UHGV virus genome: UHGV-0245202 | Reading direction: 5' to 3' (one strand) | Length of the DNA: 25,199 bases | Source: a virus | Part shown: positions 1 to 25,199 of the stretch, one piece after another | Position numbering within the stretch: position 1 is the first letter of the stretch | Layout: each line of letters begins with the position of its first letter | The notes under the pieces: generated by a model | What the model saw: only the letters and a program-made list of their open reading frames with translations | What the model was told of the DNA's origin: nothing | Database searches by the model: none | Position numbers and translations under genes: made by a program

Positions 1-198
1 AATATCAAAATGAAATTAATCAACTATCTGCGCCAGGTGTTAATTTTGATGATATTTAAAATTATTTTTCCAGTTTTTTGATTTTTCAACGCCTGAATAT
101 CGGAAATAGTCAGTGACGAACATCAGTATTTTTACATCATTACGTCCGGGTCATTGTCGGTTTATCTCCTTTTACTTGTGGTAATTGAGGGATAACAA

Positions 199-236
199 CA
201 AAAAAGGTGAGTTTTGCGACTCACCTTTTTTATTTG
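199..236. terminator. Bidirectional rho-independent terminator downstream of mlaA
   Basis: Perfect 8-bp stem AGGTGAGT (205-212) / ACTCACCT (219-226) with 6-nt loop, flanked by an A-run (199-204) on one side and a T-run (227-232) on the other; lies immediately 3' of the mlaA stop at 241. Confidence 0.55.
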
Positions 237-240
237 TTTC

Positions 241-996
241 TTATTCAGAATCAATATCTTTTAAATCATCCTGAATCGCTTGTGCGTTCGGATTTTCCTG
301 CTGTTTGAGTTCGCCGCCATTAGCGATGAAATCATGACGCTGGAAGTACGCTTCGCGCACCATAATATAAGGATCGGACGACTGACGCAGCAGACCATCG
401 GAATCCAGCAGCTGAGCGCGGGTTTCGATCCCTTCAAGCGTCCATTTACCCACAGACATCGGCCAGGTCAGCCAGGAAAGAACCGGGTAAAGACCATCCG
501 CCATATCACCACCATCATCACGCAGCGTGAAGCTACCGTAGAACGGTAACTGAACGTAAGGCCCATAACCCACGCCATAATGACCAAGCGTACTACCGAA
601 GCGGTGAGGTTCAGTCCGTTGCAGTTTCGGGTTCGCCATCCCTGCAACATCAATAAAGCCGCCCATCCCCAAAATGGTGTTCAGGAAAAAGCGGGTAAAG
701 TGGACCATCCCCTGATAAGGGTCGCCCTGCAAGAAGTAGTTAACCATCACCGCAGGTTCTTCAAGGTTGCCAGTAAAGTTGCTCAAACCATTACGCGCCG
801 GTTGCGGAACATAATCACGCCAGGCGACAGCGACCGGTCGAACAATATACGGGTCTAATACGTTGAAGTTGAAGTTGTACATGGTGCGGTTGAACCCTTC
901 TAACGGGTCAGAACGCCCTTGCTGATCTGTACCGGAACTCGCACACCCCACCAGAAGCGTAGTTCCCAGAGCAAGCGCCGACAGGCGAAGCTTCAT
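241..996 (-). CDS. mlaA: Outer-membrane lipoprotein MlaA (VacJ), phospholipid transport
   Basis: 251-aa ORF; N-terminal lipoprotein signal MKLRLSALALGTTLLVGC with lipobox LVGC; sequence recognised as MlaA/VacJ; ATG at 994-996 checked on the reverse strand; chromosomal GC-rich codon usage. Confidence 0.9.
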   Translation of the reverse strand: MKLRLSALALGTTLLVGCASSGTDQQGRSDPLEGFNRTMYNFNFNVLDPYIVRPVAVAWRDYVPQPARNGLSNFTGNLEEPAVMVNYFLQGDPYQGMVHFTRFFLNTILGMGGFIDVAGMANPKLQRTEPHRFGSTLGHYGVGYGPYVQLPFYGSFTLRDDGGDMADGLYPVLSWLTWPMSVGKWTLEGIETRAQLLDSDGLLRQSSDPYIMVREAYFQRHDFIANGGELKQQENPNAQAIQDDLKDIDSE

Positions 997-1289
997 AAAT
1001 GTCTCCCTGTTTTTTTATGGCTTATGCAGTTTGCCATCCATGACGGAACGATACCGTATCCGCCTGTTTAGGTGTGGGCGATTGTAACAGCACGTCAACT
1101 GATGTCCAGACGCCCTGATTTGCTGATTTGATCATAGCCTGGTAATCGCCGCCCTGTAGGCTACTTGATTCTATAGAAACAGAAAAAGGCAAACGCAGCC
1201 TTTTCTACATTTTCAGAGTAACTCCCGCCAGTTGCGAGCAAAAAAGCCGCTACGCTTTAGCTATACGTGCTAATTCAAGAGAAGAGACC

Positions 1290-2222
1290 ATGGACAACGA
1301 CAAAATTGATCAACACAGCGACGAAATTGAAGTTGAGAGCGAAGAAAAAGAGCGCGGCAAAAAAATAGAAATAGATGAAGACCGACTCCCCTCCCGGGCG
1401 ATGGCAATTCATGAGCATATCCGCCAGGATGGTGAAAAAGAGCTGGAACGCGACGCAATGGCGCTACTGTGGTCAGCCATTGCGGCGGGTCTGTCGATGG
1501 GCGCTTCGCTACTGGCAAAAGGGATATTTCATGTCGAACTGGAAGGAGTGCCAGGCAGCTTCTTACTGGAGAATCTCGGTTATACCTTTGGTTTTATTAT
1601 CGTCATTATGGCCCGCCAGCAATTATTTACCGAAAACACCGTGACTGCGGTACTACCCGTCATGCAAAAACCGACAATGAGCAACGTCGGCTTACTTATG
1701 CGATTATGGGGCGTCGTGCTGCTGGGTAATATTCTCGGGACAGGTATTGCTGCATGGGCATTTGAATATATGCCTATCTTCAATGAAGAAACTCGCGATG
1801 CATTTGTCAAAATCGGCATGGATGTGATGAAGAACACCCCCAGCGAGATGTTTGCCAACGCGATCATTTCCGGCTGGCTGATCGCCACTATGGTTTGGAT
1901 GTTTCCTGCTGCGGGTGCGGCAAAGATTGTGGTGATTATATTGATGACCTGGCTTATTGCACTGGGTGACACCACCCACATCGTTGTCGGTTCTGTTGAA
2001 ATCCTCTATCTGGTGTTTAACGGCACGCTGCACTGGAGCGATTTCATCTGGCCCTTCGCACTACCTACTTTAGCGGGGAACATCTGCGGCGGCACCTTTA
2101 TCTTCGCGTTAATGAGTCATGCACAGATTCGTAACGACATGAGCAACAAGCGTAAAGCAGAAGCACGCCAAAAAGCAGAACGTGCGGAAAACATTAAGAA
2201 AAATGATAAAAACCCAGCATAA
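1290..2222 (+). CDS. yfdC: Inner-membrane protein YfdC, formate/nitrite transporter (FNT) family
   Basis: 310-aa ORF with multiple hydrophobic segments and a charged N-terminal tail; recognised as E. coli YfdC, the gene that lies between mlaA and argW; ATG at 1290 preceded by GAAGAGA. Confidence 0.85.
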   Translation: MDNDKIDQHSDEIEVESEEKERGKKIEIDEDRLPSRAMAIHEHIRQDGEKELERDAMALLWSAIAAGLSMGASLLAKGIFHVELEGVPGSFLLENLGYTFGFIIVIMARQQLFTENTVTAVLPVMQKPTMSNVGLLMRLWGVVLLGNILGTGIAAWAFEYMPIFNEETRDAFVKIGMDVMKNTPSEMFANAIISGWLIATMVWMFPAAGAAKIVVIILMTWLIALGDTTHIVVGSVEILYLVFNGTLHWSDFIWPFALPTLAGNICGGTFIFALMSHAQIRNDMSNKRKAEARQKAERAENIKKNDKNPA

Positions 2223-2257
2223 ATGGCGAGGGTTTAAGCAATCGAGCGGCAGCGTAC

Positions 2258-2286
2258 TTACCCCGCAGTCCATTAGCGGGTATACT
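2258..2286 (+). promoter_or_regulatory. Candidate sigma70 promoter for argW
   Basis: TATACT -10-like hexamer at 2281-2286, 11 nt upstream of the mature tRNA 5' end; weak -35 (TTACCC, 2258-2263) at 17-bp spacing. Pattern-based only. Confidence 0.3.
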
Positions 2287-2297
2287 CATGCCGCATT

Positions 2298-2372
2298 GTC
2301 CTCTTAGTTAAATGGATATAACGAGCCCCTCCTAAGGGCTAATTGCAGGTTCGATTCCTGCAGGGGACACCA
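2298..2372 (+). tRNA. argW: tRNA-Arg, anticodon CCU
   Basis: 75-nt sequence GTCCTCTTAGTTAAATGGATATAACGAGCCCCTCCTAAGGGCTAATTGCAGGTTCGATTCCTGCAGGGGACACCA; 7-bp acceptor stem with one G-U pair, T-loop GGTTCGATTCC, anticodon loop CTCCTAA with CCT at 2331-2333, encoded 3' CCA. Immediately followed by an integrase gene, the classic prophage attachment arrangement. Confidence 0.93.
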
Positions 2373-2467
2373 TTTATCAGTTCGCTCCCATCCGTACCAG
2401 TCCGCAAAATCCCCTGAATATCAAGCCTTCCGTAGATTCACAGTTCGTAATGGTTCGCGTCAGATCG

Positions 2468-2497
2468 TTGACAGCCGCACTCCATGACGGGTAAAAA
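2468..2497 (+). promoter_or_regulatory. Candidate integrase promoter
   Basis: Consensus -35 TTGACA at 2468-2473 and TAAAAA at 2492-2497 (18-bp spacer), about 37 bp upstream of the int ATG at 2534. Pattern-based only. Confidence 0.3.
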
Positions 2498-2533
2498 GTG
2501 GATAAAATAATTTTACCCACCGGATTTTTACCC

Positions 2534-3691
2534 ATGCTCACCGTTAAGCAGATTGAAGCAGCAAAGCCGAAAGAAAAACCATACCGCCTACTCGATGGTA
2601 ATGGCCTGTACCTTTATGTCCCTGTGTCAGGGAAAAAGGTATGGCAGCTTCGCTACAAGATTGACGGTAAGGAGAAAATCCTGACCGTAGGAAAATATCC
2701 GCTAATGACTTTGCAGGAGGCAAGAGATAAAGCATGGACCGCGAGGAAAGACATCTCGGTTGGCATCGATCCGGTAAAAGCGAAAAAGGCTTCGTCTAAC
2801 AACAATTCCTTTAGTGCGATTTACAAGGAATGGTACGAGCACAAGAAGCAAGTCTGGTCAGTAGGCTATGCAACTGAACTTGCAAAAATGTTTGATGACG
2901 ACATTTTACCTATCATCGGCGGCCTTGAAATTCAGGATATTGAGCCGATGCAACTGCTGGAAGTAATCCGCAGATTTGAAGATCGCGGTGCAATGGAGCG
3001 AGCCAACAAAGCCCGCAGAAGATGCGGCGAGGTTTTCCGTTACGCTATTGTCACTGGTAGGGCTAAATATAACCCGGCACCTGACCTTGCTGACGCCATG
3101 AAGGGATACCGCAAGAAAAACTTCCCGTTTCTTCCTGCAGACCAGATCCCGGCATTTAACAAAGCACTGGCAACATTTTCAGGAAGCATCGTATCGCTCA
3201 TTGCGACCAAAGTTTTACGCTACACAGCCCTCAGAACAAAAGAGCTTCGTTCCATGCTATGGAAGAACGTCGATTTTGAAAACAGGATTATCACCATCGA
3301 CGCCAGTGTGATGAAGGGACGCAAAATTCATGTGGTTCCTATGTCAGACCAGGTAGTTGAACTTCTCGCTACGCTAAGCTCAATCACTAAACCAGTGTCA
3401 GAGTTTGTTTTTGCCGGGCGCAACGATAAGAAGAAGCCAATCTGCGAGAACGCGGTATTACTTGTGATCAAACAAATCGGCTATGAGGGTCTGGAAAGCG
3501 GTCACGGATTCAGGCATGAATTCAGCACGATTATGAACGAGAACGAATGGCCTGCTGATGCTATTGAAGTGCAACTGGCACATGCCAACGGCGGATCTGT
3601 GCGCGGGATTTACAACCACGCTCAGTATCTCGATAAGCGCAGAGAAATGATGCAGTGGTGGGCAGACTGGCTTGATGAAAAGGTGGAGTGA
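2534..3691 (+). CDS. intS: Tyrosine site-specific integrase, IntS (CPS-53/KpLE1) type
   Basis: 385-aa product from the first ATG (2534); the ORF track start at 2498 is a GTG-initiated extension. Sequence recognised as E. coli IntS (MLTVKQIEAAKPKEKPYRLLDGNGLYLYVP...), with C-terminal catalytic region HGFRHEF and a conserved Tyr near the C-terminus; adjacent to and co-oriented with argW. Confidence 0.9.
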   Translation: MLTVKQIEAAKPKEKPYRLLDGNGLYLYVPVSGKKVWQLRYKIDGKEKILTVGKYPLMTLQEARDKAWTARKDISVGIDPVKAKKASSNNNSFSAIYKEWYEHKKQVWSVGYATELAKMFDDDILPIIGGLEIQDIEPMQLLEVIRRFEDRGAMERANKARRRCGEVFRYAIVTGRAKYNPAPDLADAMKGYRKKNFPFLPADQIPAFNKALATFSGSIVSLIATKVLRYTALRTKELRSMLWKNVDFENRIITIDASVMKGRKIHVVPMSDQVVELLATLSSITKPVSEFVFAGRNDKKKPICENAVLLVIKQIGYEGLESGHGFRHEFSTIMNENEWPADAIEVQLAHANGGSVRGIYNHAQYLDKRREMMQWWADWLDEKVE

Positions 3692-3844
3692 TCCACCTTA
3701 GCCACTATCGAAGAGCACAAAACCTTGCAATCCAGTACAAAGCTTTGTTTGTCTCAGTTTTGTCTCATCAACCACAGCAAGTCATCGATCGATTGAGACT
3801 TGGATGATAGACTTCATGCCTTTGATTATTAGCTGATAGAAGAA

Positions 3845-4207
3845 ATGTTAAAGCTATTTGCAAAGTACACCTCGATTGGTGTGCTGAACACACTTATACA
3901 CTGGGTAGTTTTTGGTGTATGTATCTATGTCGCGCATACAAACCAAGCTCTTGCAAACTTCGCAGGTTTTGTTGTGGCTGTGAGTTTTAGCTTCTTCGCG
4001 AATGCAAAATTCACATTCAAAGCATCAACTACAACGATGCGCTACATGTTATATGTCGGGTTCATGGGAACACTGAGTGCTACTGTTGGATGGGCTGCTG
4101 ATAGATGTTCACTTCCTCCAATTGTCACTCTTGTTACATTCTCCGCCATCAGCCTGGTGTGCGGTTTCGTCTATTCAAAGTTCATTGTCTTTAGGGATGC
4201 GAAATGA
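3845..4207 (+). CDS. gtrA: GtrA, bactoprenol-linked glucose flippase
   Basis: 120-aa small four-TM protein; recognised as GtrA/YfdG; 4-nt ATGA overlap with the next gene (gtrB ATG 4204, gtrA stop 4205-4207). Confidence 0.9.
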
Positions 4208-5115
4208 AGATATCTCTTGTAGTTCCTGTCTTCAATGAAGAAGAAGCGATACCAATTTTTTATAAAACGGTACGTGAATTCGAAGAGTTGAAGCCATATG
4301 AAGTTGAAATTGTTTTTATAAATGATGGTAGCAAAGACGCTACGGAGTCAATAATTAACGCTTTGGCTGTTTCTGATCCGCTAGTTGTTCCGCTGTCATT
4401 TACACGCAACTTTGGTAAAGAACCAGCATTGTTTGCAGGGTTAGACCATGCAACCGGGGATGCGGTAATCCCAATTGATGTTGACCTGCAAGACCCGATT
4501 GAAGTGATTCCTCATCTTATTGAAAAGTGGCAGGCAGGTGCTGATATGGTGCTTGCTAAACGTTCGGATCGTTCAACCGATGGGAAATTAAAACGAAAAA
4601 CAGCTGAGTGGTTCTACAAACTTCACAATAAAATAAGTAATCCAAAGATCGAGGACAATGTTGGCGACTTTAGACTAATGTCCAGAAATGTTGTTGAGAA
4701 TATTAAACTTCTACCAGAACGAAATCTATTCATGAAAGGAGTTCTAAGCTGGGTTGGTGGAGAAATAAGTATTGTTGAGTATGCCAGAGCGGAACGCATT
4801 GCGGGGACGACTAAATTTAATGGCTGGAAATTATGGAACTTAGCTCTTGAGGGTATAACTGGTTTTTCAACATTTCCTCTACGAATGTGGACATATATAG
4901 GATTATTTGTTGCAACAATATCATTCATGTACGGAGCATGGATGATATTGGATAAAATTTTATTTGGAAACAACGTACCAGGTTATCCATCACTTCTTGT
5001 TTCTATTCTTTTTCTTGGTGGGATTCAATTGATTGGCATTGGAGTCCTAGGTGAATATATAGGAAGAATCTATATTGAAACCAAAAAAAGACCTAGATAC
5101 CTTATAAAAAAATAG
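4204..5115 (+). CDS. gtrB: GtrB, bactoprenol glucosyltransferase (GT2 family)
   Basis: 303-aa product with an N-terminal GT2 domain ([17 protein letters not shown]-x-D region) and two C-terminal TM helices; recognised as GtrB/YfdH. Confidence 0.9.
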
Positions 5116-5122
5116 GATGCAT

Positions 5123-6577
5123 ATGAACTTTTTAATTAGAGAAAGCGAAAAGAAAGCATTTGCTTTATTATTTGCAACCGCATTGCTTTTTATATATCCA
5201 TTAATGCATTATGGTATATATTTTCGAGACGATCTACACAGATCTGTAACTGGATACTATGGATGGAGCGGCCTTGGTAGACCACTCGCAGATATAGTTA
5301 TAAAAGTAGCATCAGCAAGCGGAGATAGACTATTAGATATTTTCCCGTATAACTTAATACTATCTTGCGCCATGCTATCACTAGCATGTATACATATAGC
5401 TAGATTATTACAACATCTAAACATAAAAAAGCCAACGTTTTGTGCCTCATTGTTTATCTTTAATCCATTTTTTCTACAAAATCTAGCTTATAGATTTGAC
5501 TCCACAGGAATGTCTTTAGCACTTCTTCTTTGTGCGCTTTCATACACCTACCAAAATAACAATATTTATATATCATTGGTAATTAAAATTTTACTTGGTG
5601 TCGCAACACTTTCACTGTATCAACCATGTGCAAATCTATTCATTGGGTTGCTATCAATCGAGCTCTCTGCATTATTCATTACTAACAACACAAACAACAA
5701 AAAATTATTTTTAACATTAATCAAAAAAGCTGGAGTATTTTTATCATTCTACTCTATTTACTTTCTAATCGTAGCAAGAATATGGGGTTCAGAAAACAAT
5801 AGATCTGAAATCGTCAAGTTAAATACAGATGGATTAAATCATATTTATAATACATTCCAAAGACTCAATACCTTGCTTGAGTCATTTTTTAATGGTCCAG
5901 TTATTTTTTATTTTATACCACCGGTTATTTTATTATTTATTTTTATTATCCTTACCGTTTACAAAAATAGAAACAACTCGTTGGCAACCAAGATGCTTTT
6001 ATTATTGCTATCATTGAGCTCGGCATATATATCTCTTCTTGGGCCGACATTTATTCTTGTTGATGCGCCCGTATTTCCAAGAACGCTGGTAAGCTTCTCA
6101 ATCCTCTTTGTTTTATTTTCCATGTATATAATTTCACTTTGTGATAAGCTAAAATGCATTGCATTAATACCTGTAGTAACAGTAATAGCATTTAGCTCTC
6201 AATTTGCCAACGCACTGAACACCCAAAGAGAACATGAGAACTTTGTTTTAAATATGGTTGCATATGATTTAATGAATATAAATGGAATACAAAAAATTAA
6301 GACAGTGGGCAAGATAAGATTCAGTAAAAGAGCTGAATTACTCACAAATGATAAGCCTCTAATAAGCCAATCTATAAGCAGGGCTACTGAATTTCTTGCA
6401 ACTTATCAAATGGTTAACAAGGGCTTGAAAGGTGTAAGCGATGGTTATGGCATAGAAAAATCCAATAAGGAAGAGTTGGACTCATTCAAAAGCAATGGTG
6501 TTAAACCATATGTTGATAACAATGAATACTCAATATATGAAAATAATGGCGTTGCAATTGTAGTTTTTAAGGGATAA
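5123..6577 (+). CDS. Serotype-specific O-antigen glucosyltransferase (GtrC-type, third gene of the gtr operon)
   Basis: About 484 aa from the ATG at 5123 (AGGA 5 nt upstream; the alternative in-frame ATG at 5117 overlaps that RBS). Very hydrophobic polytopic N-terminal two-thirds with a soluble C-terminal domain; strongly AT-rich, unlike the flanking DNA; positioned directly after gtrA and gtrB. Specificity cannot be inferred from sequence. Confidence 0.75.
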   Translation: MNFLIRESEKKAFALLFATALLFIYPLMHYGIYFRDDLHRSVTGYYGWSGLGRPLADIVIKVASASGDRLLDIFPYNLILSCAMLSLACIHIARLLQHLNIKKPTFCASLFIFNPFFLQNLAYRFDSTGMSLALLLCALSYTYQNNNIYISLVIKILLGVATLSLYQPCANLFIGLLSIELSALFITNNTNNKKLFLTLIKKAGVFLSFYSIYFLIVARIWGSENNRSEIVKLNTDGLNHIYNTFQRLNTLLESFFNGPVIFYFIPPVILLFIFIILTVYKNRNNSLATKMLLLLLSLSSAYISLLGPTFILVDAPVFPRTLVSFSILFVLFSMYIISLCDKLKCIALIPVVTVIAFSSQFANALNTQREHENFVLNMVAYDLMNINGIQKIKTVGKIRFSKRAELLTNDKPLISQSISRATEFLATYQMVNKGLKGVSDGYGIEKSNKEELDSFKSNGVKPYVDNNEYSIYENNGVAIVVFKG

Positions 6578-6605
6578 TACGCAACTAAAATAGTTCTGCA
6601 TTGCT

Positions 6606-6643
6606 CATTAAGACCAATCAATCACATCAGATTGGTCTTAATG
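6606..6643. terminator. Perfect 14-bp inverted repeat (hairpin) between the convergent gtr type gene and tailspike
   Basis: CATTAAGACCAATC (6606-6619) and GATTGGTCTTAATG (6630-6643) are exact reverse complements with a 10-nt loop, in the 87-bp gap between two convergent stop codons. No clean U-run follows on either strand, so it may be a terminator or RNA-stability/processing hairpin or a protein-binding site. Confidence 0.45.
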
Positions 6644-6664
6644 AAATTACGCCGCGACCAGTTA

Positions 6665-8638
6665 TCACCTCCATTTAAACCGAGGTGAATATTCACCGTT
6701 ATTGAATCTTCCTATACTTACCTGTATTGTCGCCGGAGAATCAGAAAGAACCTCGGTGCTATGCAATGATAGTATAAGTGATGATGATTCTATATCTCTA
6801 TCTATTTCGATCACATAACCATAATCTCGTTCTGGCTCTGTAAAATAAGCTATTGGGTTTCCGTTTGCTGCAATGGTAAATCTTCCACCAACAAATTTAC
6901 CCTTGAACATAACATGTATTTTTATCCGACTAACTCCCTTCGGTAAAACACAACCAGCATTTAATGATGCTGTAGAGTTTATATTGAAATCTTTCCTTAT
7001 CACTGTGTATGGAATTGCATATAAAGCTTCAGCAAAGCTTGATTGAGACTGATACTCTGTCGCAGCAATAGAGCTCCCCCCCATAATTCTAAATCCTCCA
7101 ACACCGGAGAACACACTATTAAAAGCATCCACAGCTTTCGTAAAGTTACCAATACAAACGGGTGTTTCTGCATCATTAATGAATTGTTCCCTTGAATACA
7201 ATGTCACACTGTTTATATATGTACTTTTATAACCACCAATATCATCAGGGCTTAAAAATCCATACCCATTGGAACCATCAGATACGCCATTAAATTCTGT
7301 ATAATAGCTACAAAATTCGTTAGATGATCTTGGAGATGTCTCAATCCATCCAAATCCAAAATTTCTCTCTGACTGAATATTGCTATAAGTACACCCACTA
7401 CTCCGCGTTATAAGGCCTGCGCCACTATAGCGCGTCGCTGAGTCTGGTGATGGGTCAAAATCACCATTGCGACCATTTGTGTGTGTACGTATACGTAAAA
7501 AACTAACAGAATTTACAGCCAAATCATCAGTTTCTCCTTGAGTAGGATAACCAATAACAACTCCGCGCCCATAGTTATCATGTGCAACTATTGTTCCAAA
7601 TGAACAGAACCAAGACTGATAAACTGATATGCCGACGACACGAGCATTTATGGCTGTAATATTGTCGCAATGTGACTCATTTGTAAAATATCTAAAATAA
7701 AATCCATTTGTCGCCTTATTATCACAATCAGAAATTATATTTGTAATTCTTACTGAGCTTACATCTTCAGTTGGTGTAACTCCAATTGGAGAGCGAGAGC
7801 ATCTAATAACAGCCTTTTTAATTGCAACATCCCCAATCCATTTAATGGTTGTAGCAAATCTATTACCTGCTCGCAGAGAATTTCCATATCCTCTCATATC
7901 CAAGCCATTTGGAGGCACAAACTCATCTGTAATTCCAATAACACCAGCTGGAAGGATTAAAGGTAGTTTATTATCAGATGCGAATTTAGCAGCACTGGTT
8001 AACTCATTAATTGAATCTTTTTCTCCATTTAAATTAACCCCCCACCATTTTAATAGAACTTCTCCATTGATATTTCGTTTCCACCGCCTCCCAATTGCGT
8101 CAATAAGTATTGTTCCTCCATTATCTTGAGATGTAGAATCATACTTATCAATTTCAAATATTCCATTTCCACCATCAAATATATTTCGCACACCATATAC
8201 ATAGCATCTATGCATATTCCCGCTATAATTTCTAATATCTTCGTAATTTGCTCCACCTATATATCCCAAACCGAAGCTTTGAGATAATTGAACTTTAAAT
8301 TGATCAGGTTCATACTTCAGCACATTCGGAAAATAAAACTGCTGAGCACCGTATGCATCATAAACAGCCATAGAATGGCCTTGCACAGTTACGAACTTGG
8401 CAATCTGTCCGTTATATACCGGGTAACCAGCAGCGTTAATGATGATTGGTTGCGAAACAGGAACGTGAGAGCCGTCTTCGTTCTCCACATAAACCTGAAT
8501 CTGGTTTTCAGGATTTACAGGGTCAGTGTCAATTTTACCGATATAAATTTTGCCATTGGCTACAGCTTTAAAAGAACGAGCCATAGTGAAGAGTTGAGAA
8601 GGCATGCTTACCACAACATTTGCGGTGATATCTGACAT
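6665..8638 (-). CDS. Tailspike protein (gp9 position); P22-type N-terminal head-binding domain with a divergent receptor-binding domain
   Basis: 657 aa from the ATG at 8636-8638 (GGAG 9 nt upstream); the ORF track start at 8686 adds 16 codons with no RBS. The first ~110 aa ([11 protein letters not shown]...[21 protein letters not shown]...[13 protein letters not shown]...[10 protein letters not shown]) match the P22 gp9 head-binding domain from memory; the remainder does not resemble the P22 endorhamnosidase domain and is AT-rich. Confidence 0.85.
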
Positions 8639-8663
8639 TTCATTGCTCCAGACGAATGATATG

Positions 8664-8686
8664 ATGCAATCACGATGTGATTGCAT
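8664..8686. promoter_or_regulatory. Perfect 23-bp palindrome, candidate operator (Mnt-type) between mnt and the tailspike
   Basis: ATGCAATCAC-GAT-GTGATTGCAT: 10-bp arms that are exact reverse complements around a 3-bp centre, in the 121-bp divergent gap between the tailspike ATG (8638) and the mnt ATG (8760). Confidence 0.4.
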
Positions 8687-8759
8687 ACCGAAATGGTACT
8701 ATTGAGTATTTATCCAGTAGGTTACGATGCCATTCCACCCAACTGGTGAGGCATCACGG

Positions 8760-9020
8760 ATGTACAGCAAATACGACGAGGCGCAGTTTCACTTGAGACT
8801 TCCGCATGAACTCCACGCGAAAATTAAGCAGCGTGCGAAGATGAATAACAGGTCGCTGAACTCAGAGATAATTGCAGCGATTGAAGAATCATTGGATAAA
8901 CAAAGCTCTGCATCAGTTTACATTGACGATGCAGAGCGTATGGCAGAACAACAATCGGATATGGTTAAGAAAATTGTCTTTGATACGCTCAAGAAGCTAT
9001 ATAAAAAAGACAGTAGCTAA
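8760..9020 (+). CDS. mnt: Mnt-like ribbon-helix-helix repressor (immI-type)
   Basis: 86 aa from the ATG at 8760 (GGTGAGG upstream); the ORF track start at 8727 adds 11 codons. N-terminal RHH beta-strand motif (FHLRLPHELHAKIKQRA...GRSLNSEII) and a C-terminal tail DAERMAEQQSDMVKKIVFDTLKKLYKK matching the P22 Mnt tetramerisation helix from memory; located at the P22 immI position and transcribed opposite to the late genes, as P22 mnt is. Confidence 0.8.
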   Translation: MYSKYDEAQFHLRLPHELHAKIKQRAKMNNRSLNSEIIAAIEESLDKQSSASVYIDDAERMAEQQSDMVKKIVFDTLKKLYKKDSS

Positions 9021-9040
9021 CCATCCGTTACGGAGGATTT

Positions 9041-9118
9041 ATGCAAAGAGATATGCTGAATATTGCGTTCTACATATTTGGTTTTTGCACGTTCCTGGTG
9101 TTTGCGAAGCTATTCTGA
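9041..9118 (+). CDS. Putative 25-aa hydrophobic small protein (MQRDMLNIAFYIFGFCTFLVFAKLF); unannotated small ORF
   Basis: ATG at 9041 preceded by GGAGG (9032-9036, 4-nt spacer); 25 codons ending TGA at 9116-9118; a short polar N-terminus followed by a ~20-residue hydrophobic stretch. Lies 21 bp after the mnt stop on the same strand, and its 3' end overlaps the convergent gp16 stop codon (9110-9112). Below the 60-aa cut-off of the ORF track. Could be chance. Confidence 0.25.
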   Translation: MQRDMLNIAFYIFGFCTFLVFAKLF

Positions 9119-11503
9119 CAACGCATCAGACTTGGCACCCTGAGTAAGGGCGTTAATGGCCTTTTGCGCCTGCTGCATGGCTTTCTCAAACGCTGTTGAT
9201 CCGCGTGGGGTGTTTGCCATTCGGAGCATTGCATTTCTGAATGGCTCGCTCTCATAGGCGCGCGTAAGAAGTCCGTAGCTTACCGCTGCGCCAGTTGTCG
9301 CAGGGTTCATTGCTGTCCCATATCCGATAATGAACGGGATGGTTTGCTGCCCTGTTGGTGTTGTTACTGCCGCTTTTGCAGCCTGCTGCGTGGATTGCAG
9401 GTAGTTTTTCAATCCTTTCAGATAAGCGGCTTCCTGACCTTTAAATGTGATGCCAGTCTGGTTTTGCAGGATGTTAAGCTGTCGAAGGAACTGGTCAGGG
9501 GAACCACCTGATTTCTCCATCGCCTTTCCAATGATGCCATTGCGCATTTGCGCCCTGCCAACACGACCAACTGAGTTATACAGCGTCTTAATTTCCGATT
9601 TGTTCTTGCTGAATAGCATGTTGTTGACAACTTCCGGCGTCAGGTCGCCTTTCATGAGAACATTCTTCAGCCTGGTATTCTTTAGTTTCGCCGCTTCGTC
9701 AGCGTAGACGGCATTGGCCTGCTGATATTTACGGAGAGTATCGTTGCCAAGATTCTGACCAATGGCACCATTGATATCGTCGGTCATTGCCTTGTAAACG
9801 CGCTGAATGGCAGCATCGGAACGGTTTGGTAACACTGGTCGCTCCCCCTTCACGTCCATTCTGAACTGGCTGCGCAGATCGCTTAATTGCTTCAAATCCA
9901 GATTTACCGGACCATCAGGACCAGCATTGCGAACAAGCTCATCACGATAGGACTGAAGTTTTGAAATAGTCTCGTTATCAGCAACCTTACCAAGCTTCTG
10001 CAGGTTAGATATTTCTGTATCAATCTGCTGAATTGCTCTTGCAGGCTGAATGTTTATTCCCGCCATAGCATTCTGAACCTGCTCAAGACGGTTCCCTGCA
10101 GCACGACGAATTCCTGATGTTTTCGCTTTAAGGCTGTCAATAACAACAGCTGGATCATACTCACCGAATTTATCAGCAAATCTCTGCACCAACTGGCTTC
10201 TCGCTTCCTGTTGCGTTGCTCTCATTCCGCTTGTGCCAGCCAGGGGGATATTTTCCGCTGTCGTCTGCGCCATTTTTCCGACGCGGGAAATGGGTTGTAA
10301 CAGGTCTGTGGTGTGCAGAGGAACTCCTTCACGTTCTGCAAATCTGATAGCCTGTTGCGCTTCTGGTGCTATCGAACCACGAACACCACGATAAGCAGCG
10401 CCTAATCCACGTCCGGCAGCGTTAATAGCACCGCCAGCCAGCACACCAACGCCTAAATCGGTGGCGAGTGCTTCCGCATCATCTTTCGCACTGTTTGCAG
10501 CAAGTGATCCAACTGCGTTTTCTGCGAGAAGGCGAGTTGCCCCCTGAGCAATTCGACCAGCAAGTGTTGGTGCCTGTGCTGCCGCTCTCTCAACGCCAGC
10601 AGGAGTGAGGTAAGGCAATGCTTCAGCAAATACCCTTCCCTCTGTCGTTTGTGGAGTCAGCGCGCCTTGCTGAAGGCCAAAGTCCTGCTCTAATCCCTGC
10701 GTTGTTACTCGTGGTGCTGGTTGATATGTACCATCGCCAATGCCGAGTTTACCGCCAGCCCAAGCCGCCGCGCTTGTTACAGCATCAGTGAGTTCAGCAG
10801 GTATGTTCGCTACGTTGATTCCTGCCTGTAGTAAGCCTCGCCCGGTTTCAGCAAGTCCATTACCAAGGTCAGACATTATTCCGCCTTGCTGCTGAACAGG
10901 TTTCGGTGCGACAGAACTTACGGGTTGAGGTGGCTGCTGACTGGCTGCCTGCTGCTCAATCTGAGCAAATGGATTATTTGGGTCTGACTGCACGCCTGAT
11001 GCCGATACTTGTTCGGATGACTGTGCTTCCAGTTGTGCAAACGGGTTGTTAGGGTCTTGCTGAGGATGTACCTTTGCAGAGGTGGCGCGCTGTTCGACTG
11101 TTGAGTCTGTCACCGGGTCACCCGCCCATTGAGCAAAGCGATCATCAACGTAACCGCGGCCTTCAGGTCCTGGCGTATATTCACCACGCTTTGCCTTCAT
11201 AACGTTGCCGGGACCGTCGTGATAAGCCTGAAGAGCGTCACGCCAGTTACCAAACTGCTGGTACATCTTTGCCAGATAGCGCGCGCCAGCGTCAGCCTGA
11301 TATTCGGGGTTTTGCATTTGCTCATCGGTATAACCCATATCACGCCATGTCCCAGGCATGACCTGAGTCAATCCTACAGCCCCGGCGGAGCTTACTGCGG
11401 CAGGGTTGTAAGAAGACTCCTTGGCACCCAGTGCAGTCATCAACCCTTCTGGCACACCGTAACGTGCGCCAGCCTGCTCTAACAAATCACGGTAATTAGC
11501 CAT
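9110..11503 (-). CDS. Ejection (DNA-transfer) protein at the gp16 position, with an N-terminal lytic transglycosylase (SLT) domain
   Basis: 797 aa; last gene of the gp7-gp20-gp16 ejection block by position. The N-terminal ~130 aa carry family-1 lytic transglycosylase motifs (GAKESSYNPAAVSSAGAVGLTQVMPGTW ... ALQAYHDGPGNV); this is followed by a Q/P-rich linker with a duplicated DPNNPFAQ(L/I)E motif and a long Ala/Gly-rich C-terminal region. Start codon abuts the upstream stop (TAA at 11504-11506, ATG at 11501-11503). Confidence 0.85.
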   Translation of the reverse strand: MANYRDLLEQAGARYGVPEGLMTALGAKESSYNPAAVSSAGAVGLTQVMPGTWRDMGYTDEQMQNPEYQADAGARYLAKMYQQFGNWRDALQAYHDGPGNVMKAKRGEYTPGPEGRGYVDDRFAQWAGDPVTDSTVEQRATSAKVHPQQDPNNPFAQLEAQSSEQVSASGVQSDPNNPFAQIEQQAASQQPPQPVSSVAPKPVQQQGGIMSDLGNGLAETGRGLLQAGINVANIPAELTDAVTSAAAWAGGKLGIGDGTYQPAPRVTTQGLEQDFGLQQGALTPQTTEGRVFAEALPYLTPAGVERAAAQAPTLAGRIAQGATRLLAENAVGSLAANSAKDDAEALATDLGVGVLAGGAINAAGRGLGAAYRGVRGSIAPEAQQAIRFAEREGVPLHTTDLLQPISRVGKMAQTTAENIPLAGTSGMRATQQEARSQLVQRFADKFGEYDPAVVIDSLKAKTSGIRRAAGNRLEQVQNAMAGINIQPARAIQQIDTEISNLQKLGKVADNETISKLQSYRDELVRNAGPDGPVNLDLKQLSDLRSQFRMDVKGERPVLPNRSDAAIQRVYKAMTDDINGAIGQNLGNDTLRKYQQANAVYADEAAKLKNTRLKNVLMKGDLTPEVVNNMLFSKNKSEIKTLYNSVGRVGRAQMRNGIIGKAMEKSGGSPDQFLRQLNILQNQTGITFKGQEAAYLKGLKNYLQSTQQAAKAAVTTPTGQQTIPFIIGYGTAMNPATTGAAVSYGLLTRAYESEPFRNAMLRMANTPRGSTAFEKAMQQAQKAINALTQGAKSDALSE

Positions 11504-12835
11504 TTACTGCCCCAAAGATGGAAGATATCCGTAGCGATTAATGAAGTCGATTGACAGCTCGGGGTGTTGCTTCAGGTAATCTATAGAAGCCTGAGGCGCT
11601 TCCACTCGCTTGATACCGTTTTGCTGAACGTACTTACCAACCGCCTCATTACGCTTCTGGTTGAGCGTGTTCAGGATGACGCCAGCGTTGCGACGAAAGG
11701 ACTCCTCGCTCTGCGAGTTCTGCAGCGAACCAACAGCCTGGTCGAGCTTTTTGCCCTCGGCATCAGAAAGTGCGCCCATGCCTCGCATGGCCTGAACCGC
11801 TGTCAGGTATGCTTGGGATTTAAAGGTATCAAGTCGTGCCTGAGTGTCTGCAGCCTGTGAGCCTGGAACGTTGGGGATTACTCCACGTAAGCCTGTAATG
11901 CTCTTAAGTGAAGGAGAACTAACGATATCGTTCAGAGTGAACATGCTGGTTGTGAGGGTGTTGATGCCGTCTTTGTAGCCATCATTTAGCGCTTGCTGCT
12001 TCTGCTGCAACTGCTGATTGTTGGCTGCTATGCGGCTCTGTATTTCCTGGCGCTTCAGGTCGTTAGTTTCTGCTGATAGCATCCGGTCAAGGCGCTTATT
12101 TTCGTTGTTAATGCGGTTTGTTTCTGCGTCCAGATTAATGCGCTGCTGACCTAAATTCGCCTGGATATCTTGCCCGCGCATTGTGATTGCCTGATTCCGA
12201 GCGGCGGTTTGCGAATCCAGATCCTGACCGCGCATGGTAACCTGGCGACCCTGCATTTTATCCTGTAGGTCAAAGTATTTTTCGGGTCCGAGACTGTTCA
12301 TCCCCAGGTGATCGACAAATTCGCCGAACTGCCGCGGGTTCTGTTGGTACATCTGAGCGACGTCCTGAGGATTAACGCCAACACGAGCTAACTCACCGGC
12401 GTTGTTTTGCAGCCATGATTGCATTGCTTCTGGAGACGATGACGCAAGGCGTGCGCCAGCCGCTAAGGTGCCGATAGAATTACGCTGGTCTTCATCAATG
12501 AACCCCATGCCTTTACGGACGGATTCAATCTGGTCTGGATATTGAGTAGCCAACTGACGCAAAGCACCGCGATCACCAGACGCATAAGCATTAGCGTACG
12601 CCTGCTGAAATTCTTTCTGCCGCTGAGCCTGCTTTTCCTGCTGAAACACCCCTGCAATACCTGAAAGGCCTTGCAAAGCAGTCAGCCCAACATTGTTAGC
12701 GCCTGAACGCTCAATATCATTGTTCTGCCTGATAAGCTGAAGCGTATTGCCGATGTCATTTACGCTCGGAGCGTTTGAGTTGACGCCGCCGATACCAGCC
12801 AACAATCCGCCGTTTGTTCCTTGCCAAGTAGCCAT
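11504..12835 (-). CDS. Ejection (DNA-transfer) protein at the gp20 position
   Basis: 443 aa, between the gp7-like and gp16-like genes in P22 order; Gln/Asn-rich with coiled-coil-like central repeats typical of Podoviridae internal/ejection proteins. Assigned by synteny and composition; homology not verified. Confidence 0.7.
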   Translation of the reverse strand: MATWQGTNGGLLAGIGGVNSNAPSVNDIGNTLQLIRQNNDIERSGANNVGLTALQGLSGIAGVFQQEKQAQRQKEFQQAYANAYASGDRGALRQLATQYPDQIESVRKGMGFIDEDQRNSIGTLAAGARLASSSPEAMQSWLQNNAGELARVGVNPQDVAQMYQQNPRQFGEFVDHLGMNSLGPEKYFDLQDKMQGRQVTMRGQDLDSQTAARNQAITMRGQDIQANLGQQRINLDAETNRINNENKRLDRMLSAETNDLKRQEIQSRIAANNQQLQQKQQALNDGYKDGINTLTTSMFTLNDIVSSPSLKSITGLRGVIPNVPGSQAADTQARLDTFKSQAYLTAVQAMRGMGALSDAEGKKLDQAVGSLQNSQSEESFRRNAGVILNTLNQKRNEAVGKYVQQNGIKRVEAPQASIDYLKQHPELSIDFINRYGYLPSLGQ

Positions 12836-12844
12836 GATTACCCC

Positions 12845-13537
12845 TTAAAACAACGAGCCAAGCAATCCGATACCAGCACCAATGCCAGCGCCCCAAGGCG
12901 TTGATGTTCCCAAAAGGCTGGCAAGACCTGCACCGGCAATCGCACCGGACGTTCCGCCGCTAATTGCTGTCTGAAGACTTGATGGTTTGTTGGCATTAGC
13001 AGCGGCAAGAGCTGCGCTTTGCTGTGCAATGCTGCTCATGTTGTTGGCGTACGTCTGCCCGGCGTTTGCCTGACCTTGCAGAGCACCAAGCCCAACGTTT
13101 GCCAGATTGTTGTAATTGCTCATCTGGTTTGATAACCAAGACTGACCGAGAGTCGGCGCGATCGTAGCCAGTTGATTGCTTGTGGCTGTCGAACCAAGTC
13201 CTCCCGTAGCCTCCGCAGCAGCAAGACTCTGGTAACGAGCCTGACCTGCAAGGTCTTTATACTGCTGAGAGTTGTAATACTGATTAAGTGCCTGCCCCTG
13301 ACCTTCTAAACTGGAAAGGTTCTGAAGCTGGTTAACATACTGCTCCGCAAGAGGCGTGAACGGAGCAAGGTTTTTCATGATCGTCTGCCACTGCTGATTT
13401 TGCAGGTCTGCGGCATACTTCTGAGCTTCTGCTGCATATTTTGCGCTTTTATCAGAACTGCCACCTTTCCCGCCTTTTTCAGGGCAATAAGGTTCCTCAC
13501 CGCGCAGTTTTCTGCCCAGTTTAAATGCATATAACAT
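12845..13537 (-). CDS. Ejection (DNA-transfer) protein at the gp7 position
   Basis: 230 aa (P22 gp7 is about 229 aa); N-terminus MLYAFKLGRKLRGEEPYCPEKGGKGG and a Gly/Ala-rich hydrophobic C-terminus; position immediately after the gp14-like gene matches P22 order. Confidence 0.75.
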   Translation of the reverse strand: MLYAFKLGRKLRGEEPYCPEKGGKGGSSDKSAKYAAEAQKYAADLQNQQWQTIMKNLAPFTPLAEQYVNQLQNLSSLEGQGQALNQYYNSQQYKDLAGQARYQSLAAAEATGGLGSTATSNQLATIAPTLGQSWLSNQMSNYNNLANVGLGALQGQANAGQTYANNMSSIAQQSAALAAANANKPSSLQTAISGGTSGAIAGAGLASLLGTSTPWGAGIGAGIGLLGSLF

Positions 13538-13539
13538 GG

Positions 13540-13995
13540 CTATCTCCCGTGATTCAGGAAGTCGATTAGTTCTTCGCGTGTGGCGCTGTAAAACGTCACG
13601 TCATCCACGCCTTTGAAGTATTTCTTGATGGTTCCTACACGCTTAAGGCCAATCATTGCGCAGTACATCTGACCGTGGCGGAATTTTCGTGCAGCAAATG
13701 ATGTGACGCACTGAACGGTGGTGTTAGTCAGAATGTATCGCCAGAACGCCAGCCCGATTTCCTTGCTGAATCCACGAACCTCTGGCAGGTACATGGCGTG
13801 GCAATCGAATGTCAGCGGCTGAATCTCCTGATAGTAAACAATGCCGCCGAACTGCCCGTGCACGTTCACCTCAAAGTAACGGCAATCATGTTTATAGTCG
13901 TATCCATCACCGTTGTTGCTCCCGGCAATAATGTCAGGGTGATTTCCGACTGCTTCTATCAGGTCGATGTTTCGCGTTGGTTTGAATGTAATCAT
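13540..13995 (-). CDS. gp14-position protein (ejection/virion-assembly associated), function uncertain
   Basis: 151-aa ORF between the tail needle gene and the gp7-like gene, where P22 encodes gp14; one-nucleotide overlap with the upstream stop. Assignment is by synteny only; I do not recognise the sequence. Confidence 0.5.
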   Translation of the reverse strand: MITFKPTRNIDLIEAVGNHPDIIAGSNNGDGYDYKHDCRYFEVNVHGQFGGIVYYQEIQPLTFDCHAMYLPEVRGFSKEIGLAFWRYILTNTTVQCVTSFAARKFRHGQMYCAMIGLKRVGTIKKYFKGVDDVTFYSATREELIDFLNHGR

Positions 13996-14696
13996 CAGTC
14001 AATCAGCCCATGTAATCTAAGTGCCGTTTCAAGCGCCAGAATACGCTGCCGCGCCTGCTGCAAACCTGTAGCGAGTGCTGAGACTTCGGATTGCGTGTAC
14101 GTAGTGCCGACAGCGTATGACTGGTTAGCGTTGAATGCGCCGAGGAGTGCCGTTCCGGTTGCCGCTGTCCATCCTGTCTGACGAGCACCGATAACCTTGG
14201 TGCCGCCGACTGAATAGGATGTTGTTACGTTGAGGGGGGATGCCAGCGATTGTGTTGCTGTTGCTGTTTTCGATACGTAATCGTCCTGCAATGCAGAAAT
14301 ATTTCCTTCAGCCTCCGTCACTCTACCATCAAGAGCACTGACATCAGCCTGCAAGGTGACTATTTCACCTTCAGCCGTGGTTAGTCTGACATCCAGCGAC
14401 GCGATTGCATTGGTATTTGCAGTAATACGGATTTCATGGTCGTCTACGTCGATGCGGAGCTGACGAATTCTTTCTTCGTGATCGACCAGAATAACATCCT
14501 GCTCATCGTTCCTGACCTGTGCATCATAAGCGCCCTGTCCGGCCTCGTTGGCCTTGTTAGCCACGTTACCAACATCAGTGCCCTGTGCGATAACGTAAAG
14601 CAGATACGACTGCGAGAAGATATTGCGTGGAAGGACTGATGTGTCGAGCCGTGTAGCCTGAATGATTACCGGCACATTGAGATTCGAATCCGCCAT
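13995..14696 (-). CDS. Tail needle protein (gp26)
   Basis: 233 aa from the ATG at 14694-14696 (TAATG overlap with the gp10 stop); the ORF track start at 14798 lies inside gp10. N-terminal and coiled-coil regions ([12 protein letters not shown]...[14 protein letters not shown]...[20 protein letters not shown]...[14 protein letters not shown]...TTAEGEI...[31 protein letters not shown]) match the P22 gp26 trimeric needle from memory, ending ...L.AHGLID. Confidence 0.88.
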
Positions 14697-16114
14697 TACT
14701 CGATCCTTATCTGGCAGCCAGACAGAGTGACAGGTGACTTCGTGATAACGCGCAATTTGAAGCCAATGTTTTTCCTGATGCGCCCTACTTTCTTCCACAA
14801 AACGCGTTTGTCGTAAACGAACGGTTCATTCTGCTCAATCATCTGCTCACGTCCGTAATTGATTCCGTCAGTGGTTGCAGAGAGGAACAGGCGGTCAGCG
14901 TACTGCGCAACGCCAGTTGAAGATTCAACTTCAAGGTCGAAAACTCTGGCGTTATCCGCTTTGAAGAGGGGAGTAAACAGCAGGTGTTCCTGTTGCTTGT
15001 CGTACTGGCTGCTGATATCGAACTGCAATTTGCCGGTAACCGATTCCAGCTTATCGCCGCACGTTATCTGATTTCCTTCGTAAATGAAGTCGATAGCGCG
15101 GTACACATCGTCATACAGGCCTGTTTTCAACACACACCATTGCGGACCATTGGCGCTTGAAGATGCGTCGTACACGAGGACGTGACGCGTAAGATGGATA
15201 ATCAGCAGTTCATGCGCATCAAATCGCAGCGATTCCATCACACCATCAGCCAGTTCATCAGCAGTGTAGGAGCGTAGTATTTTCTCAATGCTCGCGCTGG
15301 CGATTGGTGATACCTGACCGGAGCCGATGATATACACAGACGGCGCACCTGTTGCCGGATTGCTGATGAACGCATACGAGTCAGCAAACGGCGTTTTGCA
15401 GTAGGTTCCGGCAATGCCTTTCTGCACCATCAGCGATGGCTGGGCGACATACAAAGCAGCACCAACGGTGGTTGCACCAGTCAGGGAAAAATACTCAATC
15501 GTCGATGAACCAAAGCAGACGATGAAGTCTCGCCATGTTCCGATTCCGATGATGCCGTCAGGCTGCGACTCGGCACGATATTGTGCGCTGTAGCGGTCAG
15601 GATGTGATTCGTCTTCAAGGTCAGTGATAAACCATGAATCAGTGCCGTCTTTTGACCACGCATAACGCCCACGCAAGCGCGTAATGTCGCGAACTGAACC
15701 TAACTCATACTGAGTGAATCCACTGTCTGTAGGCCAGTTTGAGACGGTTTTAACCGTGCCATCATAGCGATACTCGATCAGTTGGCCATTAACGCCTACC
15801 GCCTGTGATGTTCGACCATGCGCCATTGATACGCGACCACTTCCGGCAACATCACCGACTTCACTTTCGCCTTTGTAGAGCTTCCCACCACACACGCGAT
15901 AAACAGCACTCTGCGCCATGTTGTACTCGACGCCGCGCGATATACCGTTCACATTAGAACGTTTGGCAATGCCCGGGAATGAGCGAAGATATCCGCTGCT
16001 GTTGAGGATTTCTTTGGGTGTAGCCAGCATATTCACTGGCAGATAGTCGATATAGTCGGCGCTTCGAAAGTCTTTACCGACACCTTTCATAAGCGGAAGT
16101 TGCTGAATCGGCAT
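14696..16114 (-). CDS. Tail hub protein (gp10)
   Basis: 472 aa, the same length as P22 gp10, at the syntenic position between gp4 and gp26; translationally coupled to neighbours. Confidence 0.85.
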
Positions 16115-16614
16115 TATTCGCTCCCGTTATCGCAAGGTTTCTTTCGGTGGAAGTAATTACAACCGTTCCACTTCGCCAACTGGTTACCGCTACCAACAGG
16201 CATACGGTTAGGATAACCGGACTTACATTTAGCGGCTTTTGCTCTATCCATTGCAGACAGTTTGACGAGTCGCTCTTTCCCGTATCTGGCAGTGGTTATA
16301 AGTTTTGCAGGCGCTTCCAGCGCATAATCCGGTGCAATGCGGCAGGCAAGGTTGAAAATGACAGCATTGATAGCGTTATTTGATAAACCGTGCTCATCGC
16401 CCGGATCTGGAGAGACATCTGCATCAGCGAAAATGTAGCCAACGTTGATACCAGGTGACACATCACCGCCAAGCCATTCAGCCATCATCATTTCAAGGTC
16501 GTTGACGCCGTCTTCCATAGACTGCGGTTCGACATCGGTTAACGTGGCATTTGATGCCACACCGAGCTTACGTAATGCCGCAAGAACTAAATCACCCTTC
16601 GTTGTCAGGTTCAT
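16114..16614 (-). CDS. Head completion / tail adaptor protein (gp4)
   Basis: 166 aa from the ATG at 16612-16614; matches P22 gp4 from memory ([37 protein letters not shown] ... [23 protein letters not shown] ... YP.RMP.GSGN). The ORF track start at 16689 adds 25 codons ([11 protein letters not shown]...) that overlap the upstream small ORF in another frame. Confidence 0.85.
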
Positions 16615-16828
16615 CTGCTGCCGCCTTAGGTTTTCGACCAGGCTTTTTACGCTGTTTTTCTTCTGGCTCTGGCTCTGGCTCTGCAACATCCTTCAAAAGG
16701 TCATCAGGATGTGAAAACCAGCCAGCATCCAGATATTCCTGAAGCTCTTCGGCTTTCACGATTTCAAAGTCGTAGCCAATGCCTTTCCACTTCTTCATGT
16801 CGCCATGACGAAAGATCATGTGTGTCAT
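16592..16828 (-). CDS. Small hypothetical protein between coat and gp4, with a low-complexity acidic/basic C-terminus
   Basis: 78 aa from the ATG at 16826-16828, which has a good SD (TGGAGA, 5-nt spacer); the ORF track start at 16876 is a GTG overlapping the coat stop. C-terminal region [30 protein letters not shown]; the 3' end overlaps the gp4 start by 23 nt. Function unknown. Confidence 0.45.
16663..16683. repeat. Hexanucleotide tandem repeat (CTGGCT)x3.5
   Basis: ctggctctggctctggctctg at 16663-16683; encodes EPEPEPE in the small-ORF frame and SQSQSQ in the non-homologous upstream extension of the gp4 frame. Confidence 0.7.
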
Positions 16829-16872
16829 GCTTGTCTCCAGATAAAAACGGGAGCCGAAGCTCCCTCTGGTTA

Positions 16873-18168
16873 TCACGCGGTCTGGTTAGGCAGACCAACA
16901 CCAATTGCCTCTGGCCGTACAGCACATGCTGAATACCACACAGCAATACGGCACTTACCAGACAGAGTATTGATATCACCCTGCGTTGCGAAGATGCCGT
17001 TAACACCAATACCAGGAATGCTGAAGGAAGACGTTTTCATGCCAGCAAACAGTTCATGGGTTACCGGAATCGGCTGAGACAGCAGGCGGATTGAGTCATC
17101 AGCCCAGAACACGTTAGCGGTGGTTGTTGCCACGTTCAGAACGTTTACCGGAGTGCTATCAGCAAGAGAGGTGTTTACGTTAGCGTAAGCCTTCTCTTCT
17201 TTTGTCAGTGACGCGTCATCCAGCGCAATCGGCTTCGGCGTGATTTCGATGTGAGTACCATCGATCACACGGGTGATTGAGAAAGTCGCATCATCAGTCA
17301 GCACGTTCTTCGCCATCTGAGACAGGAATTTCACACCAGTGAAGCTGATTTTGTCGCCGCGCTTAAATCCGGTGGTGGAGGATACGGTCACCGTTGCAAC
17401 ACGGTTATCGACGTTCTCTTTGTTACCATCGGTATCAAGGGTGTATGCCTGCGGCTTAAACTTCTGCGCACCAGAAACAGTTACACCAGTAGCGGTTGAC
17501 TTGGTAACTGCCGGAAGTTTCGGTGAGCGAAGAATTTCATCAAAGCCAGCAATCTGACGCTGAATAGTACCGTTGCGATACGCTTCTTCAGGAACGCGCC
17601 CAAAGATGTCACCATCTACCAGGTTGCGGCCTGCTTTGCGGTAATCGTCAGGGTTCAGGAAGTAACTGATGCCCATATCGCGGTTTAGCTCACGGGAGAA
17701 CATCAGGCGCTCTGCATCAGACACAAAATCCCAGCCAGACAGGCCAGTAGATGGACCAATTGCGCGGGTATCGTGAACAACAAGCGAGCCCATTTCAGTT
17801 GCCTGTTTGGCAATCGCTGACTCAATGTTATTCGCCAGTTTTTTGGCGGATGCCTGGATGCGGCGACGGTAAGAACGCTCATCACGCAGGTCATCTGCAC
17901 GAAGCTCGAAGAAATCGTTATCCGGATCGCCCATGTTGCATTTCACGGAGAGTTCCAGAATCCCGGTTGCGTTGCCAGTTAAATCCCAGCCAGTCTGGGT
18001 TGGCGCTTCCTGCTCAACAGGCATCCACACGGTGTTGCTTGAACGCTGCATGGATTCTGCCGGAGGGGTGTATTTTGTCACTTTGGACGCCATTGGCGTC
18101 AGGTTCTGGACGGTTTCGATGATTTCATCCAGAGCATACGTGACCAGTTGACCTTCATTTAATGCCAT
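16873..18168 (-). CDS. Major capsid (coat) protein, gp5
   Basis: 431 aa; strong full-length match to P22 coat protein from memory (MALNEGQ.VT.A.DEIIET...[34 protein letters not shown] ... GVGLP.QTA at the C-terminus); TAATG overlap with the scaffold stop at 18168. Confidence 0.95.
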
Positions 18169-19079
18169 TATCGAATTCCTTTATTCAGTTGCGCCTTGAG
18201 CTTGCGGTATGTCTCTACATCCCCTTTGTTTGCTGCCGCTTCCATCTGCTTTTCAATCGCAGAGATATTTGCAGCAACAGCGTGTCCCTGAATGGGTTCA
18301 TCAGGTAACGGGGCTTCTGAAACAGGCTTGGCTCGAGGCTTGAGAGTTAAACGTTCTGACAGTCGAGTGAGTTCAATCAGCGCGGATTGCCCGTCCATCG
18401 CCAGCAACTGGCGTGTTTTCTCAGGATTAGCACCAAGGTGATACATGAGAGCAGCGGATTTCTCCGGGAAGAGGCGCATGATGTCGGCACCGACTGCTGG
18501 CGGCACCAGTTGCATGAATGCATCCTCTTTCTCCTGATAGTCAGGGATATTGAGCTTTTCCGCTGCGTCGTAGTGCTTACGGGCTGCCTCGACGTATTGC
18601 GCTGATTGCTGGGTGAACTCCTGAGTTTTGCGACCCTGCTCGGCGACAGCCTGGCTTCGTGCGTCCATAGCCTTGATCTGCCATTCACTGTTTGCCTGCT
18701 GGAAGGCAGCCAGTGCGCGGCTCTGGTCATAGTCGTACTTAGCCAGTGCATCTTCGGAAAGATAATCGTTAGGGTCTGGTTGTTTTGGTAACTCAGGGTT
18801 CACCCGCAGGTGCTCCGGCAACTCTCCACGCTTAACTGCTTCCATCTGCTGCTCAAGCTCACGCTGGCGTTTGCGTTCGATGCGGCGACGGGCAAATTCA
18901 GCATTAGTTGCCGGGTCTTGTTTTGGTTTCTCATCGTCTTTCAGGACAATCTCGAAGCCTTCTTCCTGACCTGCGTTGTCGTTGGCATTATCGACAACTA
19001 AGCCATCAGCAGATGCCGCTGCATGATTGCCGGGCAGGGTTAATTCTTCAGAAGCCTGAATGTCGGTGGTTTGGTCCAT
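18168..19079 (-). CDS. Scaffolding protein, gp8
   Basis: 303 aa, the same length as P22 gp8; strong match from memory (…[28 protein letters not shown]...[26 protein letters not shown] ... [16 protein letters not shown] ... [12 protein letters not shown]); start preceded by GAGAGAG. Confidence 0.95.
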
Positions 19080-19092
19080 GATTAACTCTCTC

Positions 19093-21258
19093 TTATTGAG
19101 GTGTCTCGGCTACTCCGCCGGAGGGGATTTGAACTTGACGCATAAGATTCGCGAAATCCATGCGTTGTGAATGAGTCTGGTCTGCATCTTTAAGAAGCAG
19201 CTCAGCGTTAGCACGAGCATCTTTGCTGCGCTGTTGCTGGAATTGACCTACGAGCTTGAGGTACTCACGCAGTTCTGCCTGCTTGTCGAGGTCCATATTG
19301 TTGAAGATTTCTGCAATCTTCGCGGCGTTGAGTTGGTTTTGGGCTTCAACCTTGGCAGCTTCAACCTGAATCTGCGCCTGTTGGTTCTCTGCCTTGAGCA
19401 ATTCAGCCTGACCTTGCAGAAGGATGCCCTGCGCCTGAATTTGCTCTGCTGATGGCTGCTGCGGCTGCTGTTGAGCCTGCTGTACCATCTCCATCTCTTC
19501 AGGTGTTTCTGGTTTCTTCAGCCCCATCATCACCAGTTGCTTGTTCGCGTACTCTCGCATCATCTCGACGCCTTTACCGTCAAGCAGCGTGAAGTATTGC
19601 AGCATCAGCATCTGGAACTCTGGAGTACCTTGCGGAACCTTGGTGAGCAACTCCTGAATCTCTGCGCGGTTCTGTTCCTTCATACTCTGGAAGGATGGTC
19701 CAACGTCTGTATAGCACTCATAGCGACCGCGAATGTCGTTGAGTGTGACCACATTGCCGGACTGGTAATCGACAACTTGCGCGTAGAGTTGAACGTCTTT
19801 CTCGCTACCATCTTCAAGTGTCAGCGTTACATGGCGAGGAACGTCATAAATATCGTTGACCATTGAGGCATAAATCTCGCCATCACGTCGCATTGCGGTA
19901 GCCAGGTTATCCTGAAACACGTATGTCTCAAGGTCTGCCCGCATGTTCAGTTGATTGACGGTATCGAAAGCGACCTGAGAGTTTGCTGCCTGCGCATCCA
20001 CACCAAGACTAGCCACCTCTTTCACTGCGTTGGTGGCAGCCTCAAGCATGTAAGCGTTGGCTTGCGGCACTTCAGGGTTTTCCATGTAGGAGATTGGACC
20101 AATCGGCAGGTCGTTACCGTTTTCATCGGTCCTGTTCTGCAGATAGTACGGATAGTCATCATTTCCACCGTACATGTATTCGTAGCCTTCGATTTGCTCA
20201 GGGAAGAAGGTCGGTTTCTTCTTCGGTGAACGAGCAACAATATCGGCGTTGAATGACATGATCATGTTACGAAGGCGTTGACCGTCTTTCGTCAGCCTTA
20301 CCACTCCTTCGTAGCACTCCTTGTCACCAGCGAATGACCATTCGCCATACACTGGAACGATTGGAATATGCTCTCCGGCTATCTTCTCGCGGTCTTTCAG
20401 TATCTGCGTGCAGGTGATGATCGACTTATACACACGCCGACGCTTCACCTTGCGCTCTGCTACCTTAATGAATCCACGATTAGCCAGGTCGTCGATGACG
20501 TCTTTGATATCTTGCTGGTAATAGCTGACCGGCTCACCTGTCAGCGGGTCGCGGTAGATGAAGACCTTCTCTTTCTTCTCTTCGACCTCGTAATACTCAG
20601 CGACGTAGACGACATCATTCGATACCCACGGAAACAGCCATGTATCGTTCGGATTCTGGAAAGATGGCAGCGTGTCAGGATCAATACCGTAATCCTCTAC
20701 GAACTCTTTCCAGCCATTGCGTGACAAAGCGTTAATCACCGTGCAGTGCTTAGCGTCGCTCTTATCCATCTGCTTGCTGTTGGCGTCCCATATGACGTGT
20801 GAGCAGGCTTCATGGATTGGCAGGCGTCGGATTACCTGATTGTTGCTTGTTGGGTCGTTGTCTTCGTACTGCGTGACCAGACGCCATGCACCAACGCCAG
20901 ACTCTATCTGCTCACGAACGCCAACGTTAACGGCAATCTTTGCCGTGTTATGGCGCATATCAGTACGGTACATCCCCATCAGCACATCGGCAGCATCAGG
21001 ATTAGCGCCGTCTTTTGGTCTGAAGAGAACGTCGATAGGGTTCCGGCGCATCTCTGCGACCAGCTTCCTGACCACCGGGCGAACAACATCGAATTGTCCG
21101 CGATATTGCAGGGTGGTGTAGTTTGATAGCCAGTCATCCCATTGCGACACTCGGCTAAAATACAGGTCATTTGTCGCCTCGGTTCTGGCTTCATCGCTCG
21201 CCATCCAGTCTGCGTCAAACTTACACAGAATGGAATTGAGTCTGTTTTCGTCGGCCAT
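19093..21258 (-). CDS. Portal protein, gp1
   Basis: 721 aa; strong full-length match to the P22 portal from memory (…[73 protein letters not shown] ... ending ...VAETPQ); ATG directly abuts the terminase stop (TAA-ATG at 21256-21261). Confidence 0.96.
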
Positions 21259-22758
21259 TTAAGTTCTCCGTGCGATGGGCCTGATTGGGGCTGGTATCTT
21301 TTTCTCTTTTGGTTTTTTGATGTCGCGCATCATTTTGGCGAAGCGGCGCATCATGTATGCATAGCGAACGGCTGATAGCACGTCGTCGTTAAGCTTGACG
21401 ATTTTCCCGTTTTCATCACGGTGATAGAGGCGGAACTCCTCAAAGAATGGTTCACAGGTGTTGAATACCTTGAAGCGACCATCTAGCATCATGTCGCGCA
21501 ATTCAGTGATTCCAGGCTCAACAGCATTACCGCCATCAGGCCATGTCGCATGCTCCTGCAACATCATAAATCCAGCGTCCGCATACTGCCCTTTGAGCTG
21601 CTCACCGCCGCCCTTCTCGTGCTGGTTTCCGTCATGGGGCCATGCGGTTGGCACTTTATGCGCCCATGGTTTAACGGCTCCCCACGCCTGAACGGCTGTC
21701 TTTTCTTTCGCCTTCCACACGCGTGAAACGTAGATTGTGTCTGCATCCTTATCCCACCAAAGCTGAACCTGCGCCTGCGGGTGATCCCATCCGAAATCCA
21801 TCCCGCCAATTACGTAGAAGTGATCAGGACACTCGAACGGCTGACACTTAATCGTCTCTTCCGGTATCTGGAAGATTCGCCCGCTACCCATCGTAGGAAT
21901 ACCGCGAGCACGCGCCTCTCTCTCATGCTCGGGATAGGATGCGATGATTTGCTCTTTCTGTTCGTCTGTGTAGTGCTCAGCGTCATAGATGGTCATGTTG
22001 ACCACTTTCTGCGACTTGCTGGGATTCTTCAGGAACTTGGTAACAACGTCAGACATCCCCATCAGCGGGGTAAATGTCAGAATTGAGAATTGCCCGTATT
22101 TGTTGGTACGGGTAAGCCCTTCGCCATAAATGCTGTATGGTGGCTCTTCGTCAAACCACACGCCGTGGATTGTGTCACCCTGCCAGCGAGCACGGCCTTG
22201 CGAGTATGGTTTGAAGTAGCAGATTGAAATGCCATCTTCAACGCCATCAGCCGTGTGATGCTTAACCAGAAGATGATCAACAAGGTTCGGAAAGAAAGGA
22301 GACTTCTTCCAGCTAATGATGTCCTCTTTCGGTATTGAACCGTAGCCCGGCTCATCATTCTCTTCAATACGACCGCACAGGATGCGTTGAGTCGTTTTGG
22401 TTACCGTCTCGTTTGTCTCGCCGCCAATCCAGAAGACAACAGGCTCATAGAAACGCTTACCTTTCCACTCACCGCCATATTTACCATCAGCAGGATAGCC
22501 TTTTGTGCCCGGATAACGCCCTGTAAGGTGAAACGCGACTTCAGCAGCACCAGTAAATGACTTACCAAGCTGGTTACCAGCCATAAAACAGCGCTCTGGA
22601 TAGTCATGCCCGGCGTCGATGAACTCACGCTGTTTGCTGTATGGCGTAAATTCATATAGCAGGTGTGTGTTCCTGTAGTTCTCTTCTTCTTCGAGTAGCT
22701 CGAGCAATTCGATTTGCTCTTCGTCGCTCAGGTTATCAAGAATCGCGTCCAGTTCCAC
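21259..22758 (-). CDS. Terminase large subunit, gp2
   Basis: 499 aa, the same length as P22 gp2; N-terminal ATPase region and C-terminal nuclease region characteristic of terminase large subunits; lies between the small terminase and portal genes; 23-nt overlap with the terS 3' end. Confidence 0.9.
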
Positions 22759-23224
22759 GGTTGAATAGCTCCTTGATACGAGAGCGTCGCTTATCGCGAT
22801 CTCCCTTATCAGGTGTCACGTCTTCAACTTGCGACTGCTCTTTGAGGCCCAAATCACGGGCGATGATGTTAGCGTTGAGAAGGTCAGCGGCTGCGCCAGA
22901 GAATTTCTGGTCGTAGATGATGTCTTCCGCTCGTGATGTGACGTCAGAAAAACCTTCCATTGACCGGAAGGTTCCCCATGTTTGCCTGGTGATATCAAGG
23001 AAGGTGCACAATCCTGAAATAGTCATGGCTCGCATCTTAGGGACATTAGCCTTAATTATTTCTCCCTGATATGAAAATACCTTACCCTCCCATAGCGGGT
23101 TATCATCAGCCCACTCGAAGTATTCACAACAAGCAGCCCACAGCGCCTCAGGCGATTCGAATTTAGGATTTCGCCCATGACTACTGCGGGCCTCCCAAAA
23201 TCGGTTGCCCTTTGGTGCTGCCAT
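22736..23224 (-). CDS. Terminase small subunit, gp3
   Basis: 162 aa, the same length as P22 gp3; N-terminus [38 protein letters not shown] recognised as P22-type small terminase; RBS AAGGGA upstream of the ATG at 23222-23224. Confidence 0.85.
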
Positions 23225-23303
23225 ATTGATTATTTCCCTTCTGCTTGCTTATCCCATTCATCGCGGAATTTGGATGGGTTGTCGAAACCTTGAGTTGCCA
23301 TGT

Positions 23304-23546
23304 TTATGCTCCGGTGGTGAACAGGTCTAACGCTTCCTTCGATTTACGCACCGCTTCGATAGTGCGGGTCGTGATATCTGAATTAGCGCCGCCTGACTGG
23401 AAGTGAATTTTGAATAGCTCAAGCTTCAACTCGTCAGTGCCAATGAACTGAAATGCTTCTTCTGCGGCTGCGTTCTGGTTCATGACCAGTTTGTAAATCT
23501 CTAACTGGAATTTCTGTTCTTCAGTCATGGGAATAATCTCTGCCAT
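23304..23546 (-). CDS. Small hypothetical protein upstream of terS
   Basis: About 80 aa from the ATG at 23544-23546 (GGAG 6 nt upstream): MAEIIPMTEEQKFQLEIYKLVMNQ... The ORF track start at 23681 would translate through a terminator hairpin and is rejected. Function unknown. Confidence 0.4.
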   Translation of the reverse strand: MAEIIPMTEEQKFQLEIYKLVMNQNAAAEEAFQFIGTDELKLELFKIHFQSGGANSDITTRTIEAVRKSKEALDLFTTGA

Positions 23547-23647
23547 TGTTGGCTCCATTTTGCCGTTAAAAGGGATATCAGTTAAGTTATCCCGTGCAGG
23601 GTATAAGCCATTATCAAAGCCACTCTGTAGGGAATGGCTTTTGTGAT

Positions 23648-23678
23648 GGCAATAAAAAAGGCCGCCTGAGCGACCTTT
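23648..23678 (-). terminator. Rho-independent terminator within the late operon, downstream of the DUF551 gene
   Basis: On the minus-strand RNA: 9-bp stem AAAGGUCGC / GCGGCCUUU (one G-U pair), loop UCAG, then a run of six or more U (UUUUUUAUU). Lies 16 nt after the DUF551 stop; the complementary strand is also followed by a T-rich tract. Confidence 0.55.
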
Positions 23679-23693
23679 CATTTTTCATCCGTT

Positions 23694-23909
23694 TTAATCA
23701 TCTGGGTAATTAAGCGGCATCCAGTGTGTAACCTTGCTTGCTCCTGAATCGATGAATGCCTTGGTTCTCTGCCAGTAAGAGCCCATACATGATAGTTTGA
23801 ACACGTCACCAGTATCAGTAAGAGCTATAACCTCTTTAGACCACATCCCTTCTTTGCTTTCTGGTAGCCGGTGTTCAACATTGATCCATTGGTTTCCGTT
23901 ATCATCCAT
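23694..23909 (-). CDS. DUF551-family phage protein
   Basis: 71 aa from the ATG at 23907-23909 (GAGG upstream; the track's first codon is a GTG one codon earlier). Motifs W-I-x-V-x-x-R-L-P-E near the N-terminus and V-T-H-W-M-P-L near the C-terminus are characteristic of DUF551 proteins common in lambdoid phage late and nin regions. Confidence 0.7.
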   Translation of the reverse strand: MDDNGNQWINVEHRLPESKEGMWSKEVIALTDTGDVFKLSCMGSYWQRTKAFIDSGASKVTHWMPLNYPDD

Positions 23910-24348
23910 CACAACCTCGTCTAGTTGTTCGTCATAGATTCAGTGGCTGGCGGTGACGATTCCGCTTTTCGGGAGCTACCCTAGCCACTGTTTTATTCTA
24001 TCCGATGTCTTTCCATCGGTCCGCCACCACAAAGAATCTTTTTTGCCATAAGGCAGGAGGTTCATCTTTCAGTGGCTGCCAGTGTTATTTCCCCACTTAC
24101 TGGCTTGGGTTGTTTCGCTGTACTGCCGTAACTGGTTGCCCAGAATAAATTCCGGTTTCATTATCAAGCCCACCCGTAGATAGGCTTTGTAATGAACTGG
24201 CTCTTATCTCAACGCAGCCCCTTACCGCGCGCCAGATGCTCAATATCAAGAATCAGCAATGAGATGTTTAATCTGGATTCACTCCAGAAGTGATCACCAC
24301 CCTGTCTACAGAGCCAGATGTGAAGGATGATGAGTAAAATTATCGCTA

Positions 24349-24786
24349 TCATCGAAGGCATTGCGTCCTGATGTATTCCTGCAGGTAGTTAACCTGCGCG
24401 GTTATCTTGTCGATTCCACTTCGGAGACGGTAATAATTGAGTTCAGCATCTGCTGTAAGTCTTGGGCTTTCTCCATCGCCCATGCCGCTGGCTCCGGTCG
24501 TTGACTTTGCACAGGTGGCGGCGACTTGCAGGCGCTTACGACCAGCAGAAACATCAGCACGGAGGCTTTCGATAGTCGCGTTAGCATCAGCAAGCTCCTT
24601 TGTGTATCTGGCGTCAAGTTCTGCTACATCACGTTGACGCTTCTGCATGTCAGCGATTGTAGATGTGGCTTTATCGCGCTGCTCTTTGTAGGTAATGGCG
24701 TTATCACGGTAATGATTAACAGCCCATGACAGGCAGACGATGATGCAGATAACCAGAGCGGAGATAATCGCGGTTACTCTGCTCAT
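24349..24786 (-). CDS. Rz i-spanin (inner-membrane spanin subunit)
   Basis: 145 aa from the ATG at 24784-24786 (ATGA overlap with the lysozyme stop); N-terminus [34 protein letters not shown] matches lambda Rz closely from memory; single N-terminal TM helix, coiled-coil periplasmic domain, C-terminal Cys. Confidence 0.88.
24402..24587 (-). CDS. Rz1 o-spanin (outer-membrane lipoprotein), embedded in the +1 frame of Rz
   Basis: 61 aa from the ATG at 24585-24587, with a strong SD AAGGAG 7 nt upstream; lipoprotein signal [20 protein letters not shown] (lipobox VSAC) followed by a Pro-rich mature region ([16 protein letters not shown]), as in lambda Rz1; wholly contained within the Rz reading frame region. 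Confidence 0.78.
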
Positions 24787-25199
24787 TGCTGCCCCCACAA
24801 ACAGACTTCACGCTCAATCTCACGACGGGTCATCAGCCCTTTCCATTGCTTACCGCCAGCGTATGTCCAGCGACGTAGCTGGTCACATGCGCCTTTGATA
24901 TCACCCTGGTTTATTTTGCGAAGAAGCGTAGATGTTCTGAAATTGCCAGCACCCACGTTGTAGACGAACGAGTAAAGAGCGCCGCGCGTTGTTTCCGGTA
25001 TATCGACTTTGATGTACGGGTTAATTTGTCTGGCGACCGTGGCAAGGTCTTTATTCAGGAGGGCTTTGCATTCTGCTTCGGTATACGTTTTACCGAGCAT
25101 GATGTCTTTTCCGGTGTGTCCGTGACATACAGTCCATACACCAACAATATCTTTGTATGGTATGTAGCTGACACCTTCCAGACCATCGTTACCACTTGG
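24783..25199 (-). CDS. Phage lysozyme (endolysin), RrrD/P21-type; 5' end lies beyond the window
   Basis: The reading frame is open from the window edge to the stop at 24783; the visible 138 aa ([53 protein letters not shown]...) match the E. coli prophage lysozyme RrrD from memory. The N-terminal portion, probably a SAR signal-anchor, is outside the window. Confidence 0.85.

Follow-up and report, generated by a model that had tools for sequence, protein, structure and literature searches.

The window, as we call the whole 25,199-nt stretch of viral DNA analysed here (UHGV-0245202), joins the integration junction of a cryptic E. coli K-12 element, CPS-53 (KplE1), to the morphogenesis genes of a P22-type phage. 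The locus thus raises the question of what kind of phage this is: whether, as proposed in an earlier note made from the sequence, it is a phage related to the CPS-53 ancestor, intact or nearly so and with a layout of its own, or a phage that has only its integration region in common with K-12. The window is an entire metagenome contig (ENA ERZ27230570 k103_7128, MEGAHIT-style) that ends at 25199 within the endolysin gene. Our analysis indicates that it very probably comprises a host junction and the left part (23 kb) of a temperate, P22-like (Lederbergvirus-type) phage of E. coli, 39 kb long, complete and probably active, which is integrated at argW by means of an IntS/TorI recombination module (Table 1). 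The element can accordingly be annotated as a P22-like prophage at argW that has a gtrABC conversion cassette and belongs to the IntS/TorI type already published, and its layout needs no new explanation.

Table 1. Features of the window, with the evidence for each assignment
Feature	Coordinates	Strand	Evidence or remark
mlaA (host flank)	241..996	-	251-aa ORF; 99.2% DNA identity to K-12 mlaA
yfdC (host flank)	1290..2222	+	310-aa ORF; 98.1% DNA identity to K-12 yfdC
argW, tRNA-Arg(CCT)	2298..2372	+	ARAGORN; 100% identical to K-12 argW; 3′ end rebuilt by the phage
Attachment core (attL crossover), CTGCAGGGGACACCAT	2358..2373	+	Start of homology to phage attP regions
P′ arm of attL, overlapping the integrase promoter region	2374..2533	+	Near-invariant across six attL/attP sequences
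IntS-type tyrosine integrase, 385 aa	2534..3691	+	Pfam Arm-DNA-bind_3, Phage_int_M, Phage_integrase
int-gtrA spacer with gtr leader and promoter region	3692..3844	+	Lacks the P22 Dam/OxyR phase-variation block
gtrA, 120 aa, predicted flippase for bactoprenol-linked glucose	3845..4207	+	PF04138
gtrB, 303 aa, predicted bactoprenol glucosyltransferase	4204..5115	+	PF00535 (GT2)
gtrC-type predicted serotype-specific glucosyltransferase, 484 aa (486 aa from the ATG at 5117)	5123..6577	+	PF14264 Glucos_trans_II
Tailspike	6665..8686 (6665-8638, 657 aa, in other assemblies)	-	N-terminal P22 Head_binding domain (Pfam)
Mnt/Arc-like repressor, immI region remnant	8727..9020	+	PF11423 Repressor_Mnt, PF03869 Arc
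gp16-like ejection protein, 797 aa, N-terminal SLT lytic transglycosylase domain	9110..11503	-	PF01464 SLT; PF26808 Phage_P22_gp16 on identical protein
gp20-like ejection protein	11504..12835	-	PF16928 Inj_translocase
gp7 ejection protein	12845..13537	-	PF25688 P22_gp7, E = 1.8e-134
gp14-like protein (DUF2824)	13540..13995	-	PF11039
gp26 tail needle	13995..14696	-	phrog_1219; match from residue 35 of the longer ORF
gp10 head closure protein	14696..16114	-	phrog_578
gp4 head-tail adaptor	16114..16614	-	phrog_637
Coat protein gp5	16873..18168	-	phrog_283, phrog_22632
Scaffolding protein gp8	18168..19079	-	phrog_648
Portal protein gp1	19093..21258	-	phrog_156
Terminase large subunit gp2 (TerL)	21259..22758	-	phrog_2, phrog_5653
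Terminase small subunit gp3 (TerS)	22736..23224	-	phrog_606
Rz spanin; Rz1 embedded at 24402-24617	24349..24786	-	phrog_13
Endolysin gene, 3′ part, cut by contig end	24783..25199	-	Open frame to window end

Virion module and completeness of the prophage

Beyond the gtr genes, the junction runs on into an intact P22-type virion module, as the earlier note had read it, and all of the genes can be assigned by Pfam or PHROGs. The module is complete by gene content, with every open reading frame at full length, and follows the P22-type order 3, 2, 1, 8, 5, 4, 10, 26, 14, 7, 20, 16, 9. At the DNA level it is ~80% identical to P22 and 96–98% identical to IME10 and Dewey. In the lysis cassette, the embedded Rz1 is a 71-aa open reading frame with the motif LLVVSAC, a putative lipoprotein signal, and the endolysin gene is found complete (165 aa, PF00959) in a near-identical locus (L016).

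Sequences identical or nearly identical to the window carry the phage further. In particular, the 39,251-bp contig ERZ807494 NODE_3 is identical to window positions 2358–21503 at 19,146 of 19,146 positions, the stretch retrieved; its gene order is int, attP and TorI, followed by the early-left operon, cI, cro and cII, and, judging by its length and gene content, it is probably circular, with no host DNA. In the assembly of an isolate, GCA_042164875.1, argW is occupied by the same prophage, with identities of 99.99% over 1–21503 and 99.97% over 14349–25199; the stretch covered there extends, by way of the lysis genes, Q, the nin region, DnaB, O, cII and cro, as far as cI (locus L016). The joined pieces amount to ~39,238 bp, compared with the 39,251 bp of ERZ807494 NODE_3. 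Among 5,426 complete E. coli genomes there is no exact match, the best having 91% coverage and 96.9% identity, and among sequenced phages no record covers at least 80% of the prophage part.

Judged from these copies elsewhere, the present copy of the prophage looks intact, because the phage-only contig provides the early region and TorI. The copy could instead be defective, a remnant truncated or mutated beyond 25199 whose complete-looking left half is misleading; the contig does stop inside the endolysin gene, the window shows neither an early region nor attR, and remnants are common at the argW locus. We consider this unlikely, given the full-length virion genes, the identity of 2358–21503 to a contig of genome length, and the isolate prophage that runs on, at 99.97–99.99% identity, through lysis, replication and immunity genes. 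Moreover, the lysis cassette at the contig break is shared at >99% with many other prophages, and a metagenome assembly could plausibly be interrupted by a repeat of this kind.

A recombination module shared with K-12 CPS-53

The window is colinear, with one gap, with mlaA-yfdC-argW-intS-yfdG-yfdH of K-12 MG1655 over positions 1–5108. At the DNA level the host flank is 98.65% identical and the prophage part 91.7%, with a drop to ~75% after 4600, within gtrB. The int-gtrA-gtrB junction beside argW is the CPS-53 junction, as the earlier note had recognized, and the limits that it gave, 2298–5115, are exact, the first being the start of the tRNA and the second the end of gtrB. The note had further described the three encoded proteins as the same as or extremely close to their K-12 counterparts, which holds for Int (383 of 385 residues identical to IntS, 99.5%) and GtrA (117 of 120 identical to YfdG, 97.5%) but is generous for GtrB (276 of 306 identical to YfdH, 90.2%). 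Likewise, the nucleotide alignment to argW-intS-yfdGHI, which the note had named as a check, is close through 5108 but ends there, and GtrC is unrelated to YfdI, the product of the third gtr gene of CPS-53 (17.5% identity).

Apart from these genes, the likeness to K-12 KplE1/CPS-53 (Panis et al. 2007, 2010, 2012) extends to the att core, the P′ arm, and the position of int beside the tRNA in the same orientation, with gtrA and gtrB next. The right end, torI-attR, is also common to K-12 CPS-53 and this phage type (about 340 bp at 94–98%), and the TorI of K-12 is identical to that of the 100%-matching phage contig. In contrast, K-12 CPS-53 keeps only 10.2 kb and has no immunity region and no virion genes.

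The two shared ends would fit the proposal that CPS-53 was once a P22-like podovirus and decayed from a phage to which the element, intact or nearly so, is related. In addition, other strains have argW remnants of 7.8–10.4 kb in which the same gtrC is found with a P22-type tailspike gene that is truncated, and therefore phages of this lineage do decay to the size of CPS-53. However, the interior of CPS-53 largely refutes this descent and makes it very improbable. Specifically, blastn and tblastn place none of the genes from yfdI to yfdT in the window, nor any from tfaS to yfdS; the interior contains tail-fibre assembly genes and aligns in three colinear blocks, at 97.7–98.1% identity, with vB_EcoM-720R4, a Mu-tailed myovirus that itself has no blastn match to the window; and the yfdM-yfdN-yfdO replication segment is 98.5% identical to Shigella phage SfII. 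By these alignments, the interior of CPS-53 derives from an SfII-like myovirus by two deletions, and CPS-53 shares only its two ends with phages of the present type. What the two have in common thus stems from mosaic exchange of a module and does not point to whole phages of common origin. K-12 CPS-53 did not arise by decay of a P22-like phage, and the module of att-int-gtrAB and torI is one that passes from one phage body to another, unrelated one. Of the relationship proposed in the earlier note, the intact appearance of the phage stands, but the relatedness to CPS-53 stops at the module.

Attachment site and proposed integration mechanism

The att core corresponds to the last 15–16 nt of argW, and the tRNA is intact in the window. 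One copy of the core is present, and a search of the window for a second copy (attR) found none. The window is homologous to the attP regions of Dewey, IME10, Hf4s and the ERZ807494 contig from exactly the core (2358) onward, and an alignment of six attL/attP sequences diverges exactly there. K-12 CPS-53 has an identical core at both ends, and the att site of Sf6, HK620, KplE1 and Kapi1 (PMC8787464) is the core found here. Because homology to free phage genomes begins at the core, and xis/torI lies just beyond it in the free-phage sequences, attP can be placed between xis/torI and int.

The integrase gene adjoins attL in the same orientation as the tRNA, and its product retains the arm-binding, central and catalytic domains, with 99.5% identity to the integrase of CUS-3 and 99.2% to that of Hf4s. 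A promoter is predicted inside the P′ arm, and a promoter-like site, ATGACG-16-AATAAT, is found at 2484–2511. The region 2373–2533 differs from K-12 by four mismatches (97.5% identity), and in the corresponding region of K-12 attL the binding sites of IntS and TorI have been mapped together with PintS (PMC2951348). In the ERZ807494 phage contig, TorI is identical to K-12 TorI at 66 of 66 residues and is encoded 73 nt upstream of the attP core; in a complete relative (CP148366), TorI is likewise at the opposite (attR) end, with attP between xis and int.

We propose that IntS joins attP with the last 15–16 nt of argW. Since attP lies between torI/xis and int, the integrated int would be located at attL beside the tRNA, and TorI would be located at attR. 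The integrase gene would be read from its own promoter in the P′ arm of attL, and the sequence conservation of this region suggests that the promoter may be repressed by IntS and TorI, as it is in K-12. Upon induction, TorI would be supplied from the early-left operon, leading to excision. The far end is predicted to consist of torI, followed by CTGCAGGGGACACCA, followed by host DNA, about 39.2 kb from position 2358.

That the host-phage junction is a chimera of the metagenome assembler, with no real integration behind it, is scarcely credible even though the window is a MEGAHIT-style contig and two other short-read contigs (L040 and L041) break exactly at the att core, as the junction falls exactly at the known 16-nt core with an intact argW rebuilt, and recurs both at 99.99% identity in isolate genomes (L027 and L036) and in several complete E. 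coli chromosomes.

The int-gtr layout among P22-like phages

The gene layout of the locus is already published: the recombination module of KplE1, HK620, Sf6 and CUS-3 has been described by Panis et al. (PMC2951348, PMC3509656) and is restated in the paper on Kapi1 (PMC8787464). The argW-integrating P22-like phages Sf6, HK620, CUS-3, Kapi1, IME10, Dewey and Louie have integrases of 98.7–99.5% identity to that of the window and attP between int and xis (PMC8787464). The slot between int and the tailspike gene holds an O-acetylase gene in Sf6 (PMC8787464). The same slot is empty in Dewey, where the order is tailspike, int, attP, excisionase, as well as in IME10 and the L041 contig, whereas it holds gtrABC here.

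The layout recurs in phage Hf4s (MT833387), reportedly an O-seroconverting P22-like coliphage from the 2021 work of Kulikov et al. Hf4s has the order xis, attP, int, gtrA, gtrB, gtrC and a convergent tailspike gene, together with a P22-type virion, and its GtrA and GtrB are 97.5% and 90% identical to those of the window. It differs in having its own GtrC, annotated as epsilon34-like, and in the tailspike receptor domain, the match between the two tailspikes being restricted to the head-binding domain (62%).

P22 resembles the window in the order of its virion genes, in the vegetative order and orientation xis, int, gtrA, gtrB, gtrC and convergent gene 9, and in a homologous gtr leader. Nevertheless, its integrase is unrelated (no tblastn hit at 1e-5) and it integrates in thrW. 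Specifically, a 46-nt attP block identical to thrW lies between int and gtrA in P22, so that int and gtr come to lie at opposite ends of the prophage. P22 also has a Dam/OxyR block of four GATC sites and a full immI region (sieA, mnt, arc, ant), and the window has neither.

These comparisons bear out two of the statements made about the layout in the earlier note, namely that int and gtr are read in one direction (int and gtrABC are all on the plus strand) and that attP is on the opposite side of int relative to P22. They do not support its third, that the int-gtr arrangement is distinct: the arrangement has been described, the order in Hf4s is identical, and the vegetative order in P22 is the same, with only the position of attP differing.

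The gtrABC cassette and its proposed role in lysogenic conversion

The gtrABC genes are placed between int and the convergent tailspike gene in a one-operon arrangement, in which the reading frames of gtrA and gtrB overlap and gtrC starts at most 10 nt from the gtrB stop codon. GtrA and GtrB are 79% and 86.8% identical to their P22 counterparts. GtrC is 27% identical to P22 GtrC and at best 34.7% identical to a protein of any sequenced phage, and the GC content of its gene is 31–35%.

Based on their families, the three proteins would act in sequence: GtrB may put glucose on bactoprenol phosphate, GtrA may flip the loaded glucose across the membrane, and the serotype-specific GtrC may transfer it to the O-antigen. 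Glucosylation of the O-antigen could in turn alter the receptor of the phage's own tailspike.

In the P22-type phase-variable gtr region, four GATC sites, in two pairs, overlap three OxyR half-sites upstream of gtrA (Broadbent et al. 2010, PMC2909390). Such a Dam/OxyR switch is not present upstream of gtrA in the window, as judged by alignment with the P22 int-attP-gtrA region and by the GATC count. The alignment has a gap of ~73 nt where P22 has GATC sites 1–3, and from the int stop codon to gtrA there are two GATC sites (3690 and 3787), compared with four in P22. From this sequence, gtr is predicted not to be phase-variable.

A GtrC-tailspike pair and a possible swap of the integration module

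The receptor domain of the tailspike has no close phage homologue, the best match being 39.5% identical. In GCA_904842335.1 (L035), the block from gtrABC to the virion genes is 99.989% identical to the window and is attached to a lambda-type att site, which lies at ybhB/bio. We put at about even the chance that this occurrence of one phage body with two integration modules records a very recent natural swap, with its breakpoint in the 3′ end of int, and that the GtrC and tailspike receptor domain, a pair found in no sequenced phage, may define an uncharacterised E. coli O-antigen specificity and glucosylation. The new GtrC-tailspike pair could be relevant to the typing of O-antigens or to the host range of phages, and the near-identical phages with different integration modules constitute a natural pair. 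In GCA_904842335.1, the 3′-terminal 84 nt of the IntS gene remain as a scar beside the lambda-like arm.

The int-gtr module of CPS-53 is joined to a P22-type virion block

The MG1655 order mlaA-yfdC-argW-intS-yfdG-yfdH is colinear with positions 1-5108 of the window in a DNA alignment, with one gap. The earlier note placed the module at 2298-5115, which are exactly the tRNA start and the GtrB end, and its claim of near-sameness to K-12 holds for Int and GtrA and is somewhat generous for GtrB. Homology to K-12 DNA ends at the gtrB end, and GtrC shares only 17.5% protein identity with YfdI, so the two proteins are unrelated. Within gtrB, DNA identity to yfdH drops from about 92% to about 75% over 4600-5108, which suggests a recombination breakpoint within the gene. 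The int-gtrABC genes are followed by a complete P22-type virion gene set on the minus strand.

Features of the window and identity to the K-12 CPS-53 left end
Feature	Coordinates	Strand	Remarks	DNA identity to K-12	Protein identity to K-12
Host flank			upstream of tRNA	98.65%
mlaA	241-996	minus	host flank
yfdC	1290-2222	plus	host flank
argW, tRNA-Arg(CCT)	2298-2372		ARAGORN; sole tRNA found in window	100%
argW-int spacer (attL)				97.5%
Tyrosine integrase, 385 aa	2534-3691	plus	arm-binding, central and catalytic domains; vs intS	96.6%	383/385
GtrA	3845-4207	plus	vs yfdG	94.5%	117/120
GtrB	4204-5115	plus	family-2 glycosyltransferase; vs yfdH	83.3% (about 75% after 4600)	276/306
GtrC-type glucosyltransferase	5117/5123-6577	plus	PF14264
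Tailspike	6665-8686	minus	P22 head-binding domain
Mnt/Arc-like small gene	8727-9020	plus	between tailspike and gp16
gp16-like ejection protein, 797 aa	9110-11503	minus	N-terminal SLT lytic transglycosylase domain
gp20, gp7, gp14, gp26 needle, gp10, gp4		minus	virion set
Coat, scaffold, portal, terminase large and small subunits		minus	virion set
Two small genes, Rz/Rz1, endolysin gene 3' part			past terminase genes; endolysin gene runs off the end

In P22 the genes sieA, mnt, arc and ant separate gp16 from the tailspike, whereas window 8687-9109 contains one Mnt/Arc-like gene only; the immI region is therefore reduced. The gp16-like protein varies from 612 to 875 aa among relatives. The closest complete genome lacks a match to window 10816-12299, which covers the 5' end of the gp16-like gene and the 3' part of gp20.

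CPS-53 is best explained as a decayed myovirus

CPS-53 and the P22-like argW phages share the left end (core to gtrB) and the right end (torI-attR, about 340 bp) only. The interior of CPS-53 contains tail-fibre assembly genes, and its tfaS-yfdS segment (7316-12362 of the K-12 locus) aligns in three colinear blocks with the Mu-tailed myovirus vB_EcoM-720R4 (ON470603.1), at 97.7-98.1% identity; the replication block also matches SfII, at 98.5%. The three-block match implies two deletions from an SfII-like phage, one joint corresponding to the loss of about 24.8 kb with the virion, lysis and nin genes, the other to the loss of about 3.2 kb with the immunity region. A blastn comparison of vB_EcoM-720R4 with the window gave no match. 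Because only the ends are shared and the interior is colinear with vB_EcoM-720R4, we reject a decayed P22-like phage as the source of CPS-53, which is best read as a decayed SfII-like myovirus with the same integration and gtrAB module. The proposed kinship of the window phage to the CPS-53 ancestor thus applies to the module (core-gtrB and torI-attR), but not to the myovirus-derived interior.

True remnants of the window phage type occur elsewhere. The exact window GtrC is present in four E. coli genomes, in argW elements that are 7.8-10.4 kb long and bounded by an att core on either side; two of these elements have a truncated tailspike and IS1. These four elements form a decay series from the window phage type.

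Integration modules and slot cargo vary among relatives

The gtrABC-to-virion block from window 3608 to 21503 is also found, 99.989% identical, in a prophage of GCA_904842335.1 (L035), where the block abuts the lambda att core GCTTTTTTATACTAA adjacent to ybhB and bioA (L035 17813-18120). The sequence adjoining GCTTTTTTATACTAA, we assume, resembles the lambda P arm. The IntS gene persists there as a scar of its last 84 nt and nothing more, and the prophage looks like the product of a recent swap of integration modules. In a second related locus (L029), a copy 99.7% identical from window 3710 on abuts CP4-like island genes.

The slot between int and the tailspike varies in cargo among phages. 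Specifically, it holds gtrABC in the window phage and Hf4s, an MBOAT acyltransferase and a 339-aa protein in another argW prophage (L031, 16041-17495), and nothing in Dewey, IME10 and a 39-kb Logan contig (L041, 177-3446) whose Int protein is identical to that of the window.

attP lies on the opposite side of int relative to P22

The 16-nt att core CTGCAGGGGACACCAT occurs once in the window, at 2358-2373, and at both CPS-53 ends in K-12. Homology to the free Dewey and IME10 phage genomes begins exactly at 2358. In an alignment of six attL/attP sequences, the core is the exact point where host and phage left arms part, and the sequence between the core and the int start codon hardly varies. The gene order is tailspike, int, attP, excisionase in Dewey, and excisionase, attP, int, gtrA, gtrB, gtrC, convergent tailspike in Hf4s, whereas in P22 gtrA (2393-2755) and int (3104-4267) flank a 46-nt block (3044-3089) that is identical to the thrW 3' end. 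The 2358 homology start, these gene orders and the P22 block bear out the prediction that attP is on the opposite side of int. The adjacency and common direction of int and gtr, which had been considered unlike P22, are also present in the P22 vegetative map; attP position is the only difference in int-gtr arrangement. Since P22 attP lies between int and gtrA, int and gtr are at opposite ends of the P22 prophage.

Nor is the layout distinct, as had been suggested, having been described as the IntS/TorI module. In this module, attL overlaps the integrase promoter, and int and the TorI directionality factor gene are transcribed separately (PMC2951348); it is conserved in KplE1, HK620, Sf6, CUS-3 and other argW prophages (PMC2951348; PMC3509656). 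Kapi1, Sf6, HK620 and KplE1 all have attP between int and xis, and the att sequence given for Kapi1 is the same as here (PMC8787464). Integrases at least 95% identical to the window Int are found in 38 records of the phage collection. Furthermore, the int-gtrABC-tailspike arrangement recurs in Hf4s (Int 99.2%, GtrA 97.5%, GtrB 90% identical), an O-seroconverting P22-like coliphage that has been characterised (cited in PMC10743462). The element type, mechanism and layout are all known.

Near-identity to studied proteins and family membership suggest how the module would work. IntS would recombine attP with attB at the argW 3' end, the phage copy rebuilding the tRNA. In the lysogen, int would be expressed from a promoter inside the P' arm, for which there is a candidate at 2484-2511, and by analogy with K-12 this promoter would be held down by IntS and TorI. 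Upon induction, TorI from the early-left operon would direct excision. GtrB, GtrA and GtrC would glucosylate the O-antigen, probably blocking re-adsorption via the phage's own tailspike.

The phage is very probably intact

The window matches metagenome contig ENA ERZ27230570 k103_7128 over its full extent (25,199 bp, 100%, same coordinates). The contig terminates inside the endolysin gene, and the surrounding lysis cassette is >99% identical to many other prophages; this repeated cassette probably explains the assembly break. A second contig, ENA ERZ807494 NODE_3 (39,251 bp), is identical to window 2358-21503 at 19,146/19,146 aligned positions, the match starting exactly at the att core. Past int come the attP core and the gene for a 66-aa protein that matches K-12 TorI at every residue, together with a full early-left operon (RecT, Gp157, Ea22-like and others), cI, cro, cII and the replication gene start. 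The isolate assembly GCA_042164875.1 has the same prophage at argW (99.991% over 1-21503, 99.97% over 14349-25199), continuing through endolysin, holin, Q, the nin region, DnaB, an O-like gene, cII, cro and cI, and overlaps the ERZ807494 contig at 99.9% identity. The joined pieces of all three amount to about 39,238 bp, and the 39,251-bp contig fits a genome-length, circularly permuted, phage-only molecule. CP148366 contains a complete relative, 40.1 kb long between attL and a 15-nt attR adjoining torI. The phage is therefore very probably intact, in line with the earlier note's intact or near-intact relative; for the window copy, this is inferred from the other sequences.

Two Logan short-read contigs (L040 and L041) begin exactly at the att core, at position 1, which fits assembly graph branching at the core, for example between integrated and excised forms or differing argW flanks.

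GtrC and the tailspike receptor domain are the new features

The int-gtrA spacer (3692-3844) is homologous to the P22 gtr leader. Dam/OxyR phase variation of P22 gtr needs four GATC sites (PMC2909390). The P22 leader has these four, whereas the window spacer lacks an about 73-nt block holding three of them, so phase variation of this kind is not expected here; the two GATC sites still present are those at 3690 and 3787. Among about 50,000 phage records, neither GtrC nor the tailspike receptor domain has a close counterpart (best protein identity 34.7% and 39.5%, respectively), and we regard them as the two new features, at the level of family members. GC content falls to 31-38% over 5123-8686.

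Follow-up and report, generated by a model that had tools for sequence, protein, structure and literature searches.

The tailspikes closest in plan to the one analysed here are those of phages Sf6 (gp14), P22 (gp9) and HK620 (gp9), each composed of a head-binding domain, a beta-helix and a C-terminal domain. Their known targets are Salmonella O:4,12, Shigella Y and E. coli O18A1, and both the mounting of the spike on the virion and the hydrolysis of O-antigen are established for these three phages. The spike described below, encoded in a window of 25,199 nt (the whole stretch of DNA that we analysed), is like them in its hinge, overall plan and genome position, and its head-binding domain is about 92% identical to that of Sf6 gp14 over residues 1-114. 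It differs in that its sequence is unrelated to theirs past residue ~125, its beta-helix belongs to a different family, and its predicted target is the E. coli O81 O-antigen.

Other named proteins resemble it in narrower ways. The Klebsiella K2 capsule depolymerases Depo32 (7vz3) and DpK2 (7lzj), together with CBA120 TSP2 (5w6p), are fold neighbours at 8-16% sequence identity that differ in N-terminal adaptor, host and substrate. By sequence, the named protein nearest to the helix is the tailspike of Acinetobacter phage 3073b-K32 (OQ427162), whose K32 specificity is by annotation only and whose own relatives occur in myovirus-type tails; a literature search for phage 3073b found no relevant paper. 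We considered whether this 'K32' relative was the characterised APK32_gp46 and ruled that out: APK32_gp46 is unrelated to either spike, so no mechanism can be borrowed from it.

In biology rather than sequence, the nearest described case is Hf4s, an equine P22-like coliphage that likewise combines an O-antigen-specific tailspike with gtrABC, and whose gtr cluster blocks re-adsorption on the lysogen (bioRxiv 10.1101/2021.06.09.447823). The Hf4s target is O22-like, and the adsorption effect is experimental there and inferred here (bioRxiv 10.1101/2021.06.09.447823). For O81 itself, the lateral tail fibre LtfB of the T5-like phages DT57C and DT571/2 has been experimentally assigned to an O81-type O-antigen (PMC4728585); our literature search found no other phage protein with an experimental O81 assignment. 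LtfB is a siphovirus fibre adhesin, whereas the window protein is a P22-type spike that carries a head-binding domain; the likeness drawn here is one of target. The SpikeHunter preprint reports a tailspike cluster, cl60_897, that strictly follows E. coli O81 clades, and finds O81 spread over several clades (PMC10370184). Our own count, made independently, gives the same O81 association; we liken the window spike to cl60_897 by serogroup, not by sequence, and the anatomy, breakpoints and gtrC link described below are not given in that work (PMC10370184).

Prophage setting and gene call

The window is E. coli chromosome that runs from mlaA and yfdC through tRNA-Arg(CCT) argW into a P22-like prophage. 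The left prophage end (2298..3691) consists of the argW attachment site (2298-2372, plus strand) and the integrase gene intS (2498-3691, plus strand; IntS). It is followed on the plus strand by gtrA (3845-4207; Pfam GtrA_DPMS_TM) and gtrB (4204-5115; Pfam Glycos_transf_2), the conserved part of an O-antigen glucosylation operon, and by gtrC (5117..6577), which encodes a serotype-specific O-antigen glucosyltransferase of the GtrII family (486 aa; Glucos_trans_II, E 1.7e-28; GtrC-like PHROG 4829, E 9e-65). This is the composition of a Gtr system, namely conserved gtrA and gtrB and then a serotype-specific polytopic GtrC.

The tailspike gene (6665..8638, minus strand) converges on gtrC and is divergent from a Mnt-type repressor gene (8727..9020, plus strand; Pfam Repressor_Mnt and Arc), with neither arc nor ant found between the repressor and the tailspike. 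Beyond mnt the minus strand carries the injection, tail, head and packaging genes; this virion module (9100-25199) is 96.7% identical in nucleotides to phage IME10 and is a complete P22-type set (gp4, gp10, gp26, gp7/20/16), with the tailspike at its end beside immI. The prophage is thus P22-like (IME10-like) and integrated at argW of E. coli. The mechanical open reading frame of the tailspike extends to an upstream ATG at 8686 (6665-8686, minus strand). We instead used the P22-type start MSDITANVV at 8638, which gives 657 aa plus a stop, the length of the RefSeq-annotated tailspike in a 98.6%-identical prophage of E. coli strain no107.

Domain anatomy of the tailspike

The P22/Sf6-type head-binding domain occupies residues 1-114 (8297..8638, minus strand; GC 0.421) and doubles as the conserved right-hand arm for recombination. 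Residues 1-113 cover the Pfam Head_binding model (PF09008) end to end, positions 1-113 of 113, at E 1.2e-66; the N-terminus also aligns to Sf6 gp14 (7sg7) over residues 1-120 (E 7e-65) and to P22 gp9 over residues 1-123 in solved structures. These alignments bear out the first-pass annotation, which had assigned the first ~110 residues to a P22-type head-binding domain and had called the remainder unlike the P22 endorhamnosidase domain: P22 chains match query residues 1-123 only, and our searches of the PDB and of a phage collection gave no similarity to P22, Sf6 or HK620 past residue ~125.

The next piece, residues 115-225 (7964..8296, minus strand), is an N-subdomain with a capping helix that precedes the beta-helix. 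It is common, at low identity, to many unrelated spikes: phmmer matched it to the AM24 spike (5w5p, residues 131-215) and to WceF (6tgf), and the PHROG tail-fibre matches of the protein are confined to it. Residues 226-535 (7034..7963, minus strand) form a right-handed parallel beta-helix, presumed to be the catalytic body and carrying the precomputed Pfam label PF27114 (Phage_tail_beta), and residues 536-657 (6668..7033, minus strand) form a separately exchangeable C-terminal beta-sandwich (model strands 428-530 in fragment numbering).

The fold was read from a confident AlphaFold2 monomer model that covers residues 115-657 and draws on 23 homologues (pLDDT 87.7, pTM 0.83). In it, short strands form a long ladder between the N-subdomain with its capping helix and the C-terminal beta-sandwich. 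The best Foldseek matches of this model are depolymerase tailspikes (Depo32, DpK2, AM24, CBA120 TSP2/4 and WceF, at E 1e-14 to 1e-8), so that the right-handed beta-helix expected beforehand, of the pectin-lyase-like kind found in depolymerases, is what model and structural search returned. Three acidic residues, E239, D304 and E369, are invariant across the 23 relatives, down to 26% identity, and D238, adjacent to the first, is nearly invariant; all are placed in the helix or at its start. We regard E239 (with its neighbour D238), D304 and E369 as candidate catalytic residues on this pattern of conservation.

Relatives and mosaicism of the receptor-binding part

Sequence searches of the PDB, run with the protein itself and again with a profile of 23 sequences, matched only the head-binding domain and the N-subdomain. 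The best tblastn match among 50,697 phage records was the 3073b-K32 spike (39.5% over 354 aa), a K32 depolymerase by annotation, and no biochemically characterised relative above 40% identity was found in the PDB and phage-collection searches; in agreement with the first-pass annotation, the receptor-binding part is therefore not a near-copy of a characterised tailspike. A scan of species-representative genomes returned one locus, in E. coli, which is uninformative about a donor.

Relatives of the receptor-binding part occur behind different adaptors. Those with a P22 head-binding domain are in P22-like contigs, again with gtrABC adjoining; those with Tail_spike_N domains are in siphophages; those without an adaptor are encoded as an additional spike near the right-hand end in T7-like genomes; and those at 36-40% identity belong to Acinetobacter phages with myovirus-type baseplates. 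All the close relatives (65-99%) belong to enterobacterial phages, whose backbones are P22-like, Kagunavirus-like or T7-like. The most telling of them is the spike of a metagenomic siphophage contig whose Kagunavirus-like backbone shares 91% identity with Escherichia phage 26 and 89.5% with Raoultella phage RP180. From codon 226 to codon 657, the window spike gene is 98.5% identical in nucleotides to the spike gene of this contig, and no DNA similarity remains upstream of codon 226. Judged by this near-identity, the helix and C-terminal module has apparently been exchanged recently with a lytic Kagunavirus-like siphophage.

Two further relatives place joints elsewhere. Against P0002, residues 115-225 are only 39% identical and the rest 94-100%; against P0003, identity is 93-97% through the helix and 39% in the C-terminal domain. 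Joints near codons 115, 226 and 535 thus divide the spike into four exchangeable pieces.

The exchange cassette and its boundaries

We compared the window by blastn with three other P22-like prophages at argW that carry different spikes. Homology to them is lost at 5098-5111, the last codons of gtrB, and returns at 8291-8301, which are codons 114-116 of the tailspike, within KYEPDQF; from there onward nucleotide identity is 97%. The first-pass annotation had put the module break near KYEPDQF and had described a chimeric spike with its receptor-binding part exchanged at the known hinge of the family, and the homology boundary falls there. On the other side, gtrA and gtrB are 86-92% identical in nucleotides among these prophages and gtrC is replaced between them. 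Since homology is absent from the hinge as far as the end of gtrB, what is swapped is a cassette of two genes (5112..8290), which holds gtrC, a hairpin and tailspike residues ~117-657. Its conserved arms are the end of gtrB to the left and the head-binding domain to the right. The exchanged unit is larger than that annotation had it, taking in the convergent gtrC, and also more finely mosaic.

Inheritance of the two genes agrees with such a unit. The region 2200-9100 is present whole, at about 98% identity, in seven complete genomes, in which gtrC and the receptor-binding part are co-inherited; in thousands of other genomes the match is limited to int, gtrA, gtrB and the head-binding/mnt side. 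In another P22-like contig a 67%-identical spike adjoins a gtrC that is 50% identical to that of the window, and a gtrC from an unrelated cassette is 25% identical, which suggests that spike and gtrC diverge together. The coupling is not obligatory: in strain KSC207 the spike (98.3% nucleotide identity) lies directly beside an integrase, with no gtr genes, in an apparent tandem prophage.

Association with the O81 serogroup

DNA for the receptor-binding part is present in 10 of the 5426 complete E. coli genomes, six times at full length and four times as 3' fragments. The O-antigen locus of one carrier, LR-03, has annotated O81 wzx and wzy, along with genes for a CDP-glycerol glycerophosphotransferase and a cytidylyltransferase. 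The O81 wzx-wzy segment occurs in 11 of the 5426 genomes, and nine of these 11 carry the module (Fisher P = 5e-26 for the co-occurrence in nine genomes, uncorrected for shared ancestry). The specificity, previously called unassigned and possibly undescribed, can on this genome association be predicted as O81 O-antigen, and a spike cluster tracking O81 had already been reported (PMC10370184).

Of the O81 genomes without the module, KCJ3K291 and PapRG-04-4, the check for a rival spike at argW covered the former; no tailspike or gtr gene is annotated at argW of KCJ3K291, and hence no rival spike stands there. The tenth carrier, FHI_NMBU_03, was considered as a non-O81 counter-example and rejected, because its assembly lacks the chromosomal region concerned: in the 30 kb at either end of the record, yeeN is followed directly by wzxC across an IS1397 fragment, and no O-antigen genes were seen there.

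Taken with the domain anatomy, the association makes it likely, in our judgement, that the locus encodes a functional O81 tailspike with gtrC immunity, swapped as one cassette within a P22-like prophage. The Sf6-type head-binding domain would dock the spike, presumably as a trimer, on the gp4/gp10 tail hub; the N-subdomain, beta-helix and C-terminal beta-sandwich would bind the O81 O-antigen of host lipopolysaccharide, most likely hydrolysing its chains endolytically, so that the virion could work down to the outer membrane. In the lysogen, GtrA, GtrB and GtrC would glucosylate the O81 O-antigen, following the model of Gtr glucosylation set out in a review (PMC7685785), and sister phages would as a consequence fail to adsorb. 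According to a paper cited in that review, the O-antigen of the horse isolate HS3-104 is set apart from O81 by glucosylation alone (PMID 29738687, cited in PMC7685785). Because the receptor-binding part and gtrC lie between conserved arms, homologous recombination can swap attack specificity and immunity together.

The spike is accordingly a concrete candidate for an O81-specific depolymerase, with possible uses in serotyping, in the engineering of phage host range and in enzymatic removal of O-antigen. The locus also offers natural examples of an attack gene (the receptor-binding part) and an immunity gene (gtrC) swapped as one cassette, of one spike assembled from four exchangeable pieces, and of a spike piece shared near-unchanged by a temperate podophage and a lytic siphophage. 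Otherwise it is a typical P22-family chimera and an ordinary case of host change, which leaves the picture of P22-like phages as it was, and its O81 association had already been noticed computationally (PMC10370184).

Chemistry of the predicted depolymerase

The glycerophosphotransferase and cytidylyltransferase genes of the O81 locus invite a more particular reading, to which we give a modest chance: the helix module may found a depolymerase family of its own, specialised for O-antigens that, like O81, are decorated with glycerol phosphate. Its activity would require this substituent or be gated by it, and would be blocked by glucosylation through the GtrC of the cassette. In a T7-like relative, a homologous spike is accompanied by a tail fibre of the glycerophosphodiesterase type; were this reading true, that pair would be a two-enzyme solution for the same kind of glycan. 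The module itself moves nearly unchanged (98.5% in nucleotides) between temperate P22-like and lytic Kagunavirus-like phages.

A different chemistry altogether, with the glycan depolymerised by a beta-elimination lyase or by an enzyme that acts on the O81 glycerol-phosphate substituent, seems to us improbable. Lyases require uronic acids, and no uronic-acid synthesis gene is listed within the annotation of the O81 cluster, for which reason hydrolysis is favoured over beta-elimination. The best whole-protein Foldseek matches are moreover hydrolase-type spikes, the conserved Asp and Glu residues fit a hydrolase, and the spike has no phosphodiesterase fold.

Base composition

GC content is 0.370 in the receptor-binding part and 0.50-0.52 elsewhere in the prophage, so that this DNA is indeed as AT-rich as had been described. 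By segment, it is 0.322 in gtrC, 0.421 in the head-binding part, 0.429 in mnt and 0.52 in the injection genes. The near-host composition previously ascribed to the head-binding DNA does not hold: at 0.421, 8297-8638 is intermediate, unlike the host flank and the virion genes (0.48-0.52). We located compositional edges by a likelihood change-point search with shuffled-sequence permutations (300 each). The best change point near the hinge, at 8339, is a small step in total GC (from 0.369 to 0.427) that was equalled by 36 or 11 of the 300 shuffles, depending on the range tested, whereas GC at third codon positions does change there (0.386 against 0.228 in the receptor-binding part, Fisher P = 9e-4). 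The discontinuity at the hinge that the first-pass annotation had looked for is thus clear at third codon positions and small in total GC. The strongest edges of the AT-rich island lie at ~4585, inside gtrB, and at ~9087, between mnt and the injection genes (neither equalled in 300 permutations).

That annotation had further taken the AT-richness to indicate a lower-GC donor. A recent import from a low-GC genus such as Acinetobacter would be in keeping with the contrast between 0.37 and the 0.50-0.52 of the virion genes, with the low GC at third positions (0.23) and with the distant relatives (36-40% identity) in Acinetobacter phages; we nonetheless hold it to be unlikely, and low GC lends the donor claim no specific support. 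Three alternative cassettes found at this locus, unrelated to that of the window, have receptor-binding parts of GC 0.37-0.39 and gtrC of 0.30, and the E. coli O81 O-antigen cluster is itself at 0.30, all equally or more AT-rich; low GC is on this showing a trait of O-antigen-related genes in E. coli and not the fingerprint of a particular donor. The closest copies are in E. coli phages, and the relatives at 65-99% have enterobacterial phage backbones; a recent transfer would have left more than the 36-40% identity seen with the Acinetobacter proteins.

Receptor class and integrity of the gene

Could the O81 link instead be a by-product of clonal descent, the spike being directed at capsule or at some other exopolysaccharide? 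In favour are the annotation of the nearest named relative, an Acinetobacter K32 capsular depolymerase, and the preponderance of capsule depolymerases among the structural neighbours. The nine O81 carriers are probably clonal in part, three of them having near-equal chromosomal coordinates, and several carriers may be related by descent. We think this very unlikely all the same. P22-like spikes beside gtr operons classically use O-antigen, and nine of the ten carriers are O81 when O81 is found in just 11 of the 5426 genomes. The carriers, with human, pig, chicken and horse sources on several continents, differ in prophage architecture; and O81 is present in multiple clades, which the reported spike cluster follows (PMC10370184).

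That the spike only binds its receptor, its catalysis lost, or that the gene is a relic in a defective prophage, has in its favour that the catalytic residues are unproven and that four of the ten genomes hold 3' remnants only, in decayed prophages that keep their gtr genes, but this too is very unlikely, given that the acidic residues are conserved family-wide and that the window gene is full length, lies within a complete P22-type virion module and encodes a spike with 99% identity to a 223-member cluster in the databases.

The intergenic hairpin

On the reading of a functional O81 tailspike exchanged together with gtrC, the short region between the two convergent genes travels with the cassette. 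It holds a perfect 14-bp inverted repeat with a 10-nt loop (6607..6644), read directly from the sequence, and the gtrC-tailspike intergenic region has a folding energy of -24 kcal/mol (RNAfold). A consensus scan for promoters and terminators over 6400-9200 gave no promoter above chance and did not flag this hairpin, because it lacks a T-run. We take 6607-6644 to be probably a bidirectional transcription stop for the two genes; each of the alternative cassettes has its own, different hairpin at the same intergenic position.

The gtrC–tailspike cassette and its flanks

The integrase and tailspike genes are separated by a complete gtrABC operon for O-antigen glucosylation (window 3845-6577), and in other E. 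coli argW prophages its gtrC (GC 0.32 here) and the receptor-binding part of the spike are swapped jointly. gtrC and the tailspike gene are convergent, and within the 87 bp between them two perfectly matched 14-bp inverted repeat arms flank a 10-nt loop (window 6607-6644); unrelated cassettes also have a strong hairpin at this intergenic site, different in each. The Mnt-type repressor gene on the other side of the tailspike (window 8639-9020) is transcribed divergently from it, and neither arc nor ant lies between the two. A Pant-like promoter under Mnt control, directed straight into the spike gene, may be present in the 88 bp that separate the tailspike from mnt.

Spike or gtr genes alone

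In the module carrier KSC207 (NZ_CP019558.1 7806-27441) torI is followed by intS and then by the tailspike gene, and gtr genes are absent from the interval between intS and the spike. A second intS match lies ~30 kb from this locus, and the arrangement resembles a tandem of P22-like prophages at argW, of which one has an O81-type spike but lacks a gtr operon. Four decayed prophages (in HZ13, ECCHD184, SWYHX138.261ft and SWYHX138.33gt) have kept int and gtrABC, but their tailspike receptor-binding region is reduced to its 3' 55-99%; this suggests that the gtr operon outlasts phage loss, as it likewise has in CPS-53 of K-12.

Unusual loci in carrier and O81 genomes

In the carrier FHI_NMBU_03 (NZ_CP019455.1), whose record is labelled complete, yeeN is joined to wzxC with an IS1397 fragment at the junction, and no his, gnd or O-antigen genes were found in the first and last 30 kb of the record. 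The junction reflects either a mis-closed assembly or an IS-mediated deletion, in which case the strain would be rough and His-negative. The argW site of KCJ3K291, an O81 strain lacking the module, holds a different integrative element, with genes for an integrase, a toprim-domain protein, a P2-family capsid and an ogr-like product; it is followed by a degraded intS element in which there are no gtr or spike genes.

Homologous spikes in T7-like phages

Two metagenomic T7-like phage contigs encode homologues of the tailspike helix module. In one (L009, 1-1241 and 6001-7641), the primary tail fibre carries a GDPD glycerophosphodiesterase domain alongside Phage_T7_tail and YadA_stalk, and the same genome has a second, adaptor-less spike, 47% identical to the tailspike helix. 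This pairing is suggestive, given that glycerol-phosphate transfer is among the functions encoded in the O81 cluster. The other contig (L011, 6001-9416) has two adjoining adaptor-less beta-helix spike genes at the genome end, one a homologue of the tailspike module at 60% identity.

Follow-up and report, generated by a model that had tools for sequence, protein, structure and literature searches.

Gene content between the gp16-type and tailspike genes

The stretch of DNA analyzed here (25,199 nucleotides, referred to below as the window) is a segment of an E. coli chromosome carrying a P22-like (Lederbergvirus) prophage at tRNA-Arg. Its genes follow each other in the order mlaA, yfdC, intS, gtrA/B/C-like, tailspike, mnt-like, gp16, gp20 and more late genes, and the features discussed below are collected in Table 1. 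The gp16-type gene is the final gene of the late operon ahead of the moron. The tailspike gene, the product of which begins with MSDITANVV and thereby matches gp9-type head-binding domains, is annotated as a tailspike in phages IME10 and Sf101 and in strain L65. An in-frame ATG further upstream, at 8686 (673-aa ORF), was rejected as the tailspike start: no SD precedes it, and homology places the start at 8638. The mnt start used here is also that given by PGAP in strain L65, which is 99.7% identical. As indicated by the preliminary description of this DNA, the gap from the tailspike ATG to the mnt ATG (8760) measures 121 bp.

Table 1. Features of the region between the late operon and the tailspike gene, in coordinates of the window.
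Feature	Position	Strand	Description and basis
Tailspike gene (P22 gp9 homologue)	6665-8638	-	ATG 8638-8636; SD GGAG 8649-8646; ORF list
23-bp palindrome	8664-8686	-	Tailspike-sense stem-loop AUGCAAUCAC-AUC-GUGAUUGCAU, 26-48 nt before AUG
Candidate Mnt operator	8684-8700		17-bp imperfect dyad CATACCGAAATGGTACT; register with P22 and phage L operators
Pmnt homologue	8702-8728	+	-35 TTGAGT 8702-8707; -10 TACGAT 8723-8728; alignment to P22 Pmnt
mnt-like gene, 86 aa	8760-9020	+	RHH domain and Mnt tetramerisation domain; SD GAGG 8748-8751
25-codon hydrophobic ORF	9041-9118	+	MQRDMLNIAFYIFGFCTFLVFAKLF; SD GGAGG 9030-9034; downstream of mnt
gp16-type DNA-transfer (ejection) protein gene	9110-11503	-	ORF list; annotated so in Sf101 and strain L65

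This is a reduced immI ("ant moron"): it retains mnt but lacks arc, ant and sieA. Among the ORFs other than mnt lying between gp16 and the tailspike (8639-9110), none resembles Arc, Ant or SieA or has another Pfam match, and no ORF or domain corresponding to the arc, ant and sar found downstream of Pant in a complete P22 immI occurs in this interval. The ORF list and the Pfam searches thus agree with the preliminary description, which had recognized a minimal immI. It had also counted a single ORF of at least 60 aa between the two flanking genes; the absence of Arc-, antirepressor- and SieA-like ORFs holds, but the count does not, as a mechanical 91-aa ORF with a TTG start (8872-9147), devoid of any family match, overlaps mnt. 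In Sf101 no Ant is annotated beside mnt; all that is annotated is a Rha-like regulator, located near the lysis genes. A 571-bp query across the mnt region (8560-9130) is 97-98% identical in IME10 and Sf101, and the gap was found in 223 of 5,426 complete E. coli genomes. Morons reduced to mnt have already been described in ST64T, ST104 and Para1 (PMC2629481) and in phage L (PMC8022706). In P22-like prophages the "ant moron" changes fast, and the arrangement seen here is one of its known and common states.

Compared with the immI of P22 (mnt-arc-ant, between genes 16 and 9), the window has the same location, an mnt gene divergent from the tailspike side, the same two-domain Mnt architecture and the same register of Pmnt and operator. 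On the contrary, it lacks arc, ant, sar and sieA, and differs by the QFHLR recognition strand, the sequence of the operator, a degenerate Pant homologue and a 15-nt Pmnt spacer. The 25-codon ORF that follows mnt stands in place of orf59a and sieA of P22.

This small ORF, which is conserved and had been missed in the preliminary description, could be transcribed together with mnt. It and the gp16 stop overlap by 9 nt; it exhibits no internal stop in 46 distinct variants (one of which has a CTG start) and has no match in Pfam or PHROG. Sf6, a phage lacking mnt, contains it as well, in the interval between genes 13 and 14 and without annotation. Its core AFYIFGFCTFLVF is nearly invariant, third codon positions included, so that the constraint could lie at the nucleotide rather than the peptide level.

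An Mnt-like repressor with its own candidate operator

The product of the mnt-like gene combines an N-terminal Arc domain of the ribbon-helix-helix (RHH) type (Pfam PF03869, E 7.7e-15) and a C-terminal tetramerisation domain (Repressor_Mnt, PF11423, E 8.9e-15), and matches the structures 1mnt (E 7.5e-19, residues 6-78) and 1qey (E 4.4e-8) of the PDB. The gene is located between the gp16 and gp9 homologues, diverges from the tailspike-directed unit and is preceded by a Pmnt homologue with a dyad directly 5' of its -35 box, which is the context of the Mnt family. Two earlier proposals, that the protein is an Mnt-like RHH repressor and that its N-terminal DNA-reading strand is not that of P22 Mnt, are consequently confirmed, the recognition beta-strand reading AQFHLRL here and PHFNFRM in P22. 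With a crude dN/dS of about 0.2 in the RHH domain and a stop in 1 of 92 alleles, mnt is under purifying selection and not decaying.

RefSeq phage records (e.g., Sf101 gp14) and PHROG 795 give homologues of Mnt the label "partition protein ATPase"; this looks like a propagated mis-annotation, because the protein is an 86-aa RHH repressor. The literature provided nothing usable on the contact residues of Mnt, and mnt is not discussed in the Sf101 paper. Upstream of the Mnt-like gene of the Klebsiella phage phiKp_30 (L191) lies ACTGTATATAAAAACAGT, which by eye fits the LexA-box pattern CTGT-N8-ACAG.

A record of P22 annotates the Mnt operator as adjoining the -35 box of Pmnt, in the form AGGTCCACCGTGGACCT-A-TTGAGA with mnt to the right. 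The window reads CATACCGAAATGGTACT-A-TTGAGT, so that a dyad ends 1 nt before the -35 box, and phage L and ST160 present TAAGACCACGGTGGTCTTA-TTGTGG in the same register. The dyad has the length, the centre and the -35 distance of the P22 operator, as well as CC/GG 3-4 bp from the centre, but is otherwise different in sequence and imperfect in the window, where its core (8686-8698) is TACCG-AAA-TGGTA with imperfect arms TACCG and TGGTA. A perfect dyad, TACCGAAACGGTA, is found in JEP4-type loci, and VSe13 has TACCTAAATGGTA. Whatever the leader, the dyad is kept at this position and length in every locus encoding this type of Mnt, and no part of the gap varies less than its core (2 of 13 columns variable among loci found via the Mnt protein). 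The dyad at 8684-8700 is thus probably the operator of the Mnt-like repressor. The preliminary description had anticipated an operator different from that of P22; a candidate of unlike sequence is indeed present in the gap.

Three repressor classes can accordingly be distinguished, each paired with its own 17-mer at the -35 box: HFNFR with AGGTCCACCGTGGACCT in P22, QFNLR with AAGACCACGGTGGTCTT in L and ST160, and QFHLR with CATACCGAAATGGTACT in the window class. Each dyad having the same length, centre and position, they would form three natural specificity pairs. All three carry CC/GG 3-4 bp on each side of the centre, which the conserved Arg presumably contacts. Neither the window nor the Sf101 genome contains a second copy of the dyad, so that the only visible target of the repressor is its own control region.

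In this leader class, only 15 nt separate the -35 and -10 boxes of the Pmnt homologue (spacer 8708-8722), compared with 17 nt in P22 (TTGAGA-17-TATCAT), phage L, JEP4 and VSe13, and the predicted promoter may be weakened by it. A 2-bp deletion accounts for the difference, GGTTTTACGAT becoming GGTTACGAT; the same deletion also shortens the overlapping Pant homologue. In the window, the position homologous to P22 Pant reads ATGGCA-15-TAAATA by eye and is degenerate, and no sigma-70-like promoter toward the tailspike was detected in the gap at the scan threshold.

The perfect form of the 23-bp palindrome is private

The palindrome, ATGCAATCAC-GAT-GTGATTGCAT, consists of 10-bp arms and a 3-bp spacer and occurs once in the window (shuffled sequences expect 0). 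Its perfection, coordinates and distance of 26-48 bp to the tailspike were all correctly given in the preliminary description, the distance resting on the ATG placed at 8638-8636 by the ORF list and gp9 homology. Searches of the window and the complete Sf101 genome gave no second copy.

The perfection of this palindrome rests on one C at 8673 that was seen in no other sequence, strain L65 having a T. The perfect form is private to the window: it is present in 0 of the 223 complete E. coli genomes with the gap and in no other of 58 haplotypes drawn from viral and metagenome contigs, the window included. The majority haplotype, ATGCAACCATGATGTGATTGCAT, has two arm mismatches, and none of the complete E. 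coli genomes is identical to the window across 8640-8710. Among loci found via the Mnt protein, a restriction that keeps the set free of bias from searching by sequence pattern, 7 of 23 columns are variable in the palindrome vs 21 of 98 elsewhere in the gap, so that the palindrome is no better conserved than its surroundings.

The reading of the palindrome as an intrinsic terminator was rejected: downstream come CAUAUCAUUCG on the - strand and ACCGAAAUGG on the + strand, neither of which provides a U-run, and the terminator scan does not report it.

The preliminary description had proposed the palindrome itself as the operator through which the Mnt-like repressor would control tailspike-directed transcription and/or its own gene. 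In favor of this model are a perfect dyad in a divergent gap, beside a dimeric/tetrameric RHH repressor with a recognition strand unlike that of P22 Mnt; moreover, the candidate operator overlaps the palindrome by 3 bp, and binding at the former could extend into the latter. The expected co-variation of palindrome and repressor across homologous loci was looked for and is lacking. In 80 IMG/VR loci, collected solely by their Mnt protein, P22-type leaders without the palindrome occur beside an Mnt 95-99% identical (L008, L062, L016, L017, L036 and L072; 99% in L008), and JEP4 and VSe13, which share the same N-terminal strand, similarly combine it with a P22-type leader and no such palindrome. 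Conversely, Sf6 carries homologues of the palindrome arms and no mnt. The palindrome is imperfect in all relatives examined, is conserved no better than its flanks and has undergone symmetric compensating changes without any change of the protein. It is also located one operator-length further out than the P22/L operator position (8684-8700), its half-sites are unlike those of the conserved dyad, and the scan revealed no tailspike-directed promoter in the gap. Being wrongly placed, absent beside near-identical repressors and imperfect in relatives, the palindrome is very unlikely to be the Mnt operator.

Hairpins in the leaders of tailspike genes

On the tailspike-sense strand, the palindrome forms a stem-loop in the minimum-free-energy fold. 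Other P22-like phages encode hairpins at the corresponding place. P22, L, JEP4, CUS-3, HK620 and epsilon34 present CCGUAGC-CAU-GCUGCGG at the same place of the leader, and in Sf6 a strong hairpin of 9+5 bp is found equally far from the tailspike AUG. A stable sense-strand hairpin at a conserved position is therefore found in three leader classes with different stems, designated type 1 (the class of the window), type 2 (P22 type) and Sf6 type. Shuffling gave p-values, for the tailspike sense, of 0.019 for the type-1 majority haplotype, 0.021 for P22 and 0.001 for Sf6. Kapi1, examined for a further leader class, has an arrangement unlike this locus, with an HNH gene after ant.

The leader of the window and that of P22-like gene 9 (bsq1 of CUS-3) are homologous in the ~15 nt that immediately precede the ATG (through GCTCCAGA), and each has a stem-loop with its centre 35-40 nt before the AUG. 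The stems are unrelated, AUGCAAUCA/UGAUUGCAU here vs CCGUAGC/GCUGCGG in the P22 type, and the window leader is closer to that of Sf6 than to the P22 type. Sf6, in which 164 bp separate gene 13 from the tailspike, shares GATGCAACC and ATTGCA with the window.

The motif GTGGCTACGGTGAATTTT is present twice in P22 (L005), at 2540-2560 after the ant terminator and at 2650-2670 upstream of gene 9. Either copy forms the junction to the neighbouring module in other phages (e.g., L074), which fits a role as a recombination "boundary".

Pairing is preferentially kept on the strand of the tailspike message. Stem cells are paired in 91% of cases in the tailspike sense vs 87% in the opposite sense for type 1, 92% vs 75% for type 2, and 94% vs 71% for the Sf6 type. 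Distinct G.U states number 11 in the tailspike sense vs 4 in the opposite one, a borderline difference (one-sided binomial p = 0.06). Two base pairs show a compensated path, namely pair 7 of type 1 (U-A / U.G / C-G) and pair 2 of type 2 (C-G / C..A / T-A). Covariation in type 1 is weak, with an RNAalifold covariation term of -0.18, and the pairing shuffle control is uninformative for this type because nearly all of its variation is one-sided. In most haplotypes, pair 10, which closes the loop, is mismatched in the tailspike sense. The G.U asymmetry would equally arise, as G.T, if the hairpin formed in single-stranded DNA of the tailspike-sense strand rather than in RNA. Taken as evidence for an RNA stem-loop, the pattern of variation is suggestive, not conclusive.

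Neither a gene-9 leader hairpin nor a published function for either hairpin was found in the literature, and Rfam returned no match better than E = 3.9 in 8400-9300. The hairpin can also be lost: in L205-type loci (IMG/VR), that of the P22 type was removed by a deletion, which implies that it is not essential. The deletion in L205 lies between the direct repeats GCCGCAG...GCCGCAG, which are the hairpin arms in the 720R6-type variant.

RNAalifold also pairs CAUAUCAUUC, in the stretch between the hairpin and the SD, with GCAAUGAAAUG around the start codon (8636-8663, tailspike-sense RNA). This A-U rich helix could occlude the AUG, but it may be an artefact of an alignment that ends at the AUG.

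Competing explanations for the palindrome

Several other readings of the palindrome were considered, among which that of a functionless inverted repeat deserves the most attention. The repeat could be a recombination or deletion scar joining the mnt control region to the tailspike leader, i.e., a "boundary sequence" junction in which the hairpin is incidental. Indeed, it spans a module junction: the outer right arm, TTGCAT, is mnt-side sequence also present in type-2 loci, and the left arm is part of the Sf6-related leader. Its variability, the weak covariation statistics and the loss of the hairpin in L205 point in the same direction, as does the annotation of this leader as boundary sequence bsq1 in CUS-3; nothing usable was found in the literature on the "boundary sequence" of HK620. 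Against this reading, a hairpin recurs equally far from the AUG in three leader classes with different stems, and variants preferentially keep the pairing of one strand, with full compensated paths at two pairs. We regard a scar as possible, though rather unlikely.

The palindrome might also belong to mnt transcription. A leader-specific mnt promoter on the + strand, with CTGACA at 8632-8637, a 17-nt spacer and AATGAT at 8655-8660, would start near 8667 and make the palindrome a 5'-terminal hairpin of the mnt mRNA or a regulatory element at the start site. CTGACA-17-AATGAT is the sole 9/12 consensus match near the gap on the + strand, the canonical Pmnt homologue suffers from its poor 15-nt spacer, and in the window the hairpin is as stable in the + sense as in the - sense. 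Nevertheless, the promoter scan yielded 2 sites where shuffles predict 2.1, the match is not conserved in P22-type leaders, and the + sense stem of the majority haplotype contains an internal C x A mismatch and is not formed in the minimum-free-energy fold. We rank this promoter behind Mnt binding at the palindrome, as very improbable. Finally, a perfect intergenic dyad could be the site of another dimeric protein, either a host factor or a different phage regulator. To our knowledge, it resembles neither the consensus sites of CRP, LexA, Fur and FNR nor the C2 operators of P22; no second copy exists in the window or the Sf101 genome, and the usual form is imperfect as DNA. This is the least probable of the readings, and we give it very little credence.

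A two-part explanation

The locus is a reduced immI that carries a candidate operator of its own and is fused to a tailspike leader containing a stem-loop. We favor an explanation in two parts, with a probability of roughly 0.55, in which the dyad is the Mnt operator and the palindrome is an RNA stem-loop of the tailspike leader rather than a protein operator. Under this explanation, the gap would join two separate things, the mnt control region and the tailspike leader. Mnt bound at the dyad would regulate its own small operon, formed by mnt and the 25-codon ORF, and might also impede polymerase entering the tailspike gene. The tailspike gene is placed at the end of the late operon. Its message comes from late read-through from gp16, for which the polymerase has to traverse the moron, about 470 nt that are untranslated and run antisense to mnt. 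For P22, the level of tailspike has been described as set by passage through the moron (summarised in PMC2629481). The stem-loop, at its distance from the AUG, leaves the SD free and would act at the RNA level; protection or insulation of the translation-initiation region of the tailspike, after the long untranslated moron, would be its most plausible role. The sequence, the positions, the distribution, the pattern of variation and the homology are established by the analysis; binding of Mnt to the dyad, the activity of the promoters and a function of the hairpin are all inferred here.

A broader scenario can be envisaged, which we hold to be quite unlikely: P22-like phages would keep a tailspike-leader stem-loop, close ahead of the ribosome-binding site, that sets tailspike dosage from the late transcript, its sequence having been replaced at least three times with structure and position preserved, and the Mnt retained after the loss of ant would have been repurposed at the dyad as a roadblock or regulator of read-through and of a small membrane-peptide gene.

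Significance

These observations change little for phage biology at large. They call for caution: what looks like a perfect palindrome in a single genome can turn out to be the private allele of an element whose action, if any, is exerted as RNA. The Mnt-like repressor and its candidate operator would represent a third natural repressor/operator pair, in register with those of P22 and L, and such a pair is convenient for studying the rules of recognition by ribbon-helix-helix proteins. A tailspike-leader hairpin conserved in position and replaced in sequence is, as far as we could find, undescribed in the literature, and it could bear on tailspike dosage after an untranslated moron.

What the first reader, a model, noticed from the sequence alone, without database searches (positions are those of the whole stretch)
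9032..9118. Unannotated 25-codon hydrophobic ORF with a GGAGG Shine-Dalgarno immediately downstream of mnt, overlapping the convergent gp16 stop
Seen directly: GGAGG (9032-9036), ATG (9041), 25 codons encoding MQRDMLNIAFYIFGFCTFLVFAKLF, stop at 9116-9118. The product is a short polar head followed by a ~20-residue hydrophobic segment, the architecture of small single-pass membrane peptides, including type I toxins and small phage membrane or exclusion proteins. Its 3' end overlaps the stop codon of the oppositely oriented gp16 gene, so the late transcript would be antisense to it. Inference: this could be a small membrane protein co-transcribed with mnt, in the slot where P22 carries sieA, or it could be a chance ORF.
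Basis: inference. Interest (0 to 1): 0.5.

Follow-up and report, generated by a model that had tools for sequence, protein, structure and literature searches.

The report
Unannotated conserved prophage membrane micro-protein gene
The 25-codon ORF is a real, conserved, never-annotated gene for a tiny membrane peptide at the end of the DNA-injection gene of P22-like prophages, and its counterpart in Salmonella phage BTP1 lies inside a published "antisense RNA" that blocks re-infection, so the peptide may be the true blocking agent.

Summary
In detail: GGAGG 9032-9036, ATG 9041, 25 codons (MQRDMLNIAFYIFGFCTFLVFAKLF), stop 9116-9118. The ORF starts 20 nt after mnt and overlaps the convergent gp16-type injection gene by 9 nt.

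It is not a chance ORF. I sampled 172 related loci through the gp16 C-terminus alone, and 171 carry an intact 23- or 25-codon homologue. They come from Escherichia, Shigella, Salmonella, Klebsiella, Erwinia and Pseudescherichia. Substitutions show coding periodicity (codon positions 76:34:211). There are 204 synonymous and 112 non-synonymous changes, against 86:225 expected. This matches a same-size stretch of gp16. Constraint is weaker in the window's own E. coli class (ratio about 0.54) than in the 23-codon class (0.15).

The gene is unannotated in every record examined and hits no protein family.

In phage BTP1 the homologue sits at nt 407-478 of STnc6030, a 786-nt "asRNA" reported to exclude BTP1. 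The reported escape mutations are non-synonymous and fall in the gp16 segment that aligns with the P22 SieA-escape residue P546. SieA and this ORF are alternative occupants of the same slot.

Best reading: a SieA-like but unrelated micro-protein that blocks DNA injection. The gene is well supported; the function is inferred.

The parts
9032..9036 (+). Shine-Dalgarno GGAGG, 4 nt before the ATG
   Evidence: The motif GAGGAT(T/G)T-ATG recurs in most homologues whatever lies upstream: window, E. sp. E1V33, Erwinia, BTP1 (GGAGGGTTT), L (CGAGGATTT) and phiKp_30. It is weaker in Sf6-type (GAGTTGAGTCT) and lipoprotein-context (AAAGGTATCGCCT) loci.
9041..9118 (+). 25-codon gene for a single-pass hydrophobic micro-protein, MQRDMLNIAFYIFGFCTFLVFAKLF
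   Evidence: for the sequence. Family alignment A2 has M1, N7 and G14 invariant and R3, A9 and F10 at 90% or more. Kyte-Doolittle GRAVY is 1.20, and 1.89 for residues 5-25.
9110..9118 (.). 9-nt tail-to-tail overlap of the micro-protein gene with the gp16-type gene. Leu-Phe-stop on the + strand equals Ser-Glu-stop on the - strand.
   Evidence: The CTA-TTC core of the overlap is kept in all classes.
8760..9020 (+). mnt homologue (Arc plus Repressor_Mnt domains). It is the upstream gene on the same strand and is probably co-transcribed with the ORF in this prophage.
   Evidence: Pfam PF03869 and PF11423. PGAP calls it an 'Arc family DNA-binding protein' in E. coli genomes. No terminator-like site lies between it and the ORF.
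8632..8660 (+). Sigma-70-like promoter match (CTGACA-17-AATGAT), a candidate Pmnt that would drive mnt plus the micro-protein gene
   Evidence: Consensus scan only, 9 of 12 matches. This is weak evidence and an inference.
8664..8686 (.). Perfect 10+10 palindrome ATGCAATCAC-gat-GTGATTGCAT between the tailspike start and mnt, a candidate Mnt operator
   Evidence: I1. The function is inferred from the P22 immI layout.
9110..11503 (-). gp16-type DNA-ejection protein with an N-terminal SLT lytic transglycosylase domain. It is the convergent neighbour to which the micro-protein gene is always attached.
   Evidence: Pfam SLT. Its C-terminal 200 aa align with P22, Sf6, L, BTP1 and phiKp_30 gp16.
9293..9331 (-). 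gp16 segment IIGYGTAMNPATT (residues 61-73 from the C-terminus). It is equivalent to the BTP1 segment where all STnc6030-escape SNPs map and to the region holding P22 gp16 P546. It is the proposed target of the micro-protein.
   Evidence: Papers PMC7067206 and PMC10883804. The target role is inferred.

Best explanation
9041-9118 is a genuine gene for a 25-residue single-pass inner-membrane micro-protein. It has a short polar head (MQRD), a hydrophobic helix of about 18 residues containing the family-invariant Asn7 and Gly14, and a Lys near the C-terminus. It belongs to an undescribed family of 23- and 25-residue forms. The family is always encoded tail-to-tail with the 3' end of Sf6/L/BTP1-type gene 16 in P22-like prophages. 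That is the slot that holds sieA in P22. In this prophage the gene is most likely transcribed in the lysogen with mnt from a promoter upstream of mnt, and that transcript then runs antisense into gene 16. Its most likely function is superinfection exclusion. Sitting in the inner membrane, it would interfere with the ejection-protein conduit of an incoming phage carrying the cognate gp16. The proposed contact is the Gly-rich hydrophobic C-terminal gp16 segment (window 9293-9331). DNA injection would fail, while induction of the resident prophage would be unaffected.

Shown here: the ORF exists, it is conserved, it evolves under purifying selection as a protein, it is linked to gene 16, and it is mutually exclusive with SieA. 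Taken from the literature: the BTP1 DNA segment containing the homologue confers exclusion, and the escape mutations lie in gp16. Inferred: the peptide rather than the RNA is the effector, its membrane location, its target, and the promoter used in this window.
For: (1) Integrity. Among loci found only through the gp16 C-terminus, 170 of 172 have the ORF in register. One more (L223) is also intact. The only locus lacking it is a divergent member, L305.
(2) Coding signature. On a minimum spanning tree of 77 unique sequences there are 321 changes at codon positions 1:2:3 = 76:34:211. There are 204 synonymous and 112 non-synonymous changes, against 86:225 plus 10 stops under random placement. The ORF's own frame is the best of the six. 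The profile equals that of 20 adjacent gp16 codons, 231:108. The omega-like ratio is 0.15 for the 23-codon class and 0.54 (P=0.007) for the window's 25-codon class.
(3) Modularity. Homology to Sf6, Gally, VSe13 and about 190 E. coli genomes begins at 9040, one base before the ATG. The ORF persists behind four different upstream neighbours.
(4) No RNA explanation. There is no Rfam hit and no folding signal on either strand, with z-scores of -0.6 and -0.2.
(5) Function. The STnc6030 cloning primers map to BTP1 L214 1095-1880, so the plasmid that gave total immunity to BTP1 carried the homologue MERDLLNFVFLIFGLVVGKLLFA with its SD at nt 407-478. The authors excluded only ORFs longer than 60 aa. 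They saw no effect on prophage induction. They found four non-synonymous escape SNPs in a 36-bp stretch of the gp16 homologue. That stretch encodes ILGIGTVTNPALV, and in the alignment it contains the position of P22 gp16 P546, the SieA-escape residue. G532 lies 10 residues upstream of the stretch.
(6) SieA and the ORF never co-occur in phage records, 41 versus about 38 with no overlap.
(7) The peptide class tracks the class of the gp16 escape segment without exception.
Against: There is no direct evidence of translation, no ribosome profiling and no proteomics, for any family member. Constraint in the window's own E. coli class is only moderate (ratio 0.54), residues 2-8 vary freely, and two of the upstream contexts have weak SD sequences. 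The published interpretation of the BTP1 phenotype is antisense RNA. The escape SNPs lie 172-209 nt downstream of the ORF, inside the cloned transcript, so a base-pairing explanation is not excluded. Four non-synonymous SNPs out of four is not statistically telling. The association between peptide class and gp16 class can be explained by physical linkage alone. Residues 476-609 of P22 gp16 were reported as dispensable for membrane association in vitro, so contact within the membrane is speculative. Transcription in this E. coli prophage was not observed, and the promoter is only a 9-of-12 consensus match.
Confidence: 0.55

Rival explanations
1. The functional unit is an antisense RNA, as published for STnc6030. 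A prophage transcript running into the 3' end of gene 16 base-pairs with the late mRNA of an incoming phage and destabilises it. The small ORF is a passenger, or it serves only to load ribosomes and stabilise the RNA.
For: The published model rests on plasmid-borne exclusion, specificity for BTP1 over P22 (which lacks nucleotide similarity there), and escape SNPs clustered in 36 bp of the region complementary to the transcript. In every genomic context, a transcript reading through the ORF would continue antisense into gene 16.
Against: An RNA passenger would not show third-position-dominated substitutions and an omega-like ratio of 0.15, equal to neighbouring gp16. It would not keep its ATG, length and stop in 171 of 172 loci. 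Only the ORF plus SD is conserved upstream of gene 16, and the other 400 nt of STnc6030 are replaced by mnt, a lipoprotein gene or orf62 in other phages. Antisense decay of late mRNA should also lower the yield of the induced prophage, which it did not, and the authors flagged this as unexplained. The main Northern species were about 480-500 nt. If they start at the mapped 5' end they stop about 20 nt after the ORF and lack the escape region (inference). There is no folding signal.
Confidence: 0.2
2. The locus works in both ways. The peptide is functional, and the 3' extension of its mRNA also acts as an antisense regulator of gene 16 or tailspike expression. For example, it could keep leaky late transcription silent in the lysogen.
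For: Coding selection on the ORF, together with the obligatory convergent overlap with gene 16 in all members. STnc6030 is highly expressed in lysogens.
Against: Nothing here demonstrates an RNA-level effect, and there is no conserved structure. Conservation downstream of the ORF is fully explained by gp16 coding.
Confidence: 0.15
3. The gene encodes a type I toxin-like or holin-like membrane peptide. Expression would be held down by the convergent late transcript, and it would act in addiction or abortive infection rather than in blocking injection.
For: It has the architecture of a short polar head plus one hydrophobic helix, and a transcript from the opposite strand overlaps it.
Against: The BTP1 homologue, with its SD, was expressed from a constitutive PLlacO-1 plasmid. 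The cells grew as lawns and produced normal phage titres, and no toxicity was reported. No dedicated small antisense RNA or Rfam antitoxin family is present. There is no hit to Pfam or NCBIfam toxin families or to PADLOC. Escape mutations in a virion ejection protein point to an entry block, not to abortive infection.
Confidence: 0.05
4. It is a chance ORF in a spacer, kept only because the prophages share recent ancestry.
For: GGAGG+ATG is not rarer than chance. Within the E. coli class the sequences are 90-99% identical, and their constraint is modest.
Against: Homologues up to 37 of 60 nt different keep the frame, start and stop. Synonymous changes are 2.4-fold over expectation with none of the roughly 10 expected stops. 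The mosaic junction lies exactly at the start codon.
Confidence: 0.03

Closest known systems
STnc6030 'antisense RNA' of Salmonella prophage BTP1 (Owen et al. 2020, Microb Genom, PMC7067206)
   Same: It is the orthologous locus: a prophage-expressed transcript on the strand opposite the late genes, spanning the spacer between tailspike and the gp16 homologue and running into the gp16 3' end. It contains a family member (MERDLLNFVFLIFGLVVGKLLFA) with its SD at nt 407-478. The gp16 C-terminal 200 aa align along their whole length with the window's gp16.
   Different: It was described as non-coding, and only ORFs longer than 60 aa were considered. Its mapped start lies inside the tailspike gene. 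In the window the upstream part is replaced by mnt, and the BTP1 promoter sequence (TTGAAT-17-TTCAAT by my reading) is not conserved. The peptides share about 40% identity and differ in length, 23 versus 25 residues.
P22 SieA (inner-membrane superinfection-exclusion protein; Leavitt et al. 2024, mBio, PMC10883804)
   Same: It occupies the same genomic slot, convergent to and just beyond gene 16 on the prophage-expressed strand next to mnt. It is mutually exclusive with the micro-protein gene in phage records. It blocks injection, and its escape mutations in the gp16 C-terminal region (P546, G532) align with the BTP1 escape segment.
   Different: SieA is 164 aa, about 19 kDa, and has no detectable sequence relationship to the 23-25-residue peptides. 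SieA escape also needs gp20 changes. SieA goes with P22-type gp16, which is only about 36% identical in the C-terminal 200 aa.
Type I toxins and other bacterial small membrane proteins (Ibs, Ldr, TisB, Hok; AcrZ, KdpF, MgtS)
   Same: They share the size range (19-50 aa), a single hydrophobic helix with a short polar end, routine omission by gene callers, and for type I toxins an overlapping antisense transcript.
   Different: There is no sequence match to any such family. No toxicity was reported for constitutive expression of the BTP1 region. The antisense partner is a long phage late mRNA, not a dedicated sRNA. The gene is phage-borne and tied to a virion gene.
Other prophage or phage inner-membrane exclusion proteins (HK97 gp15, T4 Imm). 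This comparison rests on my own knowledge, not on a test here.
   Same: They are membrane proteins made by the resident phage that stop genome entry of related phages. Resistance arises by mutation of the injected or tail protein that forms the conduit.
   Different: They are several-fold larger, unrelated in sequence, and encoded at other genomic positions.

Membership tests
Gene-16-linked micro-protein family (defined here; includes the ORF inside BTP1 STnc6030) | A 23-25-codon ORF on the strand opposite gene 16, whose last codons overlap the gene 16 stop (CTA-TTC core) | tested here: met
   Window 9041-9118 overlaps the gp16 stop at 9110-9112. The same layout occurs in Sf6, BTP1, L, phiKp_30, Erwinia and Pseudescherichia loci.
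Gene-16-linked micro-protein family (defined here; includes the ORF inside BTP1 STnc6030) | Sequence motif M-x-R-D-x-L-N-x-A-F-x-I-F-G followed by a hydrophobic tail ending in L-F | tested here: met
   Alignment A2 has M1, N7 and G14 invariant and R3, A9 and F10 at 90% or more, and the window peptide matches at all of these.
Gene-16-linked micro-protein family (defined here; includes the ORF inside BTP1 STnc6030) | Protein-level purifying selection | tested here: met
   204 synonymous versus 112 non-synonymous changes against 86:225 expected. Class-specific ratios are 0.15 (23-codon) and 0.54 (25-codon, P=0.007).
Gene-16-linked micro-protein family (defined here; includes the ORF inside BTP1 STnc6030) | Expressed in the lysogen and translated | not testable with these tools
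   RNA-seq expression is published only for BTP1 (mean TPM about 90). No translation data exist for any member.
SieA superinfection-exclusion proteins | Sequence homology to P22 SieA (about 160 aa inner-membrane protein) | tested here: not met
   The peptide is 25 aa. There are no hits in Pfam, NCBIfam, PHROGs or PADLOC. A SieA tblastn finds only P22-type phages.
SieA superinfection-exclusion proteins | Gene located convergent to gene 16 on the prophage-expressed strand of the 16-9 region | tested here: met
   P22 map compared with the window layout.
SieA superinfection-exclusion proteins | Blocks DNA injection, with escape through changes in gp16 or gp20 | not testable with these tools
   Indirect only. 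BTP1 escape SNPs fall in the gp16 segment that aligns with P22 P546.
Type I toxin-antitoxin systems | Small hydrophobic peptide | tested here: met
   GRAVY is 1.20, and 1.89 for residues 5-25.
Type I toxin-antitoxin systems | Dedicated antisense or small-RNA antitoxin controlling translation of the toxin mRNA | tested here: not met
   There is no Rfam family and no structured element. The only opposing transcript is the phage late mRNA.
Type I toxin-antitoxin systems | Toxicity on expression | not testable with these tools
   The literature hints against it. Constitutive plasmid expression of the BTP1 region was tolerated, with lawns and normal titres.
cis-antisense regulatory RNA (STnc6030 as published) | Non-coding: no conserved translated ORF | tested here: not met
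   A conserved ORF under purifying selection lies at nt 407-478 of the transcript.
cis-antisense regulatory RNA (STnc6030 as published) | The effect depends on base-pairing with the target mRNA | not testable with these tools
   This needs compensatory-mutation or start-codon-mutant experiments.

The most novel reading that the evidence does not exclude
The 23-25-residue peptide, not the RNA, is the effector of the superinfection exclusion attributed to STnc6030. That would make it by far the smallest known phage exclusion protein. It would be a single transmembrane helix that disables the gp16/gp20 injection conduit of cognate phages by contacting the Gly-rich C-terminal segment of gp16. It would be carried, unannotated, by hundreds of Escherichia, Shigella, Salmonella and Klebsiella prophages that are currently said to have no sie gene.
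Probability: 0.5. Interest if true: 0.8.

Novelty: new variant of a known kind. Interest (0 to 1): 0.7.

Why it matters
The region between gene 16 and gene 9 of P22-like phages has been studied for fifty years. Even so, this gene is missing from every annotation examined: Sf6, IME10, BTP1, L, P6, phiKp_30 and PGAP for 308 E. coli genomes. It is also missing from a 15-billion-protein collection.

If the peptide is the effector, three things follow. A textbook-bound example of an "antisense RNA superinfection-exclusion factor" would need reinterpretation. Phages such as L and Sf6, described as lacking sie genes, would have one. And a 23-residue helix would become a minimal tool for probing how the P22-type ejection proteins cross the inner membrane.

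The hypothesis can be tested with one point mutation in an existing plasmid. More generally, it shows that calling a transcript non-coding because it has no ORF above 60 aa can hide micro-proteins.

Tried and rejected
- I scanned the peptides against Pfam, NCBIfam, PHROGs and PADLOC. Nothing significant came up; the best hits were Adipogenin at E=0.1 and phrog_26923 at E=0.04, both noise.
- An exact look-up of six variants in the protein collection found none of them.
A 42-aa upstream-extended reading found no candidate.
- A full-text search for the peptide string found no paper.
- I suspected that P22 'orf25', seen in strain genotypes, was this gene. It is a different locus (the orf25-orf80 region), and P22 has sieA directly after gene 16.
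- Rfam and single-sequence folding on both strands gave no RNA family, no terminator and no stability signal.
- My first within-E. coli allele count gave only a weak coding signal, 17 synonymous to 36 non-synonymous. A broader and deeper sample was needed.
- The pattern-based IMG/VR sample was set aside for selection tests, because the pattern itself enforces coding of the core.
- Structure prediction and the representative-protein search could not be used because the peptide is shorter than 30 aa.
- The BTP1 STnc6030 promoter is not conserved in the window, so I did not carry it over.

Full report
**1. The observation**

- GGAGG is at 9032-9036 and ATG at 9041.
- The 25 codons encode MQRDMLNIAFYIFGFCTFLVFAKLF, with TGA at 9116-9118.
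- The ORF starts 20 nt after the stop of an mnt homologue. That gene runs 8760-9020 and carries Arc plus Repressor_Mnt domains.
- The ORF's last three codons overlap the last two codons and the stop of a convergent 797-aa gene at 9110-11503 on the minus strand.
- That convergent gene is a gp16-type ejection protein with an N-terminal SLT domain. It is followed by a gp20-type gene.

The window is the left end of a P22-like (Lederbergvirus) prophage in E. coli. The gene order is mlaA, a focA-like gene, int, gtrA, gtrB, gtrII, tailspike, mnt, the ORF, gp16, gp20 and onward.

Taken alone, the SD+ATG signal is not beyond chance: one match in the window against 4.2 expected in shuffles. No terminator-like site separates mnt from the ORF.

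**2. It is a conserved unit**

Megablast shows that homology to Sf6, Gally, VSe13 and others starts at window position 9040, one base before the ATG. Homology to Sf101, which has a different injection gene, stops at 9028. The same 9040 boundary appears in roughly 190 of the 308 E. coli genomes that match.

Sf6 has no mnt. Even so, it carries an intact copy, MQRDLLNIAFYIVGFCTFLVFAKLF, in the 164-bp spacer between its gene 13 (the gp16 homologue) and its tailspike gene.

To avoid bias I sampled loci through the C-terminal 200 aa of gp16 only.
- Of 172 evaluable loci, 170 carry an in-register ORF of 23 or 25 codons.
- One further locus, L223, is also intact, although there gp16 has lost its stop.
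- One locus, L305, carries a divergent, N-terminally different version.

Hosts include Escherichia, Shigella, Salmonella (BTP1, L/ST64T/ST104, g341c, MG40, SPN9CC), Klebsiella (phiKp_30), Candidatus Erwinia dacicola and Pseudescherichia. Across the family, M1, N7 and G14 are invariant, and R3, A9 and F10 are conserved in at least 90% of members. The consensus is MxRDLLNFAFLIFGxxVGxxLFA.

**3. It evolves as a protein**

I built a minimum spanning tree of the 77 unique sequences, using codons 1-20.
- There are 321 changes, at codon positions 1:2:3 = 76:34:211.
- 204 changes are synonymous and 112 non-synonymous.
- Random placement predicts 86 synonymous, 225 non-synonymous and about 10 stops.
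- The ORF's own frame is clearly the best of the six.

A same-length stretch of the adjacent, undoubted gp16 gene gives 231 synonymous to 108 non-synonymous changes, at positions 72:29:240.

Split by class:

| Class | Omega-like ratio, small ORF | Omega-like ratio, gp16 control |
|---|---|---|
| 23-codon | 0.15 | 0.18 |
| 25-codon (E. coli; the window's own) | 0.54 (excess synonymous, P=0.007) | 0.07 |

So constraint on the window's own class is real but relaxed. It is most relaxed at residues 2-8.

There is no Rfam match, and neither strand folds better than shuffled sequence. A structured-RNA explanation for the conservation is therefore rejected.

**4. Context varies; attachment to gene 16 does not**

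Four different arrangements occur upstream of the ORF:
- mnt, as in the window (44 loci).
- mnt followed by a 161-173-aa lipoprotein gene.
- The tailspike-divergent spacer (55 loci, including BTP1 and Sf6).
- A divergent orf62, as in L, ST64T and P6.

A GAGGAT(T/G)T-ATG ribosome-binding region travels with the ORF in most contexts. Sf6-type and lipoprotein-context loci have weaker SDs.

**5. Nobody has annotated it**

No feature is annotated at this position in Sf6, IME10, BTP1, L, P6 or phiKp_30, nor by PGAP in E. coli. There is no hit in Pfam, NCBIfam, PHROGs or PADLOC. None of six variants is present in the 15-billion-sequence protein collection, and no homologue of an extended reading was found. 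The peptide string occurs in no searchable paper.

The phage L genome paper states that the 16-9 region holds only an mnt-like gene and orf62, and that L has no known sie genes. P22 'orf25' is an unrelated locus.

**6. Link to a published phenotype**

Owen et al. 2020 (PMC7067206) described STnc6030, a 786-nt transcript of prophage BTP1 that is highly expressed in lysogens. It is antisense to the tailspike 5' end and to the 3' end of the gp16 homologue STMMW_03891.

What they reported:
- When cloned behind a constitutive promoter, STnc6030 gave total immunity to BTP1 but not to P22.
- It did not change the titre from the induced prophage. The authors called this unexplained.
- Escape phages carried four SNPs, all non-synonymous, within 36 bp of STMMW_03891.
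- Coding potential was dismissed because no ORF exceeded 60 aa.

What I could add from the sequences:
- Using their supplementary coordinates and primers, I mapped the insert to BTP1 locus L214 1095-1880.
- The family member MERDLLNFVFLIFGLVVGKLLFA, with its GGAGG, lies at nt 407-478 of that insert.
- The escape window corresponds to gp16 residues 61-73 from the C-terminus, ILGIGTVTNPALV. This is 172-209 nt beyond the ORF stop.
- In an alignment of gp16 C-termini, this segment contains the position of P22 gp16 P546. The invariant Gly equivalent to P22 G532 lies ten residues upstream of the segment.

P546 and G532 are the two gp16 residues whose substitution lets P22 escape SieA. [quoted passage not shown] P22 sieA occupies the same slot, convergent to gene 16. 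The 41 phage records with SieA and the roughly 38 with the small ORF do not overlap.

The dominant Northern species of STnc6030 were about 480-500 nt. If they begin at the mapped 5' end, they would stop about 20 nt after the ORF and would not contain the escape region. This last point is my inference.

**7. Interpretation**

The gene is real; I put my confidence at about 0.9. The most economical reading of the BTP1 data together with the comparative data is that the micro-protein is a SieA-like exclusion factor in function, though not in ancestry. It would act on the ejection-protein conduit of incoming phages with the cognate gp16. This explains four things:
- the indifference of prophage induction;
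- the amino-acid-changing escapes at the SieA-escape position;
- the specificity for gp16 type;
- the strict co-inheritance of peptide class with the class of the gp16 escape segment, although linkage alone could also produce that.

The equivalent gp16 segment in the window is 9293-9331, IIGYGTAMNPATT. The 23-residue forms carry a GxxxG motif (G14-G18), and the gp16 segment is itself Gly-rich. This suggests helix packing, but that is speculation.

In this window, expression is most likely from a promoter upstream of mnt. There is a candidate at 8632-8660, followed by a perfect 10+10 palindrome at 8664-8686 that may be the Mnt operator. During lytic growth the late transcript would be antisense to the ORF.

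**8. What remains open**

The antisense-RNA model, or a dual-function RNA, is not excluded, because the escape SNPs lie inside the cloned transcript. Translation has not been shown for any family member. The E. coli class is less constrained than the Salmonella class. A type I toxin role is unlikely. Constitutive expression of the BTP1 region was tolerated, and no dedicated antitoxin RNA is present.

**9. Verdict**

The finding is confirmed and upgraded. It is an undescribed, widespread micro-protein gene family. It comes with a specific hypothesis, testable by one mutation, that would revise a published RNA mechanism.

Noticed in passing
window 8664-8686: A perfect 10-bp inverted repeat with a 3-nt spacer (ATGCAATCAC gat GTGATTGCAT) lies between the tailspike start (8638) and mnt (8760), just downstream of a promoter-like site at 8632-8660. 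It is probably the operator of the Mnt homologue in a prophage that has mnt but no arc or ant.
   Followed up: partly
window 8905-8937: A second perfect 10-nt inverted repeat (GCTCTGCATC ... GATGCAGAGC, with a 13-nt loop) lies inside the mnt coding sequence. Its meaning is unknown, and it may be chance.
   Followed up: no
L125 / L134 / L156 (IMG/VR E. coli prophages), about 520 nt upstream of the small ORF: In many related prophages a 161-173-aa predicted lipoprotein gene (MKKSLLIIPLLLVGC...) is inserted between mnt and the micro-protein gene on the same strand. This gives an mnt, lipoprotein, micro-protein arrangement. It looks like a moron, possibly another exclusion function.
   Followed up: partly
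L209 (Yersinia aleksiciae NZ_CP011975), downstream of the gp16 homologue: The slot convergent to gene 16 holds a different small ORF of about 42 aa (LEIASFVALAAIVYLIRQ... then a coiled-coil-like tail). It has an AGGAGG SD and an upstream hairpin terminator. This suggests the position is a general home for small membrane proteins.
   Followed up: no
L223 (IMG/VR 3300014589_000009): Here the gp16 stop codon is lost and gp16 reads 10 extra codons (…ALSEKGDANTNAED) antisense through the 3' part of the micro-protein gene. The micro-protein ORF stays intact.
   Followed up: partly
L305 (IMG/VR 3300044550_000158): This is a divergent family member. Either it is MNIAFVFLGLAFALLIKKLFS (21 aa, no clear SD) or it has a 51-aa reading with a TTG start. 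It is paired with a gp16 whose escape-equivalent segment is Ala-rich (PFVAAAAAIASPKF).
   Followed up: no
window 8727 vs 8760: The mechanical ORF for mnt starts at ATG 8727 (97 aa). Homology to P22 Mnt and the Pfam domains begin at the ATG at 8760 (86 aa), which is preceded by GGTGAGG. The shorter start is probably the correct one.
   Followed up: partly
window 9110-11503: This gp16-type protein is 797 aa and has an N-terminal SLT lytic transglycosylase domain that P22 gp16 (609 aa) lacks. PGAP names it variously as 'lytic transglycosylase domain-containing protein', 'DNA transfer protein' and 'P22-gp16 family phage DNA ejection protein'.
   Followed up: partly
L214 1060-1095 (BTP1) vs window 8290-8330: By my reading, the mapped 5' end of STnc6030 is preceded by TTGAAT-17-TTCAAT inside the antisense strand of the tailspike head-binding domain. 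The window has TTTAAA...TTCAGC at the aligned position, so this internal promoter is probably not shared.
   Followed up: partly

Follow-up and report, generated by a model that had tools for sequence, protein, structure and literature searches.

Recombinant gp16-type ejection protein of a P22-like prophage with a predicted N-terminal lytic transglycosylase domain and a twin peptide

Gene and locus

By nucleotide comparison, the gp16-type ejection ("DNA transfer") protein gene of a P22-like prophage is a recombinant, in which a body of the Sf6 gp13 type is preceded by a 208-residue N-terminal module that also occurs in phage Sf101. The module carries a family-1 lytic transglycosylase (SLT) domain, which is predicted to be catalytically intact and is probably functional, followed by a linker with a peptide present in two copies. 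The window, the whole stretch of DNA that was analysed (25,199 nucleotides, UHGV virus genome UHGV-0245202), is a P22-like prophage that modifies the O-antigen and has inserted at tRNA-Arg(CCU), argW. The gene lies on the minus strand (9110..11503) and was located from the ORF list and its translation. It is a single ORF of 797 amino acids with an ATG start and a stop codon at 9110-9112. The product matched PHROG 770 (DNA transfer protein) over aa 108-797 with E=9.9e-239, and PF26808 (Phage_P22_gp16) is recorded on proteins 98-99% identical to it. At the nucleotide level the gene is 97% identical to that of phage IME10 and 98-99% identical to E. coli prophage genes.

The genes stand in the order gp14-gp7-gp20-gp16-(mnt/arc)-tailspike, and the placing of gp14-gp7-gp20-gp16 upstream of the tailspike gene is shared with Sf6, Sf101, VSe13 and BTP1. 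The gp14 gene (13540-13995, minus strand) is upstream of the gene for the gp7 homologue, the first ejection protein (12845..13537, minus strand; 230 aa; PF25688 P22_gp7, E=1.8e-134). Then comes the gene for the gp20 homologue, the periplasmic tube protein (11504..12835, minus strand; 443 aa; PF16928, E=7.9e-68; PHROG 2534, E=2.7e-194), whose stop codon directly adjoins the gp16 start codon. The tailspike gene (6665-8686; PF09008) is downstream. The gp16 position assigned to the gene by an earlier sequence-only reading, which gave no strand for it, was thus upheld by the gp7 and gp20 homologues immediately upstream and the tailspike downstream, and the 797-aa protein is probably the third and last ejection protein of the prophage. 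In P22, gp16 is known to be carried in the virion and to be ejected ahead of the DNA into the cell envelope (PMC8402733; PMC13622523). By homology, the 797-aa protein would likewise be packaged in the virion and ejected.

Twin peptide and gp20 tail

The SLT domain is followed by a linker rich in Q, P, S and A (aa 129-215; 10859..11119, minus strand) with low predicted order (pLDDT 32-60). The AF2 model of the linker, which is of low confidence, contains only two short helices, one per repeat (aa 154-165 and aa 180-186). The repeat is the peptide DPNNPFAQ(L/I)E, present at aa 150 and aa 174. Copy 1, DPNNPFAQLEAQ (aa 150-161; 11021..11056, minus strand), and copy 2, DPNNPFAQIEQQ (aa 174-185; 10949..10984, minus strand), have an exact 8-mer in common and are identical at 10 of their 12 residues, which is far above chance for a protein of 797 aa. 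At the DNA level only 24 of 36 nt are identical, and of the ten codons for shared residues seven carry a synonymous third-position difference. The direct duplication claimed from the sequence therefore exists in the peptide, but it is hardly "visible at DNA level" as had been stated. A recent slippage duplication was rejected because of these mainly synonymous differences and because the two copies are differently arranged in homologues. Both copies are kept in 38 of 39 database variants with rare single substitutions only, and in one variant a deletion removes copy 2.

Copy 1 is positionally homologous to the peptide (NVFDQF, NPFAQF or NFFDQF) that follows the SLT domain of IME_EC2, Skarpretter, Kc259 and IME279. 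These four proteins have two copies with the SLT domain between them, and gp16 homologues without an SLT domain also carry two. Most homologues have their first copy right at the N-terminus, no farther than ~60 bp from the gp20 tail. Pairs of 8-mers identical at seven or all eight positions were found in the first 150 aa of 26 of the 113 gp16 representatives, and none were found in the control region, aa 301-450, of the same 113. As far as sequence comparison goes, the twin peptide is one case of a widespread paired N-terminal peptide in gp16 homologues. The notion of an "internally duplicated linker" as mere padding did not hold, since the copies have diverged synonymously and many gp16 homologues, with or without SLT, have the twin peptide.

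The proposed partner of the twin peptide, found by co-variation, is the C-terminal tail of the gp20 homologue, PQASIDYLKQHPELSIDFINRYGYLPSLGQ (aa 414-443; 11507..11596, minus strand). A tail of the form …QF.AKYGY[LR]P was found in gp20 of all 14 examined phages and contigs with a gp16 peptide of the N.F[AD]QF type, weakly in two of them, and was absent from gp20 in all six loci with other gp16 N-termini; these 20 loci are a small and phylogenetically non-independent sample. The P22-type gp16 N-terminus pairs with a separate gp20 tail type, …FTVE. In P22 gp20 the C-terminal 33 aa are essential (PMC10461980). Co-variation of the gp20 tail with the SLT domain was considered and rejected, because SLT-less gp16 proteins with an N.F.DQF twin peptide have the same tail.

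That the gp16 peptide co-varies with the gp20 tail points to a docking element between the two proteins, and we infer that the twin peptide most likely docks gp16 onto the conserved gp20 C-terminal tail. It is also possible, though in our judgement doubtful, that the two elements travel together through plain linkage, as neighbouring DNA without a homologous allele for recombination. The repeat would then have no part in gp20 docking; it might instead direct incorporation into the procapsid, by binding portal or scaffold, or bind a periplasmic protein of the host. The adjacent gp20 stop and gp16 start codons, the divergence of the two cassette alleles beyond the reach of megablast and the short distance between the first peptide copy and the gp20 tail in most homologues are all consistent with linkage. 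However, both elements are conserved in amino acids while their surroundings diverge beyond recognition. One partner gp20 is only 310 aa long and has no PF16928 hit on record, yet it keeps AKYGYRPEGF. In the prophage studied here a 128-aa SLT domain intervenes and both elements are still retained, and the …FTVE tail with the P22-type N-domain is a second independent pairing.

Docking might be generalized, and we offer this tentatively, with doubts of our own. P22-type ejectosomes would follow a general "docking code", with NPFAQ(L/I)E as one of its alleles. A lineage-specific gp16 N-terminal peptide, usually in two copies, would bind a matching gp20 tail, and this interface would set the recombination cassette and limit the mixing of gp20 and gp16 alleles; the surroundings of the peptides would be a permissive site for accessory domains such as SLT. 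Such pairs may include …AKYGYLP as the tail for N.F[AD]QF, and …FTVE as that for the P22-type β-hairpin N-domain. If the twin peptide marks the gp20-gp16 joint, it would explain the mosaic boundaries in the most variable part of the P22-like virion module and which swaps of ejection proteins are viable.

Lytic transglycosylase domain

The SLT domain comprises aa 1-128 (11120..11503, minus strand) and was delimited with PF01464, AF2 and Foldseek. Its placement in the N-terminal ~130 residues by the sequence-only reading was confirmed by a profile search, in which Pfam SLT (PF01464) matched residues 7-110 with E=2.8e-25 and 88.6 bits (gathering cut-off 21.3). The three signature motifs quoted in that reading were all found, namely E29-S30 (AKESSYNP), G44-LTQVMP-50 and A93-YHDGPGN-100, so that the Glu-Ser pair, GLxQ (G44-L-T-Q47) and the Tyr and Gly of motif III expected of a family-1 enzyme are present. 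Glu29 (codon 11417..11419, minus strand), in the E-S motif, is the predicted catalytic acid; it aligned with Glu478 of Slt70 and with Glu37 of T7 gp16 (28% identity over 130 aa, E=2e-10). E29, S30, G44, Q47, Y76, Y94 and G97 are invariant among 76 SLT homologues. The AF2 model has pLDDT >90 for aa 1-~120 and a lysozyme-like all-alpha fold, and Foldseek matched it with probability 1.0 to Slt70 (1QTE), Slt, MltC, MltD, MltE, MltF and T7 gp16 (7EYB_I, 7K5C_B).

Motif III reads A93-Y94-H-D-G97 instead of the usual AYNxG (N95H). AYHDG is common to all related phage SLT domains, indicating a lineage feature and not decay. This His in place of the usually conserved Asn, together with the fact that P22 and Sf6 manage with no hydrolase on gp16, would fit a domain that has become a decaying passenger or a non-catalytic peptidoglycan-binding anchor, positioning or tethering gp16 in the periplasm without cutting glycan. 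We consider this improbable, as Glu-Ser, GLxQ, Tyr94 and Gly97 are intact and invariant and the domain is strongly conserved: aa 1-125 are identical in 35 of 39 database variants, and identity across genera is 55-63%. A functional enzyme remains the preferred reading, its activity and the timing of its action being predictions.

Among solved structures, the catalytic domain of E. coli Slt70 (1QSA/1QTE; E=4.4e-10; Foldseek E=3.9e-6, 33% identity) matched best in both sequence and fold, and in the Foldseek ranking of nearest folds this cellular enzyme stood above T7 gp16. The ES, GLxQ and AYxxG motifs are common to both. Slt70, however, has 618 aa, includes large superhelical U and L domains and serves the cell as a housekeeping exo-enzyme, whereas the domain studied here is a catalytic core of ~125 aa only, fused to a phage channel protein.

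Comparison with T7 gp16 and proposed mechanism

T7 gp16 (internal virion protein D, PHROG 342) is likewise the last of three ejected internal proteins and likewise has an N-terminal family-1 lytic transglycosylase (PHROG 342 against the 797-aa protein, E=1.9e-23). An extended non-globular segment comes after the enzyme in both proteins; the T7 segment binds the gp15 tube. The similarity between the 797-aa protein and T7 gp16 (1,318 aa) is nevertheless confined to aa ~3-189, with the remainder unrelated in sequence, and BLASTP of the 797-aa protein against T7 gp16 found nothing beyond aa 119, leaving a remainder of ~1,100 aa without homology. These limits indicate that the protein is a functional analogue of T7 gp16 and not a member of its family. 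T7 also has a pre-assembled core stack, which P22-like phages lack.

By analogy with T7 gp16, it is reasonable to suppose that the trans-envelope channel brings its own murein hydrolase. The 797-aa protein would be packaged in the head and would leave through the tail after gp7 and gp20; the P22 channel assembles in the order gp7*, gp20, gp16 (PMC13622523). The transglycosylase would refold in the periplasm and cut MurNAc-GlcNAc bonds locally, by the non-hydrolytic reaction of its family that yields 1,6-anhydroMurNAc, opening a way through the murein for the gp20 tube and gp16, and the helical gp16 body would then make the inner-membrane-proximal part of the channel. The twin peptide would most likely dock gp16 on the gp20 C-terminal tail, a parallel to the "molecular tape" by which T7 gp16 binds gp15. 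In T7 the gp16 transglycosylase is needed when the peptidoglycan is highly cross-linked, and the segment following it tapes gp15 together (PMC8954989). As in T7 gp16, the enzyme would probably be dispensable in easy conditions and would matter most with highly cross-linked peptidoglycan. It cannot be essential to the mechanism in general, because P22 and Sf6 infect well without such a domain.

Body and mosaic history

The body, of the Sf6 gp13 type, comprises aa 209-797 (9113..10879, minus strand) and was delimited by its 96% nucleotide identity to Sf6 gene 13 from nt 676, by alignment and by AF2. In the AF2 model aa 209-~365 are of low confidence, and aa ~370-797 form a confident all-alpha domain. 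Homologues of the body fall into 1,118 representative clusters at E<=1e-3. A fold search of the full-length gp16 model against the PDB gave no match at E<=0.001, so that the body is without a solved relative there, and a PDB sequence search with the 797-aa protein gave matches in the SLT part only.

Two levels of nucleotide identity meet within the gene: the part encoding aa 1-206 is 99.5% identical to Sf101, whereas the stretch that starts at aa ~226 shows 96% identity to Sf6 gene 13 and ~74% to P22-group genes. Sf6 gp13 and P22 gp16 (PF26808; PHROG 770) have the same gene position and are without an SLT domain. The size of about 609 aa given for P22 gp16 in the sequence-only reading, which does not credit it with the domain, agreed with the literature: P22 gp16 has 609 aa and Sf6 gp13 has 665 aa, and a hydrolase domain is reported for neither (PMC8954989). 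The gain of 132 aa over Sf6 gp13 is accounted for by the 208-residue module in place of ~76 N-terminal residues. The N-termini of Sf6 and P22 are different single modules (MAKAWKDV…EQYFNEV and MKVTANGKTFTFPEGT…IDEYF), paired with different gp20 tails.

The exchanged segment extends into the neighbouring gene. Megablast coverage of phages and E. coli genomes delimited a mosaic cassette of gp20 aa ~180-443 and gp16 aa 1-206, with SLT and twin peptide (10886..12298, minus strand), and one megablast record covers exactly 571-1950. Relative to Sf6 gp12, the N-terminal 180 aa of the gp20 homologue are 95% identical and the C-terminal part 42%. The cassette was present in 64 of the 769 E. coli genomes with P22-type gp20, and the other sampled genomes matched gp20 nt 1-537 only.

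That the ORF is an artefact, whether gp16 joined to a separate transglycosylase gene of the lysis type by a frameshift or in assembly, or a prophage gene in decay, can be dismissed on prevalence. Databases do hold chimeric gp16 fusions from defective prophages (gp7-gp16, gp20-gp16, gp26-gp16 and NinG-gp16), all singletons or near-singletons, but the isolated phage IME10 and 52 complete E. coli genomes have the identical ORF of 2,394 nt uninterrupted, in a protein cluster of 1,295 members. The N-terminal module also stands before two further intact gp16 bodies, in Sf101 (911 aa) and Cronobacter (813 aa), and all the virion genes of the window are intact. Forms of 782, 776, 767, 835 and 798 aa were considered as alternative N-terminal modules and rejected; they are deletion fusions of gp7, NinG, gp20 or gp26 to gp16, in singleton or near-singleton clusters from degraded prophages.

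Distribution and annotation

The N-terminal 206 aa of the 797-aa protein are 99-100% identical in Sf101 gp13, IME10, Huey, Dewey, APC_JM3.2 and E. coli and Cronobacter prophage proteins. The full-length gene is found in IME10, and the module with SLT and twin peptide in Sf101, Huey, Dewey and APC_JM3.2. The first three of these join the module to the very different body of the 911-aa protein, and Cronobacter joins it to the 813-aa variant. More divergent SLT-bearing proteins at the gp16 position occur in Murrayvirus (IME_EC2 gp26, 1,007 aa), Skarprettervirus (Skarpretter gp17, 977 aa), Sortsnevirus (IME279) and Hungariovirus (C130_2) and in Kosakonia Kc259; it is their SLT domains, AYHDGPGN included, that are 55-63% identical to the one studied here. 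This group has the N.F[AD]QF peptide directly after the SLT domain and the gp20 tail …GY/FLPEG, as in the prophage. Its second peptide copy is at the extreme N-terminus, whereas both copies follow the SLT domain in the 797-aa protein, and its bodies exceed that of the 797-aa protein by ~200 aa and have diverged too far to rank with the top body homologues.

A local HMM built from the SLT alignment found the domain in 3 of 114 full-length body representatives, and Pfam adds at least one divergent case (P0359); the resulting frequency of ~3-4% among gp16 body representatives is a lower bound. The same 797-aa gene was found in 52 of 5,426 complete E. coli genomes, under the name "lytic transglycosylase domain-containing protein". 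The fusion of SLT to gp16 is thus already known, and the rarity implied by the sequence-only reading gave way to an architecture that is standard, correctly annotated and widespread (52 E. coli genomes, IME10 and related genera). Of the refuting clause in that reading, under which the architecture would be both standard and characterised, one half holds: searches of the literature found no experimental characterisation of SLT-gp16 or close relatives, and in a 2026 preprint on the in-situ P22 channel the term "transglycosylase" had a count of zero.

A 2022 review described P22-like phages as lacking a lytic transglycosylase domain. This is untrue for a sizeable minority, as the cassette is carried by ~8% of the E. 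coli genomes with P22-type gp20 and by several isolated phages. One and the same Sf6-type gp16 body is found both with the enzyme and lacking it, and this natural comparison could reveal the contribution of a virion-borne murein hydrolase to P22-type infection.

A protein search with aa 1-208 returned truncated close relatives and then generic cellular SLT proteins, and a query with the body was needed to recover the architecture. The NCBI name "lytic transglycosylase domain-containing protein" is also borne by SLT-less homologues of 665 aa; it has been over-propagated and is an unreliable guide to the domain.

Gene neighbourhood

On the minus strand the gene order starts with the small terminase (gp3 homologue). 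It continues with ORFs in the positions of large terminase (499 aa), portal, scaffold and coat (721, 303 and 431 aa), placed by P22 gene order and size, and with gp4- and gp10-position ORFs of 191 and 472 aa, followed by the tail-needle position. gp14 (13540-13995), gp7 (12845-13537, PF25688) and gp20 (11504-12835, PF16928) come next, all on the minus strand. The gp16-type gene (9110..11503) lies directly after gp20 and precedes the tailspike with a P22 head-binding domain (6665-8686, minus strand), which confirms the gp16 position assigned to it earlier. A Mnt/Arc-like repressor (8727-9020, plus strand) is located after the gp16-type gene. Beyond the tailspike are gtrA/gtrB/GtrII-type (gtrC-, gtrB- and gtrA-like) glucosyltransferase genes (3845-6577), the integrase (2498-3691) and tRNA-Arg(CCU) (2298-2372), and on the host side a formate/nitrite-transporter-family gene (1290-2222) and the host gene mlaA (241-996, minus strand). 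According to this gene order, the gtr-like genes, the integrase, the tRNA and the host genes, the window is the left arm of a P22-like, O-antigen-modifying (serotype-converting) prophage at argW.

Lytic transglycosylase domain

The gene is a single unbroken ORF on the minus strand with an ATG start, encoding 797 aa. All three family-1 lytic transglycosylase (SLT) motifs named in the sequence-only reading are present in the translation (AKE29S30SYNP, G44LTQVMP, A93YHDGPGN), and the Pfam-A search placed SLT PF01464 on residues 7-110 (E=2.8e-25, 88.6 bits; gathering score 21.3 bits). E. coli Slt70 was the top match among PDB sequences (E=4.4e-10), with Glu29 opposite its catalytic Glu478. Pairwise BLASTP with T7 gp16 gave 28% identity across 130 residues (E=2e-10), with Glu29 opposite T7 Glu37. 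E29, S30, G44, Q47, Y76, Y94 and G97 showed no variation when the protein was aligned with 75 further SLT sequences. The AlphaFold2 model built from this alignment had pLDDT >90 for residues 1 to ~120, and Foldseek matched it to Slt70, Slt, MltC, MltE, MltF and MltD and to T7 gp16 chains 7EYB_I and 7K5C_B, all with probability 1.0. These several lines confirm that the predicted active site is intact; the earlier observation is correct, and the proposal that the last ejection protein would carry the cell-wall-cutting function is sound.

Mosaic structure

Megablast against phage genomes shows that the gene is a mosaic. Over nucleotides 1-618 (aa 1-206) it shares 99.5% identity with Sf101, Huey, Dewey and APC_JM3.2, over nucleotides 676-2394 it shares 96% with Sf6 gene 13, and with IME10 it aligns over its full length at 97%. 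In protein alignments, the Sf101 protein (911 aa) has the same N-terminal module but a very different body, whereas Sf6 gp13 (665 aa) has the same body but an unrelated 76-residue N-terminus. PHROG 21143 covers aa 1-207 and PHROG 770 ('DNA transfer protein') aa 108-797 (E=1e-238). The full-length AlphaFold2 model consists of the SLT, a low-confidence stretch (aa ~115-365) and a confident all-alpha domain (aa ~370-797), and a fold search of the PDB copy found no structural relative of the body. Since homology to T7 gp16 ends after the enzyme, the protein, a probable functional analogue of T7 gp16, is not a member of its family.

Some gp16 relatives carry other fusions. In P0159, P0160, P0163, P0165, P0133 and P0197, mostly singleton clusters, an N-terminal piece of gp7, NinG, gp20 or the gp26 needle continues in frame into the gp16 body; these proteins probably arose by deletion in decaying prophages or are chimeras of assembly. 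The gp16 homologue P0364 (1,043 aa) has a C-terminal PF18823 'InPase' domain (residues 858-990, E=5e-56), which could be an injected effector, given that the C-terminal end of gp16 is believed to extend into the cytoplasm.

Distribution of the SLT-gp16 architecture

The same full-length gene was found in 52 of the 5,426 complete E. coli genomes (97.7-99.2% identity among the matches listed), under the PGAP name 'lytic transglycosylase domain-containing protein'. Its 90% protein cluster comprises 1,295 proteins, and the identical N-terminal module heads an 813-aa Cronobacter variant. A tblastn search with the N-terminal module located SLT domains of 55-63% identity in five other phages, Murrayvirus IME_EC2, Skarpretter, Sortsnevirus IME279, Hungariovirus C130_2 and Kosakonia phage Kc259; in each the gene has the same position, behind gp7- and gp20-like genes. 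N-terminal SLT domains of differing sequence types occur in at least 4 of 114 full-length representatives of gp16-body clusters. The architecture is therefore recurrent and already annotated, and the fusion is neither novel nor rare as had been implied. Of the possibility that it is standard and characterised in this phage group, the first part holds, but no published characterisation was found in the literature searched; Casjens & Thuman-Commike 2011 may mention it.

The NCBI name 'lytic transglycosylase domain-containing protein' is also carried by 639-669-aa gp16 homologues, including Sf6 gp13 (L001:3722-5719), VSe13 gp13 (L003:2722-4719), P0155, P0161, P0166 and others. A Pfam scan of the Sf6 and VSe13 proteins (665 aa) found no SLT, and the name looks like propagation from SLT-bearing forms.

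Twin peptide

The linker after the SLT contains two copies of a peptide, DPNNPFAQLEAQ (aa 150-161, window 11056-11021, minus strand) and DPNNPFAQIEQQ (aa 174-185, window 10984-10949, minus strand). Between the copies, 10 of 12 residues agree but only 24 of 36 nucleotides, and 7 of the 10 conserved codons differ synonymously at the third position. The internal duplication noticed earlier thus stands at the peptide level and hardly at the DNA level: these differences rule out a fresh DNA duplication, and the repeat is a peptide kept by selection. AlphaFold2 predicts a short helix on each copy with low confidence.

In the N-terminal alignment of SLT-bearing relatives, copy 1 (NPFAQL) is positionally homologous to NVFDQF, NFFDQF and NPFAQF, which directly follow the SLT in other genera. 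In those relatives the other copy sits right at the N-terminus (MANIFDQFDQ, MANPFAQFAD), so the SLT lies between both copies, whereas the window protein starts MAN-YRDLL without a leader copy and repeats the peptide 24 residues after copy 1. Two copies also occur in SLT-less homologues (e.g. MANPFDQFDE…NPFDQFDD, MANFFDQFDE…NFFDQFDE), and other gp16 lineages have different, also paired peptides (e.g. NPWEKY, FDPDAYLA, LPEGFEVV, GRNLFA). The peptide is lineage-specific, with the first copy mostly at residue 2-3. An 8-mer pair with at least 7 of 8 residues alike was present within the first 150 residues of 26 of 113 gp16 representatives, in none of the 113 in the control region (aa 301-450), and in only 4 of 113 for the maximum of 20 shuffles. 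Paired-peptide carriers include P0251, P0260, P0264, P0266, P0269, P0270, P0272, P0274, P0275, P0285, P0292, P0297, P0312, P0313, P0340, P0353, P0356, P0360, P0369, P0372 and P0374.

P0283 and P0314 have an unrelated ~100-residue segment (aa ~10-118; L014, L019) between two NFFDQF copies, the place of the SLT in Murrayvirus-type proteins. A Pfam scan of P0283 gave no match. Accessory domains may thus generally be inserted in the space between the two peptides.

Co-variation of gp20 tail and gp16 peptide

In phages as in E. coli genomes, the module of SLT and twin peptide always came with one specific form of gp20 residues ~180-443. The whole cassette is present in 64 of 769 E. coli genomes with P22-type gp20; one record matched exactly nt 571-1950 of the query, and the remaining sampled records matched gp20 nt 1-537 only. 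Protein identity between the two gp20 C-terminal alleles is 42%. The last ~30 residues of gp20 (…PQASIDYLKQHPELSIDFINRYGYLPSLGQ, window 11507-11596, minus strand) are common to gp20 of Skarpretter, IME279 and C130_2 and to IME_EC2 gp27, and were not found in Sf6 gp12 or BTP1 gp12.

The upstream gene was fetched for eight SLT-less gp16 proteins with an N.FDQF twin peptide, and all eight gp20 proteins ended in …QF.AKYGY[LR]P…, whereas the gp20 tails were unrelated where the gp16 protein had another twin peptide. With a P22-type gp16 N-terminus, the partner tail was …VTFTVE, resembling BTP1 (…IQFTVE). Since the …QF.AKYGY[LR]P… tail occurs with the N.F[AD]QF peptide both with and without SLT (loci L011-L015 and L019-L021 against L016-L018, L022, L001 and L004), the gp20 tail co-varies with the gp16 peptide and not with the SLT. 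This suggests that gp20 tails and gp16 N-termini form matched pairs, and the paired peptide with its matched tail is the one new lead.

In P22, the ejection proteins build a trans-envelope channel, with gp7* first, then gp20 and then gp16 (PMC13622523). The T7 gp16 enzyme matters when peptidoglycan is highly cross-linked, and the T7 gp16 'molecular tape' sits on gp15 (PMC8954989). Homology with P22 gp16 predicts that the protein encoded here would be packaged and ejected afterwards; homology with T7 gp16 predicts that its N-terminal enzyme would open the murein locally and be important mainly with highly cross-linked peptidoglycan. From the co-variation we infer that the twin peptide may dock gp16 onto the gp20 C-terminal tail, analogous to the T7 tape on gp15. 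Adjacency of the segments coding for the gp20 tail and the gp16 peptide is alone sufficient to explain their co-inheritance. Docking on the gp20 tail would fit the finding that P22 gp20 needs its last 33 residues (PMC10461980).

The gp20 homologue of Murrayvirus IME_EC2 (L005:4577-5901) is annotated as two ORFs, gp28 and gp27 (280 and 161 aa), and the conserved tail, …KYGFLPEGL, is on the second. A frameshift, an error of sequencing or a true split of the gene may lie behind this.
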